In this document: piece by piece, positions 1-64,000 of the stretch | Layout of the letters: every line of letters starts with the position of its first letter | Numbering within the stretch: position 1 is the first letter of the stretch | Source of the DNA: Halobacteriovoraceae bacterium | GTDB lineage: Bacteria > Bdellovibrionota > Bacteriovoracia > Bacteriovoracales > Bacteriovoracaceae | Assembly: GCA_963719505.1 (NCBI GenBank) | Contig: CAVRCF010000005.1 | Coordinates: forward strand, 480,001 to 544,000 | Direction of reading: 5' to 3' | DNA length: 64,000 nt | Notes under the pieces: model-generated | Told to the model about the DNA's origin: nothing | The model's input: the letters and a program-made list of their open reading frames with translations, nothing else | Databases searched by the model: none | Translations under genes and position numbers: made by a program

Positions 1-398
1 GAAAACTTATTATCCGGCCAGTGGACCATATAAACATCGATGTAATCAGTTTGAAGTCTTTGTAGACTCTCGTGGAGTTGTTCAAGACATTTTTCTGGAT
101 CGTTCGTCATATCAACTCGTCCATTTTTATGCCAATTAACTCCACACTTGGAAACAATCATCGCCTCATGCCTTCTGTCTCTTAGAGCAATTCCCAGTCG
201 CCTTTCCGCCTCACCAAAACCATAGATAGGAGCATTATCAAACAGATTGATTCCCCTATCTAGGGCAGAATGAACTAATGAATTAGCTTCGTTATCACTG
301 ATTAATCCAAAGCCATACCCTCCACCACTGCCGGATAGACCAGCACAGCCAAAGCCTACTTTTGAAATTTTATGGTCTTTAAAGTTTGAAAATTGCAT
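1..398 (-). CDS. Aldo/keto reductase (3' end runs off the window)
   Basis: Not in the ORF track. Manual translation from ATG 398: MQFSNFKDHKISKVGFGCAGLSG...GINLFDNAPIYGFGEAERRLG...SKCG...SLQRLQTDYIDVYMVHWPD, which contains the AKR D-x4-Y, K and HWPD motifs. Confidence 0.9.
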   Translation of the reverse strand, partial: MQFSNFKDHKISKVGFGCAGLSGSGGGYGFGLISDNEANSLVHSALDRGINLFDNAPIYGFGEAERRLGIALRDRRHEAMIVSKCGVNWHKNGRVDMTNDPEKCLEQLHESLQRLQTDYIDVYMVHWPDNKF

Positions 399-435
399 GG
401 CCAATTCATAGCATTAATGAGAAAAACTGCAAAGT

Positions 436-1437
436 ATGAAATTAATCCATCTGGCCCATCGCGGTGAAGCTCAGCAATTCTTAAAAGACCTTGACGTCAA
501 TGCAGATAAAAGCATGGAAGGGCTATACGTGGGAAAAAACGAAATCGTGCTCATCACAGGGGAAGGTGTAGAAAATACGCTGTCAAAACTCTCTTTTTGC
601 CTCGGAAGGTTTTCCATTGACCAAGTCTTAAATTTTGGAATTGCAGGGTCTCTCAATCAACAGCTTGAAATAGATAAGATTTACAATATAAGAACAAGCT
701 ATGGCTTCACGGAAAAAGTAGAGTTTAAAAGCTTTCAAGCTGACACTCATGGCCTCGACTGCATAACAACATCGAAACGTGTTTTAAAGAATGCCTTTGC
801 AAGTGAACTTTCAAACTTTGCCTCTATAGTCGATCGTGAGCTTTGGGCCGTGGGATTTGCTTGTAAAGCCCATAATATTCCTTTTTTTTCTTATAAGCTC
901 ATCTCTGACTTAGCCGGTGAGACAACCAACTGCTTTGATATAAAAGAGAAAGCTTTAGAGTATTCCCTAGCACTTTCAGACTTCTACAAAAATCTAAGCA
1001 TTAGTTCCCAAGAAGAAAAAAGATATCATCTCCCTTTAAAACTAAGTTTCACTCATAAAAACCTTCTGGATAAAAAAATAAGCCTGGCTTCAAAGAAATA
1101 TGATCAAAGCTTTGAAGAGGTTTTTGAAAAAATTAAAGTTGAAGAGGTTCTATCTGTTGACCAACGAGACAAAGAAAAGGTCTCTGAGATACTCTCGCGT
1201 CTTGAGGAATATATAAACCCTATCAACCATAAAGCCTTGGGTCTTTTAAAAAAAGAAGTTAAAGTTTTTGAAGATATTGGGGCGAGGATCGGTCTCGACC
1301 CCAAACTTGAAAGCGAAGACTTTACCATTCAAATAAAAATCAATTCTCAGACCAATATTGATAATTTAAAAAGAGCTTGCGAGCAGTTTAGTTTTTCAAA
1401 GTATAAAAAAGTCTGGAATGGAGAATTTGATGTTTGA
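436..1437 (+). CDS. Nucleoside phosphorylase / MTA-SAH nucleosidase-fold protein with C-terminal extension
   Basis: ITGEG, NFGIAGSL, VDRE and KLISD match the PNP_UDP_1 fold; followed by a ~140-aa helical tail. Confidence 0.7.
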   Translation: MKLIHLAHRGEAQQFLKDLDVNADKSMEGLYVGKNEIVLITGEGVENTLSKLSFCLGRFSIDQVLNFGIAGSLNQQLEIDKIYNIRTSYGFTEKVEFKSFQADTHGLDCITTSKRVLKNAFASELSNFASIVDRELWAVGFACKAHNIPFFSYKLISDLAGETTNCFDIKEKALEYSLALSDFYKNLSISSQEEKRYHLPLKLSFTHKNLLDKKISLASKKYDQSFEEVFEKIKVEEVLSVDQRDKEKVSEILSRLEEYINPINHKALGLLKKEVKVFEDIGARIGLDPKLESEDFTIQIKINSQTNIDNLKRACEQFSFSKYKKVWNGEFDV

Positions 1438-2428
1438 GAAAATCTTTATTGAAAGCCATCTCATGGACAATGAGATAACAAAAAGAATTCTTTTAAATTT
1501 CCCAAAAGTACCTGTAAAAAAACTGGATAAAATTGAAGACGTCTGGGGAAGAGTAAAAAAGCCCTATCTTCAAAAAAGACAAAGTCTGAATCTCTTTATT
1601 GGAGAAAAAAAAGGGGAACTCGTCAAAGAGACTCCCGATGCTTATGGAATAGGATCTGAAAAACATTTCTATTTTATTCACGCCTATAATTGTATTTATG
1701 AATGCCAGTACTGCTACCTTCAAGGATATTTTAACACACCCGATATTGTTCTTTTTGTTAATCACGATGAGATCATCTCTCAGATGCAAAAGGTCGTTGA
1801 TAAAGATCCCGATTCTTGGTTTCATGCCGGAGAATTTTCAGATTCCTTGGCCTTGTCACATCTAACTTTAGAGTGGGATCAGTACTGGGAGTTTTTTGCT
1901 AGAAATAAACAAGCCAAGCTTGAACTTAGAACAAAAGCTGTCAATCTTAAGTCGATCATAGATCTTAAGCCCCTTGAAAATATCTTCATCTCCTTCACTT
2001 TAGCAGGGTTTAAAGAGGGAAAACTTTTTGATTTAAAGACACCCAGTGTAAAAGCCCGTCTAAAGGCCATAGAAAAACTAGCCACAAAAGGTTTTAAGAT
2101 TGGGTTGCACTTTGATCCCATCATCTACACAGATACGACGATGCAAAGCTATCAAGAGCTTCTCGATGAAATCGTCAAAATTATTCCAAGTGCTCAACTT
2201 GGATATATCTCCATTGGTGTTGTTAGATTCACAAAAGATGTTTACCGAGAGGTAGAAAAAAATTATGGCGATTCACAAATGCTTCATCAAAACTTTACCA
2301 AAAGTTTTGATGGCAAAGTCAGGTACACAAAACCCATGAGAATGTGGATACTAAATTCAGTTAGAGACCTTTGTCTTAAAGCTGGGATAGATAATGAAAA
2401 AATCTATCTGTGTATGGAAGAGGATTAG
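1418..2428 (+). CDS. Spore photoproduct lyase-family radical SAM protein (start may be ATG 1430)
   Basis: NCIYECQYCYLQG (CxxxCxxC), GEFSDSL, ELRTK, FDPII, C-terminal YLCME. Confidence 0.85.
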   Translation: MENLMFEKIFIESHLMDNEITKRILLNFPKVPVKKLDKIEDVWGRVKKPYLQKRQSLNLFIGEKKGELVKETPDAYGIGSEKHFYFIHAYNCIYECQYCYLQGYFNTPDIVLFVNHDEIISQMQKVVDKDPDSWFHAGEFSDSLALSHLTLEWDQYWEFFARNKQAKLELRTKAVNLKSIIDLKPLENIFISFTLAGFKEGKLFDLKTPSVKARLKAIEKLATKGFKIGLHFDPIIYTDTTMQSYQELLDEIVKIIPSAQLGYISIGVVRFTKDVYREVEKNYGDSQMLHQNFTKSFDGKVRYTKPMRMWILNSVRDLCLKAGIDNEKIYLCMEED

Positions 2429-3081
2429 ATTTTTCTTAAAGGTAAGTTTTCTTCAATCCACTGTTTATAAGGGGGAATGTAAACTGCAAATGCCTTTTTC
2501 CCTTCTTTTGTAGAATGAATCCCAACTAATTTATTTTGGTAGTACAATGGACCACCAGAGTCACCGACAACACTTTTTTTATCATTGAGTTCAAGATAGT
2601 TGTCTTGAATATTTAAAATATTTGGATTCGTCCAAGTTCTTTTATTTTTACCCGATCTTGAACCAAAGCCCAAGCGATCAACGTTTGCACCGATAAGATT
2701 CATTGCTGCGGCCACAGGCGCTGGCTTGATTGAGCGAGGAACATTTTTATCTAGAATAATAAGCGCGATATCATCTTTGAAATTTGAATTTTCCTTATTA
2801 TAACCTTTGTGAATGATAACTTTTTTAAAAGCAATTCTTATATTGTCTTGAGAGTACTCATGACCAAGATGCACATAGCCTTTATCTATTCCAAAAACAG
2901 AGTGTGCAGCAGTTAAGATCACGTTTCTTCTTATAAGAACCGCAGAAGAGGTAAAAACATTTTTATCCCTAAACACTTCGATAAGAAGCGACGAGTTAAA
3001 GTCATTCCAGTTTATAACTGAACTTCTTTGTCCGTGGTCTAAATTTATGTCATCAATCATATCAATCATTGATACCTCCAC
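2425..3081 (-). CDS. Trypsin-like (S1) serine protease
   Basis: Catalytic triad motifs LTAAH, DDIAL and GDSGGP. Confidence 0.9.
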   Translation of the reverse strand: MEVSMIDMIDDINLDHGQRSSVINWNDFNSSLLIEVFRDKNVFTSSAVLIRRNVILTAAHSVFGIDKGYVHLGHEYSQDNIRIAFKKVIIHKGYNKENSNFKDDIALIILDKNVPRSIKPAPVAAAMNLIGANVDRLGFGSRSGKNKRTWTNPNILNIQDNYLELNDKKSVVGDSGGPLYYQNKLVGIHSTKEGKKAFAVYIPPYKQWIEENLPLRKI

Positions 3082-3159
3082 CCTTATTATTTCAAATTTG
3101 AAGCCGAAAATCTAAATATTAATGGTTTTTTACAAAGTTGTTCGATATATTAAGCACTT

Positions 3160-3663
3160 ATGCTTGAAAATAACCCCGAATCCATTAAAAATTGCAAGAA
3201 CAGGCTCGCCAATGAAGGGTTCTTTAAAGACAGGTTGACACTAAGCAGTGCCACTTCTAGTGCCGTTATGGCAAAAGACTTCAATAAAGTTGATCAAATA
3301 TTTAAAGAGCAGACATCTCCAGATGGATACCTTTTTAAGTATCTCAAACAATTTAGAGAATTTTCTGAAATTGAATTTATCATTAGTCTAAGAGATGCAA
3401 AAAATGAGTGGGAAGAAGATGGTATTTGGCATGACGATGGGTCTCGTATCATGGCCTTCTCCCTGTCCCTAACCTATGACGCTCATTGTATTGTTGGCGG
3501 AGATCTTCATATAAGACCCAAAGGCTCAACAGATGCATCAATTATAAAACCATTTGAGTTTGGTGAAATAGTTGTCTTTCTCACAGGTACTTCAGGATTT
3601 GAACACAAAATCCATGAAGTCAAAAAAGGAGAAAGACTTATTATTGCAGGTTGGTGCTCTTAA
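3160..3663 (+). CDS. 2OG-Fe(II) oxygenase
   Basis: WHDD (HxD), GGDL and HKIHEV...R facial-triad pattern. Confidence 0.8.
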   Translation: MLENNPESIKNCKNRLANEGFFKDRLTLSSATSSAVMAKDFNKVDQIFKEQTSPDGYLFKYLKQFREFSEIEFIISLRDAKNEWEEDGIWHDDGSRIMAFSLSLTYDAHCIVGGDLHIRPKGSTDASIIKPFEFGEIVVFLTGTSGFEHKIHEVKKGERLIIAGWCS

Positions 3664-4112
3664 GCTCCAACAATGTCACGGGCCTGTTCAATAAAAGCTG
3701 GATTTGTAAGACCATTATTCATCGCAACTTCAACTGCCGCATCAAAATCCATATTCTTCTTACCTACAAGATGAGTAATTAACCAACCGCCAATTCGATT
3801 TGCAGAACCACAGTGGATAAGAAAAAGATCATTTTCATTAATGGAGTTTGAAAGCTTTTCACACGATTCTTTTGAAAGAGCCCCATCAACAACAAGGGGA
3901 AATTGAGTATACTCCATTCCAAGAGATTTACATTTTTCCATCTCTTCAGAAAAATCCATCTCAGACTCTCCTCTCATATTAAAAATTTTCTTAACACCCA
4001 TCTCTTTAAACTGAATGAAACTCTCTGTACTTGGTTGACCCGCACAAAGAAGATTATCAACTTTAAAAAGCTGCATAACACCTGGGATTGTTGTAATTCT
4101 ACTTGTTTCCAT
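3660..4112 (-). CDS. DUF442 / protein-tyrosine-phosphatase-fold sulfur transferase
   Basis: AGQP, NMR and HCGSANR (CX5R) motifs. Confidence 0.75.
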   Translation of the reverse strand: METSRITTIPGVMQLFKVDNLLCAGQPSTESFIQFKEMGVKKIFNMRGESEMDFSEEMEKCKSLGMEYTQFPLVVDGALSKESCEKLSNSINENDLFLIHCGSANRIGGWLITHLVGKKNMDFDAAVEVAMNNGLTNPAFIEQARDIVGA

Positions 4113-4121
4113 TTCTATTCC

Positions 4122-6095
4122 TTATAAAGAGATAAACGATTCAACGATTGCACTCACACTTAAGTTATTTTTGTCATATAACTCATCGGCTTTGTAAGCG
4201 GATTGACCAAAGTTTCCGTCAATACCGAGAGTCTTAACTTTAAACTCAGCTTTTGCATTTTTTAAAGAAGCCACTAGGTTCGCTCCCATTCCACCAAAAA
4301 CCTGATGATCTTCAATGGTGATAAGTTTCCCCATATTACTCTCTAATGTCTTTTTAATATTAGCGATATCAAAATCATTGGTTGAACTGATATTAAGCAC
4401 AGTTAATTCCTTGCCTCTTTTAGACAACTCTTCTTTTGCCTGCATCGCTTTTTTTATCATCGGTCCACAAGCGGCGATAACTCCATCAGACCCATTTGTT
4501 AAAATTTGTGAATGCCCAAGTTTAAAATCAGTATTATCGTAATTACTTGGATAATTTTCACGTCCTACAAAGAAGATATAAGAATCAGCTTGAGTATTTT
4601 CTTTTTTAGCTTTTTCTATGTTTTTAATCGCCTCTCCCATGAGGGCCTCAGCTTCTTCTGAACAAGAAACAACAATAGTTTTTGTATGAGGAATTGAACC
4701 CATCGCACTCAAATAAGTTGTTGATTGATGACTCGCTCCATCTGCGGCGTCTTGAAAGCCCGTGTGAGAATAAACAGCAATCATTGGACAGTTTGAAAGT
4801 GCGGCCATGACGTGAGGAAGATTCCCTTTGGTGATACCAAATGCAGCAAATGTATCGACTACAGGGATAAAGCCGGCCTTACTCAAGCCCGCTGCACAAC
4901 CAACCATATTTGATTCAGCGATACCGATATCGATTGCGTGAGTTGGATATTCTTTATGAAAAGCCGCAACACCAGTTGAGCCTTGAAGATCACTTGAAAC
5001 GGATAAGACTGGAAGTCCCATGCTGACCGCTTTAGACATCGCTCTAGCAAAACCGGCTTGAGCCTTCTCACTTACTTTTGCACTTTCGCCTTTAGCTTTT
5101 TCTTCAGGTTTAACGACAAGAGTATTGGCCCAAGTGATGAGCTCACTAGGAGTCTCACCTTCAAATATTTCATCTAAAAAGGGAATAATATCTTTAGAAT
5201 ATGGTTTTAAAGGAAAGCCGTGGCCTCCTGAAGCTGAGTCCATTGTAGATTTTACTCCATATCCTTTAACTGTCTTTAAGATGACACAAACCGGTCCCTC
5301 TTTTTTAGAAAGGTCAATCGCATGGTTAATGGAATCAAAACACGTTTGTAAATCATTTCCGTTTTCTACATTTATAACATTCCAACCAAGTGCATCCATC
5401 GCTTTAAAACTTGGGTCCATCGAAAATGAATCATCTGAGATCCTACCAGAGAGTTTTGTATTATTATCTGAGACGATTAAAACGTAAGGAGCAAGTTTTC
5501 CAGCTTTATGAAGTCCAGGTATTGCAGCAAAGGCTTCTTTGGCTTCACCTTCCATACAGGCACCATCACTTATAGAACAGATTGTTACCTTTTTTCCCTC
5601 TTTTAACTTCTCACCCACTGCAAGACCTTGAGACTGAGCAACTGAGGATCCAAGTGGACCGTTTGAAAGAAGCACACCCTCTGGATACAAATGACTCTCT
5701 CCGTGTCCCGTTAATTTAGATTTAATACTTCTGAAATCTTTTAGGGCGTCAAAATTTAAGTCCCCAAACCCGAGGTTTGTTCTTAAAGCATAAATTCCAT
5801 TTTCAGCGTGACCGATATCATTGACAAAATTATAGTGGTTAAACCAATCCTCATGTTTGAACATGATGGCGTGAAGTGCACTCATAGACTCTGCCATTGC
5901 CGCTGGACCACCCCAGTGACATGCAGCTCCGCCATTCACTGCACCAAGATTCATAACGGCCAGAAGACCTCTTGTGGCCTTAGGACATCCAACTATAAGC
6001 TGTGATCCATCAGTATCTTTAATCGTTGTAGGATAAATAGGCTTCGTTTTAGGTGCAGTGTGTAAAGAGTTTTTTGTATCAATAGCATTAATCAT
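4122..6095 (-). CDS. tkt: Transketolase (single chain; ORF open from 6131)
   Basis: DIGH, LTGH, GPLG, SDGACMEG...DNN ThDP motif, IGIAESNM, DGASHQ and TIEDH. Confidence 0.85.
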   Translation of the reverse strand: MINAIDTKNSLHTAPKTKPIYPTTIKDTDGSQLIVGCPKATRGLLAVMNLGAVNGGAACHWGGPAAMAESMSALHAIMFKHEDWFNHYNFVNDIGHAENGIYALRTNLGFGDLNFDALKDFRSIKSKLTGHGESHLYPEGVLLSNGPLGSSVAQSQGLAVGEKLKEGKKVTICSISDGACMEGEAKEAFAAIPGLHKAGKLAPYVLIVSDNNTKLSGRISDDSFSMDPSFKAMDALGWNVINVENGNDLQTCFDSINHAIDLSKKEGPVCVILKTVKGYGVKSTMDSASGGHGFPLKPYSKDIIPFLDEIFEGETPSELITWANTLVVKPEEKAKGESAKVSEKAQAGFARAMSKAVSMGLPVLSVSSDLQGSTGVAAFHKEYPTHAIDIGIAESNMVGCAAGLSKAGFIPVVDTFAAFGITKGNLPHVMAALSNCPMIAVYSHTGFQDAADGASHQSTTYLSAMGSIPHTKTIVVSCSEEAEALMGEAIKNIEKAKKENTQADSYIFFVGRENYPSNYDNTDFKLGHSQILTNGSDGVIAACGPMIKKAMQAKEELSKRGKELTVLNISSTNDFDIANIKKTLESNMGKLITIEDHQVFGGMGANLVASLKNAKAEFKVKTLGIDGNFGQSAYKADELYDKNNLSVSAIVESFISL

Positions 6096-6262
6096 GGTTT
6101 GAATCCTTTTGGTTTTAAAATAATTTGCCACATAAGTTCAATATATTAAACATTTTTTTCCTGGAATCCCCTATTATTGACTTGCATTATCACATCAACT
6201 TAAGTAAATTTTGGAACTCGATTAATACATAAACGATAAAAGATACATAAAAGGATATTATT

Positions 6263-6496
6263 ATGGCACGTACATGTGATTTGACTGGTAAGAGAAGACT
6301 TGTTGCAAACAAAGTTTCTCACTCAAACGTAAAAACTAAGACTCTAAAGCAAGTAAATTTACATACTAAAAGAGTATTTGACCCAGAAACTGGTAAAACA
6401 GTTAAGTTAAGACTTTCAGCTAGTGCGATCAGAACTTTAGACAAAGTTGGTTCACTTTCTAAATTTTTAAGAAAATACGCTAACAAATACGTTTAA
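6263..6496 (+). CDS. rpmB: 50S ribosomal protein L28
   Basis: MARTCDLTGK...NKVSHS...IRTLDK with an upstream AAGGA RBS. Confidence 0.97.
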   Translation: MARTCDLTGKRRLVANKVSHSNVKTKTLKQVNLHTKRVFDPETGKTVKLRLSASAIRTLDKVGSLSKFLRKYANKYV

Positions 6497-6528
6497 GACT
6501 GATTTTTAATTATTCTAAAACGATAGTG

Positions 6529-6563
6529 AAAAAAAAGGACTCTTATTTTGAGTCCTTTTTTTT
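6529..6563 (+). terminator. Intrinsic (bidirectional-looking) terminator after rpmB
   Basis: A8-GGACTC-ttatttt-GAGTCC-T8. Confidence 0.9.
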
Positions 6564-6584
6564 GGTCTAATTACTGAGAAAGCC

Positions 6585-7424
6585 ATGAAAAAATATATTA
6601 ATAAGTTCAAAACCGATACCTCCTATTTTTTAATGAACACAACAGCTCCTATTCCTTTATTTGGAAAAAATCGTGAACTCGCAAAGCTTGCACAGCTGAA
6701 ATTTAATGAGATTACAACAGGACATAGTGAACAGGTCGTTCGGGGCAAGAAATTTATCATTCACGAATTTGGAGAAGGTGATAAAAAAGCACTCGTTTGT
6801 CATGGGTGGATGTCTTCATCTGTGCATATGGTAAAACAGATTCACAACCTCGTTGATTCGGGCTTTAAGGTTTATGCCATAGACTTTCCTGGTCACGGGC
6901 AATCAAAGGGCTTTAAATGCTCTTGGAAAGATGCAGTAGAGGCGATTTTAATAGCTCAAAGACTAAAAGGTAAATTTGATCTCGTGCTCGGACATTCGTT
7001 TGGTGGGGGAATGCTTGTAAATGCATCCGCTCTTAGTCACCTCACCAAGGAATTCAAAGATTTTCTAGAGGCTAAACAATATGTGCTTTTAGCTTCAGCT
7101 CTAAGCGTGAACGTCCCTGTCAGAATTTTTTCTAGGCTAACAGGCTTAAGAAAGAGCGCTCAAGCAAAACTTGAAGAGAAAATTGTTATCGATGCGAATA
7201 TTGATCTTGAGAAAATGTCGGCAAGATACCTTCAAACGAACTTTCCTACGGATTCAAAATTTCTGCTTATCCACGGGACAAAAGATAAAGTTGTCAAAGT
7301 CGAAGAGTCGCGAGATTTTGCAAAACTAGGAGAGAATGTTCAACTAATTGAGTTGGACGATATTGGTCATTTGAATATTATTTATAGTGATAAAATCATC
7401 GATCTTATCAATGAAAGCATTTAG
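6585..7424 (+). CDS. Alpha/beta hydrolase
   Basis: HGW, DFPGHG, GHSFGG nucleophile elbow, HGTKD and GH. Confidence 0.9.
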   Translation: MKKYINKFKTDTSYFLMNTTAPIPLFGKNRELAKLAQLKFNEITTGHSEQVVRGKKFIIHEFGEGDKKALVCHGWMSSSVHMVKQIHNLVDSGFKVYAIDFPGHGQSKGFKCSWKDAVEAILIAQRLKGKFDLVLGHSFGGGMLVNASALSHLTKEFKDFLEAKQYVLLASALSVNVPVRIFSRLTGLRKSAQAKLEEKIVIDANIDLEKMSARYLQTNFPTDSKFLLIHGTKDKVVKVEESRDFAKLGENVQLIELDDIGHLNIIYSDKIIDLINESI

Positions 7425-7447
7425 CCCGAGACTTTGATCCCGGGCTA
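7422..7447. terminator. Hairpin between convergent genes
   Basis: TAGCCCG...CGGGCTA inverted repeat. Confidence 0.55.
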
Positions 7448-7452
7448 GATTA

Positions 7453-9123
7453 CTATTTTACGTACTGTATTTCTTTTATTTTAAATCCCCAATTATTAAC
7501 TGAGGCATCAGAGGTGATTCCCACTGAAATAGTATCTCCATCTGCGTACTCAGAGATAAGATTTGTATGCTTACTTGTGATTTTATCCACAACACCACCG
7601 GTCTCATCTCTAAGAACAACAAAGTCATAATTGTTTTCCATATCTATTTTTTCAAAGACCACCCTGATGTACCTTGCGCCACTGATGGTAAAAGATTTAG
7701 AGGTATTTGAGTCAGCGCCATAGGGATGAATTGATTCATGAGTCTCACTCATACCAACCCATTCACTTGGGCTTGGCTCATAAGGTCTCTCTGCAACAAC
7801 CCCTGATAGGAAGTTATAAGCATCGACTCTTCCTTTAGAGATTGTCTTCTTTTTATAGGATTTACCATAGACAGATGAGCTCATAAGTTTCTCTCTAAGG
7901 GCCTTAACATCGGTTCTACCGTTTTCTGCGATATAGAGACCAATCACACCTGAGACGTGAGGAGTGGCCATACTGGTCCCACTGAATACATCATAGGAGT
8001 TGTTAGGAGTTGTACTTAGAATATTTCTTCCAGGAGCTGAAACGTGAACCGTTTTAGAGCCATAACAAGAAAAATAAGCAATCTCATCGTTATAGTTATG
8101 AGCCGCCACTGAAATGACATTATCCACGTCATAGTTTGAAGGGTAATGAGGTTGTGTGCTATTATCAGTTGCCGAATTTCCAGCCGCTGCCGTAAAGACA
8201 ATACCAGCATCTTTTGCTCTTTCAATGGCTTCTTTTAGAGCTTCAGAGCTTCCGCCTCCACCCCATGAGTTACTCATAATATCGACATTTATTTTTGTTG
8301 CATAATCAACGGCTTTAATAGCATCTGCAGTTGAGCCACTTCCTTCGTCTGTTAAAAATTTTACTCCAACAATTGAAGCCTCTGCCATCACTCCAGCAAT
8401 ACCGACACCATTATCGTGTTCAGCGGCGATGGTTCCGGCACAATGAGTTCCATGACCATTTCCATCCATGGGATCACCGTCATTATTGGCAAAGTCGTAG
8501 CCATGAATATCATCGACATATCCATTTCCATCATCATCAACGCCAGGTTTTCCGTTTTTCTCGGCCATATTTGTCCACATATTATTTTTTAAATCGGGAT
8601 GGTTGTAATCAACGCCTGTATCGATGACAGCTATTTTTACCGCTTTACTTCCTTTGGTAATTTTCCAAGCATTGATGGCATTGATATCACTTCCAGCAAG
8701 ACCAGTTGCACTTGAATTTCCACGACTACCTGCGGGTTCATTATTTCCTTTGTTCACCAATCCCCATAATTCTCCAAACTTTGGGTCTACAGTTTTATTC
8801 TCAGACTTGCCAATAGCTCTATAGAGATAGTTTGGTTCAGCATACTCAACTGCGGGATCAAGATTAATTCTTCTAAGAGTTTCGTTAAAAGCTTTATTAG
8901 TAGTTTTAAAAACAACGACATTCCCTATAGAGAGATTCATAAGCTCTTTTACTTTTAATCCAAATTTAGATTTTCTCGATAAAAAGCTTCGTGTCTTTTG
9001 ACCTTTGAGCTTCACAATAATTTCACCGGGAATTCTTTCAGCTTCAATAAATTTTTGTGCAGAAAGGGCCACAGGTGACAAGGCCATACTCAAAAGTAAA
9101 ATAGGTAACGATTTTTTCATCAA
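7453..9123 (-). CDS. Secreted S8 subtilisin-like protease with C-terminal CUB-like domain
   Basis: Signal peptide; IDTGVD, HGTHCAG and SGTSMATP; C-terminal ESIHPY...ENNYDFV...TSDASVNNWGF (CUB-like). Confidence 0.93.
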   Translation of the reverse strand: MMKKSLPILLLSMALSPVALSAQKFIEAERIPGEIIVKLKGQKTRSFLSRKSKFGLKVKELMNLSIGNVVVFKTTNKAFNETLRRINLDPAVEYAEPNYLYRAIGKSENKTVDPKFGELWGLVNKGNNEPAGSRGNSSATGLAGSDINAINAWKITKGSKAVKIAVIDTGVDYNHPDLKNNMWTNMAEKNGKPGVDDDGNGYVDDIHGYDFANNDGDPMDGNGHGTHCAGTIAAEHDNGVGIAGVMAEASIVGVKFLTDEGSGSTADAIKAVDYATKINVDIMSNSWGGGGSSEALKEAIERAKDAGIVFTAAAGNSATDNSTQPHYPSNYDVDNVISVAAHNYNDEIAYFSCYGSKTVHVSAPGRNILSTTPNNSYDVFSGTSMATPHVSGVIGLYIAENGRTDVKALREKLMSSSVYGKSYKKKTISKGRVDAYNFLSGVVAERPYEPSPSEWVGMSETHESIHPYGADSNTSKSFTISGARYIRVVFEKIDMENNYDFVVLRDETGGVVDKITSKHTNLISEYADGDTISVGITSDASVNNWGFKIKEIQYVK

Positions 9124-9277
9124 CTCTCCTAGAAAATATAATCAATAATTTATTTTAAGTTTTTTTTGGAAAAATTGAGTGTGGGGTAAAAAAGTTTAAC
9201 GCCAACAATCAAGAGCATTAGACTCCAGTAAATAAATACCACTAGATATTTGTCCAAAAATGTAAGATCATATACTT

Positions 9278-10066
9278 ATGAGTAATATTTTAAACAAAAG
9301 CAGTCACCCCGTTCATGTCAACCGTATTCCCATAAGGATTTGGAGACTACGGGATGAAATAGAGCTCGTCGTTCTCAAACGCATGCAAGACTGTGAAGCC
9401 CAAGGTCGGCAACTAGATATTGAAGACCTTCATAAGTTTTACGCTAAAAGTCCTGAAGCTACCCTCCAAGATGACGACGACGAAGATAACCTAGAATCAA
9501 ATGATCTCGATGAAGACTCCATAGAAATGGCCCGTGCATTAGATGAAGAGAATACAGAAGAAACAAAAGAAACTTCTGAGGAAGCTGAAGCGGCTAAACT
9601 AGCAGAGATGATGCTTTCCGATAAAAAAGAAGACTCAGATGAGCCTCAAACACAAAAGTCCCAGGTAAAGGAGCAGCTCATTGAAAGAACCGCTCCAGAG
9701 GCGGATAAAATCTCAACTGGCTTTGCATTTTTATCCGATATGGATATGTCAAAAATTCTTTGTTTTAGTAAAAAAGGATTCACACTAGGTCAGAACATCT
9801 GTATCGAGTTTCTTATTCCCAATAGTTTTATTATGACGGGAGAAGTTGTAGGATCAAACCATGTGGGAAGAAATTCAAAGATTATTTCTGAGATGAAACC
9901 TGAATTTAGAATTATGTCGGCCTTCTCATTCCATTTTGAAGGTGAAAGAGAAAGGCTTCGAAGTTTTCTTCAGTCCGTTGAGCCAGATATACCACCTCCA
10001 CCTAAAAAACTTAAAAAGTCAGCTGACGATGAGGAAGACGACGAATTTGAAGATCTTGGATTTTAA
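9278..10066 (+). CDS. Hypothetical protein with acidic linker and possible degenerate PilZ-like C-terminal beta domain
   Basis: Long ORF with D/E-rich tracts; C-terminal beta pattern ending RERLRSFL. Confidence 0.55.
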   Translation: MSNILNKSSHPVHVNRIPIRIWRLRDEIELVVLKRMQDCEAQGRQLDIEDLHKFYAKSPEATLQDDDDEDNLESNDLDEDSIEMARALDEENTEETKETSEEAEAAKLAEMMLSDKKEDSDEPQTQKSQVKEQLIERTAPEADKISTGFAFLSDMDMSKILCFSKKGFTLGQNICIEFLIPNSFIMTGEVVGSNHVGRNSKIISEMKPEFRIMSAFSFHFEGERERLRSFLQSVEPDIPPPPKKLKKSADDEEDDEFEDLGF

Positions 10067-11058
10067 TGAGTGACATAAGCTATAGTCGATCAAATAGAAA
10101 CTCAAGCTTTGTTCTTCTTGCGTTTTTATTAGCAATCGTTTTTCTCATAGCCATCTCTGAGGTCTTTAAAGGAACTGGTCGAGACCTTGGGGATGAAAGC
10201 CAATTGTTAAGTCCTATTAGGCCCGATATTTTGGCCAATATAAAAACAATCAAGCTCAAAAATAATCTTGGAACCTATACAGTCACAAAGGATACTAATG
10301 GCTGGCTTCTTAAAGAGCCAAGACTAATGCCTGCAAACTCAGAAGTTATTTCTGAGCTTTTGAAAGATCTCTCTACAACATCGGTAAAGTCCACAATCCC
10401 AAAGGATCCTATTAATCTGAGCAACTTTGCTCTTGAAAACCCTTCAGTTTCTGTCGACTTATTCACTGAGCTTGATGAGCAGTTAAAAATACAAATTGGT
10501 CTTATCAACCCTATTAACAATACAACTTATATTTCTGTTAATGACAACGAGAGTATTTACCAAGTTGATGTCTTTAAAACAAACTTTCAGTCATATAGAC
10601 TCTCCGACCTCATAGACTCCTCGGTATTTTCCCCCAAATTATCCGATATCAATGAGCTAAGAATCTACAGTCGAGACTATAGAGACCCAACCAGTGAACT
10701 TATAAGAGGAGAAGAAAACTGGAAAAGTAAAAAATACAAAACAATAACGAAAGAGAACGTAGATAAAAAAATTGAGCAGATACTTAATATAAATACCCAT
10801 ATGATCATCGATAAACAAAATGAAGAGCTTAAGACCATGCTCTCAAACTATCTTGAAAAACCTCTATACAGAATTGTTTTAACGATAGAGGGAAAAATTA
10901 TTGAATATAAAATCTCTACTCTTTTAAAAGCAATCCCTGAACTAAAGCTTGAAAATAGGCAGTATTTTTTAATGACAGCCTCTGATAGACAATACACTTA
11001 CGTTATCCCAAAAATCAATATGGACCAATTCTATATTCGCTACAGCGACTTAAAGTAA
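10066..11058 (+). CDS. DUF4340-like membrane-anchored protein
   Basis: N-terminal TM helix; W..KEP...AN...L, FALENP and IG..NP patterns. Confidence 0.7.
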   Translation: MSDISYSRSNRNSSFVLLAFLLAIVFLIAISEVFKGTGRDLGDESQLLSPIRPDILANIKTIKLKNNLGTYTVTKDTNGWLLKEPRLMPANSEVISELLKDLSTTSVKSTIPKDPINLSNFALENPSVSVDLFTELDEQLKIQIGLINPINNTTYISVNDNESIYQVDVFKTNFQSYRLSDLIDSSVFSPKLSDINELRIYSRDYRDPTSELIRGEENWKSKKYKTITKENVDKKIEQILNINTHMIIDKQNEELKTMLSNYLEKPLYRIVLTIEGKIIEYKISTLLKAIPELKLENRQYFLMTASDRQYTYVIPKINMDQFYIRYSDLK

Positions 11059-11061
11059 AAA

Positions 11062-11718
11062 CTAAATTTTTCGAAGAAGAGACACACCATCCACAAATGG
11101 TAAGAATATGGATTCAAACTTTTGAGATTGAGCAATGTATTGATGAAGAGCCCTAATATTAGCAGCCGTTTTTTTCTTTGCAACAACTTCGTCATCGAGA
11201 AAGCTTCCTCTCCAATAAGAGTTGTCGATTAAAACAATGCCGTTTTGATTTAATTTATCGTGAGACTTTTCTAAAAACTCCAAATAATCTGCCTTTACAC
11301 CATCAATTAAAATAAAATCAAAATCTTGCATTGATTCAAAAACTTCGAAAGCATCATTTTGATGGTACTCCAACTTCTGTTTCCAAGAGGGTTTCCACGG
11401 AAGATTGTGATGAATCTGCTCAAGATCATCCCTTTTTTCCGTCAAAATAACTTTCTCAATTTGATGATCACTCAAAGAATACCAAAAACAACTTTGGCCA
11501 TAGCCAGATCCAAATTCAAATATTCTTTTTGGTCTCAGCCAATGAAAAAGAAAACTAATAAAACTTCCTACATCATCATGAATTGCTGGGAAGTTAAGCT
11601 CTACCTCAAGCTGCTTTAAAAGTGTGTAGAGGGCTTTATTGTTGTCATCGAGGTGCAAGTAAGGATTTGACTGAGAAAATGTATTAAGTGACTCAAAACT
11701 AAAAGGAAAATCGCGCAT
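11062..11718 (-). CDS. SAM-dependent O-methyltransferase (YrrM/TrmR-like)
   Basis: EFGSGYGQS, FDFILIDGVK and GIVLIDN. Confidence 0.85.
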   Translation of the reverse strand: MRDFPFSFESLNTFSQSNPYLHLDDNNKALYTLLKQLEVELNFPAIHDDVGSFISFLFHWLRPKRIFEFGSGYGQSCFWYSLSDHQIEKVILTEKRDDLEQIHHNLPWKPSWKQKLEYHQNDAFEVFESMQDFDFILIDGVKADYLEFLEKSHDKLNQNGIVLIDNSYWRGSFLDDEVVAKKKTAANIRALHQYIAQSQKFESIFLPFVDGVSLLRKI

Positions 11719-11726
11719 ATTGCCTC

Positions 11727-11754
11727 AAAAAAAAAGCCACCTTAAAGGTGGCTT
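11727..11754 (-). terminator. Intrinsic terminator after rpmG
   Basis: AAGCCACC/GGTGGCTT stem followed by a T-tract on the minus strand. Confidence 0.85.
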
Positions 11755-11757
11755 ATA

Positions 11758-11934
11758 TTACTTAATTTCTTTGTGAACTGTATGCTTTCTCAAAGATGGA
11801 TTATACTTTTTAAGTTCTAATCTCTCTGGATGAGTTTTTTTATTTTTTGTCGTTGTATAACGCGAAGGAGATTTTCCAATCTTTCTTGCTTCTGTACATT
11901 CTAAAGTGATGATTACTCTTGGCCCCTTTGCCAT
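11758..11934 (-). CDS. rpmG: 50S ribosomal protein L33 (58 aa)
   Basis: Below the ORF-track cutoff. Manual translation [58 protein letters not shown], with GGAGG RBS. Confidence 0.97.
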
Positions 11935-12056
11935 ATTTCCTCCGGTATCTGAAAACTTTCATTTTGATTAATGTTTTATCTATAAAGATTGGTAACTTAC
12001 TATTTTCATGCTAAGTTTGACAAGAAAAATATACTAAAGATTGGAAATATATTGCG

Positions 12057-12338
12057 ATGAAAATAATAAACGAACAGAACTGGACATATACCCACTACAA
12101 AGCCACTGATTTTAAAGCCTTTGTTTCTATAGGTGGAGCTCCTGAGCTCGCTGACGATGATTTTATCTATATGGCCACAATTATCGATACCAATGAGAAC
12201 GAAATTCTTCAAAAAGATTTCAAAAGCATTGATGCAGCGTGTGATTTCTTAAATTCAAAATATTCTGACCTTTGGGACTTCGTCGATGCGCGAGTGGCCA
12301 AGAAAGAAGGTGGTTGCGACAGCTGTGCCGCTCACTAA
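12057..12338 (+). CDS. Small hypothetical protein with C-terminal GGCDSCAAH
   Basis: 93-aa ORF filling the intergenic space; terminal CxxCxxH. Confidence 0.7.
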   Translation: MKIINEQNWTYTHYKATDFKAFVSIGGAPELADDDFIYMATIIDTNENEILQKDFKSIDAACDFLNSKYSDLWDFVDARVAKKEGGCDSCAAH

Positions 12339-12344
12339 GGATCA

Positions 12345-13334
12345 CTAAGGAAGAAACTCCAAGTCAAAGAAGTTAGTAATTCGATCGATAAGCTCATTGA
12401 GCTTAGGCTCAATAAAGTCAAAATCTCTTTTTAAATCAAACAAACTAACCCCAGTAAGCTTTGTTTCAATTTCCCTAATCAAAAGAGGATGAACTAAGTC
12501 ATTACTTACTTCAACTTTTTCAATAATAGTCTTCCTTATCCCCATTTCAATATCATAATCTCCAAATTTTTCTCTAATGCTAAATTTTGGTGTTTCTTCA
12601 TAACGCCACTTTCTGGACTTAAGCTTATTGAGATACTCTCCATTATTAATGACAGAAAAAAGTGGATGTTCCTCATCAACAATTTCAGGGCGGTCCACTA
12701 GATTTGTCTTTGTCCTAAAAACGTCTACTAAAGAATTGATGAATATGTCGTTGGTTAAATGCTCTTGTTGTTGGGTAATATTGGCAACAACACTTCTTAT
12801 TGAGCTGATACTCTTACTCTCTAAATGACCTTTATCTGAGTGAATATAGTCATTTAGTTTTCCAATATCTGAACTGACCAGCATTGTCCCATGGTGGAAA
12901 GCGGTATCTTTTTTCTCTTTTGAGGCACTCCCCGAAATTTTTCTATTTTGAGGCTCTGTAAGCCTTATGTCTCCTCTTTGAGTAAAAGTGGCATCGACAC
13001 CCAACTTACCTAATGCATCGACCACTAAGGCGTGATTCCAGCTCTTTGAATAGAAGTTTTTGTCACTCACAAAGGAAAAGTTCACGTTGCCCTGGTCGTG
13101 ATAAACACAACCCCCACCAGATTGCCTCCTCACCAATAAGACATTGTCTCGACACATTTTTTGCAAATGACACTCAATCCATGGGTTTTGAAATCTCCCA
13201 AAGACGACACATGGCTTATTCACGTAAAGAAGCAAAATAACCTTATCTTTTGCCAATTTTGTGAGCAAAAAGTCCTCGAGAGCCAAGTTAAAATAGGGAT
13301 CTGAAGATTTAGATATATATATAAGTGAATTCAA
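12345..13334 (-). CDS. lplA: Lipoate-protein ligase A
   Basis: DPYFNLALE, GRFQNPW, RRQSGGGCVYHD, KISGSA and HHGTML. Confidence 0.93.
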   Translation of the reverse strand: MNSLIYISKSSDPYFNLALEDFLLTKLAKDKVILLLYVNKPCVVFGRFQNPWIECHLQKMCRDNVLLVRRQSGGGCVYHDQGNVNFSFVSDKNFYSKSWNHALVVDALGKLGVDATFTQRGDIRLTEPQNRKISGSASKEKKDTAFHHGTMLVSSDIGKLNDYIHSDKGHLESKSISSIRSVVANITQQQEHLTNDIFINSLVDVFRTKTNLVDRPEIVDEEHPLFSVINNGEYLNKLKSRKWRYEETPKFSIREKFGDYDIEMGIRKTIIEKVEVSNDLVHPLLIREIETKLTGVSLFDLKRDFDFIEPKLNELIDRITNFFDLEFLP

Positions 13335-13409
13335 TTGGACCCCAGTTTAAACTATTTCTCTCATAGGAGGATATGTTATATAATAACAGCATACTTAAAT
13401 GGAGTAAAA

Positions 13410-14624
13410 ATGAAAAAGCTCAAATATCTATCGACTATATATTCTGACGAAGCGACTTCCAAAGATGTAGAAGAACTCATATCAGCAAAAGAGAATTACT
13501 GGAAGGGTTGGAGCTGTACTGCAGGTATTAATAATCTTTATATAGACTACGACGGAAACGTGTTCGTTTGTAATAACTCCAGCTCCAAGCTCGATCGCTT
13601 TAATTACGAGGGCTGGGAGAAGAGAATCGTCGAGCTCAAAGAGAAGGGAATTGACCTTCTCACTGAAGAAGCCCATAAATCAGGACTCTATAAAAAACAC
13701 CAAAGAGCATTTGAGAGATCTGGTAGAGGCTTTGGAAACGAATTAGATTTCTACGAGCCCGAGTCATTTGAGCAGAATTGGGGATTTTTGGGAAGCATCT
13801 ATCAGAATTTTACTATCAATAAAAAAATAGTTAAATGTCCCTACGAGCAGTGTGGATGTGGAGCCGATATTCCAATCACAAAAGCGAGTGATCCAAAGTA
13901 TCTCAAAGCCTTTATCCTCGGCGGAATTTCAGAGGTCGAAAAGCAAGTAAACAAAGACGATATAAAAGACGGATCTCTCCAGCTTGTGACAAAAAGAGGT
14001 GGTATCCTTCCCACTATTCTTTGGGATCTAGGTAGAAGATGCAATTATGATTGCTCTTACTGTTGGCCCGCGGTCCACAATGCCAAAGAAGAGCATAAAG
14101 ATATAGAACTGTTAAAGAAAACATGTAAAAAAATAATGGATGAGCTAGCACCAGGAAAAGTAAAACTTTTCTGCTTCTCAGGCGGAGAACCTACCCTACA
14201 CCCCGATATCACAGAGCTTTTGGAGTTTATTCACATCAATGGACACAGGACATTGATGACGACAAATGGCTCAGCAAAACAAGACAAATGGAAGCAAATT
14301 GCTCCCCTTATCTCCGATATCCAAATGAGTGCACATTTTGAGTCACTCAATGATCAACTTTTTTTGGAAAACGTAGATGTATCTTTAAAAGAGCTTATAA
14401 AAAGTAAAGGGCGAAAGAGTTTAGATGTAAAACTAATGACTCCTCCAGGTGAAATTGAAAGAAGCCTTAAAATGAAAAGCAATATTGAGAAGCTTGAATC
14501 GTTAAAAGAGATTCAACAAGCAAGTTACGAGGGCTTCATCGGTGTCACACTCGTTCCTCTTCGTGGAATCGATAACTCAGAACAGCTCCTAGATTATACA
14601 GAAGAGGAACTCAAAGCTTTTTAA
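13410..14624 (+). CDS. Radical SAM protein with N-terminal twitch-like auxiliary Fe-S domain
   Basis: GGAG RBS before ATG 13410. N-terminal WKGWSCTAG...IDYDGNVFVC...CPYEQCGCGAD; C-terminal CNYDCSYC, SGGEPT and TTNG. Confidence 0.88.
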   Translation: MKKLKYLSTIYSDEATSKDVEELISAKENYWKGWSCTAGINNLYIDYDGNVFVCNNSSSKLDRFNYEGWEKRIVELKEKGIDLLTEEAHKSGLYKKHQRAFERSGRGFGNELDFYEPESFEQNWGFLGSIYQNFTINKKIVKCPYEQCGCGADIPITKASDPKYLKAFILGGISEVEKQVNKDDIKDGSLQLVTKRGGILPTILWDLGRRCNYDCSYCWPAVHNAKEEHKDIELLKKTCKKIMDELAPGKVKLFCFSGGEPTLHPDITELLEFIHINGHRTLMTTNGSAKQDKWKQIAPLISDIQMSAHFESLNDQLFLENVDVSLKELIKSKGRKSLDVKLMTPPGEIERSLKMKSNIEKLESLKEIQQASYEGFIGVTLVPLRGIDNSEQLLDYTEEELKAF

Positions 14625-16443
14625 TTTTTGTGGTCATAATATCTTGACCACAAGAGCATTGTTCTTTATTACAAAGAATTGGTTTTTTTGGGAATCTTAT
14701 TTTGAAGTCATTTATATTACCAAAAACTCCGCCTACTCCACACCAACCTCTCAAAAGCTTACCGTAGAAATCAACACAAATCGTCTCAAGGCCTATATTA
14801 CAATCCCATCCACTCCAGTGATTGAAATTATTTGATATCAATTCAGCTGAATTTGTTCTTAGTTTTTCTCCACCTTTGAAGTTTAAAATAAGCTCACCTC
14901 TTGAGTGATATCGATCACCTTTGAAGGGTTCAACATCAACTGAACGGTTAAGAGATTGAGAGTTTAAAACTTTCATTTGATCACTTGTATAATCGAACAT
15001 CTTCCCATCCATCCCTTCAAGAAGAGGCTGGAGGGCAATGGTCACTGGTGATTCATTGATAATAGATTGGGCCAACTCATGACAAAGATCAAAGTTTTCA
15101 GGCTTCATCATTATATTAACGTGAACTGAAGTTTTTCTACTCGTATATTTGATCACTTTTTGAAAGTGCTCTGGATCCCCTTGTTCTGAGTGAAAGCTGA
15201 ACATGATATGATCAAGAAATTCTAAATTCTCTTCCCAAAATTCAATTTTTCGAGCACCATTTGAAATGATGGCTACATAATGCCCAAGACTTTTTATATG
15301 CCTAATAAGCTCCTTAAACCCTTTATAATAGGTGACTTCGCCACCAGTGAGTTCAAAATGAACTTTTTTATCAGGATACTCGGCCACAACTCGTTCCACA
15401 AATTTTTTGGCAACCTCAAGCTCAACTCCTCTGCTGGTTCCGTTGTGAAGTTCGTCCGGGCAATAAGTACATTTATAATTACATATATTTGTTAGACACC
15501 AATTAACAATAAGTTGGTCTTTATGTTTTTCGTGAACATGAACAAGTGAGCTTGCATCAGACTTTTTATTAACAGCTTGATCCAAATTGATAAACTGAGA
15601 AGGTGTAAATTTTTTCTCTTCGCTGTCAGCTTTACTAGTGACAACTGGAGTCTGATGATTTTTTTCAACTCGTTGTCTATCATTTATCTTTGCATGAACA
15701 ATGAAGTCTTCAGGTATGACATTACTAATTTGCGTTCGTCTACTTAGAGAGGAGGAACGAACAAAAAGGTAACTCAAAAGACTGGTAAAAACATGGAAAA
15801 AAGAGGCCGTGTTGTAGCGATAAAAACTTTTTCTCACAAGAGGCACTCTGTCTAGAAACCTAATATTGAATCTTCGATAGAAACTAAAAAGAATAAGGTG
15901 AAAAAAGATAAACTGATTATCGGGAAGATAAGAGAGATCCTGATAGTCATTTGAAAAGTCCTGGGTTCGAAGAAGATAACAAGAATCACCAGAGACATCT
16001 TTTATAAACTTCATGCCTACAACAGATGAGAAGAAGGTTGATAAAGAGAAGAAAGCCCTCCCAATTGATAAATCTTTGGGTATTCTGGATGATGATATAA
16101 GAGAGTAATTTACTTTATCAGTGGAGCCTATAAAATTTAAAAAGTTTTCATAGTCATCATCACAACCCTCATTAAAGATGGCCGTGTATTCAACTTTCCA
16201 TTCTTTCGCAATAGTTAAGCCAATTTTACACCTATGAGAGGCATCTATATAATCCGTCAGCATTAAAGAATACTCAAAGCCACTCATTTCTCTTTCTATG
16301 TTAGACTTTTCATCTTGAAACTCTCTTGGAATCAAAATGAGAAGATGCTTGGGGAAACTATGTCCTCTTAATCTATCAACGAGACTGTAGAAATAGCGTG
16401 TATCTTTAAAAAATGGGATTACACACAGTGTCTTAAAACTCAT
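14611..16443 (-). CDS. Degenerate GT2-like domain fused to radical SAM and a C-terminal twitch-like domain
   Basis: N-terminus resembles DPM-like GT2 (VIP..., SSR, KDVSG). CNYKCTYC, TGGEVT and ISNG. C-terminal WSGWDCNIG...GWC...CNKEQCSCGQD. Confidence 0.8.
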   Translation of the reverse strand: MSFKTLCVIPFFKDTRYFYSLVDRLRGHSFPKHLLILIPREFQDEKSNIEREMSGFEYSLMLTDYIDASHRCKIGLTIAKEWKVEYTAIFNEGCDDDYENFLNFIGSTDKVNYSLISSSRIPKDLSIGRAFFSLSTFFSSVVGMKFIKDVSGDSCYLLRTQDFSNDYQDLSYLPDNQFIFFHLILFSFYRRFNIRFLDRVPLVRKSFYRYNTASFFHVFTSLLSYLFVRSSSLSRRTQISNVIPEDFIVHAKINDRQRVEKNHQTPVVTSKADSEEKKFTPSQFINLDQAVNKKSDASSLVHVHEKHKDQLIVNWCLTNICNYKCTYCPDELHNGTSRGVELEVAKKFVERVVAEYPDKKVHFELTGGEVTYYKGFKELIRHIKSLGHYVAIISNGARKIEFWEENLEFLDHIMFSFHSEQGDPEHFQKVIKYTSRKTSVHVNIMMKPENFDLCHELAQSIINESPVTIALQPLLEGMDGKMFDYTSDQMKVLNSQSLNRSVDVEPFKGDRYHSRGELILNFKGGEKLRTNSAELISNNFNHWSGWDCNIGLETICVDFYGKLLRGWCGVGGVFGNINDFKIRFPKKPILCNKEQCSCGQDIMTTKIKKL

Positions 16444-16500
16444 ATTATCTTCCTTGTTTGAAGTATTATATCAAAGAATTACTTCGAGAGTACAACTAAT

Positions 16501-17865
16501 TTACTTAGGTGGAGCGTAAAGGAGCAATTTATCTGAGTATTTTATGCCTTTCTCGGTGGTCCAGTCTAGAAAATATCCGATCCCAAACTTTCTAAAAAAA
16601 CTCGAGGATCCCTTCTCGTCTAAAACAATATATTTTATTTCACCTGGGCTATTCCAAAGGATAAAAAGAAGAGTAACAGCGTGACTAGTCGATAAATAGC
16701 CTAAATTTCTGTACCCTATCGCCGGAAATTTTTCAAACTCTATCAAACCTTCGCGATCTTTAACCGCATAGAGATAATCTTTTTTCTTTTTTAAAAAGCT
16801 AAACTCCATAAACAAAAGAGAAAAGAAAAGTGAGTAAGCGATAAATTTAAAGCTCCTTAAAAAGATCTTTTCTCGCTCTGGAAAAAGAACCAGGACAAAA
16901 ATGACTATAATGATAAAACCTGCACATATAATTGTCGCAAATGTTCGACCAGCGTAGGGCATCCACAAATCAAACCAGTTGAGCTCCATGAAGACAAAGT
17001 AATTTAACAGGGCACTAAAAACGAAACCAACAAGTTTCATTTTTGGTTTCCACAAACAAAAGAGACTTGTGACTAAAGCCATAGAAAAATTAACAGCCAA
17101 TAACCGAATCAAAACATAGTGCTTATAGCCTTGGAAAAAATTATTGTAATTCCCTGTGTATATTTCTCTATAGAGATTGATTGCATAGATTTGAAAAATA
17201 ATAGAGCTGACCAAAATAAAATAAAGGCTCCAAGCATATTTTTTTTCAAGTTTTTGGGAAAAGACAAACGCAATAAGAAAAGGGCTCACTAAAACAGGAA
17301 GTGGATAGCAACCATTGGCCAAAACAAAAAATAAAATAAACATCCAAAATCTTTTGCCATTTATTTTACATAAAAGTTGAGTCGCAGCGATCCATAAAAA
17401 GCTTATTGCAGGAATAAGCTCACTTACGTGACAAAGAAAACAACTAACAAAGCATAAAAACAAACCAATGGCATGATAAATGGCCAGATGGACCTTCTCC
17501 TTTGGCAAAGTAAAATAGTTAAAAAGGAGGCAAATAAGAGGTATAGAGACGTGAGTAATCTCAAAGATCCGAGAAAGAGTGAGGAGATCATTACCTATAT
17601 AGTTTATGTAAAAGACACTAGGATAATGCAAAACAGCAAAGCCAATATGCCTAAGATCGGGGTGAAAGATCACTTTTTTTCGAATGGAAATCGTGAAAAT
17701 ATACTCGGAAGCATCGTAAAGAAGGGATGACCCAAACATCACAGCTAAAGCACTTAGTATGCATAAGCCGCAAAAAAGAATCCAAAAGTCTTTTCTGATA
17801 TTTTCGATAGTTAACCTCAATATAAAATTCTTTTTAATTTTATTGAATTTAAAGTTATAATGCAA
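16501..17865 (-). CDS. Polytopic membrane protein, GT-C-like
   Basis: About 11-12 hydrophobic segments, an acidic YD just after the first TM and a soluble C-terminal tail; lies in a glycosylation gene context. Confidence 0.5.
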   Translation of the reverse strand: MHYNFKFNKIKKNFILRLTIENIRKDFWILFCGLCILSALAVMFGSSLLYDASEYIFTISIRKKVIFHPDLRHIGFAVLHYPSVFYINYIGNDLLTLSRIFEITHVSIPLICLLFNYFTLPKEKVHLAIYHAIGLFLCFVSCFLCHVSELIPAISFLWIAATQLLCKINGKRFWMFILFFVLANGCYPLPVLVSPFLIAFVFSQKLEKKYAWSLYFILVSSIIFQIYAINLYREIYTGNYNNFFQGYKHYVLIRLLAVNFSMALVTSLFCLWKPKMKLVGFVFSALLNYFVFMELNWFDLWMPYAGRTFATIICAGFIIIVIFVLVLFPEREKIFLRSFKFIAYSLFFSLLFMEFSFLKKKKDYLYAVKDREGLIEFEKFPAIGYRNLGYLSTSHAVTLLFILWNSPGEIKYIVLDEKGSSSFFRKFGIGYFLDWTTEKGIKYSDKLLLYAPPK

Positions 17866-17890
17866 TCTCTACCTAAAAAAGGAATCATTA

Positions 17891-19762
17891 ATGTGCGGCA
17901 TATTTGGATTTGTTAACTTAAATCAGCAAAATCTAGAAGGTGCTGAGTTAGAACATGATATCAATAAATTTCTCAAACTCTCAGAGATAAGAGGAAAAGA
18001 CTCGACAGGCCTTGTTATTGAAAAAGAAAACAATCTCGACCTCATAAAGCTTCCTCTAACAGCTTCCAAATTTATGAATACTGATAAATTTAAAGATTTC
18101 AAAAAAAAGAATCTATCGGGAAATATTCAAACACAAAATTTTAGTTATATGGGGCACTGTCGACTGATGACCTCGGGTGCCAGTTTTAATGATCACAATA
18201 ATCAACCGATCGTATCGGGAGATATTATAGGTGTTCACAATGGAATTATTACCAGCGCACCAAAGGACTTCAATGATTCACAGTATATTTTAAAGACAAT
18301 TGAGATGTTTTATAAACAAGAAAATTCTAGCGAGAGTCTGTGCTCTTATCTGACTCAAAAGACCACGGGATCATTTACTTGTGCTTTTTATCATCAACGC
18401 CTGAGACAGCTTATTATAATCACAAATGTAGGCTCTTTATATTATATTAAAAATGAGCATTATTTCCTCTATGCTTCCGAAAGAGAAATACTCCAAAAAT
18501 TTCTAAAAAGTTCTGCTCTTGAAAACATTGACAATAATATTATCACTCAACTAAAACCTCATGAGCAATTAGCAATAGATTTAGAATCAAGAAAAGTTGT
18601 CTCAAGTGAAGAGAAAATGATTTATAGAGACGACAATTTTTATAACGTTAACTACTCGATACGATCTCCAGACAGTCTTAAAAGGTGCTCTCGCTGTATC
18701 CTTCCCTCCACCTACCCTTTTATCCATTTTGATACAAAAGGTGTTTGTAACTTCTGTCTCCATTACCAAAAACAAAAGCTTCACGGCGAGGAAGCTCTTT
18801 TGAGATACCTCGATAAATTTCGCTCCAAAGATGGATCACCAGACACTTTGGTTGGACTTAGTGGAGGAAGAGATAGTTGTTATGGAATTCATCTTCTAAA
18901 GACAAAGTACGGTATGAATCCTGTAGCTTATACATTTGACTGGGGCTTAACAACGGAGATCTCAAGAAAAAATCAAGCTCTCATGTGCGGGGAACTTGGG
19001 ATAGAGCATATAATCAGAACACCAGATATCGTTAAAAAGCGTCGATTTGTGAGAAAAAATGTCATGGCATGGTGTAAGAAGCCTCATCTTGGAATGGTCC
19101 CTCTCTTTCAAGCTGGTGATAAAGAATTTTATCACTATGGACGCAAGCTTAGAGAAGAACTCAATATAGACCTGACTGTCCTATGCTCTGGCTACCAACT
19201 TGAACAAAGAGAGTTTATGATAGGCTTTGCGGGAGTCGATCAACCGCCGGTGAGAAACAATCACGACTTTTACTATCACCCCATGAGCACAAAGCTTCAC
19301 TTGGCATATCGTTACTGCCTAGAGTATTTAAAGAATCCTGCTTATATCAACGAGAGTTTTTACGAAAGTGTGCGGGCTTATTTTATGAGTTTTTTTGCAA
19401 AGTCAGATTTTCTCTACCTCTTTCATTATCTCCCTTGGAATGAATCCGAAATCGATTCCGTCCTGAAGAATAAATACGGATGGATTACCGACGATGGCTA
19501 TGGAAAAAACCAGTGGCGTATGGGAGATGGCCAGACAGCATTTAATAATTATATCTACTATAAAGTTGCCGGGTTCTCAGAATATGATACCTTTCGCTCC
19601 AATCAAATTCGCGAAGGGTTGATCTCACGAGACGAGGCGATAAAACTGACAAAGCTTGATAACATACCTAAAACTGAAAGCATGAATGAATTTTTTAAAC
19701 TTATCGGACTCTCAGAAGAAGAAGTGATGAGAAGGATTGAATCTATCCCCACCCTTTATTGA
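17891..19762 (+). CDS. Class II (Ntn) glutaminase fused to PP-loop N-acetyl-sugar amidotransferase (WbuX/PseA-like)
   Basis: N-terminal MCGIFG, RGKDSTG, GHCR and HNG; C-terminal RCSRCILP...CNFC, GLSGGRDS and IREGLISRDEA. Confidence 0.85.
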   Translation: MCGIFGFVNLNQQNLEGAELEHDINKFLKLSEIRGKDSTGLVIEKENNLDLIKLPLTASKFMNTDKFKDFKKKNLSGNIQTQNFSYMGHCRLMTSGASFNDHNNQPIVSGDIIGVHNGIITSAPKDFNDSQYILKTIEMFYKQENSSESLCSYLTQKTTGSFTCAFYHQRLRQLIIITNVGSLYYIKNEHYFLYASEREILQKFLKSSALENIDNNIITQLKPHEQLAIDLESRKVVSSEEKMIYRDDNFYNVNYSIRSPDSLKRCSRCILPSTYPFIHFDTKGVCNFCLHYQKQKLHGEEALLRYLDKFRSKDGSPDTLVGLSGGRDSCYGIHLLKTKYGMNPVAYTFDWGLTTEISRKNQALMCGELGIEHIIRTPDIVKKRRFVRKNVMAWCKKPHLGMVPLFQAGDKEFYHYGRKLREELNIDLTVLCSGYQLEQREFMIGFAGVDQPPVRNNHDFYYHPMSTKLHLAYRYCLEYLKNPAYINESFYESVRAYFMSFFAKSDFLYLFHYLPWNESEIDSVLKNKYGWITDDGYGKNQWRMGDGQTAFNNYIYYKVAGFSEYDTFRSNQIREGLISRDEAIKLTKLDNIPKTESMNEFFKLIGLSEEEVMRRIESIPTLY

Positions 19763-20496
19763 GAATAGACACCAGTCAATTTGTAATAATAAATGCGCAA
19801 AATGTCTTTAAGCATATAGATGCCGTCTTTTAGGACTTTCACGCTTTTTCCATCTTGGGATCTCAAAGTAACGCATGTCTTTTTAATATTCATTTTTAAA
19901 AGTGTAGCAATCAAAATAATTTCTGTATCGATAGCGAATCTATTGACTCGGGAGAGGCCAAAAAGCTTTTTGCCAATGGACGATTTAAAGGACTTAAAAC
20001 CGACTTGGGTATCAATTCTTTTTCCTAAAAGAGGATAAGTTGCATAGGTATAGAGCAAACTAAAAAAAGCTCTCTTTAACCCAACCTTTGATCCATAACG
20101 ACTCCGATTAAGACTTCTATCACCTAAAACTAAATCCGCCCTATTCTCTGCCAAAGCACTGAGGGACTCTAAAACGAAGTCAAAATTATAGGGAATATCT
20201 GAATCGGTGAAAGTGATAACATCACACTTGGCACAATCGAAGCCTCTTCTCAAAGCCTCTCCCTTTCCTGTGTTTTCCGAAATATAGATATAGTTAAACC
20301 CATAGGCTTGAGCTAATTTTTTCGTCATTTTTCTTTCAATAAGTTCACTTCCATCGTCGACAATAATCACCTCAAAAGAAATTTCTTTTTCATTAAGATG
20401 AGAAAGCAAATAATCAATATTAAGTTCCAGAGCTTTAGAGGAATTAAAGCAAGGGATCACAAAGCTTACTGATAGAGGTTTTACTAGACTAGTCAT
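19756..20496 (-). CDS. GT2 glycosyltransferase, polyprenyl/dolichyl-phosphate glycosyltransferase-like
   Basis: IPCFN, IVDDGS, NTGKGEA, DSD, GDR, DTQVGFK and FAIDTEI; start overlaps the upstream stop codon. Confidence 0.88.
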   Translation of the reverse strand: MTSLVKPLSVSFVIPCFNSSKALELNIDYLLSHLNEKEISFEVIIVDDGSELIERKMTKKLAQAYGFNYIYISENTGKGEALRRGFDCAKCDVITFTDSDIPYNFDFVLESLSALAENRADLVLGDRSLNRSRYGSKVGLKRAFFSLLYTYATYPLLGKRIDTQVGFKSFKSSIGKKLFGLSRVNRFAIDTEIILIATLLKMNIKKTCVTLRSQDGKSVKVLKDGIYMLKDILRIYYYKLTGVYSQ

Positions 20497-21862
20497 GAGC
20501 CAATGTTTTCGCCTTTTCATAAAATTCACTATATTCTGGAAAGTACTTTAAGAAGTTCATCTGTCGTCTATGTTCGATTTTTTCAGTGAAGGCATAAAAG
20601 TCTTTCATCGTCTGATCTGATACATCATTGTTTGAAATACCTTTTTTAATGCTGTACATGAAAGGCAAGTAGGCACTCCATCTTTGCGCTGAATTTTCAC
20701 CAAAAGCGGTACATCTAAAGATTCCGGCCTCTGGGTTGGCAAGCTTGGTCTCAACTAATTCGATACATTTATCAACATAGTGCTCAAACTCTGGTCCCAG
20801 TGTGTAGGGAGAAAGATAGTCCGGGGCAACAACAATATTTTCTTTGTAATCGATTAAAACGTTATATTTATTTTGTAACTCCCAAGCGTACTCTAGAAGA
20901 TTTGAGAGACTTGAGATACACAAATTATTAATAGCAAGCTGAAGACCAAATCTAAAATTTGGAAAACGCCTCTCAAGAGTGTTGGTGATATTCTCAACCA
21001 TAATATGCCAATTGGCACCGGCTCTGATATATTCTGTTTTTTTATCAAAAGATTCCCCTGAGACTTCAAGGTGAACGATATAATTTTTTGATAGTTCTTC
21101 AACAGTATCTAAGAACTCATTAAACTTTTTGACTGGGATTCCAAAGTTAGAAATAATTTGAATAATTGGTTTTTCATGGATAGATAAGTCCTTGGGAGTT
21201 CTTCTGTTTATCTCTTCCAAGTAGTGCAGAAAGTTTTTATTAACAAGAGGCTCTCCCCCAATAAAAATAATTCTCTTTAATGTTTTTTTTATTTTATCAA
21301 ACCACAGCCAAAAGTACTCATCAAAGGCCTCTGGTTTTGTGGTGGTGTTTCGATGCATTGACTCTTTTGATCGATCGCCAAATTTAACACTCTCACGCTC
21401 CCATTCAGTACTAAAGTCATCTGAGCAGTAAACGCATTTATAATTACACTGGTTACTTAGGGCAATCTCTAAAAGCTCAGGTTGGTCGGCCCTTAGATAT
21501 TTTTCTTCTTTTTTGTATTTGATTTCGTCGAAGGATTTATTCTCACCAGTTTGAGTATTCATCCACTGAGTAAAAGGTTCAGCTCCAGTTCTAGAGCTCA
21601 TTAGCCCTTTATCCTCTAAAATGATGCAGCTAAAACAATCTTTGTGTCTTAGACCATCAAGTTTCTCCCTTCTACGTTCTAATAAATAGGGATGATTGAT
21701 AAAGGCATCTGTGCCATAAAGTTTAAAGTCTTCGTCGGTTAATTGATAATTGATTGTCTTATCACAAGTTCTAATCTGGCCTCGATCGACCATGATAACA
21801 GGATAGCTCCATCTCCACTTACAAATAGTTTTCTCGGGTTCAAACTGACCTTCAATTCTCAT
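20489..21862 (-). CDS. N-terminal twitch-domain radical SAM protein
   Basis: N-terminal CKWRW...RTC...CFSC; SNQCNYKCVYC, IGGEPL, EYIRAGANW; GAGGAG RBS. Confidence 0.88.
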   Translation of the reverse strand: MRIEGQFEPEKTICKWRWSYPVIMVDRGQIRTCDKTINYQLTDEDFKLYGTDAFINHPYLLERRREKLDGLRHKDCFSCIILEDKGLMSSRTGAEPFTQWMNTQTGENKSFDEIKYKKEEKYLRADQPELLEIALSNQCNYKCVYCSDDFSTEWERESVKFGDRSKESMHRNTTTKPEAFDEYFWLWFDKIKKTLKRIIFIGGEPLVNKNFLHYLEEINRRTPKDLSIHEKPIIQIISNFGIPVKKFNEFLDTVEELSKNYIVHLEVSGESFDKKTEYIRAGANWHIMVENITNTLERRFPNFRFGLQLAINNLCISSLSNLLEYAWELQNKYNVLIDYKENIVVAPDYLSPYTLGPEFEHYVDKCIELVETKLANPEAGIFRCTAFGENSAQRWSAYLPFMYSIKKGISNNDVSDQTMKDFYAFTEKIEHRRQMNFLKYFPEYSEFYEKAKTLAHD

Positions 21863-21953
21863 CTAAAACTCCTCTGGTGAGCCTAAATGTTAAGTTATGC
21901 AATGATAGATGGAAAGATTTTTATCAAAGGATTATTAATAAATCTCTAATGAT

Positions 21954-22058
21954 TTATTTTTTTACTTCGACCTTTACTTTCTTTGGCTGCTTGGACTTTG
22001 CAAATCCATAAGCGATGATAGATAAAACTGCGGCTGTGGCTAAAAGTGTCATTGTCAT
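21954..22058 (-). CDS. Small 34-aa single-TM protein
   Basis: Not in the ORF track: MTMTLLATAAVLSIIAYGFAKSKQPKKVKVEVKK. Strong AGGAGG RBS and an upstream GCCGATAA box. Confidence 0.65.
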   Translation of the reverse strand: MTMTLLATAAVLSIIAYGFAKSKQPKKVKVEVKK

Positions 22059-22076
22059 GATGCCCTCCTGTAAACC

Positions 22077-22084
22077 TTATCGGC
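22077..22084 (-). promoter_or_regulatory. Possible sigma28 -10 element
   Basis: Perfect GCCGATAA on the minus strand upstream of the small ORF; no canonical TAAA at 15-nt spacing. Confidence 0.45.
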
Positions 22085-22211
22085 TACTTACTTCATATTA
22101 TAACAACAAAATTCAATAAAATAGCCTAAAATAATTTCTTTACCTGACATTTATCTTTGACGAGTATATAATTAACCTACTTTCAATCATTTAGAACTGT
22201 TCGGAGCAAAT

Positions 22212-23633
22212 ATGCTGGAAAAGCTAACGACGGCCCAAAAGGCTTTAAAAATTAACCTAGATCCAAATATCTATGGCACATTCGCCGAAATCGGTGCTGG
22301 TCAAGAGGTTGCCGGAAATTTCTTTAAAGCTGGTGCGGCCAGTGGAACAGTGGCCAAGTCAATTTCAGCTTACGATATGATCTTCTCAGACAGTATCTAT
22401 GGTAAAGAACCTTCAGGGCGATACGTCTGTCAATCTCGGCTCAATAAAATGATAAAGTATGAATACGACCTCGTTCTTGAGAGACTTTTAACAAGTAGAA
22501 ACTCTGGTAAATATTTTGCCTTCGCCAACACTGTATCAGCTCGAAACTTTCATGGCACTAATGAAGCTCATGGATGGATGGGCTTACGATTTCAGCACGA
22601 AGAAAGTAGTGATGCCTCCGACATCGTCATCCACATTAGAATGCATGACAATTCGAATTTACTGCAGCAAAAGGCCATAGGGATTCTTGGCGTTAACATG
22701 ATTTACGCCAGCTACTTCTCTAGCGGCAATCTAAAGAACTTCGTACAAACTCTTATGGATAACTTGGGACGAGAAAGAATTGAAATCGATATGATCTCGG
22801 TAGCTGGTCCGGCTTTTGCACATTTTGATAATAGACTTGTGAATCTAAAATTGCTCGAGTTGGGCCTCACAGATGCAGTGCTTTTTGATAAAGCGGGAAA
22901 GATTACCTTACCCAGCGAGGAACTCTATAAAAAGAATATTCTTATCGCTCGTGGAAGTTATCGCCCACCTACATACGTAAACTCAGATATTATGAAAACG
23001 GGGATCGAGAACTTCTCAAAAGATGTAAGTTCCAAAAAAGATGAAATTTTAAATCTCGCTGAAATAACGATCACAAATTTAAATTCAGCTGGAGAATTTG
23101 CAAATGAAGACTTTCTCGCAAGAGTCGATCTTTTAACCAGTATGAACCAACCCGTTATTATTACCAACTTTGCCCAGTATTTTAAACTATCTAATTATCT
23201 CCAGCGATTCAAACCAAAGAAGATTGCCATTGTTCTTGGTGCCTATAACTTCATGCAAATTTTCGATACCGAGTACAGCGAAAGAACCGAAAGTGTCCTG
23301 GATTCAGTTTCGCAACTGTTAAAGCCAAACGTGTGCATTTACCTGTACCCTTTTAAAGAAGAAAACCAAAGTGATGACCTCATCAGTCTGGCGACAATGG
23401 AAGTGTCTAAAGACAATCAATACCTTTTAGAGCATATCAAACACTCAAAGCAGGTCAAAGATCTTCAAGGAGTCGATAATTCGCTCCTTCATATTTATTC
23501 CAGAAAAGTTCTAACAATGATCACTTCATCTGAGCCCGGTTGGGAGAAATATGTTCCTGATGAAATTTCAAAAACAATAAATGAAAAATGCCTCTTTGGA
23601 CACCCATGTGATTTTCCAGAAAAAGAAGACTAA
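22212..23633 (+). CDS. Nucleotidyltransferase-like conserved protein (NMN adenylyltransferase-like family)
   Basis: KALKINL..IYGTFAEIGAGQEVA, GAASGTVAKSISAYD and RGSYRPPT (HIGH-like) are typical of this conserved family; function uncertain. Confidence 0.6.
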   Translation: MLEKLTTAQKALKINLDPNIYGTFAEIGAGQEVAGNFFKAGAASGTVAKSISAYDMIFSDSIYGKEPSGRYVCQSRLNKMIKYEYDLVLERLLTSRNSGKYFAFANTVSARNFHGTNEAHGWMGLRFQHEESSDASDIVIHIRMHDNSNLLQQKAIGILGVNMIYASYFSSGNLKNFVQTLMDNLGRERIEIDMISVAGPAFAHFDNRLVNLKLLELGLTDAVLFDKAGKITLPSEELYKKNILIARGSYRPPTYVNSDIMKTGIENFSKDVSSKKDEILNLAEITITNLNSAGEFANEDFLARVDLLTSMNQPVIITNFAQYFKLSNYLQRFKPKKIAIVLGAYNFMQIFDTEYSERTESVLDSVSQLLKPNVCIYLYPFKEENQSDDLISLATMEVSKDNQYLLEHIKHSKQVKDLQGVDNSLLHIYSRKVLTMITSSEPGWEKYVPDEISKTINEKCLFGHPCDFPEKED

Positions 23634-24582
23634 TTATCTTACATTCGTTATAGGTCTTCTTTTATCTGGAGCCTCACTGACATATATTTTAATGCAAACT
23701 CCTTTTGAAGAGTTTAAAGAACACCTAACTTCTATTGATCCAATATTTTTCTCCTTATCTATCCTCGTCAATATTCTTGGATATTTTATTCACGCAACGA
23801 GATGGAGAATACTCTTTGAGGGGAAATATCCTCTTTTTGCTTTCTATCACTCCATTACGATAGGAAACCTGGCCAATACTATTCTACCGAGTAAAAGTGG
23901 TGAACTCCTAAGGCCACTGGCGCTTAAAACTCAAATTGGTGTCTCATACGCAAAAGCTCTCAGTAATTGCTTCTTAGAGCGTCTTTTTGATATTGTTTTT
24001 GGTCTAACAATTCTTTTCTTTTCTATAATCTATCTCGATTTACTTGAAAAGTTTGAGATCTTCAGAAGTGGAATACTGATAACAGTGGCGTTAATAGTAC
24101 TTCTATTTTTCATTATCATTTTTGCTTTAAAAATTGATTTAAAAAGATTTATCCATTCAGCTCCCATTAATGGCTTTTTCCTGAACTTAAAAGAGCAATT
24201 TCAGCATCTGGTAAAAGCTCGTGTAACGTTGAAAATGATAGTGATGACAACTATTTTTTGGAGTGCTGGGGTTTTAATTTTTTACTTTCTCCTACTATCA
24301 TCACCTCTTCCTGAAGCTCTTCAGACTCTGCCTTTTGCTGCTTTTTTAAGTTCAGCGATGGGAATAACGCTTTCACTACCAAGTGCGCCTGCGAATATTG
24401 GCGTGTTCAATCTAACAATTATTATACTAATGAAAATTTATTTGGAGCAAAATGCCATTAAAGTGGATGATACTTTGGAGGCGCAAATTGTTGCCTCATC
24501 TATCGTTATCCATTTGGGATCACTGATACCTGATTTCGTCATGGGAAGTTTGTCTATGATTAAAATGAGTCGATTAAATTAA
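23581..24582 (+). CDS. UPF0104 / lysylphosphatidylglycerol synthase TM-domain membrane protein (flippase-like)
   Basis: RW, NTILPSKSGELLR, ERLFD and PSAPANIG motifs; multiple TM segments; true start may be slightly downstream. Confidence 0.85.
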   Translation: MKNASLDTHVIFQKKKTNYLTFVIGLLLSGASLTYILMQTPFEEFKEHLTSIDPIFFSLSILVNILGYFIHATRWRILFEGKYPLFAFYHSITIGNLANTILPSKSGELLRPLALKTQIGVSYAKALSNCFLERLFDIVFGLTILFFSIIYLDLLEKFEIFRSGILITVALIVLLFFIIIFALKIDLKRFIHSAPINGFFLNLKEQFQHLVKARVTLKMIVMTTIFWSAGVLIFYFLLLSSPLPEALQTLPFAAFLSSAMGITLSLPSAPANIGVFNLTIIILMKIYLEQNAIKVDDTLEAQIVASSIVIHLGSLIPDFVMGSLSMIKMSRLN

Positions 24583-24959
24583 GGAGCTTGCTGGCCAGAA
24601 AGTGACCTACCCGTTTTAAGTCTTCTATACAGAAAAGGTCTATTCTCTCTTTGATGATAAAAATCTTTTTTCAAAAGAAGATCTAAATCTTTTTTAAGAT
24701 TCACAGACCGATAAAGTCTTTTTTCAATTTTTCTATAGTCTTGTTCTGTTAACTTATAAAGGCGCTCATTCAGAGCATTGCTGACCAGTGGAGATGACAA
24801 TACCTCTACACATTTTTCATCAAATATGATCTGGTTATTTAATGTTGAGACGATTTGAGATTTTTTAGATAAAGTATTTCTACAAACTTTCATTGCTTGT
24901 CCGTAGGAGTATATATTATTTATCCATAGTGGTTCTTCGTTTAAGTAAGACTCTGTCAC
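24579..24959 (-). CDS. Hypothetical protein
   Basis: 126-aa ORF downstream of a lipoprotein gene on the same strand. Confidence 0.55.
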   Translation of the reverse strand: MTESYLNEEPLWINNIYSYGQAMKVCRNTLSKKSQIVSTLNNQIIFDEKCVEVLSSPLVSNALNERLYKLTEQDYRKIEKRLYRSVNLKKDLDLLLKKDFYHQRENRPFLYRRLKTGRSLSGQQAP

Positions 24960-24973
24960 TCTTGATAGTTTAT

Positions 24974-25552
24974 CTATATACTTTTTTTTTGAAACTCTTC
25001 AATATTTTTCATCTCAAGCTGAAGCTTTGCCTCATATGCTGTTGCAATCGATTGTTTAAGATGAAGATATTCATAACCAGTAATATTTGGATTTTGCTTG
25101 AAGTAAGCATTAAGCGTCCCCATTGAGTCTCTCTCAACATATTGAGACATACATTTTTCTAAAAAGTAATTAGCATTTTTTAGACAAAAATCTCGTCTTG
25201 TCGATACATGTTTGTCCAGAGTATCAGAGAGATTTGAGATTATTCCTTCAGTAATTTGTGAAACTTCGACCTTTAAAGCGGGATAAGATTTAAGAGTGTT
25301 GATTCCCAATCTTTTAATTTTCTTAGTGTAGCAGTTTTGTGAATCTGGAGAATTAACAGAGCAGTAAACAAATATTTGTCTTGGGTCAATGGTCCCAGAT
25401 TTTGAACTCGCTATTGCTCGCGATTGAAGCTTACTTGTGAAATGTCCAGTGGCCTTGATTGAAGACTTCTGACAACTAGATAAAAAAGAGGCGAAAACCA
25501 ATAAGACTAATCCGTTTACCAATGTCAAAGTCACCATTTTATCTTGTTTCAT
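24974..25552 (-). CDS. Hypothetical lipoprotein
   Basis: Hydrophobic N-terminus with LSSC lipobox; GGAGG RBS. Confidence 0.7.
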   Translation of the reverse strand: MKQDKMVTLTLVNGLVLLVFASFLSSCQKSSIKATGHFTSKLQSRAIASSKSGTIDPRQIFVYCSVNSPDSQNCYTKKIKRLGINTLKSYPALKVEVSQITEGIISNLSDTLDKHVSTRRDFCLKNANYFLEKCMSQYVERDSMGTLNAYFKQNPNITGYEYLHLKQSIATAYEAKLQLEMKNIEEFQKKSI

Positions 25553-25580
25553 CTCATGCCCTCCAAAAGCTGTTAATAGC

Positions 25581-25607
25581 TTATCGGAGGGAGCTCAAAA
25601 TACTTTA
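25581..25607 (-). promoter_or_regulatory. Sigma28 (FliA)-type promoter
   Basis: Minus strand TAAA-gtattttgagctccc (15 nt)-TCCGATAA. Confidence 0.7.
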
Positions 25608-25632
25608 GCAAAATGTTCAGGTTTTTTTTAAA

Positions 25633-28200
25633 TTACAAGCCCGTTAGATTTTTCGATACGATTTCATAGGTGTCTTTGGACAAGTTTGCACCCATAAGCC
25701 TTTGTAATTCCTGCTTTAATAATTGAGAACGATGGGAATCGAGCTTTGATCCATGATTGAGCAAAGTCGCCATTCTTGACGCCAATGAAGGATTATACTT
25801 ATCAGTGACAAGGATCTTTGTTGCAAGATGCTTATACCCACTTCCATCAATAGCATTAAAAAGGGCTGGGTTTCCACCAATAAAGCCTCTGTTGACCGAG
25901 CGCACGAGGTTTGGAACTTTAGGGTTATAGATGGGTAAATTCTCAAGAGCGATGATATCTTCTATTGTATTTTTTGGGTCGGCCGCTAGAGTGACAAGCC
26001 ACTTTTGCATGACAAGTGTCTCTTTATTCCATTTTTCATAGAATTTTTTCGCCATCCCCTCTTTCGCTTTAGGAAAATAATTAACAACACAATTGAGGTA
26101 CAGCAATTCATCGTTCATATTGTTTACATGACTAGAAGCTTCCTCAATGAGTTTCAAAATCTCGTCTTTACCTGTGGCACTTAGGTAGCTCAGGGCGACT
26201 TTCTTCAGAGACCTTGCTCCCATACTTTTGGCATCGAGCTCAAACTTATCAGAAACCATGGCCTTATAAATGGACATAAATTCTGAATAGTAACTAGTGG
26301 CAAGCTCCGACTTTAAAAACTTAAGGGCTTCTTTTACATTTTCATAGTCATGAATGGCCAATTTTTGATTGAGCTGCATTTGACTAGGTAGACTTATAGC
26401 AAGTGCTCTAAAGGCATCATCCAGATTCTCGTTCAATAAAAGAGCTCCAAAGGCCTCTTTAAAGTCTTTGTTGACAGCGAGTTGATCCCGGGCCTTCAAC
26501 TGAGAAATAAGGTTCAGGGTTTCGTTGAAATAGAGTTTAAAAGCCGCATCATACTGATTGAAGGGATCTAGGTCATAGGCCATTCTTACCATAAGGTCCT
26601 GTCGTGTGGACTCATCTTCAACGATCACCGGGGCACTGAAATTAGTGTTCCAAGAGGTTATTGGCTTTGAAGGAATATTTTTAAAGCTAAATGTCTCAGT
26701 TTTCTTCGTGAGTTCAACTTGTTCTTTTAAAAGAAGTTTTCCATTTTGGTCATAAAGAGAAAAAGGAAAAGGCATATGTAGAGAGTCTCTCTCGTTATTC
26801 GTTTTTACGACCTGGTTAACAGTAAATGAAAACTCTCCATTTTTATAGTTCGACACAATTTTTAAAACAGGTGTTCCATTTTGATCATACCAAGTCTTAA
26901 AGTGTTCAAGATTTACACCCGAAGCATCTTGCATAGCTGCAACAAAATCCTCTGTCGTCACCGCCTGCCCATCGTGGCGCTCAAAATAAAGATCCATCCC
27001 AGCTCTAAAATTTTTTGGGCCTATAAGGGTATGAATCATCCGGATAACCTCAGCCCCTTTTTCATAAATCGTTGCCGTATAGAAGTTATTGATTTCAATA
27101 TAGGATTTTGGCTTTATTGGATGACTCATAGGTCCTGCATCTTCGGGGAATTGAGCAGAACGAAGGCCAGAGACATCTTCAATTCTCTTAACAGGTCTTG
27201 AAAGCATATCTGAAGAAAACTCTTGGTCTCTAAAAACAGTTAAGCCCTCTTTCAGTGTCAGCTGAAACCAATCTCTACAGGTGACTCTATTTCCCGTCCA
27301 GTTGTGAAAATATTCGTGAGCAATAACGGCTTCAATTCCTTGAAAGTCACTATCTGTGGCTGTCTCTTTCTTTGCCAAAACATAGCTAGAATTGAAGATA
27401 TTAAGTCCTTTGTTCTCCATCGCCCCCATATTAAAGGCATCGACGGCCACAATCATATAAATATCAAGATCGTATTCAAGACCAAAAGTATCTTCATCCC
27501 ACTTCATGGAATGTTGTAATGATCTCATCGCATGAGCACATTTGTCTTCATTACCATGGTCAACATAGATTTCTAAATCGACTTTTCTGTTTGATCGAGT
27601 TGTAAATGTATCTTTAACAAGAGCTAAATCCCCTGCTACCAAAGCGAATAGGTAGGCTGGCTTTTTAAACGGATCTTCCCACTTAACAAAATGCCTTCCA
27701 TCTTTAAGCCCACCCTCTTCAATTTTATTACCGTTGGATAAAAGAATAGGATATTTCTTTTTATCAGCAGAAATCCTTGTCGTAAATTTGGCCATTACAT
27801 CTGGTCGATCTTGATAGAAAGTGATTCTTCTAAAGCCCTCTGCCTCGCACTGAGAGCAAAATATATTGCCCGACTTGTATAAACCATCAAGAGTGAAGTT
27901 ATTTTGAGGCTCAATTTCAACAATTGTTCTTAGAACAAATTGATCTGCTTTAGGATTGAGAGTTAAAGTTTCATTCTCATAGGTATAGTCAACAACTTCG
28001 TGCTGATCAATTTCAATCTTTAAGATTTTTAGGTCAATCCCATCGAGAGTTAAATCATGCCTTTGAGTATACTCATCATTTCTCTCAATTTTTAAAATCG
28101 ATTCAACAATTGTTTTGTCTTCATGGATATCAATATTGAGATCAATGGTTTTAATCCAATAAAAAGGTCTTTGATAATCTGATAATTTAATTTCTTTCAT
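25633..28200 (-). CDS. pepN: Aminopeptidase N
   Basis: QCEAEGFR, MGAMENKG, HEYFHNW...KEG and YEKGAEV. Confidence 0.97.
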   Translation of the reverse strand: MKEIKLSDYQRPFYWIKTIDLNIDIHEDKTIVESILKIERNDEYTQRHDLTLDGIDLKILKIEIDQHEVVDYTYENETLTLNPKADQFVLRTIVEIEPQNNFTLDGLYKSGNIFCSQCEAEGFRRITFYQDRPDVMAKFTTRISADKKKYPILLSNGNKIEEGGLKDGRHFVKWEDPFKKPAYLFALVAGDLALVKDTFTTRSNRKVDLEIYVDHGNEDKCAHAMRSLQHSMKWDEDTFGLEYDLDIYMIVAVDAFNMGAMENKGLNIFNSSYVLAKKETATDSDFQGIEAVIAHEYFHNWTGNRVTCRDWFQLTLKEGLTVFRDQEFSSDMLSRPVKRIEDVSGLRSAQFPEDAGPMSHPIKPKSYIEINNFYTATIYEKGAEVIRMIHTLIGPKNFRAGMDLYFERHDGQAVTTEDFVAAMQDASGVNLEHFKTWYDQNGTPVLKIVSNYKNGEFSFTVNQVVKTNNERDSLHMPFPFSLYDQNGKLLLKEQVELTKKTETFSFKNIPSKPITSWNTNFSAPVIVEDESTRQDLMVRMAYDLDPFNQYDAAFKLYFNETLNLISQLKARDQLAVNKDFKEAFGALLLNENLDDAFRALAISLPSQMQLNQKLAIHDYENVKEALKFLKSELATSYYSEFMSIYKAMVSDKFELDAKSMGARSLKKVALSYLSATGKDEILKLIEEASSHVNNMNDELLYLNCVVNYFPKAKEGMAKKFYEKWNKETLVMQKWLVTLAADPKNTIEDIIALENLPIYNPKVPNLVRSVNRGFIGGNPALFNAIDGSGYKHLATKILVTDKYNPSLASRMATLLNHGSKLDSHRSQLLKQELQRLMGANLSKDTYEIVSKNLTGL

Positions 28201-28211
28201 AGTATCACCTA

Positions 28212-29093
28212 TTAGGTATTAACAATTAGAGGGGTCCATTTGTCGATAAGAGGAGCAAATAAAAAAGCGAGCATACTAAAGTTTGTCGCCAAAAAAAACG
28301 GAAGCCAAGCAAGTTCACTCTTAGATTCATTCTTGACGTATTTAAAGAACAGCCAAACAACAATAACAGAAAAAGGCAAAACCATAGCAAAATAAGCATA
28401 ACCGAAGTCGACAAAGAAAGGAGACATGATGGCTAAAAAGGCATAGGCCCAAACATAAAATGATATGTGGAAGATGGTTTTATCCTTTCCTATAACCACA
28501 GGTAAAATAGGAAAATCAGCCGCTGCATAATCGTCTTTATAACGAATAGCAAGTGTCCAAAAGTGGGGCATTTGCCACAAGAACATTACCAAAAAAAGAT
28601 AAATACTCTCACTTGAAAAGATATTAGGGTTAACTGCTGCGTACCCTAGTGTACAAGGAAGTGCCCCTGGAATAGCCCCCGGAACAGCTGCAAACTTCCA
28701 CTTCTGCTTCCAGTGCATCGTATAGAAAATATTGTAAAGAGCAATAATAACAAGACCAATATAACAGGAAAGCGGATTAACAAAAAAAAGAATGATTGAA
28801 CCGACAAAAATATTACCTAGGCTTATGAATAAACCCTGTTTTCTTGTCAGCGCACCTGAAGGGATGGGTCTTCCCTGAGTCCTTGGCATTTTTGCATCAC
28901 GCTCTGATTCTTGAACTTGGTTAAGAGATAAAGATCCGCTGGAGATGAGAAATGTTCCAAGAATCATAGAGAGGAAATGCAAAAAGCTAAAAGAGTTTTC
29001 AATTTGAAAGCCAATGCCGTAACCCGCGATAGCGCTGATGACGACAAAGACCACGATTCCAAACTTAAAAAAAACCTTTAGCGTCTTTATCAT
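28212..29093 (-). CDS. cyoE: Protoheme IX farnesyltransferase (heme O synthase)
   Basis: N..E..RD.KMPRT..RPIP and LWQMPHF motifs. Confidence 0.93.
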   Translation of the reverse strand: MIKTLKVFFKFGIVVFVVISAIAGYGIGFQIENSFSFLHFLSMILGTFLISSGSLSLNQVQESERDAKMPRTQGRPIPSGALTRKQGLFISLGNIFVGSIILFFVNPLSCYIGLVIIALYNIFYTMHWKQKWKFAAVPGAIPGALPCTLGYAAVNPNIFSSESIYLFLVMFLWQMPHFWTLAIRYKDDYAAADFPILPVVIGKDKTIFHISFYVWAYAFLAIMSPFFVDFGYAYFAMVLPFSVIVVWLFFKYVKNESKSELAWLPFFLATNFSMLAFLFAPLIDKWTPLIVNT

Positions 29094-29374
29094 TATCTAA
29101 AGAAAAGGTCTGAGTAACAAATTCCTGCAAGGAGAGCGACAAAGCAAAATGAAGAAAAGATAATAACTTTATTCATATTGTTGTCACCCTTTAGGTGCAT
29201 AAAATAAGCAAGTACTAAGGAAACCTTTATAGTCGCAATAAACATTGCCAATATAATATTGGCCGAACCAAGATCGACAAATTTTGCTGTATAAACAGTT
29301 AAAACGGTAAAGACTATTAATGTTAAAAATACGATCAAGTTTGTTTTAAATGGCATTACATGATGATGACCCAT
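29093..29374 (-). CDS. Cytochrome c oxidase subunit IV
   Basis: Three TM segments, K..LV..YFMHL; operon context. Confidence 0.88.
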   Translation of the reverse strand: MGHHHVMPFKTNLIVFLTLIVFTVLTVYTAKFVDLGSANIILAMFIATIKVSLVLAYFMHLKGDNNMNKVIIFSSFCFVALLAGICYSDLFFR

Positions 29375-29384
29375 TACAATCTCC

Positions 29385-30032
29385 TTAAATTAAATACATG
29401 AGTGGAAATAAATAAATCCAGATTAAATCGACAATATGCCAATATAAACCAACACCTTCAACGGCTGTGTAATAGTCTTTACTAAACTCTTCGTTTTTAA
29501 GACGTTTCATGAGCCAAAACATTAAACCAATACCAATCAGGATGTGAATCCCGTGCAGACCAGTCATAATGAAATACACCACCATAAAGAGTCTGAGGTT
29601 GTTTGTTTGAGCGTCATAGCTCCACATAGCCTCTGAAGGAAAAAGACCATGATGAATTTTTCCACTGTATTCAAAATATTTAATAACTAAAAAGGCGAAG
29701 GCACAAAGAGTTGTCACGACAACAAGCTTTAATGCTTTTTTATTATTCCCCAATTGTGTCTCTCTAACAGCTAATGCCATTGTAAAAGAAGAAAATAATA
29801 AAACGATTGTGTTTATGGCACCCATTTTCCAATCAAGAAGCGCTCCACCTTCAACCCATGAATCGTAAAATTTTCCACGGTACATAAAGTAAGCTGTGAA
29901 GAGTGCACCAAACATCATGACTTCTGTCGCCATGAAAAGCCACACGCCCTGCTTACCAGATTCGTGTTCTTGATCCATACTTTCGAAATGATGAGAGTGG
30001 TCTACTCTCCTATCAACCTTAGCGGTACTCAT
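29385..30032 (-). CDS. ctaE: Cytochrome c oxidase subunit III
   Basis: WLFMATEVMMF, TGLHGIH and LYWHIVD. Confidence 0.93.
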   Translation of the reverse strand: MSTAKVDRRVDHSHHFESMDQEHESGKQGVWLFMATEVMMFGALFTAYFMYRGKFYDSWVEGGALLDWKMGAINTIVLLFSSFTMALAVRETQLGNNKKALKLVVVTTLCAFAFLVIKYFEYSGKIHHGLFPSEAMWSYDAQTNNLRLFMVVYFIMTGLHGIHILIGIGLMFWLMKRLKNEEFSKDYYTAVEGVGLYWHIVDLIWIYLFPLMYLI

Positions 30033-31602
30033 AAGGACTCCCTGTTACTGTTGGTATTTCTTCAAAGTTTTCATGAATTGGAGGAGTTTGAGTCGTCCAT
30101 TCTAGTGTTGTCCCACCCCATGGGTTCTTCTCATCAGTTTTCTCACCTTTAAACATATCTCTTACAAGAATATAGATGGCAAATAAGAAACCTGCAGCGA
30201 GGATATATGATCCTATCGTTGAAGCCATATGGTAAGGAGCAAAAATACCATCATATGTATGATATCTTCTTGGCATCCCTTGAGATCCCATAATAAACTG
30301 AGGAATAAAAGTTGCGTTAAAGCCGATAAAAACTAAAACCGCAGCCACTCGCCCTTGCATCTCGTTGTACTTTCTTCCAGTCATTTTTGGGAACCAATAA
30401 TAAAGCCCTGAGAATAAACCTGTTAAAGCACCACCAAGCATTGTGTAGTGAAAGTGAGCAACAATAAAGTAAGTATCATGAAGATGGACATCTGTTGCAA
30501 AAGCCGCAAGAAAGAGTCCTGTTACTCCACCGATAGTGAAGTTAGACATTAAACAAAGAGTCCAAATCATCGGTGTGTCTAAACTAATCTGACTTTTATA
30601 AAGAGTCGCAATCCAGTTAAATAGCTTAATCGCCGTTGGAACACCTACAAGCATTGTTAGAATTGAGAAGATCGATGCCGCAAGATCAGACTGACCAGAT
30701 ACGAACATATGGTGACCCCAAACTAAAAATGAAATAAAGGCAATTGCTAAAGATGAAAATGCAATGGCTTTATAACCGAAAATAGTTTTTTGAGAGAAAG
30801 TTGCGATAACTTCTGAGACGACACCAAAGGCTGGAACAACCATAATATAAACAGCTGGGTGAGAATAGAACCAGAAAAAATGCTGGAATAAAACCGGATC
30901 CCCACCAAGATTTGGATCAAATATCCCAACTCCAAAAACTCTCTCTGCCGTAATAAGTAAAAGAGTAATCCCTAGAACCGGACTAGCAAGAACCTGCATA
31001 ATTGCCGTGGCATAAAGAGACCAAACAAAAAGCGGCATTCTCATCATTGTCATCCCCGGAGCACGAAGCTTGTGGATAGTAACAAGAAAGTTTAGACCCG
31101 TAACAATTGAGCTCATCCCCATAATAAAAGCACCTAGCACCACAAAAGTGACGGCGTCAGCAGACTTTGAAGAATAAGGAGTATAGAAAGTCCAACCTGT
31201 ATCAACCCCTCCCCAAAAGAGAGAAAGAAGAGCGATAAAAGCACCACCAATAAGGAGGTACCAACTCAAAAGGTTGAGCTTAGGAAAGGCAACATCTTTT
31301 GCCCCAATCATAATGGGAAGAGCGAAGTTTCCTAAAAGAGCTGGAATTCCAGGGACGATAACCATAAAAACCATCAGTGACCCGTGAAGAGTCATGGCCC
31401 TATTATATTCATTACCATTCATAAACATAGCTTCAGCTGTAAAAAGCTCAGTTCTGAGAAGAATAGCGAAAGCACCACCTAAGACAAAAAATCCAAGGAT
31501 AGTGTAAAAGTACATTAAAGAAATTCTTTTATGATCGATAGTTGTTAACCAAGACCAAATTCCTTTTTCACAATTTATGTAGTTTGTTCCAGGTGCAGAC
31601 AC
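30019..31602 (-). CDS. ctaD: Cytochrome c oxidase subunit I (A2 type)
   Basis: TIDHKRI, GWTFYTP, FWFYSHPAVY, WGHHMF, AHFHY and MPRR. Confidence 0.96.
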   Translation of the reverse strand: MSAPGTNYINCEKGIWSWLTTIDHKRISLMYFYTILGFFVLGGAFAILLRTELFTAEAMFMNGNEYNRAMTLHGSLMVFMVIVPGIPALLGNFALPIMIGAKDVAFPKLNLLSWYLLIGGAFIALLSLFWGGVDTGWTFYTPYSSKSADAVTFVVLGAFIMGMSSIVTGLNFLVTIHKLRAPGMTMMRMPLFVWSLYATAIMQVLASPVLGITLLLITAERVFGVGIFDPNLGGDPVLFQHFFWFYSHPAVYIMVVPAFGVVSEVIATFSQKTIFGYKAIAFSSLAIAFISFLVWGHHMFVSGQSDLAASIFSILTMLVGVPTAIKLFNWIATLYKSQISLDTPMIWTLCLMSNFTIGGVTGLFLAAFATDVHLHDTYFIVAHFHYTMLGGALTGLFSGLYYWFPKMTGRKYNEMQGRVAAVLVFIGFNATFIPQFIMGSQGMPRRYHTYDGIFAPYHMASTIGSYILAAGFLFAIYILVRDMFKGEKTDEKNPWGGTTLEWTTQTPPIHENFEEIPTVTGSPYEYR

Positions 31603-31623
31603 GTGGACCTCCAGTTGTTTAAA

Positions 31624-32595
31624 TTATTTAAACGTTTTTAAGTATTCAATTATATAATCAATTTCTTTTTCAGAGAGTTGACCCGCAAACGAGTTCATTT
31701 TTACCCCTGCAAAACCTTCAACAATTTTTGCTTGTGGCATAAGAATAGATTCTCTGATGTATTCAGCATCAGCAATCGCCTCTGTACCATCTGTAAACTT
31801 TCTCTTCTTACCCCAAATTCCACCAAGACTAGGACCTACAAGAACGCCTTCACTTAGACGGTGACAACTTGTACAACCACGTCGACCAAAAAGTCTGGCT
31901 CCCAAGGCTATTGGATCTGAGATATTGGCTTCTTCAATCTCAAAATTTAACCATCTATTGAATCTCTCTTTAGTGACAACTCGAACAGTTGCTCTCATCC
32001 TAGAGTGACTTGTTCCACAGTACTCAGTACAATAGATTCTATAATCTCCAAGCTTATTGGCCGTAAAAGTGATCTTTGATCTCATTCCAGGAACGGTATC
32101 TCTTTTCACTCTGAATGACGGAATATTAAAACTATGAAGAACGTCGACAGAAGTCATATCCAATAAAATTGGCGTATCAATTGGAATATACATGATGTCT
32201 GTAGCTGAAACTTCTTTCTTGTCTTTTTCGTAGGTAAATTCCCAAAGCCACTGCTTACCAGTGATTTTAATTTTGTAGGCGTTGTCTGGGACTTCGTTCA
32301 TCTTATAATAAGCGATAAGACCCCATACAGCGATACCAACAAAAATAATCGTTGGGATAACCGTCCAAATTGTTTCGGCTAAAGTATTATGAGGGATGTA
32401 AGCTGATTTATCATTATTCGATTTATGATAACGAATAACGAAAAAAATCATCGCGGACATTAGTCCAACAAACCCTAAAATACTTAAAATCATGACAACA
32501 CCATAAAGATCATCAACTAAATGAGCTTGCGTACTCGCTTGCTCAGGTAGAGAAAATCCAAATAGCATGTACAGAATTTCACTCATTTTTTCCAT
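31624..32595 (-). CDS. coxB: Cytochrome c oxidase subunit II with fused cytochrome c (caa3)
   Basis: CuA ligands DVLHSF and CTEYCGTSHSRM; C-terminal CTSCH heme motif. Confidence 0.95.
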   Translation of the reverse strand: MEKMSEILYMLFGFSLPEQASTQAHLVDDLYGVVMILSILGFVGLMSAMIFFVIRYHKSNNDKSAYIPHNTLAETIWTVIPTIIFVGIAVWGLIAYYKMNEVPDNAYKIKITGKQWLWEFTYEKDKKEVSATDIMYIPIDTPILLDMTSVDVLHSFNIPSFRVKRDTVPGMRSKITFTANKLGDYRIYCTEYCGTSHSRMRATVRVVTKERFNRWLNFEIEEANISDPIALGARLFGRRGCTSCHRLSEGVLVGPSLGGIWGKKRKFTDGTEAIADAEYIRESILMPQAKIVEGFAGVKMNSFAGQLSEKEIDYIIEYLKTFK

Positions 32596-32606
32596 ACCAC
32601 ATTCCT

Positions 32607-33464
32607 TTAAGTTTGTTTTCGTTGCTTTTCTTTACGCCATACTACAAAGAAGAAAATCAATAGCACTATGACAATGAGAACCGCTCCTACTCGCATAAGA
32701 TTATAAGCGTAAAATGCATAAGTTTTTTTCTCTGGATCATACTGGAGACAAAAAAGAAGAACCTTATCAATGACAGATCCAATTTTACCTTCACTTGCCT
32801 CAACCAACGAGAGTCTAAGAACTTTCGGTTGGATGTTTAATCCAAAGTGGTAATAAGATAGCTTACCGCCCGGAGTTGCAATATAAGCCGCAGCAGCGTG
32901 GGCCCATTCTTGCTGTTCAGCATTCCAAGCATATCTAAAACCAATTGTTTTTGTTATTTGATCAATACTTTTCTGAGTCCCTGTTAAAAAATGCCATCCT
33001 TTTGCTCCAGCATCACCATACTCATTTAAGTAGGCTTTCTTTTTCATCTGTGCAACTTTTGGACTCTCCGCTGGATCAATACTAACGGCGACAAATTCAT
33101 AATCTTTACCAATTTTTAACTTAAGCTCTTTAAATGTCTGCAACAAAGTATTTAAATGAGTATTACAAAGCGTTGGACACTTATAATAAATGAGCATAAG
33201 AAAAACTGGTTTATCACCAAAGTACTTCCCAAGCTTAACCACTTCACCGATTTCATCAGTAAAAGGAAGCTCTAGATCCAACTGCGCACCAAGATGTTCG
33301 TCGATACCAACCTCGTCCATAAAAGCTGGTCTCTCGTTCTTGGCACCTTTCAATTCATTTTGATCGAGAGGTCCTGCCCCACCGATGGCGAAAACGTTTA
33401 TGCTAGCGCACAAAAGAATTAGCAAAGTGATGGCTTTTAGCAATGTTAACTTTAACGCGCTCAT
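32607..33464 (-). CDS. SCO1/SenC family copper chaperone
   Basis: YYKCPTLC (CxxxC), VSIDP, WHFLTG and AH. Confidence 0.9.
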   Translation of the reverse strand: MSALKLTLLKAITLLILLCASINVFAIGGAGPLDQNELKGAKNERPAFMDEVGIDEHLGAQLDLELPFTDEIGEVVKLGKYFGDKPVFLMLIYYKCPTLCNTHLNTLLQTFKELKLKIGKDYEFVAVSIDPAESPKVAQMKKKAYLNEYGDAGAKGWHFLTGTQKSIDQITKTIGFRYAWNAEQQEWAHAAAAYIATPGGKLSYYHFGLNIQPKVLRLSLVEASEGKIGSVIDKVLLFCLQYDPEKKTYAFYAYNLMRVGAVLIVIVLLIFFFVVWRKEKQRKQT

Positions 33465-33578
33465 ATCTATACTTTGATAATGGTTTTTTACTCAATATTA
33501 TTTTGACACAGTATCGACAAAAATAGCTAATCAGGCAAGTATAAAAAGGCTTAAACAGGTGATAATTCTAAGATAATT

Positions 33579-34610
33579 CTAAGCAGCAATCGGAGGACTT
33601 TCCTTCATTTTACTGTGCGCATAAAAAGAAAGAATAACTAAAACACACGCCCCAAGCTGATGCAAAAGTGCGACAGATAAAGGTATTGAATAAATGATCG
33701 TTACAACACCAAGCACAAACTGCAGATGAATCATTCCAGCAAGCATTTTAAAAGATCGTTTTTGTTCAGGAGTATTAAGTTTTTTCTTATAGAAAATAAA
33801 AATAAAAGAGAAGAAAAACAAACACCATCCGCCCATGCGGTGAATGAATTGAATCATCGTTCTATTTTCTAGAAAATTCTCGATGAGAGATGGGTAAGAT
33901 AAAATAGCGTCAGGAATCCAGCTTCGCCCCATTTTTGGAAATGTATTGTACCCTACTCCCGCATCCAATCCAGCTACAAATGCTCCATAGATGATTTGAA
34001 AAGCCAGAAGAACAATAAAAACAACAACAATATTTCGCCCAGTTTTATGAGTGGAAACTTTATCGTCTTGATTTTTCTTAAGACCAAATATAATCCACGA
34101 GATGTAACCGATGATCAAAAATGCAAGCCCTAAGTGAGCTGCCAATCTAAAATGAGAGACATCTGGCCTATCAACTAATCCAGACTTCACCATATACCAT
34201 CCTAGTAATCCTTGTAATCCGCCTAAAATGAAAGCGACAAGAAGTTTAAGATTCAAAGAGCGCGATACCTTTTTCTTTACGACAAAGTATAAGTAAGGAA
34301 AAAAGAAAACCAACCCTATTAGTCTTCCCCATAAGCGATGAAAATATTCCCAAAAAAATATAGATTTAAAGTCTGAAAGGGACATCCCTTGATTGATTTT
34401 GATGTATTCAGGAGAGAGTCTGTAGTCGTTAAAAACCTTCATCCACTCAGCTTCGTTAAGAGGTGGTATAGAACCCATTAAAGGTCTCCAATCCACCATC
34501 GACAACCCTGAGTCGGTCAATCTTGTAATCCCACCTATCATCACCATGGTAAAGACCATGATGCACACGATAATTAACCAGATAATGATAGGGCGATTAT
34601 TTTTTGTCAT
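33579..34610 (-). CDS. ctaA: Heme A synthase (COX15/CtaA)
   Basis: GGITRLTDSGLS, WEYFHRLWGR, VKSGL and RLAAHL. Confidence 0.93.
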   Translation of the reverse strand: MTKNNRPIIIWLIIVCIMVFTMVMIGGITRLTDSGLSMVDWRPLMGSIPPLNEAEWMKVFNDYRLSPEYIKINQGMSLSDFKSIFFWEYFHRLWGRLIGLVFFFPYLYFVVKKKVSRSLNLKLLVAFILGGLQGLLGWYMVKSGLVDRPDVSHFRLAAHLGLAFLIIGYISWIIFGLKKNQDDKVSTHKTGRNIVVVFIVLLAFQIIYGAFVAGLDAGVGYNTFPKMGRSWIPDAILSYPSLIENFLENRTMIQFIHRMGGWCLFFFSFIFIFYKKKLNTPEQKRSFKMLAGMIHLQFVLGVVTIIYSIPLSVALLHQLGACVLVILSFYAHSKMKESPPIAA

Positions 34611-35050
34611 TATTTAATATTTAGAACTTTGAAAGTTGTAATTTTACCTTTTGGTGTCTTAGCAACAGAGTCGATATATTTAACCATAGCTTGAACTTCT
34701 TCTTTGCTCATTTGGTGCTCAGCCATCATATTTGGCTTGTACATTTGGTAAAGAGAGTAAGCAACTTTGTCACCATAAACGATAGCTTTCCCGTTGAGAG
34801 TCCCTTTCTTCTCACCGTAGTCTTCTTCATCGGCATCACCATTGATCATTCCCTCTGGGTAGTTAATAAATTTAACCATCCATTCAACAGTACGTCTTTT
34901 GCCAACACCCGCAAGATCTGGACCTGTTTTATCGCCCGTACCAATATTGTGGCAAGTGGCACAGTTTCCTTTGAAAACTTTCTCAGCATCATAAGCAAAA
35001 GCTTGAACTGATAAGAGAAGTAAAGTTGTGATTAATAAGTTTATTTTCAT
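34610..35050 (-). CDS. Secreted monoheme cytochrome c
   Basis: Signal peptide from MKINLL; CATCH and GPDL. Confidence 0.88.
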   Translation of the reverse strand: MKINLLITTLLLLSVQAFAYDAEKVFKGNCATCHNIGTGDKTGPDLAGVGKRRTVEWMVKFINYPEGMINGDADEEDYGEKKGTLNGKAIVYGDKVAYSLYQMYKPNMMAEHQMSKEEVQAMVKYIDSVAKTPKGKITTFKVLNIK

Positions 35051-35166
35051 GTGTAACCCCTTTTTTGTAGTTAAGGCGAATATAAACCCAAAACAGTTAA
35101 ATGTAAGCATAAAATCCCCTAGATATCGCTATTTTCGGTCTGCGTCTAATTTCTGCCAAAGCGAGT

Positions 35167-35193
35167 TAAAGTCCCTCGAATAAAAGCCGAAAA
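35167..35193 (+). promoter_or_regulatory. Sigma28 (FliA)-type promoter
   Basis: TAAA-gtccctcgaataaaa (15 nt)-GCCGAAAA. Confidence 0.7.
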
Positions 35194-35227
35194 GACTTAC
35201 TGACACAACTTATGAAAAGGATTTCAA

Positions 35228-35905
35228 ATGCACACGACAACAAAAACTCCCAAATCTTGGGTTTTAAAACTACCATTTTTATTTATTCTTTTGTTTGCCA
35301 GCTCCTCTTGTCTAACTCAAGGAGAGACTCCGAAAATTCCAGGTCTCGATGGTCCTAACTTTAATATTATCGACGGAAAGATTCTTCTATCGGTGGGCCT
35401 TGAAAATGTCGAACTTCCAGTCGCCCTCACTCTTCCTCTACCGAAGATGAAAAACTCTTCTGTAACCCTTGGTACAAGGCTTGAAGGTGGATCGATGATT
35501 CAAGTGGCGTTTGATCTTAATGATGTCAAAAGTGATGTTTTCAGGATCGTTCCAGGACAGACTCTACCGGATGGAAGAGCTTTCCCATTTATTATGGGAG
35601 GAGAACTTCCTGCACTCGCTTTTAATATTCCTAAAGCTTTTGATATGACATTTTATGCTTCAGATAAGGCATTTGGATTTTTTCTACCGGTAAAGCTGCC
35701 GGCTGAGTTCCAATACGGAGTCACCATGAGACTTAAAATAAATGAAAAAAAAGTGGGTGTTTTTACCGTCGTTGGTAATAATGCTTACGGAGAAGGCTCA
35801 GGCCTGGTGCTTATGCTCACTTTACAAGAAATTGAATCAAACGAAGATCTTAAAGCTCTTTTGAAGTTTTCGAAGAGAAAGAAGAATAAAGACGTACTCT
35901 TTTAA
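35228..35905 (+). CDS. Hypothetical lipoprotein
   Basis: Hydrophobic N-terminus ending ASSSC; beta-rich body. Confidence 0.7.
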   Translation: MHTTTKTPKSWVLKLPFLFILLFASSSCLTQGETPKIPGLDGPNFNIIDGKILLSVGLENVELPVALTLPLPKMKNSSVTLGTRLEGGSMIQVAFDLNDVKSDVFRIVPGQTLPDGRAFPFIMGGELPALAFNIPKAFDMTFYASDKAFGFFLPVKLPAEFQYGVTMRLKINEKKVGVFTVVGNNAYGEGSGLVLMLTLQEIESNEDLKALLKFSKRKKNKDVLF

Positions 35906-35915
35906 TAAAATCAAA

Positions 35916-35943
35916 AGGTTAGCCCTCGGGCTAGCCTTCTTTT
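35916..35943 (+). terminator. Intrinsic terminator
   Basis: AGGTTAGCCC-tc-GGGCTAGCCT followed by TCTTTT. Confidence 0.7.
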
Positions 35944-35958
35944 AACATGTGTAGATTT

Positions 35959-37708
35959 GTAACTGCTCAATAAAGTGTTCTTCAAATCTTTAAAAATATT
36001 TATTTTGAACTAAACATCAGAAATTGTTTGGCCATCCATCTCTTTTTTGTAAATATATCTCCATGGCATTTGATGAATTAAAAAACATGGCAATGGGATG
36101 GGTAAATACTTGGAATAAAGGCAAACTCAAAAGAAAGTTAAAAGAGACTGCTCAGCGTGCTGTAGACCTTACTATAGAAAATTCAGAGTTGGAAAAAAAG
36201 AATAGTGAACTCATAGATGAAGTTCGTCGTCTCAAAGGTGAAAAAGAAAAACCTAAAATAAAGCCAACAAATACTAGTGACCTAAATCCACCTCCGAAGA
36301 AAGAACATAAGAAAAAGTCTAAAAAGAAAGATATCGAAGTTGATGAAGAGATTGAAATTTCTCCAGATAAAAATGAACTCCCTAAAGACGCTAAATTCAT
36401 CGGTTCTAGAGATGTTGTGGTCCAAGAAATAGTATTTAATCGCAGAAATATAAAATTCTCTATTAAGAGATATTACTCTGAAAGTCTCGGTAGAGTTATC
36501 GAAGGTGAGATACCTTCAGGTTTCAAGGGCCATCAGTTTGGTCCTAAACTTCGGTCCCACATTCTTTATTTGAATTACAAATTAAGAGTTCCCCACGAAA
36601 AGATTAGAGAAATGCTCTCTGAGCTGAAAATTGATATTAGTGCAGGAACTATAAATTCAATTCTAAATAACCTGACTGATGACTTTCAGGTTGATCTGGA
36701 ATCCGCAAGACATGCAGGACTAAAAAGAGATTCGAAAGTTCATATCGATGATACTGGGGCGAAAGTTAATGGAGTAAAAGCTTACACATTTGGAGTAAGC
36801 CATAAGTACTTTACTAGCTTCACTACGAGTTTTGAAAAGAATCGTTGGGCATCGGTGGGAGCACTCTTTGGAGGTGAGCAAAGGTTTATTTTCGATAGAG
36901 CTGCAATTGATTTTATTGGTAAGAAACTAAAACGTCCCAAGGTTACAGTATTTTTTAACCTTCTAGAAAAGAAGATAAGTTTTAGTCGAGAAGAATTAGA
37001 GGTCTTTTTTGAAGATTCGACTTTCTCAGATGTAACTAAAAAACAAAAAGATATCGTTAGAACTGCTGGTGCACTTAGTTATGCGAACTCTAGAGCGAAT
37101 GGACCACCAATAAGATTTTTAATCTCAGATGAAGGGACAAATTTTAATGGGCTTCATAGGAACCATCAGCTTTGTTGGGTGCATGAGATTCGTAAATATA
37201 AGCTATGTGAGGTTTTCAAAAGAATAGAGAGTGAAACCCTTGAGAAATTGGTTCGTCAGTGGAGAGCTTTTTATAAGCTCATGAAGAGGTACAGGAATAA
37301 TCCTGACGCCGTTAAGAGAATACAGATTCGATCAGAATTTGAGAGGATCACGTCTTTAAAAACATTAGTTAAACCACTGGATGCACAGCTTGGAAGAACA
37401 AGAAAGAATAGAGATAAACTTTTACTATTTTTGAAATACCCACAACTTCCTCTGGATAATAACCTTTGCGAAAGAGACCTTCGAGAACGAGTGATAAAAA
37501 GAAAAATCTCACTTCAAAACCGCTCATTGAAAGGAATGAAGTCTTGGGACTTGATGCTTTCACTGGCCTCAACTTGTAGAAAAATAAATTTGAGTTTTTG
37601 GCGATATTTAGAAGATCGAATCTCCCAACGAGAAGAAATTCCATACCTGGGCAAGCTAGTTCAAGCTATTTAAATCCTATAAATTTAAACACAATATTGA
37701 GCAGTTAC
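35959..37708 (+). mobile_element. IS66-family insertion sequence, single-ORF (ISBst12-like), 1750 bp
   Basis: Left end GTAACTGCTCAATAAAGTGTT; right end reverse complement GTAACTGCTCAATATTGTGTT (19/21 match). 8-bp direct repeat GTAGATTT at 35951-35958 and 37709-37716. Confidence 0.93.
36063..37673 (+). CDS. IS66 DDE transposase (ORF open from TTG 36024)
   Basis: N-terminal coiled coil, HIDDTG, LISD, HQLCWVHEIR and DNNLCERDLR...KRK. Confidence 0.92.
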   Translation: MAFDELKNMAMGWVNTWNKGKLKRKLKETAQRAVDLTIENSELEKKNSELIDEVRRLKGEKEKPKIKPTNTSDLNPPPKKEHKKKSKKKDIEVDEEIEISPDKNELPKDAKFIGSRDVVVQEIVFNRRNIKFSIKRYYSESLGRVIEGEIPSGFKGHQFGPKLRSHILYLNYKLRVPHEKIREMLSELKIDISAGTINSILNNLTDDFQVDLESARHAGLKRDSKVHIDDTGAKVNGVKAYTFGVSHKYFTSFTTSFEKNRWASVGALFGGEQRFIFDRAAIDFIGKKLKRPKVTVFFNLLEKKISFSREELEVFFEDSTFSDVTKKQKDIVRTAGALSYANSRANGPPIRFLISDEGTNFNGLHRNHQLCWVHEIRKYKLCEVFKRIESETLEKLVRQWRAFYKLMKRYRNNPDAVKRIQIRSEFERITSLKTLVKPLDAQLGRTRKNRDKLLLFLKYPQLPLDNNLCERDLRERVIKRKISLQNRSLKGMKSWDLMLSLASTCRKINLSFWRYLEDRISQREEIPYLGKLVQAI

Positions 37709-37814
37709 GTAGATTTCGTAACAATATGCTGATTGTCCTATAATTTTTTCAATTTACACCATCTCCCACTCTTAACATCATATTATAGTCTCAATACAAA
37801 TTTGAGGTAGAACC

Positions 37815-38960
37815 ATGATTAGACTTATCGTTTTATCTTTATTCTTGACCCTCATTTGCGCTTGCGGAAATGAAGCCATTGATAAAGCTAAAACTAATTC
37901 TATTACAAGCGAAAGTAGTGTTGAGGATAAGAAGCTCTCTGAATCTGAAATAATAGGCGAAGAGCTTATTAGTGCAATTGCTAATCAAGATGAGATTCTA
38001 GTGAAGCAAGCTATCATCTCTGGTGCAAATACCAACTACGTATCAGCATCAGGAAAAACGCCTCTAACTCTCGCAGCAAAGTATGGATTCACAAAAATAA
38101 CTCTTATCTTAATTCAAAATGGGGCCAATCTTAATACCGAGAATTGGTTTGGTCAGTACCCTATAACTGAAGCAGCTTCAAACAACCATAGAACACTTTT
38201 AAAGCTTTTGGTTCAATTTGGTTCAAACATAAACCAATTTGATTCAAACGGTCAGTCTGCACTTTCCATAGCTCTTAAGGCAAAAAATTACCTCCTGGCA
38301 AATACCATTATTAATCTTGGAGGAGACATAGAAGTTATCGATAAGGATGGAAACTCAGCCCTTGATATCGCTTTAAGAGAGAAGATTGAAGATGCAATTC
38401 CGCTTCTCCATGATGTAGCTAGGGTGAGACAATCCGGATTAAGCGTTGATCATCTGTTAGAAATCATTACAGACAAACGCATGACTTCATTTAAATACCT
38501 TTTACAAAACATCGAGTTCTCCCAAGAAATTAAAAATTCAAATTTGGTCTTTGATGTTTTAAATATTAAAACTTCTTATTATCGAAATTCATTTTTAAAC
38601 TCTCTTATCAAAAATGGCTTTAATATAAATGGAGATTCTGGCAACAACGTTCCACTCATTCAGGCCGTTAGCCTCAGAGACTTTGATTCTGTAAAGGTTC
38701 TCCTTGACGCTGGAGCTGAAGTAAATATTTTAAACAGAAGTAAAAGAACGGCTTTAACTTACGCCATTAGTGATCTTTCACCGACAATGGTTAATCTTCT
38801 TTTTAAAGCAAATGCTACTCGCTTTTATGAAACCGACATAGAGAGACGATTTTTTATCGATGCCTGCAATTTTCTTCCTAATGTTGGTGGATTCCTCATG
38901 CGAAGAAATGACGAAAAGATTGAAAAGAAAAGAGAGATTAAAAAAATCTTAGATTGCTAG
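37815..38960 (+). CDS. Ankyrin-repeat lipoprotein
   Basis: ICAC lipobox; repeated G.TPL..A...L...GA..N ankyrin motifs. Confidence 0.88.
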   Translation: MIRLIVLSLFLTLICACGNEAIDKAKTNSITSESSVEDKKLSESEIIGEELISAIANQDEILVKQAIISGANTNYVSASGKTPLTLAAKYGFTKITLILIQNGANLNTENWFGQYPITEAASNNHRTLLKLLVQFGSNINQFDSNGQSALSIALKAKNYLLANTIINLGGDIEVIDKDGNSALDIALREKIEDAIPLLHDVARVRQSGLSVDHLLEIITDKRMTSFKYLLQNIEFSQEIKNSNLVFDVLNIKTSYYRNSFLNSLIKNGFNINGDSGNNVPLIQAVSLRDFDSVKVLLDAGAEVNILNRSKRTALTYAISDLSPTMVNLLFKANATRFYETDIERRFFIDACNFLPNVGGFLMRRNDEKIEKKREIKKILDC

Positions 38961-40255
38961 TCAGCTTTTTTCCAAGGTGCAACTTTAAAAAGTAAAAGCA
39001 TTCCCGGAATCGCAAAAAGTGTGCAGACATAAAAGTAACTAGTGTAACCGATGCCATTTAATGTTCCAAAAATTTCATAAAAGAGACCATCCGTCACCTT
39101 TACACCTTCGATCATTAAACCTGATATGACCCCTGAAAAAGATTTTGGTATAGCAAAAAGTGAGGTCAATAAAGCCAGTTGGGTTCCAGTGAAGTTTTTA
39201 TTGGTGTTTTTTGCGATATAGGCCATCAAAGCCGCTGAGCCAAGTCCAACACCAAGATACTCAAAAGCCACTACAACTCCCAAAGCAAAAACGTCGGGAC
39301 CTATTTCATTGAGGGCCGCAAAACCCAAGATCGATGCCATTTGAACAAAACCAAAAATCCAAAGTGATTTATTGATGCCTATTTTAAACATCAAAGCGCC
39401 GCCCATAAAACCACCGACAACCATCGACCAGATAGCAACAGTCTTCGTCACTCCTCCGATCACAGACATGGAAAAGCCGACATCAATATAGAATGGTGTT
39501 ATTAAAGAAGTTGCAACGGTATCGCCAAATTTATAAAATAAAATAAATAACAAAATATAAAAACCAGTTCCAAAACCATCACGATTAAAAAACTCTCTAA
39601 AAGGCTCAATCACAGCTTCCGTTAAAGTCTTTGGGGCCACAACCTCATCTTTAATCTCAGAGATGACAAAAGAGTAGATCACTCCCATAAACATAAAAAG
39701 GCCAATAATAAGAAAGACATATTTCCATGCCATCACATCAGAGAGAATAAGCCCAAGGGAGCCCGGTATAAAAGCGGAAAGTCTATAGGCATTAGCGTAA
39801 TAGGCATTACCAAGACCCAGTTCATTGTCCGGAAGAAGCTCTCTTCTATAGGCATCTAAAACAATATCCTGAGTCGCAGAGAAGGCACCGATCGCAAGCC
39901 CAGCGTAAAGAACGTAGTCTATTTGGGATTGGGCATCAATGAAGGCGTAGGCGATCATCGAGAGCATGATAATAACTTGAGTAATAAGCATCCAACCTCT
40001 TCTTCTTCCTAAAAAAGGTGGAGTGTATCTATCCACAAGAGGGGCCCATAAAAATTTAAAAGAGTAAGGCAAAAGAACAAAACCAAAAAATCCTATTGTC
40101 TTTAAATCGACACCCTCTGAGCGAAGCCAAGCAGGGATAAGATTAACCAGAAAATAGATAGGCATACCGGCGGCAAATCCGTTAAAGATACAGTTGAGCA
40201 TTCTCTTATTAACGATGGCTTCTTTTAAAGAGAGTTTTTTTATGGAATTTACCAT
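38957..40255 (-). CDS. ampG: Muropeptide MFS permease AmpG
   Basis: GFAAGMP, KFLWAPLVDR..P..GRRRGW and SATQDIVLDAYR. Confidence 0.93.
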   Translation of the reverse strand: MVNSIKKLSLKEAIVNKRMLNCIFNGFAAGMPIYFLVNLIPAWLRSEGVDLKTIGFFGFVLLPYSFKFLWAPLVDRYTPPFLGRRRGWMLITQVIIMLSMIAYAFIDAQSQIDYVLYAGLAIGAFSATQDIVLDAYRRELLPDNELGLGNAYYANAYRLSAFIPGSLGLILSDVMAWKYVFLIIGLFMFMGVIYSFVISEIKDEVVAPKTLTEAVIEPFREFFNRDGFGTGFYILLFILFYKFGDTVATSLITPFYIDVGFSMSVIGGVTKTVAIWSMVVGGFMGGALMFKIGINKSLWIFGFVQMASILGFAALNEIGPDVFALGVVVAFEYLGVGLGSAALMAYIAKNTNKNFTGTQLALLTSLFAIPKSFSGVISGLMIEGVKVTDGLFYEIFGTLNGIGYTSYFYVCTLFAIPGMLLLFKVAPWKKAD

Positions 40256-40264
40256 GACAGCGGC

Positions 40265-41401
40265 CTAGGCATAAGTTTTATCTTTATATGAAAATGCTTT
40301 ATCCATAAACTTTGATTCCAGTTTACGGCTCGATTTTTTCTTGAGATTTATTTTTCGAAGATTAAACTTAAGCTTTTTGAGTTCGAGACCTATCGCCTTT
40401 GCTAACAGAGGCGGAACTGCATTTCCAATTTGTCTAAATTGAGCTGTTTGAGAGCCTTCAAAGATAAAGTTTGCAGGAAAGCTCTGGCAAGAAGCAGCTT
40501 CTCTCACGGTCAAATATCTCGCCTCTTCTGGGTGATAATACATAGATCTTGAAGTCAAAATAGTAGGCGCTGGTTTGTCCCACGCAAGTCTTTGGAGACG
40601 GGTTTGTCTAAATCTTTTTTCACTTATCTGGTCCCAGTCAACATCATAGCGCAGGCTTTTAGGGAGAAAGCTTATTTCGTCTTTCTCATACCGAATTCCC
40701 TGACCAGGTGGGATATGCTTGAGTCTTTTTTCATCTAGTTTATTTTTAATTGTTGCAGCTTCAATATTATGATTAAAAACCTTACCAGTTTTAGTTTCAA
40801 TATTTTGAAAGGCTTCAAGAACTGTTATTTCTGTTTTTTTAGCTCTTGCACCATGACTAACTTTTGGAAAAATAGGCTCGGCTTGCCTAACTCCCATAAT
40901 GATTGTTCGGCGTCTTTTACTTGGAACGCCATATTCTTCGGCGCTCATCACCCTAGCGTCCATCTCATAACCAAGTTTTTCAAAACTTTTAAAAATTGTT
41001 TTTAAAAGCTTCTCATTTTTCTTCGCAAGTATCCCCGTGACGTTCTCAAAGATCACAACCTTTGGATTGGTCAGTTTTACAATGCGAATAAATTGTTTAA
41101 AGAGAGAATTTCGCTCATCACTAGCATCACCTTTTCCAACCGTAGAGAAACCTTGGCAAGGAGGTCCACCCACGACCATATCAATTTGTTCAATATCAAT
41201 ATAGCTTGCAAGTTTAGCTTTTGAGAGTTTATGAATATCCATGCAAACTGCTTTTGCATGCTTGTGATTTTTAGCAAACGTTTCAACAGCATATTTGTCA
41301 AAATCGACACCAAGGACGCACTTATGTCCGGCCATCTCCAAGCCTTTGGAAAAACCACCACAACCAGAGAAGAGGTCTATAAATTTAAGAGAATTGGCCA
41401 T
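40265..41401 (-). CDS. dcm: C5 DNA cytosine methyltransferase (apparently orphan)
   Basis: DLFSGCGG, GGPPCQGFS, ENV, R.R, LTVREA..QSFP and QIGNAVPP. Confidence 0.93.
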   Translation of the reverse strand: MANSLKFIDLFSGCGGFSKGLEMAGHKCVLGVDFDKYAVETFAKNHKHAKAVCMDIHKLSKAKLASYIDIEQIDMVVGGPPCQGFSTVGKGDASDERNSLFKQFIRIVKLTNPKVVIFENVTGILAKKNEKLLKTIFKSFEKLGYEMDARVMSAEEYGVPSKRRRTIIMGVRQAEPIFPKVSHGARAKKTEITVLEAFQNIETKTGKVFNHNIEAATIKNKLDEKRLKHIPPGQGIRYEKDEISFLPKSLRYDVDWDQISEKRFRQTRLQRLAWDKPAPTILTSRSMYYHPEEARYLTVREAASCQSFPANFIFEGSQTAQFRQIGNAVPPLLAKAIGLELKKLKFNLRKINLKKKSSRKLESKFMDKAFSYKDKTYA

Positions 41402-41597
41402 AAGCTCTCACAAATAAAATTATTTAGATAAGTTATTGATTATTCTAACTATTTCCTCCTTATCCTGTCCACTATTTTATCGTTATACCCCTTTCTCTCA
41501 AAGAGGAGTCTTTTCGAATTGAAAAAATCTCAAATCCTATAAGTCGATAATAAGAATGGAGATTCCCAAAAGATAATATATTAGCTAGTCTCTAGCG

Positions 41598-42305
41598 ATG
41601 TTGTCGGTTGTTATCCCCACATTCAATGAAATCTCCAGTGGCTATATCCAAAAGTCATTTCCTTTATTGAGTAATACCGAGGGACTTGAAGTTATATGCG
41701 TTGATTCAAATAGCACAGACGGAACAATTGATCTCATTAAAAAGCACGGATTCAAGCTTATTAGTGTCGATACGACATCGAGGGCAAAAAGACTGAATAT
41801 TGGCATACAAGAGTCAACCGGAGATATGATCCTTCTTCACCATCCAAGGAGTCTTCTCAATGTAGCAGCTTTTCACACTCTCATGACCGAAGATGACCTT
41901 TTTTGGGGTGCATTCACTCACAAATTTGATCTCGATCATCCACTTTTAAAATTTACCTCTTGGTGGTCAAATTTATGGCGAGGAGATCGACGTGGCATTT
42001 TTTATCTTGATCACTGCATCTACGTGCAAAGAGAGATCTTTGAAGAAGTAGGACTAATGCCTGAGATTGATATTTTTGAGGACACTGAACTTTGTAAACT
42101 TTTAAATACCTACTGCATGCCACTTAGACTCGATGAAATTAGTCTAACGAGTGCTATAAGATTTAAAAATAATGGAATCTGGAAACAGGCCCTAATGAAC
42201 CAAATCTTAAAGTGGAAATACTACTTTAAAGCAGATCATAAACAGATGAATCAGTTGTATGAAAAAAAGACGGCTTTAAACTCAAAATACCAAAAAGAAG
42301 ACTAA
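41598..42305 (+). CDS. GT2 glycosyltransferase, TIGR04283-like
   Basis: SVVIPTFNE, VDSNSTD, SRAKRLN.G, IFED and TSAIRF. Confidence 0.75.
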   Translation: MLSVVIPTFNEISSGYIQKSFPLLSNTEGLEVICVDSNSTDGTIDLIKKHGFKLISVDTTSRAKRLNIGIQESTGDMILLHHPRSLLNVAAFHTLMTEDDLFWGAFTHKFDLDHPLLKFTSWWSNLWRGDRRGIFYLDHCIYVQREIFEEVGLMPEIDIFEDTELCKLLNTYCMPLRLDEISLTSAIRFKNNGIWKQALMNQILKWKYYFKADHKQMNQLYEKKTALNSKYQKED

Positions 42306-43028
42306 CTAATTATTTAATTTCCAATCGTAGTCCAAGTATTCAATCTGTACATTTTTTTGAGTCTTAATATAGCCTTGGATAAACTTTTTTGGACTTCCAA
42401 ACTTCTCTTTAAAGTCATCCCCGTACCACTTAAAAATTTTGGAAATGAAAAGGGTATTTTTTGACTCGTCATAAAAGTTCTTTTTCTTATTTTCAAGAAA
42501 GTTTTTCGTTGCACTTTCTAATTGTTGATCTAATTTGGATCCAACGTAGGCTTCTTGCTTTAATGAAGGACAACCTTTACTTGCACAGTTGACAGCAAAA
42601 TGAATTTTTGGTTCTTCAAAGTCTTTACGTATCGTCGAGTGCTCAATATCATTTAAAGTCATCTCTTTTCCAAAAAGAGTAATAAATTTTTGATCCCAAG
42701 GGCCAGTAAAAATACTTCCCACATCTTTTATTGAATCAATTGGATAGTGATCGATAATAAGTTTGAGGGTGTATGCATTGTATGCATTGATCCAAAAAGC
42801 TAATTTTTGATTTTTCGAAAATCCTTCAAAATCATTTTTTGATAACGCTTCAAGCTCACTCAGATAAGCTTTTAGCTTTTCACTATTCTTTTTTAATTCT
42901 TTATAATTAACAGAAACCTGATACCCATTTCTAGAAGTGTAATCCTTAAGCAGGTCGCTAAACTTTTGATGACTATGGTCAAACGCTAAGACATTAAAGG
43001 CAAATAAGCCCAGCAGAATAAGTTTCAT
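42306..43028 (-). CDS. DUF547 domain secreted protein
   Basis: AFWINAYNA, L..IEH, IHFAVNCASKGCP, SKIFKWY and YDWKLN. Confidence 0.9.
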   Translation of the reverse strand: MKLILLGLFAFNVLAFDHSHQKFSDLLKDYTSRNGYQVSVNYKELKKNSEKLKAYLSELEALSKNDFEGFSKNQKLAFWINAYNAYTLKLIIDHYPIDSIKDVGSIFTGPWDQKFITLFGKEMTLNDIEHSTIRKDFEEPKIHFAVNCASKGCPSLKQEAYVGSKLDQQLESATKNFLENKKKNFYDESKNTLFISKIFKWYGDDFKEKFGSPKKFIQGYIKTQKNVQIEYLDYDWKLNN

Positions 43029-45148
43029 TACGATCTCCTCCATGCATGATATCTTTGAACCCATTTGAGTAAATTTTCGGGAGCATTAGCTTTTTTCCAA
43101 TTACCAGCAACAGATTTATTCGCCTCACTCATGGTTGGATAACTGTGAATAGTTCCCAAAATACTTTCTAAACCTTTTCCATGTTTCATATTGGTAACGA
43201 ACTCAGTAAGCAACTCTCCAGCACCGACTCCTACAATTGTCGCTCCAAGAATTTTATCGTCTCCTTTTGCTGTGAGAACTTTAACAAAACCGTAATCATT
43301 CCCATCGGCAATAGCGCGGTCCAAATCATCTATTCCATATTTTGTTATATCGTACTTTAGCCCCGCCTCTTTGGCCGTGTGTTCAGTATGCCCTACTGTT
43401 GCCACTTCTGGATCAGTATAGGTAACCCAAGGGATAACAGAGTAGTCCACCTTAAAGCGTTTAAAAGGAGAAAAGAGAGCATTGACAGCACAATACCAGG
43501 CTTGATGAGAAGCTGTATGCGTAAGCTGATAAGGACCGGTGACGTCTCCACAAACATAAATATTTGGATAGTTCGTTTGAAGAAACTCATTGGCTTCAAT
43601 AGTTCCATTTTTTCTCATTCTCATTTTTAGATTATCTAAACCAAAACCATCGACATTGGGTTTTCTACCAACGGCGACAAGAACTTGATCAAACTCAATC
43701 TCGACTTCACCATCTTTTGTTTCACAAACTAAAGTCTTACCTTTAAATTCGATCGCTTTATGTGAAGTCTTTATGAGAACGCCTTCACCTTCAAGCCTTT
43801 TAGCAACCTCGGATGAAACATCTGGGTCTTCTTTGCTCATGATTCGCTCACCCATCTCAATAAGATGAACTTCACTTCCAAAGCGATTAAAGGTTTGGGC
43901 CATCTCCAGTCCAATTGGCCCCCCACCTAAGATCACAAACCTTTTTGGCAACTCTCTAATAGACCAAAGATTATTCGATGTAAGGTAGTCAATTTTATCC
44001 AACCCCTTGATTGGCGGGACAAACGGTGACGCTCCAGTAGCGATAGTAATATTTTTTGTTGTTAGGATTTTTCCATTTACTTCAACTTCCCAAGGAGAAA
44101 TAATTTTGGCTTCCCCAGTGTGGCATTCGACACCTAAACTTGTGTACCGCTCTACCGAATCGTGAGGCTCAATCTTTGTGATAACATCTTGAATTCGATT
44201 CATCGCTTTTGCAAAGTCAATGGACTCGATACTAGCATTGATACCAAAGTCTTGGGACTTATTAATGGTATGAGCGACCTTTGCACTTTTGATTAAAGCT
44301 TTTGATGGCACACAACCTGTGTTGAGGCAGTCTCCACCCATTTTTTCTTTTTCAATCAATGCAACTTTAGCTTTTACAGCTGCGGCGATATAAGCGGTTA
44401 CAAGACCCGCAGAACCAGCCCCGATAACCACCATATTATAATCGAGAGATTTCGGCTTTTTAAAAGTTTTAAATACTTTTCTCGCTTTAATCATTTCAAT
44501 TATTTTTTTGGAAACGAGAGGTAAAAATCCAAGAAGAACAAATGAGCCAATAAGCTCTGGACTTAAAATGCCTTCAAGCTTTTCAATCTGACTCAACTGA
44601 ACACCGGCATTAACATAAACCGCCGTTCCCAAAAGCATCCCTAGTTGGGATACAATATAAAAAACACCTGTCTTCATGGGAGTAAGACCCATCACGGCAT
44701 TGATGAGAAAAAAAGGAAATATTGGAACAAGTCTTAATGTAAATAAATAAAATGCACCCTCTCTTTTAATTCCATCATTAAAGGTTTTGAGTTTATCTCC
44801 AAATTTGTTTTGTATCGTCTCCCTTAAAATTGTACGAGACAGAAGAAAAGCCAGTGTCGCCCCAATGGAGCTAGCAAAAGAGACCAAAAGTAGTCCCCAC
44901 CAAAGACCAAAGATGGCACCTGCTAAAAGGGTCAAGATCGTCGCACCAGGAATTGAGATTGCCGTTGCAATAATATAAATCCCAAGGAAGCTGCCCATGG
45001 TGAGAAGTTGATTCTCTTTGTAAAAGCTTTGAAGGCTCTGTTGATTTTCTTTTATGAATTCAAGAGTGAGATAAGATCCTAGGTCAAAGTATTTAAACGC
45101 ACCAAAGATGGCGATCACTATGACCAGTAGAAATATTTTCTTTTTCAT
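43028..45148 (-). CDS. VTT/TVP38 membrane domain fused to pyridine nucleotide-disulfide oxidoreductase
   Basis: N-terminal IPGA and LRLVPIFPF (VTT); GAGSAG, GGDCLNTGCVPSK, GGGPIG and HSYPT. Confidence 0.9.
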   Translation of the reverse strand: MKKKIFLLVIVIAIFGAFKYFDLGSYLTLEFIKENQQSLQSFYKENQLLTMGSFLGIYIIATAISIPGATILTLLAGAIFGLWWGLLLVSFASSIGATLAFLLSRTILRETIQNKFGDKLKTFNDGIKREGAFYLFTLRLVPIFPFFLINAVMGLTPMKTGVFYIVSQLGMLLGTAVYVNAGVQLSQIEKLEGILSPELIGSFVLLGFLPLVSKKIIEMIKARKVFKTFKKPKSLDYNMVVIGAGSAGLVTAYIAAAVKAKVALIEKEKMGGDCLNTGCVPSKALIKSAKVAHTINKSQDFGINASIESIDFAKAMNRIQDVITKIEPHDSVERYTSLGVECHTGEAKIISPWEVEVNGKILTTKNITIATGASPFVPPIKGLDKIDYLTSNNLWSIRELPKRFVILGGGPIGLEMAQTFNRFGSEVHLIEMGERIMSKEDPDVSSEVAKRLEGEGVLIKTSHKAIEFKGKTLVCETKDGEVEIEFDQVLVAVGRKPNVDGFGLDNLKMRMRKNGTIEANEFLQTNYPNIYVCGDVTGPYQLTHTASHQAWYCAVNALFSPFKRFKVDYSVIPWVTYTDPEVATVGHTEHTAKEAGLKYDITKYGIDDLDRAIADGNDYGFVKVLTAKGDDKILGATIVGVGAGELLTEFVTNMKHGKGLESILGTIHSYPTMSEANKSVAGNWKKANAPENLLKWVQRYHAWRRS

Positions 45149-45228
45149 TGTTAAGCCTTTTTATTCAAGATTATAGATCAATTTCGCTATAAGTGAATAA
45201 AAAGACTTGGTTATTACATGAATTTGGA

Positions 45229-46281
45229 TTATTCGTTATCGATTTTGTTTAACGCGTGAAAGAAACCGGTCTTTGCAACCCTTTTAGTCAGCTTTTTCAC
45301 GTAATAATAATATCCCTCATTATCTAAAAGATAAAAAGATCCATCAGCATAAATAAAGTAGTTCGTTCCAAAGAATACTGGCAGCTCTGAACTTCTATCA
45401 ATATCGTACTCTGATGTGACTTTCACTTTTCGATCAGATATTCCTCTGTCGTAAGAACCAGAAAGAGAGATAGTATGGATATTAAAGTCCTTATCAAAGA
45501 AATAATTCCCCCCAACTTTTACAATAGATTCTAATTCAATATTTTCAAATCTATACATGGCCCCATAATATTGTTTCTCACCGTTATCGTCCAAAAGTGC
45601 AACAACTTCATTGTCCTCACCTCTTATAACTTCACCAGCGCTATCAAGACTAGCTACTGTCTCTGAACCAAAAGTATAGAGAATATTATTTTTCAACACC
45701 ATATAGTTGTGTCCGATGATCTCAATATCCTTCACGTCGTCAATAAAAAGTTCAGTTTTCTCTGAATAATAACCTTTAAAGTCTATCATAAAGACTCTTT
45801 TGTCTTTTGTGATAAAGAAGTTTCCACCAACGACTTCTAATCTTCTTAAATCAACCCCTTCAATTTCTTCATAGTGAATGAGGACACCATCATTTCTAAC
45901 GATATGAATTTGACCAGATCTTGTGATAAAGAAATTTCCACCAAAGTGCTTAATTGACGAATCAAGCTCATAGTATCTTTTATGATAAACAAATCCATTG
46001 GCATCGACTGTATAGATCTCACCTTCGCGAGTGACAAGATAGTTTGCTTTCACTTCTTCAAGTTTATTTTCAGGTAAGTAGAGATGTTCAACATCAAAGA
46101 TAATATTAGAATTCTCTCCTAAAAAATAAGATCGAACGGAACCAACCTCTCCAGTGTCGTAGAAAATAAATGACTGTGAGGTTCCCTTGGCAACTTTGAC
46201 GCTATCAAGATTTCGAGTCAGACCTAATAAACTTATCGATAATAAGACAACGACTAAAAGTAATTTTAAAGAGTTTTTCAT
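45229..46281 (-). CDS. Secreted protein with ~40-aa GGNFF repeats (beta-propeller-like)
   Basis: Signal peptide; about six copies of (G)GN(F/Y)F...G.I..I...G. Confidence 0.65.
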   Translation of the reverse strand: MKNSLKLLLVVVLLSISLLGLTRNLDSVKVAKGTSQSFIFYDTGEVGSVRSYFLGENSNIIFDVEHLYLPENKLEEVKANYLVTREGEIYTVDANGFVYHKRYYELDSSIKHFGGNFFITRSGQIHIVRNDGVLIHYEEIEGVDLRRLEVVGGNFFITKDKRVFMIDFKGYYSEKTELFIDDVKDIEIIGHNYMVLKNNILYTFGSETVASLDSAGEVIRGEDNEVVALLDDNGEKQYYGAMYRFENIELESIVKVGGNYFFDKDFNIHTISLSGSYDRGISDRKVKVTSEYDIDRSSELPVFFGTNYFIYADGSFYLLDNEGYYYYVKKLTKRVAKTGFFHALNKIDNE

Positions 46282-46289
46282 ATTCACCT

Positions 46290-47018
46290 TTATCTTGTTT
46301 TTAACATCCACGCTTCAACTTCTCTCGCCCACGAGATCGCCTTTGATCTTTGAGAAGAGCAACTAAAGTGCACTCCATCACAGCCTGTGGCCATATAGTG
46401 GTTTGAGGAGAAAAATTCACATGTATTTAGAACAACTTCTTTGAGCATTTTGTAGAGAACATCTTGGTTTTTTTGAGTCTTTTTCATTCCCATTGGTGGT
46501 CCAACCCAAAAACATTTTAAATTATTTAACTTAACCACCTCTAGCATCTTAAGAACATAATCCTGTCTTTTATTATATTCCCATGTGTTGATGACTCCAT
46601 CTTTGTTCGAGATTGCTGCAGCATCATTGGCCCCAAGTGCGATAAGAACTGTTGAGAAATTAAATTGATCATCCTGCCAAGAACTGTGAACAAGTGGAGA
46701 TGAAAGGACATCATCGAACTTTGGTACAAGAACTTTTTGTCTCCAATGAGTCGGACTAGGGTGAAGTTGCTGCCTGTTTTCTTGTGATTTGAATTGATGA
46801 AAGACGCCACCTGAGAGCAAATAATCAGTTTCACTCATCCAGTGCAAGGAAGAAGATGAAGAATGGCCTAAAGTCACTACTCTTTCGAACTTGGAAGCCT
46901 TACTTAGCATTTCATGTAATTTGGTACCAAAAGGTCCAACTGTATGGGAATCCCCTATAAACAGGAGATTCTCCGCAAATGCACACGTACATATCAAAAA
47001 TAAAAGTAATAACTTCAT
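46290..47018 (-). CDS. Secreted SGNH/GDSL hydrolase
   Basis: IGDSH, LGAND and DGVH blocks. Confidence 0.85.
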   Translation of the reverse strand: MKLLLLFLICTCAFAENLLFIGDSHTVGPFGTKLHEMLSKASKFERVVTLGHSSSSSLHWMSETDYLLSGGVFHQFKSQENRQQLHPSPTHWRQKVLVPKFDDVLSSPLVHSSWQDDQFNFSTVLIALGANDAAAISNKDGVINTWEYNKRQDYVLKMLEVVKLNNLKCFWVGPPMGMKKTQKNQDVLYKMLKEVVLNTCEFFSSNHYMATGCDGVHFSCSSQRSKAISWAREVEAWMLKTR

Positions 47019-47168
47019 GCAATATATCTAGCTCAGAAGCCTATCTGGGTAAATGGCATAGAAGTATTATTGTAATTTTAACAGTTTGCACCTAGGAATA
47101 TACGTATTTTACCTAGTATTTGCGCTAAACATAATTTATCTGATAAAATAAAGTATAGGGAGATTACC

Positions 47169-47672
47169 ATGACCATGAACGCACTCCTCTTAGACGCAAG
47201 TTACTACCCAATTAAGATTATTGATTGGAAAAGGGCCATGATCCTTTTCTTCACAGAAAGAGCCGAAGTTGTTGAACATCATCAAGACTTTAGTGTGAAT
47301 TCAACTCACGCAAGTTTTAAGGTTCCAAAAGTTCTGCGCCTTCTGGTAAATTTCAAAAATCTCTCACGTGTAAAATTCAACAGATCAAATGTTTTTTACC
47401 GAGACAAAAATACTTGCCAGTACTGTGGGGATAAATTTAAAGATTCTGAACTAACATTTGACCACGTTATGCCAAGAAGCCGCGGAGGCCTGACGACCTG
47501 GCAAAATATTGTTTCGGCCTGCATGGACTGCAATAATAAAAAAGATTCAAAGACTCCTGAGGAGTGGGGAAGAAAACTTCTCAAAATACCTGAGGAGCCC
47601 AAATGGACTCCACTATTGGCATTTAGATTATCGAATAAGGACAGATCCCTATTTTCAACTTGGCTGTTTTAA
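47169..47672 (+). CDS. HNH endonuclease (stand-alone McrA-like family)
   Basis: RD...CQYCG...TFDHVMPRSRGG..TW.N.V.AC..CN..K. Confidence 0.9.
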   Translation: MTMNALLLDASYYPIKIIDWKRAMILFFTERAEVVEHHQDFSVNSTHASFKVPKVLRLLVNFKNLSRVKFNRSNVFYRDKNTCQYCGDKFKDSELTFDHVMPRSRGGLTTWQNIVSACMDCNNKKDSKTPEEWGRKLLKIPEEPKWTPLLAFRLSNKDRSLFSTWLF

Positions 47673-47683
47673 CTAGAGTTAAA

Positions 47684-48025
47684 CTAGTAAGAGTAACAGT
47701 AGATTGAGTGGTGAGCAGAAAGATATCTGTCATTTGGATTCCAATTATTGAATCTTCTATAATCAGTCATTCCTCTATAAACGACAGAGCTATAGTATTC
47801 AGTTCTGAAACTAGTCATGGTTCTGATATTAATTGATCCAGAACATCTAACGTCTTTATCAGTGTGGTTCCAAACTCTTACGTCAATGCCATTAGGCCAA
47901 ACTGTAATGCGAGGATAAACAATTGTTTTGTCAGTTGAAATTTTGCTATCTGTTTTTACAACTTCAGAGCTTGCAAAGAGTGATAAACTTGAAAGTAAAA
48001 GTGCAGTCGTGATTAATGTTTTCAT
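47684..48025 (-). CDS. Small secreted hypothetical protein
   Basis: AAGGAG RBS, signal peptide, one Cys pair. Confidence 0.7.
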   Translation of the reverse strand: MKTLITTALLLSSLSLFASSEVVKTDSKISTDKTIVYPRITVWPNGIDVRVWNHTDKDVRCSGSINIRTMTSFRTEYYSSVVYRGMTDYRRFNNWNPNDRYLSAHHSIYCYSY

Positions 48026-48041
48026 TATTATCTCCTTATAA

Positions 48042-48404
48042 TTAGTAGAAATAATAGCTCTCCACAACTGCCTTGTCTAATCCTTGATCTCTAAAATCAG
48101 GAAGAAGACTGAGTTGTCTTACAAATATTTTATCTTTACGCATAAAGCCACAAAGAGTTTCTTTTAAGTAAATAAAGACGTAGTCCCCTGGGGTGAATTC
48201 GTTACTGTCTGTATCAAGATCACCAAAGAGTTCGATTTTTGGGTCCTCAAAACTTTTAAGTTCTTCAAATGTTAGCCCAAATTTTTTTAAGGTATGCCCA
48301 TAAGGACAATGAATACAAGCAGATTTACAACATCTACCTCGACTTTTGTGCACCGAAGCTGGAACGGCTTTATAATCACTCGACATGCTTTTTTCTATCC
48401 TCAT
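48042..48404 (-). CDS. DUF5522-like Cys-rich protein with GNAT-like C-terminal segment (start may be 48386)
   Basis: RGRCCKSACIHCPYG; VRQLSLLPDFRDQGLDKAV. Confidence 0.55.
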   Translation of the reverse strand: MRIEKSMSSDYKAVPASVHKSRGRCCKSACIHCPYGHTLKKFGLTFEELKSFEDPKIELFGDLDTDSNEFTPGDYVFIYLKETLCGFMRKDKIFVRQLSLLPDFRDQGLDKAVVESYYFY

Positions 48405-50829
48405 AAGTCTTTTTATTAAAAAGTTGGCCCGTCGTTACTCCGTATGAGCTCACCTCTCCCATTTTCTCAATCACAGATCTGGGATCTACTTTCTGTGAAA
48501 TAAGCTCAAGATATGACTTTATTTTTACATTTAATTCTTCACTTGTCTCTTGCAGAGCTTCAAGTCTAAAGTTTTTAACACCAGTGTCAATCCAACCTGG
48601 GACCAAGCTTGCGGCACTCATAGGGTTGGCATTATACATGGTATTTCTGCATTCTTGATCAGCTTTAATTTCATGGGTATTTCCAAACATATCTTTTAAA
48701 TGAACTTTATGTTTTTCACAGGGCTTGCCACAATCTCTAAAAGAATTACCTTTTGATAAGAAGGCTGCAAACACACAATGCTCCATATGAAACTCGGGCA
48801 TATATTGATGAACAGTGATCTCTACTGATGATCCATCTACATTCTCAATAAGATCATTCAGCTGAATGGCATTAAGATCATAGGACAGACAGATTGACTT
48901 CAACTTTTTTCCTTTTAGATAATTAAAGGTGTATGAATTTGAAACGTTTAGTGAGAAGTCTCCATAAAGATCAAAGTTACTGTCTTGAAAGTAATTTAGC
49001 GCTCCTAGATTTCTAATAAGGATTCCATCTGGTGCCGCTCTCTCAATAAGTCTAAAATTATGATACTCATTTGGCTTTAAGATCCGAGTGGTTGCAATGG
49101 CTGTGTTGAAACCCTTCTCCTTGAGAAGCTTCACACTTTTAATATAATCCTTACCAAATTCATAATCTAAAGTCACAAGACCAATGAATTCGCTTGCCGA
49201 GAATTCATCCACAAACCCCATACACTGTTCAAGTGTTCTCAAAAGAATATTTAGCACTGGTTTGTGATCACGAGTTTTGGTTTCCAAAAGAGTTTTAGAA
49301 ACAAAGGGCTGAATGTTTTGGATTCTAAAGAGTCTTTTTTCATGAAGCTTTGCCACCATGTCTTGTTTTAAAAGCTTCAAGACTTTGCTGGGAATAAAGA
49401 GACCATCGTCAATAATCGCCTGGTGTGAACGTACCTGATAAGGAGTGTGAGAGAGTCCTGATAGAGCACTCATTACACTTTCAGCCGTTGCTGATGAGTT
49501 ACTCGCCTTCTCACAAATAAATTCGGAAACACTTACGACTTCCACATCATCAATCAAAGCCGTTACCATTATGTTTTTATCAAGCTTGGCTTCAATTTTT
49601 AAATCTATGAATAATTTTTTAAAATGACTCTTATCTGTATAGGATTTTTTTAATTCTTTTGAAAGAGAATCTCTCGAGTTGACAAAAACTCTCGCATCAA
49701 ACTCCACTTCTTTTAAAGAGAGCTTATTATCAAATTTAACAAGGTATCCGTCCGCTTTTTTAGTGACGGTATAAACGGAGGCTCCAAAACTTGTTTTCAG
49801 TCCGGAGATATAAAGTCCATCTCCATTTTGAATTTCAATTTTTGATTCAATAAGGAGTGCATCCTTGTGTACTTTTAAAACCTTCCCAACCTCAAGACCT
49901 CTATTGGATCCATAGCTTCCATCAACGAGTTCTTGATGAGCAACACCACCGAGCCATCCATTATAAAAACCTCTTGAAAAAGTTAAAGCCATTCTTTGCT
50001 TGGAAAGCTCGTCCACCTTATCTGAGTCGATAGCTTGTCGATAACTACTGGCCACACTTGCCACAAATTCTGGAGACTTAAGTCTGCCTTCAACTTTAAA
50101 AGATTCAACACCCAGTTTTTTTAGTGCCGGTATATCATCTATTCCACAAAGATCTTTTGGAGAGACGAGAAATTTTTTATCTAATAGCTCTTTCTTTTTA
50201 TCGTCGACAAAAAGCTCGTACTCAAAGCGACAGGACTGGGCACATTGCCCCCTATTGGCGCTACGACCGCCGAGACTTTCACTGGTAAAGCACTGTCCAG
50301 AATAGGCCACACAAAGTGCTCCATGAACAAAGACTTCCAACTCTTTATTTGTTTTTTCTTTAATTATTTTTATCTCTTCCAGTGAATTTTCACGGCCAAG
50401 AACAAAACGCTGTATATTTAAATCATCCAAAAGGGCAATCGCCTCATGATTCGTTGTGGTCATCTGAGTCGATGCGTGAATAATTTGATCCGGAGCAATT
50501 TGACGGATAATTTTAACAAGGCCCAGATCTTGAATGATAAGAGCATCTGGCCCCATTTTTAAAACTTCTAAAATCGCGGTGACAGCGGCATCAATTTCAC
50601 TTTCAAAAATGAGAATATTAAAAGCGACATGAACATGAACATTATAGAGATGGGCCAAATCTATAATCTCTTTCAGCTGCTCAAAAGAATGATCATGACT
50701 TCTCCCCCTAGCATTAAAGCCGGGCATCCCAACATAGATTGCATCGGCTCCATTGTGAATGGCAGCGGTTGCCATAGTGATATTTCCACAAGGCAATAAT
50801 AGTTCGCTAACAGGCTTAGAGGTATTCAT
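48376..50829 (-). CDS. U32-family Fe-S protein, RlhA-like rRNA hydroxylase
   Basis: GADAIY, HASTQ, VHGALCVAYSGQC, SANRGQCAQSCR and KVEGR; long architecture of the DUF3656-containing type. Confidence 0.8.
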   Translation of the reverse strand: MNTSKPVSELLLPCGNITMATAAIHNGADAIYVGMPGFNARGRSHDHSFEQLKEIIDLAHLYNVHVHVAFNILIFESEIDAAVTAILEVLKMGPDALIIQDLGLVKIIRQIAPDQIIHASTQMTTTNHEAIALLDDLNIQRFVLGRENSLEEIKIIKEKTNKELEVFVHGALCVAYSGQCFTSESLGGRSANRGQCAQSCRFEYELFVDDKKKELLDKKFLVSPKDLCGIDDIPALKKLGVESFKVEGRLKSPEFVASVASSYRQAIDSDKVDELSKQRMALTFSRGFYNGWLGGVAHQELVDGSYGSNRGLEVGKVLKVHKDALLIESKIEIQNGDGLYISGLKTSFGASVYTVTKKADGYLVKFDNKLSLKEVEFDARVFVNSRDSLSKELKKSYTDKSHFKKLFIDLKIEAKLDKNIMVTALIDDVEVVSVSEFICEKASNSSATAESVMSALSGLSHTPYQVRSHQAIIDDGLFIPSKVLKLLKQDMVAKLHEKRLFRIQNIQPFVSKTLLETKTRDHKPVLNILLRTLEQCMGFVDEFSASEFIGLVTLDYEFGKDYIKSVKLLKEKGFNTAIATTRILKPNEYHNFRLIERAAPDGILIRNLGALNYFQDSNFDLYGDFSLNVSNSYTFNYLKGKKLKSICLSYDLNAIQLNDLIENVDGSSVEITVHQYMPEFHMEHCVFAAFLSKGNSFRDCGKPCEKHKVHLKDMFGNTHEIKADQECRNTMYNANPMSAASLVPGWIDTGVKNFRLEALQETSEELNVKIKSYLELISQKVDPRSVIEKMGEVSSYGVTTGQLFNKKTYEDRKKHVE

Positions 50830-50892
50830 GAAATTGTCCTTTTTAGTTGGTGGAGTTAACCATAAAAGTAATCTGTATGCAATGCAATAAAC

Positions 50893-50916
50893 AAAAGCCC
50901 ACTTTTAAAAGTGGGC
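50893..50916 (-). terminator. Intrinsic terminator
   Basis: GCCCACTTTTAAAAGTGGGC palindrome with a T-tract on the minus strand. Confidence 0.7.
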
Positions 50917-50961
50917 CCTCTTATAAGAAAAGAATTTCTCATTTGTGACTTTTTCTTGTTT

Positions 50962-51393
50962 TTAGTTTTTTTGAATCTTACACCCAAATCTATAGAGCTC
51001 TCCACCGATACTCAAAAGAGATCCTGCGCTGGCGATATCACCTTTGAGCGCCGACAACATAGTAGAGTCTAGTTCACCAATAATCATATCGAGTTGTGGA
51101 ATCTTAAATTTGATTGTTGTTGCAACACTTGTAACTTCCCCAGGAACAATCGACGTTATATTTCCTCCACCTTCAAGTTGAATTTTTCCATATTTTGGAG
51201 ATTCAATTTCAAGATCGACCATGATTTCGTCTTGATCCATTGGAATAGTATCGTCAACACTGAGAATATGTTCAGCCTTATCTTCAACTTTAGTTAACGC
51301 ATTTTTGACTGAACACTTTAAAGTTACTTCGTGGGTTGCTGCAAAGCTTGAAAGACTACCTAAGACAATTATACCAGTTAATAATTTTTTCAT
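50962..51393 (-). CDS. Secreted hypothetical protein
   Basis: GAGGA RBS; signal peptide MKKLLTGIIVLGSLSSFA. Confidence 0.7.
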   Translation of the reverse strand: MKKLLTGIIVLGSLSSFAATHEVTLKCSVKNALTKVEDKAEHILSVDDTIPMDQDEIMVDLEIESPKYGKIQLEGGGNITSIVPGEVTSVATTIKFKIPQLDMIIGELDSTMLSALKGDIASAGSLLSIGGELYRFGCKIQKN

Positions 51394-51589
51394 TTGATCC
51401 TCGCTTGTTGAGAGTAGAGTTAAATCTATTAATAGAGGCAACCTACCAGCAACAAAGGCCTATAGCATTACGTCATGTAAAAATGACACTCCACGCAATG
51501 AATCAGCGACTTAGCTTCTACGCTCTATAAGTCTTTATAATTCAACATTTATGGGTACAATAGTGAAGTTACTGATTAAAGGTGGAAAT

Positions 51590-52504
51590 ATGACAACTCA
51601 AACTAAAACAACGACAGCTCAACTCAATAAAGATCTATTTGAAAGTCTGCTTGAACTTATTCGCGTGACTTCGACAGTTATCCCTGACGATGTCCAAAGA
51701 GTGATTATGAAAGCTCTCAAAAGCGAGAAGAAAAACACATCTGCAAAATATGCCATGGACATTATTGACGCCAATATAAAAATGGCAAAAACAAAGTCTC
51801 AACCTATTTGTCAGGATACGGGAACCATTGTTTTTAAAGTTTATCACCCAGCTGGTTTCTCTCAATTGGCCTTTAGAAAAATTATTGAAAAAGCGGTTAT
51901 TAAAGCGACAAAGCTTGGTTATCTTCGCCAAAACTCAGTGGACACTCTTACAGGGAAGAATGAATGCATGAATGTTGGTGGTGGACATCCTCAAATAAAC
52001 TTCATCGAGACGACGAAAAAAAATATTGAAGTAAAACTCATGCTCAAAGGTGGAGGCTGTGAAAATGTCGGTGCCCAGTACGCCATGCCATACACACCTC
52101 TTGAAGCCGGACGCGATCTGGCGGGAGTGAGAAAAGTTATTCTCGATGCCATTCAAAAAGCTCAGGGAAAAGGCTGTGGTCCAGGAACCCTAGGAGTCTG
52201 TATTGGTGGAGATAGGGCCTCTGGCTACGCCCATGCAAAAGAGCAACTTCTGAGAACTATGGATGATGAAAATCCAATAAAAGATCTCGCAAAACTTGAA
52301 AAAGATATTGTTACAACGGCCAATAAACTTGGAATTGGACCCATGGGCTTTGGGGGAAAGACAACTCTTTTGGGATGTAAAATTGGGGCGATCAATAGAC
52401 TTCCGGCCTCTTATTACGTTTCCATCTCTTATATGTGTTGGGCCTTTAGACGCCAAGGTGTAAGCCTTAATAAAAACCATAAAATTTCAAAGTGGTTATA
52501 CTAG
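51590..52504 (+). CDS. Fe-S fumarate hydratase/tartrate dehydratase alpha subunit
   Basis: PICQDTG, KGGGCEN, GCGP, GIGPMGFGG and CWA.R. Confidence 0.9.
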   Translation: MTTQTKTTTAQLNKDLFESLLELIRVTSTVIPDDVQRVIMKALKSEKKNTSAKYAMDIIDANIKMAKTKSQPICQDTGTIVFKVYHPAGFSQLAFRKIIEKAVIKATKLGYLRQNSVDTLTGKNECMNVGGGHPQINFIETTKKNIEVKLMLKGGGCENVGAQYAMPYTPLEAGRDLAGVRKVILDAIQKAQGKGCGPGTLGVCIGGDRASGYAHAKEQLLRTMDDENPIKDLAKLEKDIVTTANKLGIGPMGFGGKTTLLGCKIGAINRLPASYYVSISYMCWAFRRQGVSLNKNHKISKWLY

Positions 52505-52522
52505 TAGCGAGGATAATAGATT

Positions 52523-53089
52523 ATGAAAAAATTAGACTACCCTTTTAAGAAAGCGGATATAAAAAAATTAAAAGTTGGAGATATGGTTTTAATCTCCGGA
52601 AAGATGTTCACTGGTCGAGATGCTGTTCATCATAAAATTCACAAAGGGGCAAAGCCACCGGTGGATCTCAAAAATCAAATCATCTACCACTGTGGACCAG
52701 TTGTCTTAGAAACGAGTAAAGGAAAATACGAAGTTAAAGCGGCTGGACCTACAACTTCAATAAGAGAAGAACCTTACCAGTGGGAAGTTATGCGTGACTA
52801 CGGAATTATCGGAGTTATTGGAAAAGGTGGAATGGGTCCAAAGACACTTGCCGCTTGCAAAAAATATGGCTGTGTTTATATGCATGCTATCGGTGGTGCG
52901 GCTCAGGTTCTGGCAGAGAAAATTGTCTCTGTCGATAATGTTTACTGGAAAGAGCTTGGAAGTCCGGAGGCGATTTGGGAACTTACGGTAAAAGATTTTC
53001 CCGTTGTTATTACTATGGACGCCCACGGAAACTCTCTTCATTCTGAGGTTGAAGATGCATCTTCTAAGAAGCTTCAGTCTCTTTTATAG
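52523..53089 (+). CDS. Fe-S fumarate hydratase beta subunit
   Basis: GRDAVH, HCGP, AGPTTS.R, IGKGG and PEAIW. Confidence 0.9.
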   Translation: MKKLDYPFKKADIKKLKVGDMVLISGKMFTGRDAVHHKIHKGAKPPVDLKNQIIYHCGPVVLETSKGKYEVKAAGPTTSIREEPYQWEVMRDYGIIGVIGKGGMGPKTLAACKKYGCVYMHAIGGAAQVLAEKIVSVDNVYWKELGSPEAIWELTVKDFPVVITMDAHGNSLHSEVEDASSKKLQSLL

Positions 53090-53840
53090 TTTTATTATTT
53101 TGTTAAGCGATGCCAGCGCCCTTGAATTCATCGCCCACAGGGGTGAGAGTGCGAACTACCCCGAAAATACTTTAAGCGCCATCTCTGGAGCATTAGAGTC
53201 TCAATTTAACTATATCGAGATAGACGTTCAAATGAGTAAGGATCATAAAATTATCGTTATTCATGATGACTCCGTCGACCGAACCACAAGTCAGACAGGT
53301 TTAGTGAAAGACTACACTCTTAGTGAAATCAAAACGATCGACCCTACTATTCCAGAACTCTCAGAAGTCTTGGCTCTTTTTAAAAAAACCTCCATCCCTC
53401 TCATCATAGAGGTCAAAAATTCAGGAAATAAAAACAAAGGCATTGAGAAGATCATTGCTGAAGCCGTCAAAAAATCTAAAGCTAAGAACATTATCTATAA
53501 GTCATTTACTAAAAAGGTGCTCGATCGCTTTAGAAGCCTGGATGATAAAAAGCTTCTGTATGTCACACTTGGAAATATACCTTTTACTGGTCTCTACATT
53601 GATGACTGGCCAAGATTCGGATCAATTTTTGATTACAAAGATGTGGATTTTTATCAGGTCCACAGATATTTCATCAATGAGAACTCAAAGAAGATGGCAA
53701 AGAAACGAGGAGCAAAGCTCATTGCTTGGGATGTTCAAGATATAACGACCGTAAATAAAATGAATCAATATGGTGTTGATATTATAGAAACAGATTATCC
53801 ACCAGCAAGCTTTACTGAAAATCCTAACTTCTCTAAGTAA
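53055..53840 (+). CDS. Glycerophosphodiester phosphodiesterase
   Basis: IAHRG...PENT, EIDV, HD, EVK and TDYP. Confidence 0.9.
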   Translation: MHLLRSFSLFYSFIILLSDASALEFIAHRGESANYPENTLSAISGALESQFNYIEIDVQMSKDHKIIVIHDDSVDRTTSQTGLVKDYTLSEIKTIDPTIPELSEVLALFKKTSIPLIIEVKNSGNKNKGIEKIIAEAVKKSKAKNIIYKSFTKKVLDRFRSLDDKKLLYVTLGNIPFTGLYIDDWPRFGSIFDYKDVDFYQVHRYFINENSKKMAKKRGAKLIAWDVQDITTVNKMNQYGVDIIETDYPPASFTENPNFSK

Positions 53841-54142
53841 GCTTTCATCTTCTCTCTGCAATCGCCCTGAACCTCGATAGTATCATTTTTATAAGATCCA
53901 CCGCTTCCGCAAGTTTTTTTCAAATCCTTGGCCAATTTTTGAAAATATTTGGGATTGTGAGGAAGATCTTTAATCAATGAGACCGTCTTTCCTCCCCTTT
54001 TGTTTATTTCAAGCCAAATTCTCAAATCAATCTCTGAAGGTTTGATCTCTTGGACACTTTTATCTTCAGAGACTTTTCTTTGATCTCCATCTTCTTCGGA
54101 CCACAATAGGTTTACTTTTTCTTTTTTAATGAGCTTTGCCAC
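53795..54142 (-). CDS. yciH: Translation initiation factor SUI1/YciH
   Basis: RGGKTV, LKKTCGSGG, IEVQGD.R and C-terminal AGG. Confidence 0.9.
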   Translation of the reverse strand: MAKLIKKEKVNLLWSEEDGDQRKVSEDKSVQEIKPSEIDLRIWLEINKRGGKTVSLIKDLPHNPKYFQKLAKDLKKTCGSGGSYKNDTIEVQGDCREKMKAYLEKLGFSVKLAGG

Positions 54143-54213
54143 AAAATTCCTCTCTTAGATTTTACTTATTAAGACTTTCGGGGGTATAAAGCCATAATAA
54201 TAAAGGAGTCACC

Positions 54214-54978
54214 ATGAAGCTAGTAATTATTTTTTCACTTCTCATCACCCAAGCCTTTGCCCAGACGAGACAACAAATTGTTGATGAGGCTTCAAAACTA
54301 ATTGATAACGCAAATTATTCTAATGCTGACCAGCGCACTCTAAGTCGCGCGTTAAATCTCGTTCAAAGAGCGAATCTTCTTTTGGACAATGGAGACACAA
54401 GACCTGATACCGGGAAGGTATGTACTATTAGTGGTTCTAATAATTGGGTCTACATAGATGTTAATGGAACGAGAGCTCATTCAATTTACAATAACGGAAC
54501 TGAAGTTTTGGCAAAAGTCAGAGCTTTAGGCTGTAAAAGGCACTCAATAAACGTCACGGTCTTTGCGTCGACTCAGTGGAACTATTTAAAGGTTGGAGAC
54601 ACTAATATCTTCTCATTTTATAATAGTGGCGACCTGCTGATGAGTGCCCTAGAGAGCATCCAAACGATCGATGCTTTCAATATTGATATTCAAGAGGCGA
54701 CACTTACATCGAATAATAATTGGGTTTACCTAAAACTATCAGGTCATAGTATCTTCTCTTTTTACAATAGCCCTGATCAAGCAATCTTAAAAATTGAACA
54801 ATACCCGATTTTAAAAAATCTCATGAGAAGGAATCGTCACCAATGTTCCATTCAACAATCAAACGGATGGTCTTATGTTTATTTTGATCAGTCAGCGATT
54901 TATTCTTATTATAATAACTGGAGCCAAGCAGAACAAAAGTTAAACTACCTTATCGCTCTTGGAATATGTTTAAGATAA
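54214..54978 (+). CDS. Secreted protein with four W-x-Y repeats
   Basis: AAGGAG RBS, signal peptide; repeated S..W.Y......I.S.YN. Confidence 0.7.
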   Translation: MKLVIIFSLLITQAFAQTRQQIVDEASKLIDNANYSNADQRTLSRALNLVQRANLLLDNGDTRPDTGKVCTISGSNNWVYIDVNGTRAHSIYNNGTEVLAKVRALGCKRHSINVTVFASTQWNYLKVGDTNIFSFYNSGDLLMSALESIQTIDAFNIDIQEATLTSNNNWVYLKLSGHSIFSFYNSPDQAILKIEQYPILKNLMRRNRHQCSIQQSNGWSYVYFDQSAIYSYYNNWSQAEQKLNYLIALGICLR

Positions 54979-54979
54979 A

Positions 54980-55531
54980 ATGAAGTATATTGCCTTTTAC
55001 AAGCCCTATGGAGTTCTATGTCAGTTTACTGGAGAAGCTGGGGATAGAACTCTATCAGAATTCGATCTCCCTAAAGGTGTATACGCAGCAGGTAGATTAG
55101 ATAAAGACAGTGAAGGCCTTCTCGTTTTAACAGACGATGGGCTTTTCAATCAAAAATTGACCAACCCTAAATCCAATAAAGAAAAAACTTATCTTGTTCA
55201 GGTTGAAAACACTCCCTCATCTGAAAAGCTAGAAACACTCTCTCGTGGTGTTATCATCAAAGGCGGATATAAAACTCTCCCCTGCAAAGCTAAGTTAATC
55301 TCAGACCCTGGCTTTGAACCTAGAGACCCTCCTATCAGAGAAAGAAAAAGTATCCCAACAGCATGGTTAGAGATAAAACTTGTTGAAGGGAAAAATAGAC
55401 AAGTTCGAAGTATGACAGCTAGTATAGATCACCCTACATTGAGACTTATAAGAGTATCTGTAGGTAAATTAAATATTGAACAACTAAAACCTGGTCAATG
55501 GATTCAGGTTAAAAAGGAAGACATATTATGA
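54980..55531 (+). CDS. rluE: rRNA pseudouridine synthase (RluE-like)
   Basis: KPYGVLCQF, AGRLDKDSEGLL, RDPPIR.RK.IPT and EGKNRQVR. Confidence 0.88.
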   Translation: MKYIAFYKPYGVLCQFTGEAGDRTLSEFDLPKGVYAAGRLDKDSEGLLVLTDDGLFNQKLTNPKSNKEKTYLVQVENTPSSEKLETLSRGVIIKGGYKTLPCKAKLISDPGFEPRDPPIRERKSIPTAWLEIKLVEGKNRQVRSMTASIDHPTLRLIRVSVGKLNIEQLKPGQWIQVKKEDIL

Positions 55532-55782
55532 AAACAGAGATCTCAATAGATCCAAAAACTATGGATGCAAAAATACAATTTCAATTTGATGATTTCAAAG
55601 GGCCTATAGATTTTAAGAATTCTGTCGCTATTATTTCCATGATTGCTGGAGACTTTAGTTTAGACCCTGAGCTAGAGTTAGAGGATTTAACAGATTTAGT
55701 GGTCCAGGGTAAAGAAGCTGGCAACACATCCATCATCTTTGAAATTGGAGAGGATGGTATTGAAGCTGAGTTCTCTAAATAG
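55528..55782 (+). CDS. Small acidic hypothetical protein
   Basis: 84-aa ORF whose start overlaps the rluE stop (ATGA). Confidence 0.7.
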   Translation: MKTEISIDPKTMDAKIQFQFDDFKGPIDFKNSVAIISMIAGDFSLDPELELEDLTDLVVQGKEAGNTSIIFEIGEDGIEAEFSK

Positions 55783-56001
55783 CTGTAATTAAACAAATGT
55801 GTAGTTTTCTACATATTTGGGTATGACAAAGACAAATATTAATTATATTTTAAATCCAATTAGTTGGGGAATTAATTAAAAGAGATATTGTTTTACGCGG
55901 TGTGTAATTAGTACATTTAACTGATTATCTTACAATGAGATCGAAATTTTGTGTTTAAATCATTTAGAAACAAAATTCGAAACACGCATAGGAGCAATAC
56001 G

Positions 56002-56871
56002 ATGAGAAAAACATTTTTGGCAGTTTCTGCATTTGCACTGACCATGGGAGCATTTGCACAGACAAATACGACCACTACATCAGTAAAAAAATCAACATTT
56101 GACAAAATTAAAGAGAAAACATCTCTTGGATATTTCTCCGAGTACGGGGCAGAACTAAGTAATCCTAATAGCTCAGCGAACCTAAGACCAAATATTTGGA
56201 ACTCTATAAAAGCTAAATATCAAGTTAACAAGGCCACATCTGCCTTTATTGCCCATACTTTTACGTTAAACCAGTTTGAGGAATCAAATAGAGACGATGA
56301 CGGAAATAGAACGAACCTAAGAAGATACACTGATAGCGATATCAGAATTGGTGCTGAAACTTGGGGGAAATATAACAGTAATGTAAGTTTTAGAAATAGA
56401 GTGAGACTTGAAACAGCAGCAAACGGTGACTTAGCTTTTGGCCCTTCTGGGGTTGTTGGCGATGACGCTGATATGTTGGGCAGAATTAGAGCATCTCATT
56501 TAGCGACAACAACAGTGGGAAGACTTAGTCTGACAGGTGTTGCAACGTTTAGAAAATGGTTTTTCAACGACGCTGAAGTTGCCGACAATGCATCACAATT
56601 CGACCTTATTCCAACAGCAGTTGCTGAATATGCAATTACAGATAAAGTCACAGCTTACGCTGAATATTCAAAGTTCATTATGCACAGAGGAACAGAGGAA
56701 ATTTCTTTCGTTGAAGAGGGATACCAAGAACTCTATATGGGATCAAATATTTCTATCGCAAGTGGTTTTAACCTCGGTATTTTTGCTTACTTGAGTGGAT
56801 TTGGTGCTGCTGGAATGGTGCCAGACGAAAACATGGCCATGAGAATACAAGTCTCTGGAGCAATCTTCTAA
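56002..56871 (+). CDS. Outer-membrane beta-barrel protein
   Basis: AGGAG RBS, signal peptide, alternating beta pattern, C-terminal Phe; followed by a strong terminator. Confidence 0.7.
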   Translation: MRKTFLAVSAFALTMGAFAQTNTTTTSVKKSTFDKIKEKTSLGYFSEYGAELSNPNSSANLRPNIWNSIKAKYQVNKATSAFIAHTFTLNQFEESNRDDDGNRTNLRRYTDSDIRIGAETWGKYNSNVSFRNRVRLETAANGDLAFGPSGVVGDDADMLGRIRASHLATTTVGRLSLTGVATFRKWFFNDAEVADNASQFDLIPTAVAEYAITDKVTAYAEYSKFIMHRGTEEISFVEEGYQELYMGSNISIASGFNLGIFAYLSGFGAAGMVPDENMAMRIQVSGAIF

Positions 56872-56908
56872 ATAAAAAAACACTGAAAATATCATGGCCC
56901 AAGATAAG

Positions 56909-56932
56909 AAGCCCTCGCAAGAGGGCTTTTTT
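56909..56932 (+). terminator. Intrinsic terminator
   Basis: AAGCCCTC-gcaa-GAGGGCTT-TTTT. Confidence 0.9.
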
Positions 56933-56981
56933 ATTGGTATATTATCCTCTTGATACGAAACAAGTAAAAAGGAATAAGTTT

Positions 56982-57743
56982 ATGCTAATAGTCGTCTCTC
57001 CGGCCAAGAAGCTCGATTTTGACTCAGCTCCGCCTACCCAGGAACATTCTCAACCACAGTTTCTAGATACCACTAAGAAAATAATAAAAGACCTCAAAAA
57101 ACTAGAAGCATCCGAGCTGATGAAACTGATGAAAATCAGTCAGACGCTGGGTGAATTAAATTATAATCGAAATCAAAATTTTAAAACTCCTTTTAGTTTA
57201 AAAAATGCCAAGCAAGCGGCTTTCGCTTTTAAAGGCGATACTTACCAGGGTCTTGAATTTGAATCCTTCTCCAAAGCCCAGATGAATTATGCTCAAAACC
57301 ACTTTCGTATTCTCTCTGGCCTTTACGGACTTTTGAAACCACTTGACCTCATCCAGCCCTATCGACTTGAGATGGGAACCAGCTTTGGGATTGGGAAAGA
57401 GAAGAATCTCTATGGCGTATGGAGAGAACAAATTACACAAACCCTTCAACAAGAGCTTAAGAAAGAGAAAACTCTGGTCAATCTTGCAAGTAAAGAATAT
57501 TTCTCAGCCATCGAGTTTGAATCCCTTGATGCTCAAGTGATAACCCCAGTTTTCAAAGAACAAAAGAATGGCAAATACAAAATCATCAGCTTTAATGCCA
57601 AAAGGGCCAGAGGAATGATGAGCCAATTTATCCTTAAAAATAAAATTGACTCTATAGAGGGGCTCAAAAAATTTGATATGGATAATTATAAATTTAATAG
57701 CGAAATGAGCTCCAGTGAGGAACTCGTATTCACGAGGTCTTAA
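56982..57743 (+). CDS. yaaA: Peroxide stress protein YaaA
   Basis: SPAKKLD, F.GD.Y.GL, LSGLYGLL.PLD...YRLEMG, NLAS.EY and AKRARG. Confidence 0.95.
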   Translation: MLIVVSPAKKLDFDSAPPTQEHSQPQFLDTTKKIIKDLKKLEASELMKLMKISQTLGELNYNRNQNFKTPFSLKNAKQAAFAFKGDTYQGLEFESFSKAQMNYAQNHFRILSGLYGLLKPLDLIQPYRLEMGTSFGIGKEKNLYGVWREQITQTLQQELKKEKTLVNLASKEYFSAIEFESLDAQVITPVFKEQKNGKYKIISFNAKRARGMMSQFILKNKIDSIEGLKKFDMDNYKFNSEMSSSEELVFTRS

Positions 57744-57744
57744 T

Positions 57745-59076
57745 ATGTTAATAAAAAAAACGATTCGAAGCATACCGGAGCTCAAAGAACATATACTGAC
57801 CCACGCACCAAGTTTTTACTTCTCCTCGCAAACCTCGACAGTCGTGCCTTACGATAAGCTTGAAAAGATCTTCAGTGGTGATAAAGACTATGTCCTATGT
57901 GACCTGTCTCAAATGCCGACAAAAATGACCTTAAAAGACAACGGCAACCTTCATATGGTTGGCGGTGTTAGCTGGAAAGAGGCCCGAGAGTTTCTTAAAA
58001 CAAAAAACCGCACGATTAAAACAGCTCCCACGGAAGAGCTTGCCCTTATTTCAGCTGGAGCAGCCACTAGTTGCACTGGAGAGAGGTGTTTTAAGTTTGG
58101 AAACTTGAGGTCCCAAATAACGGCTTTAAAATACATAAACTATAAAGGCGAAGAAATCACACTGAGCAGCGATCAGGAAATTGAACAAGACCTTACCCAC
58201 TTAAAAAGTTATCAAACTGACTTCTCCCATTACGAAGAATATAAAAATGCTCCCTACCCAAGATTTGAAAAAGAAATTGATCTCATGATTGGAACAGAGG
58301 GACAACTCGGTGTCATTACAGAAATAGAGATCGAAACCACCGAAGATGTGAATGTGAACCATCTCTTTATGCTGCTTCCAAAATGGGAAGACAATACGGA
58401 CCTTCACTTAGAAGTCGCTCGCAAAGTACAGTCATTTAGAGAGGATATTATTCTTTGTGAGTTTATTGACTCAAATGCCTTTAGCTTTTTAAAAGAAGAA
58501 GACAGACCAAACAATGGAAAAGATGCTCTCTTTTTTGAAATCATCACTGATTCTTTTGAAAAAGTGTATGAAGAATTTATCTCGAATATTGAAGGTGTCA
58601 ATGAAGAAGAAATCTTTGAATTAACAGCAACAAAATTTCACGCATTAAGGGCTTCAATTCCAAGAGCCGTTTTTGAAGAAAACTCAAAAATGGGAGTGAC
58701 TAAAATGGGCACTGACGTCCAAGTCAGTATCGAAAACTTCGAAAGCCTTTTTGATATCTATAAAAGCTTTACCAAAATCGGCGTTCGCTATAATCTCTTT
58801 GGACACTTCGGCGATGCTCATCTTCATTTTAATTTTATGCCCACAGATAAAGATGTAAGCTTGTGCCAAAAAGAGTTTGAAAAACTTTATAAAAAGGTCG
58901 TTGAACTCAAAGGATCTCCTTTCGCAGAACACGGCATTGGGATAATCAAACAAAAATACATCACTGATTTTTGGAGTGAAAACCAAACGAACCTCTTTAA
59001 AGAATTAAAAAAGAAACATGATCCCTATAACCAGTTCTTTCCTCAAGGCTTCATGACACTTGTGGCAAGTTTATGA
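57745..59076 (+). CDS. FAD-binding oxidoreductase (GlcD/VAO family)
   Basis: IGTEGQLGVITE, GHFGDAHLH and AEHGIG. Confidence 0.85.
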   Translation: MLIKKTIRSIPELKEHILTHAPSFYFSSQTSTVVPYDKLEKIFSGDKDYVLCDLSQMPTKMTLKDNGNLHMVGGVSWKEAREFLKTKNRTIKTAPTEELALISAGAATSCTGERCFKFGNLRSQITALKYINYKGEEITLSSDQEIEQDLTHLKSYQTDFSHYEEYKNAPYPRFEKEIDLMIGTEGQLGVITEIEIETTEDVNVNHLFMLLPKWEDNTDLHLEVARKVQSFREDIILCEFIDSNAFSFLKEEDRPNNGKDALFFEIITDSFEKVYEEFISNIEGVNEEEIFELTATKFHALRASIPRAVFEENSKMGVTKMGTDVQVSIENFESLFDIYKSFTKIGVRYNLFGHFGDAHLHFNFMPTDKDVSLCQKEFEKLYKKVVELKGSPFAEHGIGIIKQKYITDFWSENQTNLFKELKKKHDPYNQFFPQGFMTLVASL

Positions 59077-59822
59077 AATTTCTTCTCTTTCTTTTTAGCT
59101 TAAATGCCATTGCTGGCTTTGATCTCTCTTTGGGCACTAGCTTTAGAAGTTATCCTGCCATTGGAGCAGAAATAAACGCAGAAGCTGGATTCAATCAACT
59201 GCTTTGGGGCGAGGTTGATAAAGAGAAACCTTTTTATGGCTTTATTAGACCTGCATTATCTCTGTCAAGTAGTGTTGTGGTAAATAATTACGACGCACGA
59301 ATTGAATTTAATCCCATCTCATTTGTCAGTTTTGTTAGAGGCTATAAACATGTCACCTCAAAGTTTGATGAGTTCTCATTTTACGAATGTCGTAAAGTAC
59401 GATGTACCGGTGATATGAAAAGAGACTATTCAAAACTCAAGTTTGCCCTAGGAAGTCATGGTCTTTTAACTGTGGTTGAACTTGGGATGTATAATAATGA
59501 ATATACCGGCAGCACAGATGAGCAAGTTGCAGAGTTTCGCTTCGCAACCCTTGCAGACTCTCAAAGCGATTCTATGTACCATTCAAGATATGTCTTAGGT
59601 CTAAAGCACGATACAGGCCTCTATGGTCTAATGGCCGACCACACTCTTCTCAATGGCTCAGGTGATACCTATAATATGGATCTGTTTATCTATACGACTA
59701 AAATAGAGAGGTCACTCTATACATTTGGCTTGGGGCAGTTTTATACATCTCAAGTTGATAAAGGCATCATTGCTGTTTTTCAAATGAGAACACAGTTTAT
59801 TGAGGGAATGAATCTTTTTTAA
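59073..59822 (+). CDS. Secreted / outer-membrane hypothetical protein
   Basis: Signal peptide, beta-rich, C-terminal Phe. Confidence 0.6.
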   Translation: MKFLLFLFSLNAIAGFDLSLGTSFRSYPAIGAEINAEAGFNQLLWGEVDKEKPFYGFIRPALSLSSSVVVNNYDARIEFNPISFVSFVRGYKHVTSKFDEFSFYECRKVRCTGDMKRDYSKLKFALGSHGLLTVVELGMYNNEYTGSTDEQVAEFRFATLADSQSDSMYHSRYVLGLKHDTGLYGLMADHTLLNGSGDTYNMDLFIYTTKIERSLYTFGLGQFYTSQVDKGIIAVFQMRTQFIEGMNLF

Positions 59823-60106
59823 AATGTACCTGGGCAGTCTGAATTATTAAAAAGGATTTCTCTGTCCTCTTCAGCGCACTGGTTGTTTAAATTATTATCT
59901 CTAAGGGCAAGACAGATTTTATCAAAAGTACTTTCTTTTTGCTCTCCTGTAGTGCAATCCACTTCAGTCAGCTCATATTGATAGAGCTCAGTTACTGCAG
60001 AGTCGACTTGCGCTTCTTGAATTTCTACCTGTGATGAAAACGGGTTAGCCTCTTGCCCACAAGAGATTAAGGTCAATGAAAATAAGGCCAAGATAAGAAC
60101 TTTCAT
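59819..60106 (-). CDS. Small Cys-containing lipoprotein
   Basis: LISC lipobox; CTTG...C..L.....N..CA...R......C. Confidence 0.7.
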   Translation of the reverse strand: MKVLILALFSLTLISCGQEANPFSSQVEIQEAQVDSAVTELYQYELTEVDCTTGEQKESTFDKICLALRDNNLNNQCAEEDREILFNNSDCPGTF

Positions 60107-60179
60107 ACTCTTATTAGAGCAAGTAAGATGCCAGTATCTTCGTCCTAATTTCAAGGTCTTAGACGATAGAACTGTTGAA

Positions 60180-61217
60180 TTATTTTACACAGTCTATATC
60201 TTTGCCATTGTGAAAATCGATCACTTCTTCAACTGTACATACTTTATGACCATTATCTAACAGATGATCCATTGTCATTGCCGAGGCAATAACTGATTGA
60301 CTGTGAATATCATGATAGAGGATGATTCCTGAATTCTTAGGAGTCAGCTTCATCTGTTTTATCACCCTATTGAGAATGCTTTGTGGATCTTTATCTTTCC
60401 AATCAAGCGTATCTATATTCCAAAAGATATGAATAAATTTATTTTTTGCGATGACTTTTCTTAAGGTGTTATTTCTCATTCCAGAGCCAAAAGGAAGTCT
60501 AAAGGTAGTGGTATTAACATTTAAAAGCTTTTCTAGATCTGCTTTTGCCGAGGTAATTTCGTATTCTAAAGTTGAAGAATTAGCTTTATTTAAGTCTGGA
60601 TGAGTATAACTATGAAGAGCAATATTCATGCCTGAATCGACCACATACTTTGCCGTTTCAGGATATTTTTTTGCTTGAGAAGTAAGCATGTAAAAGGTTG
60701 CTTTAATGCCTCTTTGGTAGAGATTATCTACAACAGTTTTTGTTTTCGATCCTCTGGGTCCGTCATCAAAGGTTAATGACCAGACTTTTGTTGGAAAGGT
60801 ATTCCCTGTAAGGTTTCCAGAAGTCGTCGTTGAAGGAAATAAAACACTCCCCTCACTTTTTAAGACATCGTCTCTTTGAGCTTTAATCAAATGGGCATGA
60901 GCTGTGATGTCTTGAACAACTTTTGCGTATAGTTTTGAATTGGTAATCTTAAGTAAAGAGAGATCTTTGGACTCGAAATTTTCTCTTTTTTCAATATAGC
61001 TTCGAGCGCTCAATATTTTAGCATAGAGGTGGGTGTTTAATATTGAGTCATCGCTTTTGGTCACAAGGCGTCTATCAAGTTCAGCATCAAACTGATCGAT
61101 TAGCTGATCGACATAAAGAGATGCATATCCTTTTTCAATAGTTTGTTCAAAGGGCTTTTGCTCTTGGGCCCACGCTAGTGAACTCAATATGGCCAGAGGT
61201 AGTATAAGTGACTTCAT
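60180..61217 (-). CDS. Secreted polysaccharide (peptidoglycan) deacetylase, CE4
   Basis: Signal peptide from MKSLILP; TFDDGP, HSYTH, RLPFG, DTLDW and LYHD. Confidence 0.9.
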   Translation of the reverse strand: MKSLILPLAILSSLAWAQEQKPFEQTIEKGYASLYVDQLIDQFDAELDRRLVTKSDDSILNTHLYAKILSARSYIEKRENFESKDLSLLKITNSKLYAKVVQDITAHAHLIKAQRDDVLKSEGSVLFPSTTTSGNLTGNTFPTKVWSLTFDDGPRGSKTKTVVDNLYQRGIKATFYMLTSQAKKYPETAKYVVDSGMNIALHSYTHPDLNKANSSTLEYEITSAKADLEKLLNVNTTTFRLPFGSGMRNNTLRKVIAKNKFIHIFWNIDTLDWKDKDPQSILNRVIKQMKLTPKNSGIILYHDIHSQSVIASAMTMDHLLDNGHKVCTVEEVIDFHNGKDIDCVK

Positions 61218-61260
61218 AGAATAATCTCCTTGGAACAATGAGATTATCACGGCCTGTAAA

Positions 61261-62388
61261 TTATCTGGATTTTGACGACTGTTTTTGTAATAAATACAGG
61301 ACAATACCTTGAAAAATAAATCCCAGTGAAAATGCCATCTTGAGTCCAAAAGCGTCAGAGACAACGCCAAAAACCCCATGAATAATCATTATCATTCCAT
61401 TAACAAATTTCATCATCAGTGGAATGAGTTCATCCGCCTTCTCCTGATAGGTTTTACTGACCCACCCAAGCATACAGGGAAAAAAGAAAGACATCGACAG
61501 ACCACATAATGATAAGAAAAAAGGATGAATCCACATGCCAAGGGTAATGGCCAATACTGAAAGACCACTTGAGATCTTCAAAATAAGTAACTCATCTATC
61601 TTAATTTTAATAAAAGCAAAGCTCAAACGCCCAACAAGAAGAAATAAAAAGAACAAGCTTAAAAAAAGAGCAGACTTTCCCGGTTCAAGAAGCCACACTT
61701 TATTAATATAAATGACCATTCTCGTAGAAACTAAAATCTCTGACGAAACGTAAAGAGAAATCAAAATCCCTAAACGAAAGGAGGTGGATCTATCGACCAA
61801 AACTTCTGAGCTCACCTTAGGAGAAAAACTATCATTTTGGATAGGTAAAAAAACAATCAAAACAAGTGCGGCACAGGCACTCAAGACAAAGAAAAAGGAA
61901 TACCAAGAAAAGCCAAAGCCTAGGTAAAAACTCAAAACTAAAGGTGCTGTGAAAGATGCTAAGCCATACATTGCATGCAAGCCCGAGAAAATCATCTGCT
62001 TTTTATCATCTGGAACATTTCGCGACAGTATTAGATTGTTTCCAACAGACAGAAGTCCCACAGATAAACCCAGAATCAGACTTCCCAGCAAAAACATTTT
62101 AAAGCTCAATCCCTCGCCTGCACAATAACCATAAATTAAAGTTGAAATGACCAACAGAAATACGGAGAGCTTCATAGAGTTATTAACCCCAAAAGTTCTA
62201 AAAATGGTTCCCGAAAAAAGTGTCATCATAAAAGCAAAGCCAGATGACAAACTAAAAACAAGGGAACCTTGTGAATTACTTAGATCAAAGAAAGTTAAAA
62301 TTTCTGGGTAAAGAGGCCCTCGAGAATTATCGATTAAACCAAAGACGAAAAGCGAGAAATAGGAAAATAAAATTAAAGACCACTTCAT
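61261..62388 (-). CDS. MFS transporter (FucP/TsgA-like)
   Basis: About 12 TM segments, GP..P, LHAMYGL and LYVSSE. Confidence 0.8.
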   Translation of the reverse strand: MKWSLILFSYFSLFVFGLIDNSRGPLYPEILTFFDLSNSQGSLVFSLSSGFAFMMTLFSGTIFRTFGVNNSMKLSVFLLVISTLIYGYCAGEGLSFKMFLLGSLILGLSVGLLSVGNNLILSRNVPDDKKQMIFSGLHAMYGLASFTAPLVLSFYLGFGFSWYSFFFVLSACAALVLIVFLPIQNDSFSPKVSSEVLVDRSTSFRLGILISLYVSSEILVSTRMVIYINKVWLLEPGKSALFLSLFFLFLLVGRLSFAFIKIKIDELLILKISSGLSVLAITLGMWIHPFFLSLCGLSMSFFFPCMLGWVSKTYQEKADELIPLMMKFVNGMIMIIHGVFGVVSDAFGLKMAFSLGFIFQGIVLYLLQKQSSKSR

Positions 62389-62432
62389 AGAGACCAGTTT
62401 ATACTGATCTCTAAAGTGTACGTCTAGATTTT

Positions 62433-62564
62433 TTAACTATTGTTGATATTATTTTTCACTATAAGTCTCGCCTGCTTTTTAGCGAATCGATTGTAGTGAA
62501 TTAAAGAGCTTCCCAATCCTAAGAATACTAACATTAAGCCTAATACGTTAACATCTGTTTCCAT
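62433..62564 (-). CDS. Small 43-aa single-TM protein
   Basis: Not in the ORF track: METDVNVLGLMLVFLGLGSSLIHYNRFAKKQARLIVKNNINNS; GGAG RBS at 62571-62574. Confidence 0.6.
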   Translation of the reverse strand: METDVNVLGLMLVFLGLGSSLIHYNRFAKKQARLIVKNNINNS

Positions 62565-62569
62565 ACTTT

Positions 62570-62685
62570 TCTCCATAAAGTTTAGTGTCCTCGTGACGCG
62601 TTTATTACAATCTATAGACCTTCCTGGTCTATAAATCCCACTCCTTGGGAAGCTGTAGCGGCTACCATCCTAGTAACCCTCTTGC
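62570..62685 (-). ncRNA. Structured RNA with tandem AGGA-loop hairpins (CsrA/RsmA-binding leader or Csr/Rsm-like sRNA)
   Basis: Hairpins GGUUACU-AGGAU-GGUAGCC (62660-62678), UCCCA-AGGAG-UGGGA (62636-62650) and UAUAGACC-AGGAA-GGUCUAUA (62613-62633); further GGA at ~62590 and in the RBS. Confidence 0.65.
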
Positions 62686-62694
62686 CCCTATATG

Positions 62695-62712
62695 AAGCAC
62701 GAATCATGCCAA
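62695..62712 (-). promoter_or_regulatory. Sigma54 -24/-12 promoter
   Basis: TTGGCATGATTCGTGCTT: GG-N10-GC, close to TGGCACG-N4-TTGC. Confidence 0.75.
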
Positions 62713-62727
62713 GTTTTAAAATCATAT

Positions 62728-62740
62728 TATCAAGCACTTA
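62728..62740 (+). promoter_or_regulatory. IHF site
   Basis: TATCAAGCACTTA is an exact WATCAANNNNTTR match, at about -43 to -55 of the predicted sigma54 start. Confidence 0.6.
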
Positions 62741-62948
62741 GCTCTAACTATAATGATACTGGTGTCATAGGACCAATAAAACTGGAGCTCTTTTGGTGTT
62801 TCTAAACAATATTGGGTGATTTTTTTAGTCTACCTTAAAACTCTTGAAATCATCTTTTCGATATGTCACCATTTATAGGAAGCTTCGCCGCACGGAGTTT
62901 CAAGTGAAGAAAAGATTTTTTCACTCAAGCTTAAGGAGTATAAGCACT

Positions 62949-63173
62949 ATGAATTCTGCATCTTACTATCTCATGAAAAACGGTTTTATTTTACGTCTAG
63001 AAGAGCCCCTAGATCAAGCGGATGTTCCTCTACTCATCAAAGCAAATTTATTTGATAAAGAACAAGTAAATGCTTTAAATCAAGAACAAGCGAACTTTAG
63101 AGTTGCAATCTTTAGAGACGAAATCTTGGAACTACCTGAATATTCAGAAAGAGTTTTTGGACAAGTTTACTAA
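62949..63173 (+). CDS. Small hypothetical protein
   Basis: AAGGAG RBS before ATG 62949 (ORF open from 62844). Confidence 0.6.
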   Translation: MNSASYYLMKNGFILRLEEPLDQADVPLLIKANLFDKEQVNALNQEQANFRVAIFRDEILELPEYSERVFGQVY

Positions 63174-63201
63174 AAGTATATCTCATTTAAATTTTTAATT
63201 T

Positions 63202-63209
63202 GCCGATAA
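63202..63209 (+). promoter_or_regulatory. Possible sigma28 -10 element
   Basis: GCCGATAA 7 nt before the ATG; weak -35 (TCAT at 15-nt spacing). Confidence 0.4.
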
Positions 63210-63216
63210 GGTAGAC

Positions 63217-63882
63217 ATGAAGTTAATCCTCTTAACATTGCTCATGTCCCTTTCGGCACGCTCTTTTGACCTTTTACCACATTGTAAAATCGAGGGAAAC
63301 CAACAGAATATATCTTGTGAACACAAAACTAATAGCAAAGAAATTAACGACCTAATCGCTGTTATTATTGGCACAGAATATAAAGATCTTATTGAGGATT
63401 ACACGCAAGGAAGAATACAGACAAGGATTTTTAAAAGCGATAATTACTATTTAAAAACTTCATTTAAACTGTCCCATATTCTTAAAAATGAGCGCACCTA
63501 CTTCATCGATTTAAACGAAAACCTTTTTGATTGCTCTCCTGACTATCAGTCTTTAAAAGCAATTTTAACCCATGAAATACAACATCTATCAGACTACAAA
63601 AAAATGAACGTCGCCAAGCTAATCCAGTTAGGCGCAAAGATGCTTTCGCGAAAAGGTCGCTCAAAATACGAAAGAGAAACTGACTTTAAAGTGTTGGAAA
63701 AAAAACAAGCAGTTGGTATTAGAGGCTATCGAAAATGGATATACGAAAGGCTTGATGACAAAGGATTAAAATTCAAGAGATGCTTTTATTACACCCCTGA
63801 GGAGATTGACCGCTATATCTCTGGGGAGAGAGATTTTAATGATTACTATGAAAAGTACTGTAAAAATATCAGAAAGAAATAA
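63217..63882 (+). CDS. Secreted HExxH zinc metallopeptidase-like protein
   Basis: Signal peptide; AILTHEIQH...YERETD. Confidence 0.75.
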   Translation: MKLILLTLLMSLSARSFDLLPHCKIEGNQQNISCEHKTNSKEINDLIAVIIGTEYKDLIEDYTQGRIQTRIFKSDNYYLKTSFKLSHILKNERTYFIDLNENLFDCSPDYQSLKAILTHEIQHLSDYKKMNVAKLIQLGAKMLSRKGRSKYERETDFKVLEKKQAVGIRGYRKWIYERLDDKGLKFKRCFYYTPEEIDRYISGERDFNDYYEKYCKNIRKK

Positions 63883-64000
63883 TGTCAATTTTTAAGTTAG
63901 TTTTTATGGAGTCTTTAAATTTTACTTCAAGTTGAGCGCTCGCTTTTTCTTCAGCTTTAAAAATAATTTTATCGTCCGTTATATCAAAGCACTCAATGCT
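63869..64000 (-). CDS. 3' end of a gene entering from outside the window
   Basis: Open frame SIECFDITDDKIIFKAEEKASAQLEVKFKDSIKTNLKIDIISF then stop. Confidence 0.5.
   Translation of the reverse strand, partial: SIECFDITDDKIIFKAEEKASAQLEVKFKDSIKTNLKIDIISF

Follow-up and report, generated by a model that had tools for sequence, protein, structure and literature searches.

An ORF check of the window (the whole 64,000-nucleotide stretch of DNA, from a predatory-type bacterium, that was analyzed) confirmed the first-pass annotation of six tightly packed genes in mixed orientation; all of the ORFs were present between positions 13410 and 21862. The island genes formed four transcription units of alternating orientation, with ends that overlapped or nearly abutted, and no gap within the island was longer than 58 bp. 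The island and its neighbors were as follows (window positions):

12345-13334: flanking LplA gene (Pfam LplA-B_cat, 176.1 bits)
13335/13410-14624, plus strand: rSAM1, radical SAM enzyme, 404 aa from 13410
14611-16443, minus strand: rSAM2, radical SAM enzyme with an N-terminal GT2-like domain, 610 aa
16501-17865, minus strand: GT-C-like, polytopic membrane protein, 454 aa
17891-19762, plus strand: amidotransferase, fused glutaminase and NASAT/WbuX-type PP-loop, 623 aa
19756-20529, minus strand: GT2_257, soluble GT2 glycosyltransferase, 257 aa
20489-21862, minus strand: rSAM3, N-terminal-twitch radical SAM enzyme, 457 aa
22212-23633, plus strand: conserved 473-aa gene, anchor of the variable site
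23581-24582, plus strand: UPF0104/LPG_synthase_TM flippase-like membrane protein (PF03706 match)

In a motif search, all three radical SAM proteins had a single CX3CX2C, and the Pfam Radical_SAM (PF04055) scores were 60.2 bits for rSAM1, 47.9 bits for rSAM2, and 38.7 bits for rSAM3 (cut-off, 29.5 bits). In rSAM1, a Cys-rich twitch-like module was N-terminal and the radical SAM core (CNYDCSYC) was C-terminal. The rSAM1 ORF was open from a TTG at 13335 (429 aa), and because homologs aligned from residue 30 of this ORF, the likely start was Met26 at 13410. The order in rSAM2 was a GT2-like domain (about residues 2 to 227, or about 15760 to 16440), a linker, the radical SAM core (CNYKCTYC at residue 321), and a C-terminal twitch-like module with five invariant Cys residues; the family alignment (A1) held nine full-length members. 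The cores of rSAM1 and rSAM2 were paralogous (E 4e-18), and the N-terminal module of rSAM1 matched the C-terminal module of rSAM2 (E 6e-6). Judged from their sequences, the two proteins are paralogs that carry the Cys-rich module at opposite ends. All three enzymes had been described as twitch type. Only rSAM3, which contained CNYKCVYC at residue 139, passed the cut-off of NCBIfam NF033640 (N_Twi_rSAM; 207.8 versus 170 bits, model positions 2 to 398); rSAM1 and rSAM2 did not pass it and formed the separate paralog pair.

The first-pass annotation was correct about the number of radical SAM proteins, but it had missed the N-terminal domain of rSAM2. When this domain was compared with a mixed GT2 alignment by hhalign, the probability was 98.4% (E 9.9e-15, 214 columns), and three controls gave 0.1 to 0.4%. 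Against the GT2_257 orthologs alone, the probability was 38.7% (E 3.2e-4) and the register was unchanged. A Pfam search of the domain found no GT2 domain, and in only one of the nine family members was there a match, at E 0.22. Because the DDGS motif has been lost, the activity of the GT2-like domain is doubtful. The radical SAM cores showed a weak resemblance to viperin and GDGT-MAS and had no specific match to any sugar enzyme.

The amidotransferase consisted of an N-terminal Ntn (class II) glutaminase (Pfam GATase_6, 30.5 bits; cut-off, 27 bits) and, C-terminal to it, a PP-loop domain of the NASAT/WbuX type that includes a Zn ribbon. It contained MCGIFG with the Ntn Cys, CXXCXn[GN]XCXXC at residue 266 (CSRC...GVCNFC), and SGGRDS at residue 324, motifs that agree with the definition of the NASAT family (PMC10607449), and it matched the NASAT structure 8wex in the PDB (E 9.6e-16). 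Thus, the earlier assignment to the WbuX-type PP-loop enzymes was borne out by the signature motifs, but the WbuX model itself (TIGR03573) scored 142.7 bits, which is under its cut-off of 203.2 bits. The family was widespread; the 119 homologs listed were 43 to 57% identical, and all but three were full length.

The separate glycosyltransferase, GT2_257, matched Glycos_transf_2 (PF00535) at 76.4 bits (cut-off, 23.3 bits), had intact DDGS (residue 58) and DSD (residue 109) motifs, and had no transmembrane helix. Its top solved relatives in a sequence search were DPMS (5mlz, 6.7e-7), GalT1 (5hea, 7.6e-7), GtrB (5ekp, 5.7e-6), and ArnC (9hwj, 5e-4); its PDB sequence matches, DPMS, GtrB, and ArnC among them, numbered 10. 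The NCBIfam matches that reached residue 246, near the C-terminus, were the dolichyl-phosphate hexosyltransferases AglJ and DPhHxTase_Halo. The label DPM type fits these relatives. Two observations speak against it: the lack of transmembrane helices and the equally good score of GalT1, whose activity does not involve polyprenyl phosphate. On the basis of these matches, GT2_257 is a candidate polyprenyl-phosphate sugar synthase.

The membrane protein had no Pfam or NCBIfam match, and no Pfam GT-C family was matched even at E ≤1. Its family was a tiny orphan one: of 1.84 billion representatives, 10 matched at E ≤1e-3. D51, R72, and P109 were nearly invariant in this family, and the near-invariance of the Asp just after TM1 extended to the positional analogs at loci L032 and L033. 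The protein had about eight or more hydrophobic segments and an N-terminus rich in Lys and Arg. Its AF2 model (pLDDT 80, pTM 0.84) matched the GT-C fold, as had been proposed; a fold other than GT-C had been named as a refutation. Specifically, GT-C enzymes took every VIA-align rank from 1 (Pmt4, Z 10.9) to 14 (AftD, Z 6.8), with 225 to 314 residues aligned and the first unrelated rows at Z 6.5; these Z-scores (≤10.9) lie within the range that VIA-align warns helical bundles can give. Foldseek returned nothing at E ≤1e-3 and returned OST, PglB, and AftA at probabilities of 0.8 to 0.96. The model suggests that the membrane protein is a candidate periplasmic glycosyltransferase with a GT-C-like fold.

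The site directly 5' of the 473-aa gene was a hot spot. The 473-aa gene had no Pfam, NCBIfam, or PDB match, was 61 to 75% identical in all five relatives searched, and is probably outside the pathway. In G000, G013, and G002, a variable island adjoined its 5' side. In one congener (G001), the site was empty; in another (G002), it held a different GT-C/GT2 sugar island, with a PMT_2-like protein, a kinase, HAD, an aldolase, nucleotidyltransferases, and a GT2. The UPF0104 gene matched PF03706 (LPG_synthase_TM) at 112.9 bits and TIGR00374 at 50.2 bits and showed a weak match to the glucosaminyl-PG flippase model NF053789. It adjoined the 473-aa gene here and in G002, where it was 32% identical versus 75% for its 473-aa neighbor, and it was not found at the site in G001, which had no island, or in G013, which had one. 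It belongs to neither GtrA/SMR nor MATE, flippase families that PMC11127046 gives for three-component systems. Its product is a candidate flippase whose membership in the system is uncertain.

Co-occurrence of the homologs in other genomes, which had been named as a check on the proposed system, was seen. A full-length rSAM2 had a GT-C-like neighbor of family A2 in all three visible loci (the window, L032 [G464], and L033 [G013]), and rSAM1 homologs with 49 to 52% identity adjoined rSAM2 homologs in L032 and L034. In L034, from a genome of the same genus, rSAM3 (67.5% identical) and rSAM1 were fused in frame in one 892-aa ORF beside rSAM2. The three radical SAM subfamilies occupied distinct positions in 4 of 18 genome loci (L034, L036, L037, and L040), as well as in L079. 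An ENA contig of 792,149 bp was the longest for the best rSAM2 homolog (54%), and likewise for that of the amidotransferase (57%) and that of the membrane protein (31%). Homologs of GT2_257 (30 to 37% identity) were present within the fetched amidotransferase locus in 3 of 11 other genomes. It had been stated that no pathway with such a gene set was known, and we found no characterization of such radical SAM/glycosyltransferase cassettes in the literature; the uniqueness of the set has to be qualified, however, since related cassettes recur widely across the phylum.

We put the probability at about 50% that the island is a self-contained, three-component-like (Gtr/Arn/Flm-type) envelope glycosylation cassette with added radical SAM and amidino tailoring. 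The co-occurrence, the GT-C fold, the relatives of GT2_257, and the NASAT/WbuX motifs make Gtr/Arn-like logic with a tailored sugar the best reading, which supports the first-pass interpretation in part. There are precedents: tailoring enzymes accompany the lipid-linked sugar in three-component systems (PMC11127046), and FlmF and FlmK are lipid A glycosylation genes (PMC2233673).

The gene set was modular. Locus L032, a 12.8-kb contig, combined rSAM1 and rSAM2 with a GT-C-like protein; it also had a DegT aminotransferase and a methyltransferase, and it lacked an amidotransferase and a separate GT2. G013 had a radical SAM/GT-C/GT2 set without the amidotransferase, and G135 had an adjacent amidotransferase and GT2 with a polytopic protein and no radical SAM gene. 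This modularity (L032 and G135) makes a single pathway for the six island genes less certain. These loci and the alternating transcription units would fit two modules that share only the hot spot and act on different molecules: rSAM1, rSAM2, and perhaps rSAM3 with the GT-C-like protein, the GT2-like domain of rSAM2 loading the carrier, and the amidotransferase with GT2_257, making an acetamidino sugar for another glycan. We consider this arrangement unlikely. In the window, the only GT-C-like gene and the only intact GT2 are closely interleaved with the radical SAM genes; G349 (with a PMT_2-like polytopic protein, E 3.2e-4) and G253 cluster the amidotransferase, GT2, polytopic protein, and several radical SAM genes; and the best rSAM2, amidotransferase, and membrane-protein homologs have equally long longest contigs.

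The chances are slimmer that the target is the head group of a membrane glycolipid or aminolipid, which GT2_257 would glycosylate directly, the radical SAM enzymes and the amidotransferase would remodel, the MprF-type UPF0104 protein would flip, and the polytopic protein would pass on or export. HpnI and HpnJ remodel hopanoid head groups in this way. The lipid-flippase-like UPF0104 gene and the weak core matches to the lipid enzyme GDGT-MAS are consistent with such a target, as are the LolCDE/LolA-like genes that border the radical SAM/GT2 arrays of L036, L037, and L072. In G135, OlsB/OlsA-like acyltransferases abut the amidotransferase-GT2 pair directly downstream, which hints at a membrane lipid instead. 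However, the structural neighbors of the membrane protein are glycosyltransferases that use lipid-linked sugars, not transporters, and NASAT enzymes have been described for sugars of the LPS O-chain (PMC10607449). Genes in relatives also point to nucleotide-sugar chemistry: the DegT gene of L032, an NDP-sugar 4,6-dehydratase in L079, and a nonulosonic-acid-like cluster in G038, in which the amidotransferase homolog lies with a UDP-GlcNAc 2-epimerase, a cytidylyltransferase, a B12 radical SAM enzyme, and a GT2. Carbamoyltransferases in L035 and L111 and the methyltransferase of L032 are further parts of the sugar context in relatives.

A mycofactocin-like RiPP system, in which radical SAM maturases and an AsnB-like amidotransferase act on a peptide that the GT2 glycosylates, is very improbable. 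RiPP maturation is the role of many radical SAM enzymes of the SPASM/twitch type, several such maturases were matched weakly here in NCBIfam, and MftF is a GT2 of a RiPP pathway. However, all of these matches were far below the cut-offs, and the island gaps leave no room for a precursor gene; the 350-bp gap held only unconvincing ORFs of 20 to 45 aa. Pfam found no peptidase, leader-binding, or export gene, the amidotransferase has the NASAT tetracysteine and PP-loop rather than an Asn_synthase domain, and the relatives lie among glycosyltransferases and sugar enzymes. Antiviral or nucleotide-modifying, viperin-like enzymes are the least credible reading: viperin models gave the top matches of rSAM1 and rSAM2 in NCBIfam (prokaryotic viperin, 59.3 and 54.6 bits) and PADLOC (pVip, 63.4 and 56.5 bits), and viperin was the top PDB match of the rSAM2 profile (E 3.2e-5), but the scores were far under the NCBIfam cut-off of 180 bits, the matches spanned only about the first 100 of 257 to 281 model positions (the cluster-binding part), the proteins have an additional twitch-like module and GT2-like domain, and neither a kinase nor a nucleotide-metabolism partner was nearby.

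In the envelope glycosylation reading, a HexNAc-type sugar would be activated, and the fused glutaminase/NASAT enzyme would convert its N-acetyl group into an acetamidino group with ATP and glutamine-derived ammonia. The three radical SAM enzymes might then edit unactivated sugar carbons by dehydrogenation, epimerization, or deoxygenation; twitch enzymes are known to perform such chemistry on sugars and cyclitols. The soluble DPMS/GtrB-like GT2 would load the sugar onto polyprenyl phosphate, or the GT2-like domain of rSAM2 might load the carrier or, at the membrane, dock the enzyme's radical SAM part onto the lipid-linked sugar. After flipping, possibly by the nearby UPF0104 protein, the GT-C-like protein would transfer the sugar to a periplasmic acceptor, which may be lipid A, LPS, a protein, or another envelope molecule. 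On this reading, the six genes would act in one pathway, which might help the cell to evade phages or to interact with prey.

ORF listing and Pfam/NCBIfam scans bore out the six tightly packed genes that the first-pass annotation had placed between lplA and a conserved gene for a 473-aa protein. Within this island, the ends of convergent genes overlapped, and internal gaps were no longer than 58 bp. The genes and their nearest neighbors, in window coordinates, were the following, with rSAM1, rSAM2, and rSAM3 denoting the radical SAM proteins and GT2_257 a 257-aa GT2:

12345-13334, lplA (LplA-B_cat, 176.1 bits)
13410-14624, + strand, rSAM1 (ORF open from 13335; homologs align only from residue 30)
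14611-16443, - strand, rSAM2
16501-17865, - strand, polytopic membrane protein (454 aa)
17891-19762, + strand, fused amidotransferase
19756-20529, - strand, GT2_257
20489-21862, - strand, rSAM3
22212-23633, + strand, conserved 473-aa gene
23581-24582, + strand, UPF0104/LPG_synthase_TM gene

Because the genes that flank the island are housekeeping genes (the cox operon, the M1 peptidase gene pepN, lplA, and the transketolase gene), we rejected the idea that it was a piece of a large O-antigen cluster. The GC content of the island was not set apart from that of the window, and neither promoter-like sites (40 versus 35.4±7.2 in shuffles) nor terminator-like sites (12 versus 7.8±2.8) rose above shuffled sequence. 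A sequencing-run look-up for the island listed no run and no RNA source. Just upstream of rSAM3 and on the same strand, the 350-bp gap that follows the island contained a 34-aa ORF (21954-22058, - strand) with a hydrophobic N-terminal half and a Lys-rich tail, which could be a small membrane protein or a chance ORF. Elsewhere in the window, a second accessory patch (36024-37673, 37815-38960, 40265-42305, and 47169-47672) carried an IS66-family transposase, an ankyrin-repeat protein, a C-5 cytosine DNA methylase that adjoined another GT2, and an HNH endonuclease. A spore-photoproduct-lyase-like protein (1418-2428, + strand; PF20903, E 2e-25) belonged to a radical SAM DNA-repair family and was apparently unrelated to the island.

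The best-supported reading of the island was a periplasmic glycosylation cassette that resembles the three-component systems. Such systems include GtrA/GtrB/Gtr*, ArnC/ArnE-F/ArnT, FlmF/FlmK, CsbB/GtcA/YfhO, and the pentofuranose systems of Kelly et al. 2024 (PMC11127046), and that paper together with PMC2233673 provided the logic for our reading. Like these systems, the island had a GT2 predicted to be a polyprenyl-phosphate-sugar synthase, an adjoining enzyme of putative GT-C fold, and a candidate flippase nearby; it was also compact, located away from a main O-antigen cluster, and variable in content among strains. In some of the systems, tailoring enzymes (ORF13 or DprE1/E2 homologs) are found alongside the three components, according to PMC11127046. 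Unlike the three-component systems, the island added three radical SAM enzymes and a glutamine-dependent amidotransferase, its GT-C-like protein fell in no described GT family, and its flippase candidate was MprF-like (UPF0104) rather than of the GtrA, SMR, or MATE type.

In the case of GT2_257, PF00535 matched at 76.4 bits (cut-off of 23.3), and the protein carried DDGS at residue 58 and DSD at residue 109. Residues D58, D109, D111, and D173 were invariant in five homologs. The 10 PDB matches found by sequence included DPMS (5mlz, E 6.7e-7), GalT1 (7.6e-7), GtrB (5.7e-6), and ArnC (5e-4). The initial description of this protein as a DPM-type GT2 was in keeping with the presence of DPMS among its best PDB relatives, but GalT1 was about equally close and no transmembrane segment was predicted; GT2_257 differed in this from GtrB and ArnC, which have C-terminal transmembrane helices. 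The ArnC NCBIfam model scored 31.8 bits against a cut-off of 529.

The polytopic membrane protein matched no Pfam family at E<=1 and no NCBIfam model, and it was not placed in the described GT-C families (PMT_2, ArnT, STT3, and the like). A word-based homolog search recovered only the protein itself, and a full HMMER scan of 1.84 billion representative proteins yielded 10 relatives at E<=1e-3. We aligned these relatives with the membrane protein and its positional analogs from two other loci, L032 and L033 (alignment A2). The motifs shared by the three positional proteins were visible in the multiple alignment only, as pairwise BLASTP among them was not significant. In A2, R72, P109, and D51 were nearly invariant; D51 was part of a (Y/F/W)-D-(G/A)-(S/T/A) motif immediately past the first transmembrane helix, and judging from the topology suggested by a K/R-rich N-terminus, it would be the acidic residue of the first extracytoplasmic loop. 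An AlphaFold model of the membrane protein (pLDDT of 80, pTM of 0.84) was compared with representative structures using VIA-align, and ranks 1 to 14 were all GT-C enzymes, with 225 to 314 residues aligned at Z scores of 10.9 to 6.8, a range (below about 13) in which matches between helical bundles can be non-specific. These enzymes were Pmt4 (Z 10.9), AftA (10.7), Pmt1/2, STT3, PglB, AglB, ArnT, AftB, ALG12/9/6/3, GPI-MT-I, and AftD, and the first unrelated rows appeared at Z 6.5. Foldseek returned the same GT-C families, but at E values of 0.034 (the best match) and higher. Because the list of structural matches was uniform and the first loop carried the Asp residue, we accepted the GT-C-like fold that had been proposed for this protein, as a prediction from the model.

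The amidotransferase began with MCGIFG, which places a Cys directly after Met1, and matched GATase_6 at 30.5 bits (cut-off of 27), as found in class II (Ntn) glutaminases. Further along the protein, CSRC...GVCNFC at residue 266 and SGGRDS at residue 324 corresponded to both NASAT signatures given in PMC10607449, namely the PP-loop SGGXDS and the Zn-binding tetracysteine motif CXXCXn[GN]XCXXC. Residues 277 to 351, in the C-terminal half, matched 8wex, the only solved NASAT structure, at E 9.6e-16. The WbuX model TIGR03573 gave 142.7 bits in two stretches, which is below its cut-off of 203.2. The proposed WbuX-type PP-loop enzyme was therefore supported by the NASAT motifs and the 8wex match, but not by the family cut-off. 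WbuX-type enzymes rely on separate HisH/HisF-like partners (WbuY/WbuZ). Unlike these enzymes, the island protein had a fused N-terminal Ntn glutaminase, so it would be self-sufficient for ammonia.

The fused form was widespread, with 4086 matches at E<=1e-10 among 8000 candidates scored. Among the matches listed were 119 homologs of 43 to 57% identity, aligned over the full length in all but three cases, and their database names were hypothetical protein, AsnB, or GlmS. Within the phylum, the distribution was patchy (18 of 401 genomes at E<=1e-60), and no homolog was found in the three congeners. In genome G038, the homolog was located in a sugar cluster, and its neighbors were a UDP-GlcNAc 2-epimerase, a cytidylyltransferase, a B12-type radical SAM enzyme, and a GT2. 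Literature searches, in which coverage of subscription journals was incomplete, returned no characterization of the fused glutaminase-NASAT form.

Each of the three radical SAM proteins contained a single CX3CX2C motif and matched PF04055 above the cut-off of 29.5 bits (60.2 for rSAM1, 47.9 for rSAM2, and 38.7 for rSAM3). All three had been called twitch-type enzymes; superfamily membership applied to each, but only rSAM3 belonged to the N_Twi_rSAM family NF033640, of which it was a full-length member (207.8 bits, cut-off of 170, model positions 2 to 398 of 398). Since rSAM1 scored 43.4 bits over model positions 116 to 231 only, and NF033640 was absent from the best 25 NCBIfam families for rSAM2, these two proteins were not members. 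NF033640 is a computationally defined family that carries no assigned function. Members scoring above the cut-off were present in 79 of 301 phylum genomes, often as several copies in tandem, and in none of 14 control genomes. The genome of the window had two members, and the second was at another locus (G000:C1:404825-405991, 304.7 bits).

rSAM1 and rSAM2 formed their own pair of paralogs, with cores that matched at E 4e-18. Residues 14 to 51 of rSAM1, which form an N-terminal Cys-rich module, resembled the C-terminal module of rSAM2 (526 to 563; E 6e-6), and this match from opposite ends indicates a permuted domain order. The rSAM2 family comprised nine full-length proteins of 36 to 54% identity (alignment A1), and its C-terminal module had five invariant Cys residues, which may bind an auxiliary [4Fe-4S] cluster. 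Pfam SPASM (PF13186) was not reported for any of the three island proteins; it matched the N-termini of paralogs in loci L036, L112, and L116.

According to hhalign, rSAM2 probably also carries a GT2-like N-terminal domain. Specifically, residues 2 to 227 matched a mixed GT2 alignment over 214 columns with a probability of 98.4% (E 9.9e-15), and the controls (a membrane family, the radical SAM core, and a reversed GT2 alignment) all gave 0.1 to 0.4%. The match to five GT2_257 orthologs alone was weaker (38.7%, E 3.2e-4), with the register unchanged, and a Pfam scan of the domain gave no significant GT2 match. The putative domain had lost the nucleotide-binding DDGS and conserved an (E/D)GxxD motif, R120, and D149, the last two of which aligned with the GT2-invariant R138 and D173.

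BtrN, SpeY, HygY, and AprD4 are twitch radical SAM enzymes that act on sugars and cyclitols. Like them, the island enzymes had a single putative auxiliary-cluster Cys module next to the radical SAM core and occurred in the context of sugar enzymes, but the module was N-terminal in rSAM1 and rSAM3, and rSAM2 was fused to the GT2-like domain. SpeY (7wzv) matched rSAM1 at E 0.012, which is no specific sequence relationship. A viral scan with a close rSAM3 pattern gave no match, and a scan with patterns from A1 gave five viral loci at 24 to 30% identity. One 46,940-bp contig, which is catalogued as viral in IMG/VR and also forms part of a Rickettsiales MAG (L051 and L044), carried one N_Twi-like gene and two rSAM2-module-like genes.

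Homologs of the island genes were also found together in other genomes. Full-length rSAM2 adjoined an A2-family GT-C-like protein in all three visible loci, which were the window, L032 (genome G464), and L033 (genome G013). L032, a 12.8-kb locus with no separate GT2, also had an rSAM1 ortholog (52%), a methyltransferase, and a DegT-family aminotransferase that recalls the oxidation-transamination logic of BtrN/BtrS; L033 also had two other radical SAM genes and a GT2_257 homolog (23%). In a genome of the same genus (locus L034), rSAM2 (48%) adjoined one 892-aa ORF in which rSAM3 (67.5%) was fused to rSAM1 (49%), on a 5.2-kb contig where an assembly error is possible. rSAM2, the amidotransferase, and the membrane protein had best homologs of 54, 57, and 31% identity, respectively, and for each of these homologs the longest contig was an ENA contig of 792,149 bp. 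All three radical SAM subfamilies occurred, each at its own position, in L034, L036, L037, and L040 (4 of 18 genome loci) and in the metagenome contig L079, and such loci often contained large GT2s, carbamoyltransferases, an NDP-sugar 4,6-dehydratase, or B12 radical SAM enzymes. L079 (843-20838) was a single-strand operon of ten radical SAM genes, one of them B12-type, with an NDP-sugar 4,6-dehydratase-like gene and genes for several unassigned proteins; its radical SAM genes included rSAM1-like (37%) and rSAM2-module (38%) members.

When amidotransferase loci of 11 other genomes were compared, three (G253, G135, and G349) had a GT2_257 homolog in the locus (30 to 37% over 232 to 250 residues), a fourth had a weak match, and two (G253 and G349) had twitch-type radical SAM genes. 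The polytopic proteins beside the amidotransferase or GT2 in G135, G349, and G253 were not detected by the A2 HMM and belonged to other families; those of loci L113 and L116 were related to each other (E 3e-8). The full and partial combinations seen across these genomes indicate that the gene set is recurrent but modular. The rival explanation that two independent modules share one hot spot is to be weighed on the same loci: G135 had the amidotransferase, the GT2, and a related polytopic protein with no radical SAM gene, and G349 had the whole component set again, including a polytopic protein with a weak PMT_2 match directly after the GT2.

The site 5' of the 473-aa gene was a hot spot. This gene, for which a PDB search gave no match, was conserved in five of five relatives. 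In G001, of the same genus, the order was pepN, 473-aa gene, h192, and lplA, and the island was absent. In G013, an island of radical SAM, GT-C, and GT2 genes was located 5' of the 473-aa gene, and in G002, also of the same genus, a different island occupied this position (L073, G002:C18, 11902-19972). The latter encoded a 510-aa PMT_2-like membrane protein and a 679-aa PRK-type kinase fusion, together with a HAD phosphatase, a class II aldolase, a double nucleotidyltransferase, and a GT2, and it resembles another sugar-modification cassette, of a non-radical kind. A locus for surface-glycan variation would be expected to carry alternative GT-C/GT2 cassettes in this way. The sole flippase candidate, the UPF0104 gene 1.7 kb from the island, was present at the site in G000 (the genome of the window) and G002 and absent in G013 and G001.

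A pathway for membrane-lipid head groups, in place of a surface glycan, was hinted at by three sets of neighbors. The first was the MprF-like gene near the island itself. The second was in G135 (L113, G135:C8, 5286-9540), where the genes that came after the amidotransferase-GT2 pair, on its strand, encoded a PHP-domain protein, an OlsB-like GNAT (Acetyltransf_5), a PlsC-type (OlsA-like) acyltransferase, and an arginase-family enzyme; this ornithine-lipid-like set could link the amidotransferase family to membrane-lipid head groups. The third was in three Bacteriovoracaceae loci (L036, 5001-7632; L037, 44-2382; L072, 14212-18056), where LolCDE/MacB-like ABC genes, a LolA_like gene, and, after these, genes for unassigned proteins of about 331 to 469 aa adjoined the radical SAM arrays, so the product of the arrays may be lipid-anchored and exported. 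The arrays of L036 and L037 also contained large GT2s.

Two further explanations of the radical SAM genes were rejected. For a RiPP maturase system, no precursor peptide gene was found in the window, where the gaps inside the island were too short (58 bp at most) and the ORFs of at least 20 aa in the gap at 21862-22212 had no repeated or Cys/Gly-rich core. For a viperin-like function, the matches to NF038283 (PADLOC pVip) were partial and far below the cut-off of 180 (59.3, 54.6, and 31.2 bits), covering about the first 70 to 118 model positions, which is the cluster-binding third.

For the periplasmic glycosylation cassette, the GT2 would load a sugar onto polyprenyl phosphate, and transfer of the lipid-linked sugar outside the cytoplasm would fall to the GT-C-like enzyme. 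Tailoring of the sugar would be the work of the NASAT-type amidotransferase and the radical SAM trio. The GT2-like domain of rSAM2 might position the radical enzyme at the lipid-linked sugar, or it might itself load the carrier. In this scheme, we infer the order of the steps, the role of each radical SAM enzyme, the use of the UPF0104 protein as flippase, and the acceptor. The lipid A of B. bacteriovorus bears mannose in place of phosphate (cited in PMC2233673), so by analogy lipid A would be a reasonable, if speculative, acceptor.

A more specific form of this reading, to which we give a probability of only about one in five, is that the island encodes the first three-component system tailored by radical SAM enzymes, in which the sugar is edited on its carrier. 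At the inner face of the membrane, the radical SAM enzymes would have the polyprenyl-phosphate-linked sugar itself as their substrate. rSAM2 would be recruited to it through a GT2 domain that is DPMS-like but decayed, and rSAM1 and rSAM3 might work as a complex, as suggested by their fusion in a congener. The resulting sugar would carry an acetamidino group and radical edits, and it would be attached to lipid A or LPS in predatory Bacteriovoracaceae by the founder of a new GT-C family. The hypervariable locus would diversify the surface of the predator.

The logic of GT2, flippase, and GT-C is known already. Our literature searches turned up no characterization of the radical SAM trio, the fusion of a GT2-like domain to a radical SAM enzyme, the orphan GT-C family, or the fused NASAT. 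In agreement with the first-pass annotation, which knew of no characterized pathway with this gene set, the searches returned nothing relevant on a characterized system, with incomplete coverage of subscription journals. Because the island is compact and has six genes, the hypothesis is directly testable by heterologous expression.

Many bacteria use periplasmic three-component glycosylation to alter surface antigens, resist antimicrobial peptides, and escape phages. To our knowledge, every version described so far works with ordinary sugars or redox epimerases. Tailoring of a carrier-linked sugar by radical SAM enzymes and a self-sufficient amidotransferase would, if it does occur here, be new chemistry for surface glycans. 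It would also define a new GT-C family and a widespread, uncharacterized fused NASAT, and it would offer a first way into the function of the large family of N_Twi radical SAM proteins, which exceeds its cut-off in 79 of 301 Bdellovibrionota genomes.

Follow-up and report, generated by a model that had tools for sequence, protein, structure and literature searches.

Much unusual chemistry comes from radical SAM enzymes that carry auxiliary clusters, and both the role of these clusters and the geometry that they require are still debated. Twitch and SPASM domains carry the signature C-x9-15-G-x4-C, and the twitch type, of which we take BtrN to be the founding member, is represented among solved structures by BlsE (7vob), SkfB (6efn), SpeY (7wzv) and MoaA (1tv7), all of which join a partial-barrel core to a domain with one auxiliary cluster. 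An uncharacterised N-terminal-twitch family, NF033640 (N_Twi_rSAM), has already been catalogued. Polyprenyl-phosphate glycosyltransferase systems comprise three roles, namely a family 2 glycosyltransferase (GT2), a flippase-like protein and a large polytopic membrane protein, and we know of no radical SAM partner in the ArnC/ArnT, GtrA/GtrB/GtrX or DPMS systems. Our literature search found no description of circular permutation in SPASM-type radical SAM enzymes, or, among the papers listed, of a circularly permuted radical SAM enzyme with an auxiliary cluster, and no discussion of N-terminal twitch/SPASM domains, N_Twi_rSAM or NF033640. One account (Zaragoza-Solas et al. 2020, PMC7029224) assigns radical SAM gene cassettes of T4-like pelagimyophages to a 'host recognition cluster'.

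Here we describe a pair of neighbouring radical SAM genes, A and B, in a window of 64,000 nucleotides (the whole stretch of DNA that was analysed, positions 480,001 to 544,000 of contig CAVRCF010000005.1, assembly GCA_963719505.1, from a Halobacteriovoraceae bacterium); all coordinates are those of the window. To a preliminary description of the pair we add a glycosyltransferase-fold domain at the N-terminus of B, another radical SAM gene, the third, in the vicinity, an origin in or kinship with phages, and the finding that N-terminal twitch enzymes already form a catalogued family, NF033640.

Two paralogues with swapped domain order

Gene A (13410..14624, plus strand) is an open reading frame of 404 aa, with an alternative longer start at a TTG at 13335, and gene B (14611..16443, minus strand) is one of 610 aa that encodes a glycosyltransferase-fold domain, a radical SAM core and a C-terminal auxiliary Cys domain. 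The reading frames and their end coordinates agree with the preliminary description of two convergent radical SAM genes whose 3' ends overlap by 14 nt (14611..14624), an overlap that is not conserved: a short gap takes its place in the two further Bacteriovoracaceae contigs (L007 and L009) that also carry a convergent A/B pair. Both proteins belong to the Pfam Radical_SAM family (PF04055, cut-off 29.5 bits), A with 60.4 bits over residues 208-322 and B with 47.9 bits. The core, delimited by Pfam, conservation and hhalign, spans residues 201-404 of A (14010..14621, plus) and 308-515 of B (14899..15522, minus), with the CX3CX2C motif at C211, C215 and C218 in A (nt 14040..14063) and at C321, C325 and C328 in B (nt 15460..15483), and with an invariant GGE at residues 258-260 and 367-369, respectively. 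The AF2 models have a pLDDT of 86.9 (pTM 0.87, whole chain) for A and 88.0 for B.

A putative twitch-like auxiliary Fe-S domain lies ahead of the core in A (residues 14-160; 13449..13889, plus; recognised by hhalign against the C-terminal domain of B) and behind it in B (residues 522-610; 14614..14880, minus; recognised by hhalign, conserved cysteines and VIA-align), so that B alone has it in the C-terminal position that defines SPASM/twitch enzymes. Direct comparison of A with B by BLASTP gave the two off-diagonal blocks anticipated in the preliminary description, one in the core (A155-403 with B266-492, E 4e-18, 26% identity) and one in the auxiliary domain (A14-51 with B526-563, E 6e-6). 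With hhalign profiles built from 30 relatives of A and 32 of B, residues 14-165 of A matched the last 89 residues of B with a probability of 99.5% (E 3.3e-22, 81 aligned columns, the alignment bridging an insert in A), the two cores matched with an E-value of 2.1e-38, and cross controls of auxiliary domain against core gave 0.22 and 0.09. Both relationships had been proposed by eye, as had an insert of ~65 aa in the auxiliary domain of A, which is real: it appears as a gap in hhalign and as a helical stretch of ~65-70 aa in the AF2 model (residues 56-124; 13575..13781, plus; helices at 66-78, 86-91, 93-102 and 117-122). It is missing from many shorter relatives of A, proteins of 330-360 aa that match A125-403 from about residue 60.

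The auxiliary domains share the motif C-x12-G-x4(6)-C ... C-x4-C-x-C-x2-D-x4-K, which is strictly or almost strictly conserved in each of the two families; C36, C143, C148 and C150 do not vary among the 30 relatives of A. Five auxiliary cysteines are conserved in each family (C36, C54 or the position two residues later, C143, C148 and C150 in A; C548, C568, C591, C596 and C598 in B), a number that fits one cluster (twitch) and not two (SPASM). The C36-x12-G49-x4-C54 of A conforms to the twitch/SPASM signature, and the C548-x12-G561-x6-C568 of B has a second spacing two residues above it. The Pfam SPASM model (PF13186) scored 15.0 bits on residues 36-62 of A, below the 21.5 cut-off, and had no match on B at E <= 1. 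It could be argued that Cys-rich motifs recur by chance and that the second half of the auxiliary match lies beyond a 65-aa gap, which would make the resemblance a matter of chance or of gene calling. Against this, the motif spacing is conserved in both sets of relatives and the layout of A is kept at ~95% coverage by hundreds of proteins (517 relatives), and given the distance between the auxiliary E-value and its controls we rule out such an artefact, leaving it practically no probability. The evidence strongly supports the view that A and B are true paralogues with swapped domain order.

Families and history of the two layouts

Relatives of B are 11 full-length proteins and 170 stand-alone ones of ~320 aa. 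An HMM-based layout count, which replaced a strict motif count (66 N-terminal, 42 C-terminal, 40 without the strict motif and two without CX3CX2C), classed 85 of 162 relatives as N-terminal and 66 as C-terminal; none of the 162 was an intermediate carrying an auxiliary domain at each end. In a tree of the core only, built from 138 rows of either class and one outgroup, the 76 N-type rows form one clade with a support of 97, and the layout label changes once. Judged from these sequences, both layouts are large families and the N-terminal one appears to have arisen a single time, in an old event. The natural circular permutation suggested in the preliminary description is a fair term for the domain order, provided that it is seen as an ancient, family-wide event and not as one private to this locus.

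A pattern scan of genome contigs yielded six loci, a number that rests on two peptide patterns and is no measure of distribution. Viral scans found 248 stretches that encode relatives of A and 408 that encode relatives of B, and the spread in bacteria is patchy, with matches at E <= 1e-40 in 8 of 201 genomes of the order. A tblastn search with A found no match in the INPHARED phage records, meaning no close relative in the cultured phages there, and BFVD gave moderate matches only, to radical SAM proteins of uncultured phages (TM at most 0.65).

A conserved module in phages and bacteria

A and B form a conserved module. A strong A occurs in 52 of 76 viral loci, and in 51 of these it is preceded on its own strand, at a distance of no more than 3 kb, by a strong B. 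The sole exception is a locus in which B is cut off by the end of the contig; the 52 loci represent ~38 distinct score pairs. The open frames overlap or sit within 22 nt of each other in 42 of the 51 phage pairs. Of the 17 viral loci that carry a strong B, four lack an A within 6 kb, which suggests that B can work without A. One of the viral records is 348.7 kb long and 100% complete (CheckV). Terminase_6N was found in two of five viral records, supporting tailed phages; the NCLDV capsid model matched none of the five, and its controls were likewise without a match.

Outside the phages, a contig from another genus (L092) holds a more distant N/C pair. Fusion proteins tie A and B to NF033640 enzymes: a 902-aa frame in L009 is a fusion of an NF033640 enzyme with A, and P0131 one of an NF033640 enzyme with B. 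Extra Pfam domains occur on 3 of 19 long relatives, in which an N-type enzyme is joined to two GT2 domains (P0283), and a C-type enzyme to two methyltransferase domains (P0356) or to a sulfotransferase-like domain (P0397).

For the pair, the preliminary description had offered consecutive steps or a heterodimer. Consecutive steps fit both the near-complete retention of the pair in phage loci and the fusion proteins that link the partners. That A and B form an obligate heterodimer, a single two-headed radical SAM machine whose auxiliary domains come together from opposite ends, and not two free enzymes, seems to us doubtful. The near-perfect occurrence of A with B would agree with it, as would the overlapping or abutting frames, which suggest coupled translation, and a complex prediction for A with residues 301-610 of B gave a weak pass, with a score of 0.55 (runs of 0.53, 0.59 and 0.55 that agreed in contacts, partner pLDDT at least 78) against 0.00 for the best of three controls. 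However, calibration indicates that passes at or below 0.60 are more often wrong than right unless the complex was likely beforehand, and between paralogues an interface of a generic, homodimer-like kind could also score. The loci with B and no A speak against an obligate complex too, as do the bacterial genes, which are convergent and hence not co-translated.

A variable cassette of sugar enzymes

In the window, A and B sit in a variable, replaceable cassette of six genes, together with a membrane protein, a WbuX-like amidotransferase, a GT2 and an NF033640 enzyme. The membrane protein (16501..17865, minus; 454 aa, polytopic) matched no Pfam or NCBIfam family and is a candidate GT-C-type transferase by its ESM Atlas neighbours, DUF6056 (0.96) and GtrII (0.95), which are to be taken as a lead only. 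It is followed by a gene that combines a glutamine amidotransferase (Pfam GATase_6) with a WbuX-like PP-loop N-acetyl-sugar amidotransferase (17891..19762, plus; NCBIfam TIGR03573, 142.7 bits, under the 203.2 cut-off), by the GT2 (19756..20529, minus; Pfam Glycos_transf_2, 76.4 bits), and by the third radical SAM enzyme, the N-terminal-twitch protein P0003 (20489..21862, minus), which scores 207.8 bits against NF033640, above the cut-off of 170, and sits 6 kb from A. The flank holds a flippase-like membrane protein of the LPG_synthase_TM family (23581..24582, plus; PF03706, 112.9 bits; TIGR00374, 50.2 bits, above the 43.2 cut-off) and a 473-aa protein without a Pfam or NCBIfam match. The genome G134, of the same genus, reads PepN-p473-p192-LplA and has none of the six cassette genes, its corresponding slot lacking the 454-aa membrane protein and the flippase-like gene being absent. 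The latter is present in genome G164, which carries ~20 kb of other genes at the cassette site, GT2s included.

The glycosyltransferase-fold domain of B and the choice of substrate

Residues 1-250 of B (15694..16443, minus) are predicted to adopt a GT-A fold of the polyprenyl-phosphate glycosyltransferase kind, with juxtamembrane helices as in DPMS, ArnC and GtrB. VIA-align of the predicted model returned DPMS (5mlz, Z 16.7, rmsd 3.2, 209 aligned) and ArnC (9hwj, Z 15.6), and Foldseek returned ArnC, GtrB and DPMS. Residues 1-300 had no Pfam or NCBIfam match, the Pfam GT2 model included, no clear DXD was found, an E-G-x-x-D standing at the expected site, and conservation of the domain across the 11 full-length relatives is low, with only D149, D153, F163, D175 and N211 near-invariant. 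For these reasons the domain may be inactive as a glycosyltransferase. It belongs to the Bacteriovoracaceae version of the pair, and its fusion to B points to a concrete substrate class.

The radical SAM half of B leads in a similar direction. By VIA-align, residues 308-608 can be aligned over all of BlsE (Z 18.9, rmsd 3.4, 266 aligned), and core plus auxiliary domain also match SkfB (Z 18.2) and MoaA (Z 16.2) over their length, identity to the solved twitch enzymes being only 12-18%. The closest full-length folds, BlsE, a viperin-like enzyme (Z 17.3) and MoaA, act on nucleoside or nucleotide sugars or on nucleotides; the counterpoint to a sugar substrate is SkfB, a peptide maturase, with a Z close to that of BlsE. 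Matches of A cover the core only (198-404; PFL-AE Z 13.7, BlsE Z 12.3), and sequence searches of the PDB with both profiles found cores only and no solved relative of the auxiliary domain.

Many SPASM/twitch enzymes mature peptides, and A and B might do the same, in a RiPP-like pathway or on a virion or tail-fibre protein. Top structural matches to B include SkfB, SuiB, EpeE, PqqE and anSME (Z 15.5-18.2), a PDB sequence search with the B profile ranks EpeE/YydG first (E 5.4e-9), and in phages a virion structural protein whose C-terminal domain is of the fibre type is encoded a few kb upstream of the pair, a position that makes a protein target conceivable. We nevertheless regard this as quite unlikely, as Pfam scans of A and B showed no RRE/PqqD peptide-recognition domain, the domains found fused to relatives are of the glycosyltransferase, methyltransferase and sulfotransferase kinds, the pair shares its cassette with sugar enzymes, and five auxiliary cysteines are twitch-like in number where peptide-modifying SPASM enzymes have seven or eight.

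We find it very unlikely that A and B are viperin-like nucleotide modifiers serving antiviral defence or phage counter-defence. Prokaryotic viperin (NF038283) is the best NCBIfam match of both (59.4 bits for A, 54.6 for B), PADLOC pVip gave 63.4 and 56.5 bits, and viperin is the top Foldseek match to A (E 2.4e-6), but these scores are far under the curated 180-bit cut-off, the match is confined to the first ~100 of 257-281 profile positions, a generic half that binds the cluster, and PADLOC had no hit on the three other cassette and flank proteins scanned.

A model for the pair

The explanation that we favour, and hold to be reasonably probable, is that A and B, as radical SAM paralogues of the twitch type, act as a conserved module in the consecutive tailoring of one sugar-type substrate. 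Each would hold a SAM-cleaving [4Fe-4S] cluster at its CX3CX2C and one auxiliary [4Fe-4S] cluster in the small Cys-rich domain that is marked by C-x12-G-x4/6-C ... C-x4-C-x-C. The B lineage would have kept this domain after the catalytic barrel, in the usual order, and in the A lineage a single, ancient relocation would have brought it to the front, the helical insert being acquired afterwards. Because the first and last strands of the partial TIM barrel presumably lie at the same lateral opening, the domain could cap that opening from either end, and A and B would keep an equal working geometry, of which the whole-chain pTM of A is the one sign, and an indirect one. The substrate would be a nucleotide- or polyprenyl-phosphate-linked sugar type, with oxidation, epimerisation, dehydration or rearrangement as candidate steps. 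In jumbo phages the module is a B-then-A tandem within operons of radical SAM and sugar enzymes, close to virion structural genes; in the bacterium the ArnC/DPMS-fold domain may hold B at the membrane beside a lipid-linked sugar that would later be flipped and transferred to a surface glycan. The pathway probably yields a new modified sugar, editing a surface sugar.

A bolder scenario, which we consider unlikely, has the auxiliary domain moving to the N-terminus at least twice independently, in NF033640 and in an A lineage existing only as the partner of B. B-then-A would then be an obligate two-enzyme, possibly heterodimeric, machine with which jumbo phages build a radical-edited sugar on the virion or the infected cell, and which Bacteriovoracaceae captured, fused to a lipid-carrier-binding GT-fold domain and turned to decorating their own surface. 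The pair marks an unstudied, widespread pathway common to jumbo phages and predatory bacteria.

Comparison with known systems

Viperins and pVip differ from A and B, which carry an extra auxiliary-cluster domain; to our knowledge no such domain occurs in viperins. Polyprenyl-phosphate glycosyltransferase systems such as ArnC/ArnT, GtrA/GtrB/GtrX and DPMS share their fold with the first 250 residues of B, and the cassette and its flank likewise hold a GT2, a flippase-like protein and a large polytopic membrane protein; unlike these glycosyltransferases, the domain of B fails the Pfam GT2 model and has no clear DXD.

The pelagimyophage cassettes (PMC7029224) resemble the phage A/B loci in placing radical SAM genes among glycosyltransferases beside tail-fibre genes, and they vary in presence between close genomes; the account, in its relevant passages, leaves families, domain orders and pairs unnamed, and our A/B-bearing records belong to larger phages.

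NF033640 enzymes are abundant in the phage A/B loci (286 ORFs scoring 100 bits or more) and, like A, place an auxiliary Cys domain ahead of the radical SAM core. A scores only 43.6 bits against this family (cut-off 170), over profile positions 116-231, which are core, and aligns with its NF033640 neighbour P0003 in the core alone; NF033640 is absent from the 25 best NCBIfam families of B. Between the N-domain of A and that of NF033640 (an alignment of P0003 and up to 39 ORFs) hhalign detected no relation (E 0.097), and by eye the distal motif is C-x4-C-x-C in A against C76-x2-C79 in the neighbouring protein. Being unrelated to that domain and related to the C-domain of B, the N-domain of A points to a separate relocation of a different twitch-like domain.

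Compared with the solved twitch enzymes, the distal motif C-x4-C-x-C-x2-D-x4-K is peculiar to the A/B family, and the domain order of A is the reverse of theirs. The pair is a natural test of chain connectivity, in which clearly homologous domains that share one motif are attached at opposite ends of the barrel, and selection keeps both layouts next to each other in dozens of phage genomes.

Auxiliary domains of A and B

Gene A (13410..14624, + strand) encodes a radical SAM protein of 404 aa and gene B (14611..16443, - strand) one of 610 aa, and the coordinates of these open reading frames bear out the 14-nt overlap of their convergent 3' ends. Both proteins pass the Pfam Radical_SAM cut-off of 29.5 bits (A with 60.4 bits, B with 47.9 bits). 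A longer version of A, starting from an upstream TTG at 13335, finds no support in the starts of its homologues.

The preliminary description had proposed that the N-terminus of A resembles the C-terminus of B, that the catalytic domains are related, and that a pairwise comparison would produce two off-diagonal blocks. BLASTP yielded both blocks, one for the cores (A155-403 with B266-492, E 4e-18) and one for the auxiliary domains (A14-51 with B526-563, E 6e-6). With sub-profiles drawn from 30 A-relatives and 32 B-relatives, hhalign aligned residues 14-165 of A with the last 89 residues of B (probability 99.5%, E 3.3e-22, 81 columns spanning an insert in A) and core with core (E 2.1e-38), as against E 0.22 and 0.09 in the cross comparisons that served as controls. 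The observation is thus sound and statistically solid.

The two families share the same spacing, C-x12-G-x4(6)-C ... C-x4-C-x-C-x2-D-x4-K. C36, C143, C148 and C150 are invariant among the 30 relatives of A, with the second auxiliary Cys at position 54 or two residues further on, while in the B family C548, C568, C591 and C596 are invariant and C598 occurs in at least 90%. Five Cys per auxiliary domain are in keeping with one auxiliary cluster (twitch-like), not with two as in SPASM. Most A-relatives have the Cys at 54 ('C-N-x-x-S'), while in a subset Ala or Gly takes its place and the Cys comes two residues on ('A-N-C-x-S'); this shift may represent a migrating cluster ligand. In the AF2 models (pLDDT 86.9 and pTM 0.87 for A, pLDDT 88.0 for B) the order of elements is equal in both auxiliary domains: two strands, helix, Cys, hairpin, Cys, then (after the insert, in A only) a strand and CX4CXC. 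The insert of ~65 aa described earlier is indeed present, helical at about residues 56-124 of the model, and is missing from many relatives of 330-360 aa.

Relationship to the catalogued N-terminal twitch family

The reading of the pair as a natural domain swap stands as far as the swap itself is concerned, while its context was incomplete. A third radical SAM gene of the window (20489..21862, - strand) scores 207.8 bits against 170 for NCBIfam NF033640 (N_Twi_rSAM), and an N-terminal twitch is therefore a layout already catalogued; the N-terminal layout as such is known. A itself was rejected as an NF033640 member, scoring 43.6 bits with a match over the core only, and 92 columns, again in the core alone, aligned between the A-family alignment and the NF033640 neighbour. 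Against an alignment that combined this neighbour with as many as 39 N_Twi-like ORFs of the fetched loci, the cores matched (A at 6.5e-11, B at 3.8e-13), and neither the N-domain of A (E 0.097) nor the C-domain of B (E 0.5) gave a significant match. The front domain of A matches the C-domain of B and not the NF033640 N-domain, and thus derives from a B-like rear domain. Since A and B are far closer mutually than either is to NF033640, the domain order would have had to change at least twice overall. What is new here is that a second N-terminal family arose separately and that its unpermuted paralogue is still found beside it.

Genome G000 also carries a second full NF033640 gene (C1:404825-405991, 304.7 bits) and, at C3:264834-265034, a match in a 290-aa frame to the N-terminal twitch part of NF033640 only (profile positions 5-70).

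Spread of the two layouts

A word-indexed search with A returned 517 relatives at E <= 1e-3, mostly of about 410 aa and with 95% coverage, and an exhaustive search of representatives gave 4265 matches at E <= 1e-3, 542 of them at E <= 1e-10. B is rare as a 610-aa fusion (11 relatives), whereas its last 310 residues belong to a family of free-standing proteins, about 320 aa long, that gave 170 matches. HMMs of the four sub-domains were used to class 162 sequences, consisting of the best 150 representatives of the exhaustive A search and 12 others: the auxiliary domain lies in front of the core in 85 (N-type) and behind it in 66 (C-type), nine have none (mostly fragments, plus the NF033640 neighbour), two lack the core, and none of the 162 has the auxiliary domain at both ends. 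In a FastTree phylogeny of the cores, built from 138 N- or C-classed rows with a core stretch of at least 150 aa (13 with a shorter core being left off) and with the NF033640 neighbour as outgroup, all 76 N-type rows form one clade with a support of 97, and the label changes once. Twitch and SPASM domains are generally C-terminal, and it is on this general rule that the direction of the domain move rests, because the deepest branches of the tree are not resolved and the sampling was centred on A.

A replaceable cassette in Bacteriovoracaceae

The nearest cellular relatives lie on three contigs labelled Bacteriovoracaceae (L007 to L009); the convergent A/B pair is kept in L007 and L009, and L008 stops short of the place of B. 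Matches to the A-family alignment at E <= 1e-40 occur in 8 of the 201 genomes of the window's order and are absent at that threshold from two other genomes of the same genus. In another genus of the family (L092:1244-3470), a more distant N-type gene converges on a stand-alone C-type gene, and their open frames overlap by 2 nt.

Cassette boundaries were set by comparing the slot between the genes for lipoate-protein ligase (LplA) and aminopeptidase N (PepN). In the window (13.4-21.9 kb) this slot contains six genes, namely A, B, a 454-aa membrane protein, a GATase/WbuX-like amidotransferase, a GT2 and the NF033640 enzyme. The same slot reads PepN-p473-p192-LplA and nothing more in one same-genus genome (G134), and holds about 20 kb of different genes, GT2s among them, in the other (G164). 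The cassette is replaceable, an island of the type that houses surface-glycan genes. The 473-aa protein next to PepN (22212..23633, + strand) drew no family match in Pfam, NCBIfam or PADLOC; its conservation beside PepN in both same-genus genomes, at 61-75% identity, assigns it to the stable flank and not to the cassette. Upstream of the lipoate-protein ligase gene lies a 93-aa ORF (12057..12338, + strand) with a Cys-rich tail, …GGCDSCAAH.

A B-then-A module in jumbo phages

Scanning viral contigs with A found 248 contigs with a relative, of which 76 loci were kept and their six-frame ORFs searched by HMM. A strong A (at least 300 bits) occurs in 52 of the 76, several of which are near-copies (about 38 distinct score pairs), and in 51 of the 52 this A is preceded on the same strand, at a distance of no more than 3 kb, by a strong B (at least 400 bits); in the sole exception, L049, the contig end cuts B. 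Of the 51 pairs, 42 have open frames that overlap or are at most 22 nt apart. A scan run the other way, starting from B, yielded 408 viral stretches, of which 79 loci were kept. A strong B was present in 17 of these, with a strong A downstream in 11; A is cut by the contig end in one, a lower-scoring N-type gene follows in another, and in four of the 17 no A was found within 6 kb. A is thus hardly ever seen without B, whereas B can stand by itself. This near-obligate B-then-A module in jumbo phages is new.

The viruses on record are tailed jumbo phages, one of them with a length of 348.7 kb and rated 100% complete by CheckV, and among five records Terminase_6N was found in two and the NCLDV capsid in none, a model that gave no match in controls either. 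None of the cultured phage records in INPHARED matches A by tblastn. In two annotated loci, a virion structural protein whose C-terminal domain is of fibre type is followed by several unknowns, (an FkbM methyltransferase), B and A, and then by one to three more radical SAM genes with an N-terminal SPASM match, plus a B12-binding one; one of the two loci also has TauD, an Asp/Arg hydroxylase, a fatty-acid desaturase and two QueC-like PP-loop proteins. In the complete 348.7-kb record, the next gene after A encodes a 774-aa B12-binding radical SAM enzyme (L057:11221-13545, + strand), downstream of which are two radical SAM genes with N-terminal SPASM matches. The phage loci are packed with NF033640-like enzymes; iterated searching with the NF033640 neighbour as seed counted, besides A and B, 286 ORFs of at least 100 bits in viral loci L013-L177. 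A passage in Zaragoza-Solas 2020 (PMC7029224) places radical SAM cassettes in a phage host recognition cluster.

Partners, fusions and possible function

A literature search found no assay of any A- or B-family member. The clues point to sugar chemistry. The first 250 residues of B are predicted to fold like polyprenyl-phosphate glycosyltransferases, their model aligning with DPMS (Z 16.7, rmsd 3.2, 209 aligned) and ArnC (Z 15.6), and Foldseek also returned GtrB. As this domain fails the GT2 models and lacks a clear DXD, it may only bind or anchor. A bacterial B welded to what is, in its model, a lipid-carrier glycosyltransferase fold is new. The partners of A and B are the GT2 and the WbuX-like N-acetyl-sugar amidotransferase of the cassette (142.7 bits, under its cut-off), joined by a flippase-like protein in the flanking DNA; GtrII-type transferases are among the Atlas neighbours of the 454-aa membrane protein, though this is just a lead.

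Fusions were also found. An uninterrupted 902-aa frame on a Bacteriovoracaceae contig (L009:1401-4106, + strand) encodes a complete NF033640 enzyme (246.4 bits, residues 21-458) and then an A-type enzyme, so that two radical SAM enzymes appear to be naturally fused. Protein P0131 (802 aa) likewise joins a complete NF033640 enzyme (255.6 bits, residues 25-460) to a B-type enzyme, its NF033640 part standing where B of the window has the glycosyltransferase-fold domain. Three of the 19 long relatives scanned from the exhaustive A search combine an N-type radical SAM enzyme with two GT2 domains (P0283, 1516 aa), two methyltransferase domains with a C-type enzyme (P0356), and a sulfotransferase-like domain with a C-type enzyme (P0397).

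In known twitch enzymes the auxiliary cluster serves as a substrate anchor or electron sink. A and B would each cleave SAM at the CX3CX2C cluster, with the twitch-like cluster in one of these two roles, and would act on one sugar-type substrate, B first and then A, with further steps added by the NF033640 enzyme and the amidotransferase. In the bacterium this chemistry would take place on or beside a lipid-linked sugar at the membrane, to be followed by flipping and transfer. That A and B instead form a heterodimer, as had also been suggested together with a multimer prediction, seems to us rather doubtful: A with B residues 301-610 did score 0.55, in agreement over runs (0.53, 0.59, 0.55), with partner pLDDT of at least 78, while the highest of three controls reached 0.00, but the tool's own verdict is 'weak support', and the score must be read with caution since the two chains are paralogous. 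A viperin/pVip-type defence role is very unlikely, as the models match the first ~100 positions only, far under their cut-offs.

Consecutive action of B and A remains our preferred reading. A further clue to sugar chemistry comes from comparing the models with solved structures. The core and rear domain of B match BlsE over its whole length (Z 18.9) and align over the whole length of viperin-like enzymes (Z 17.3) and MoaA (Z 16.2), with the peptide maturase SkfB nearly as good as BlsE (Z 18.2). The model of A, on the other hand, aligns with solved structures over the core alone (best Z 13.7), and with BlsE over residues 198-404 only (Z 12.3), which is what a moved domain predicts.
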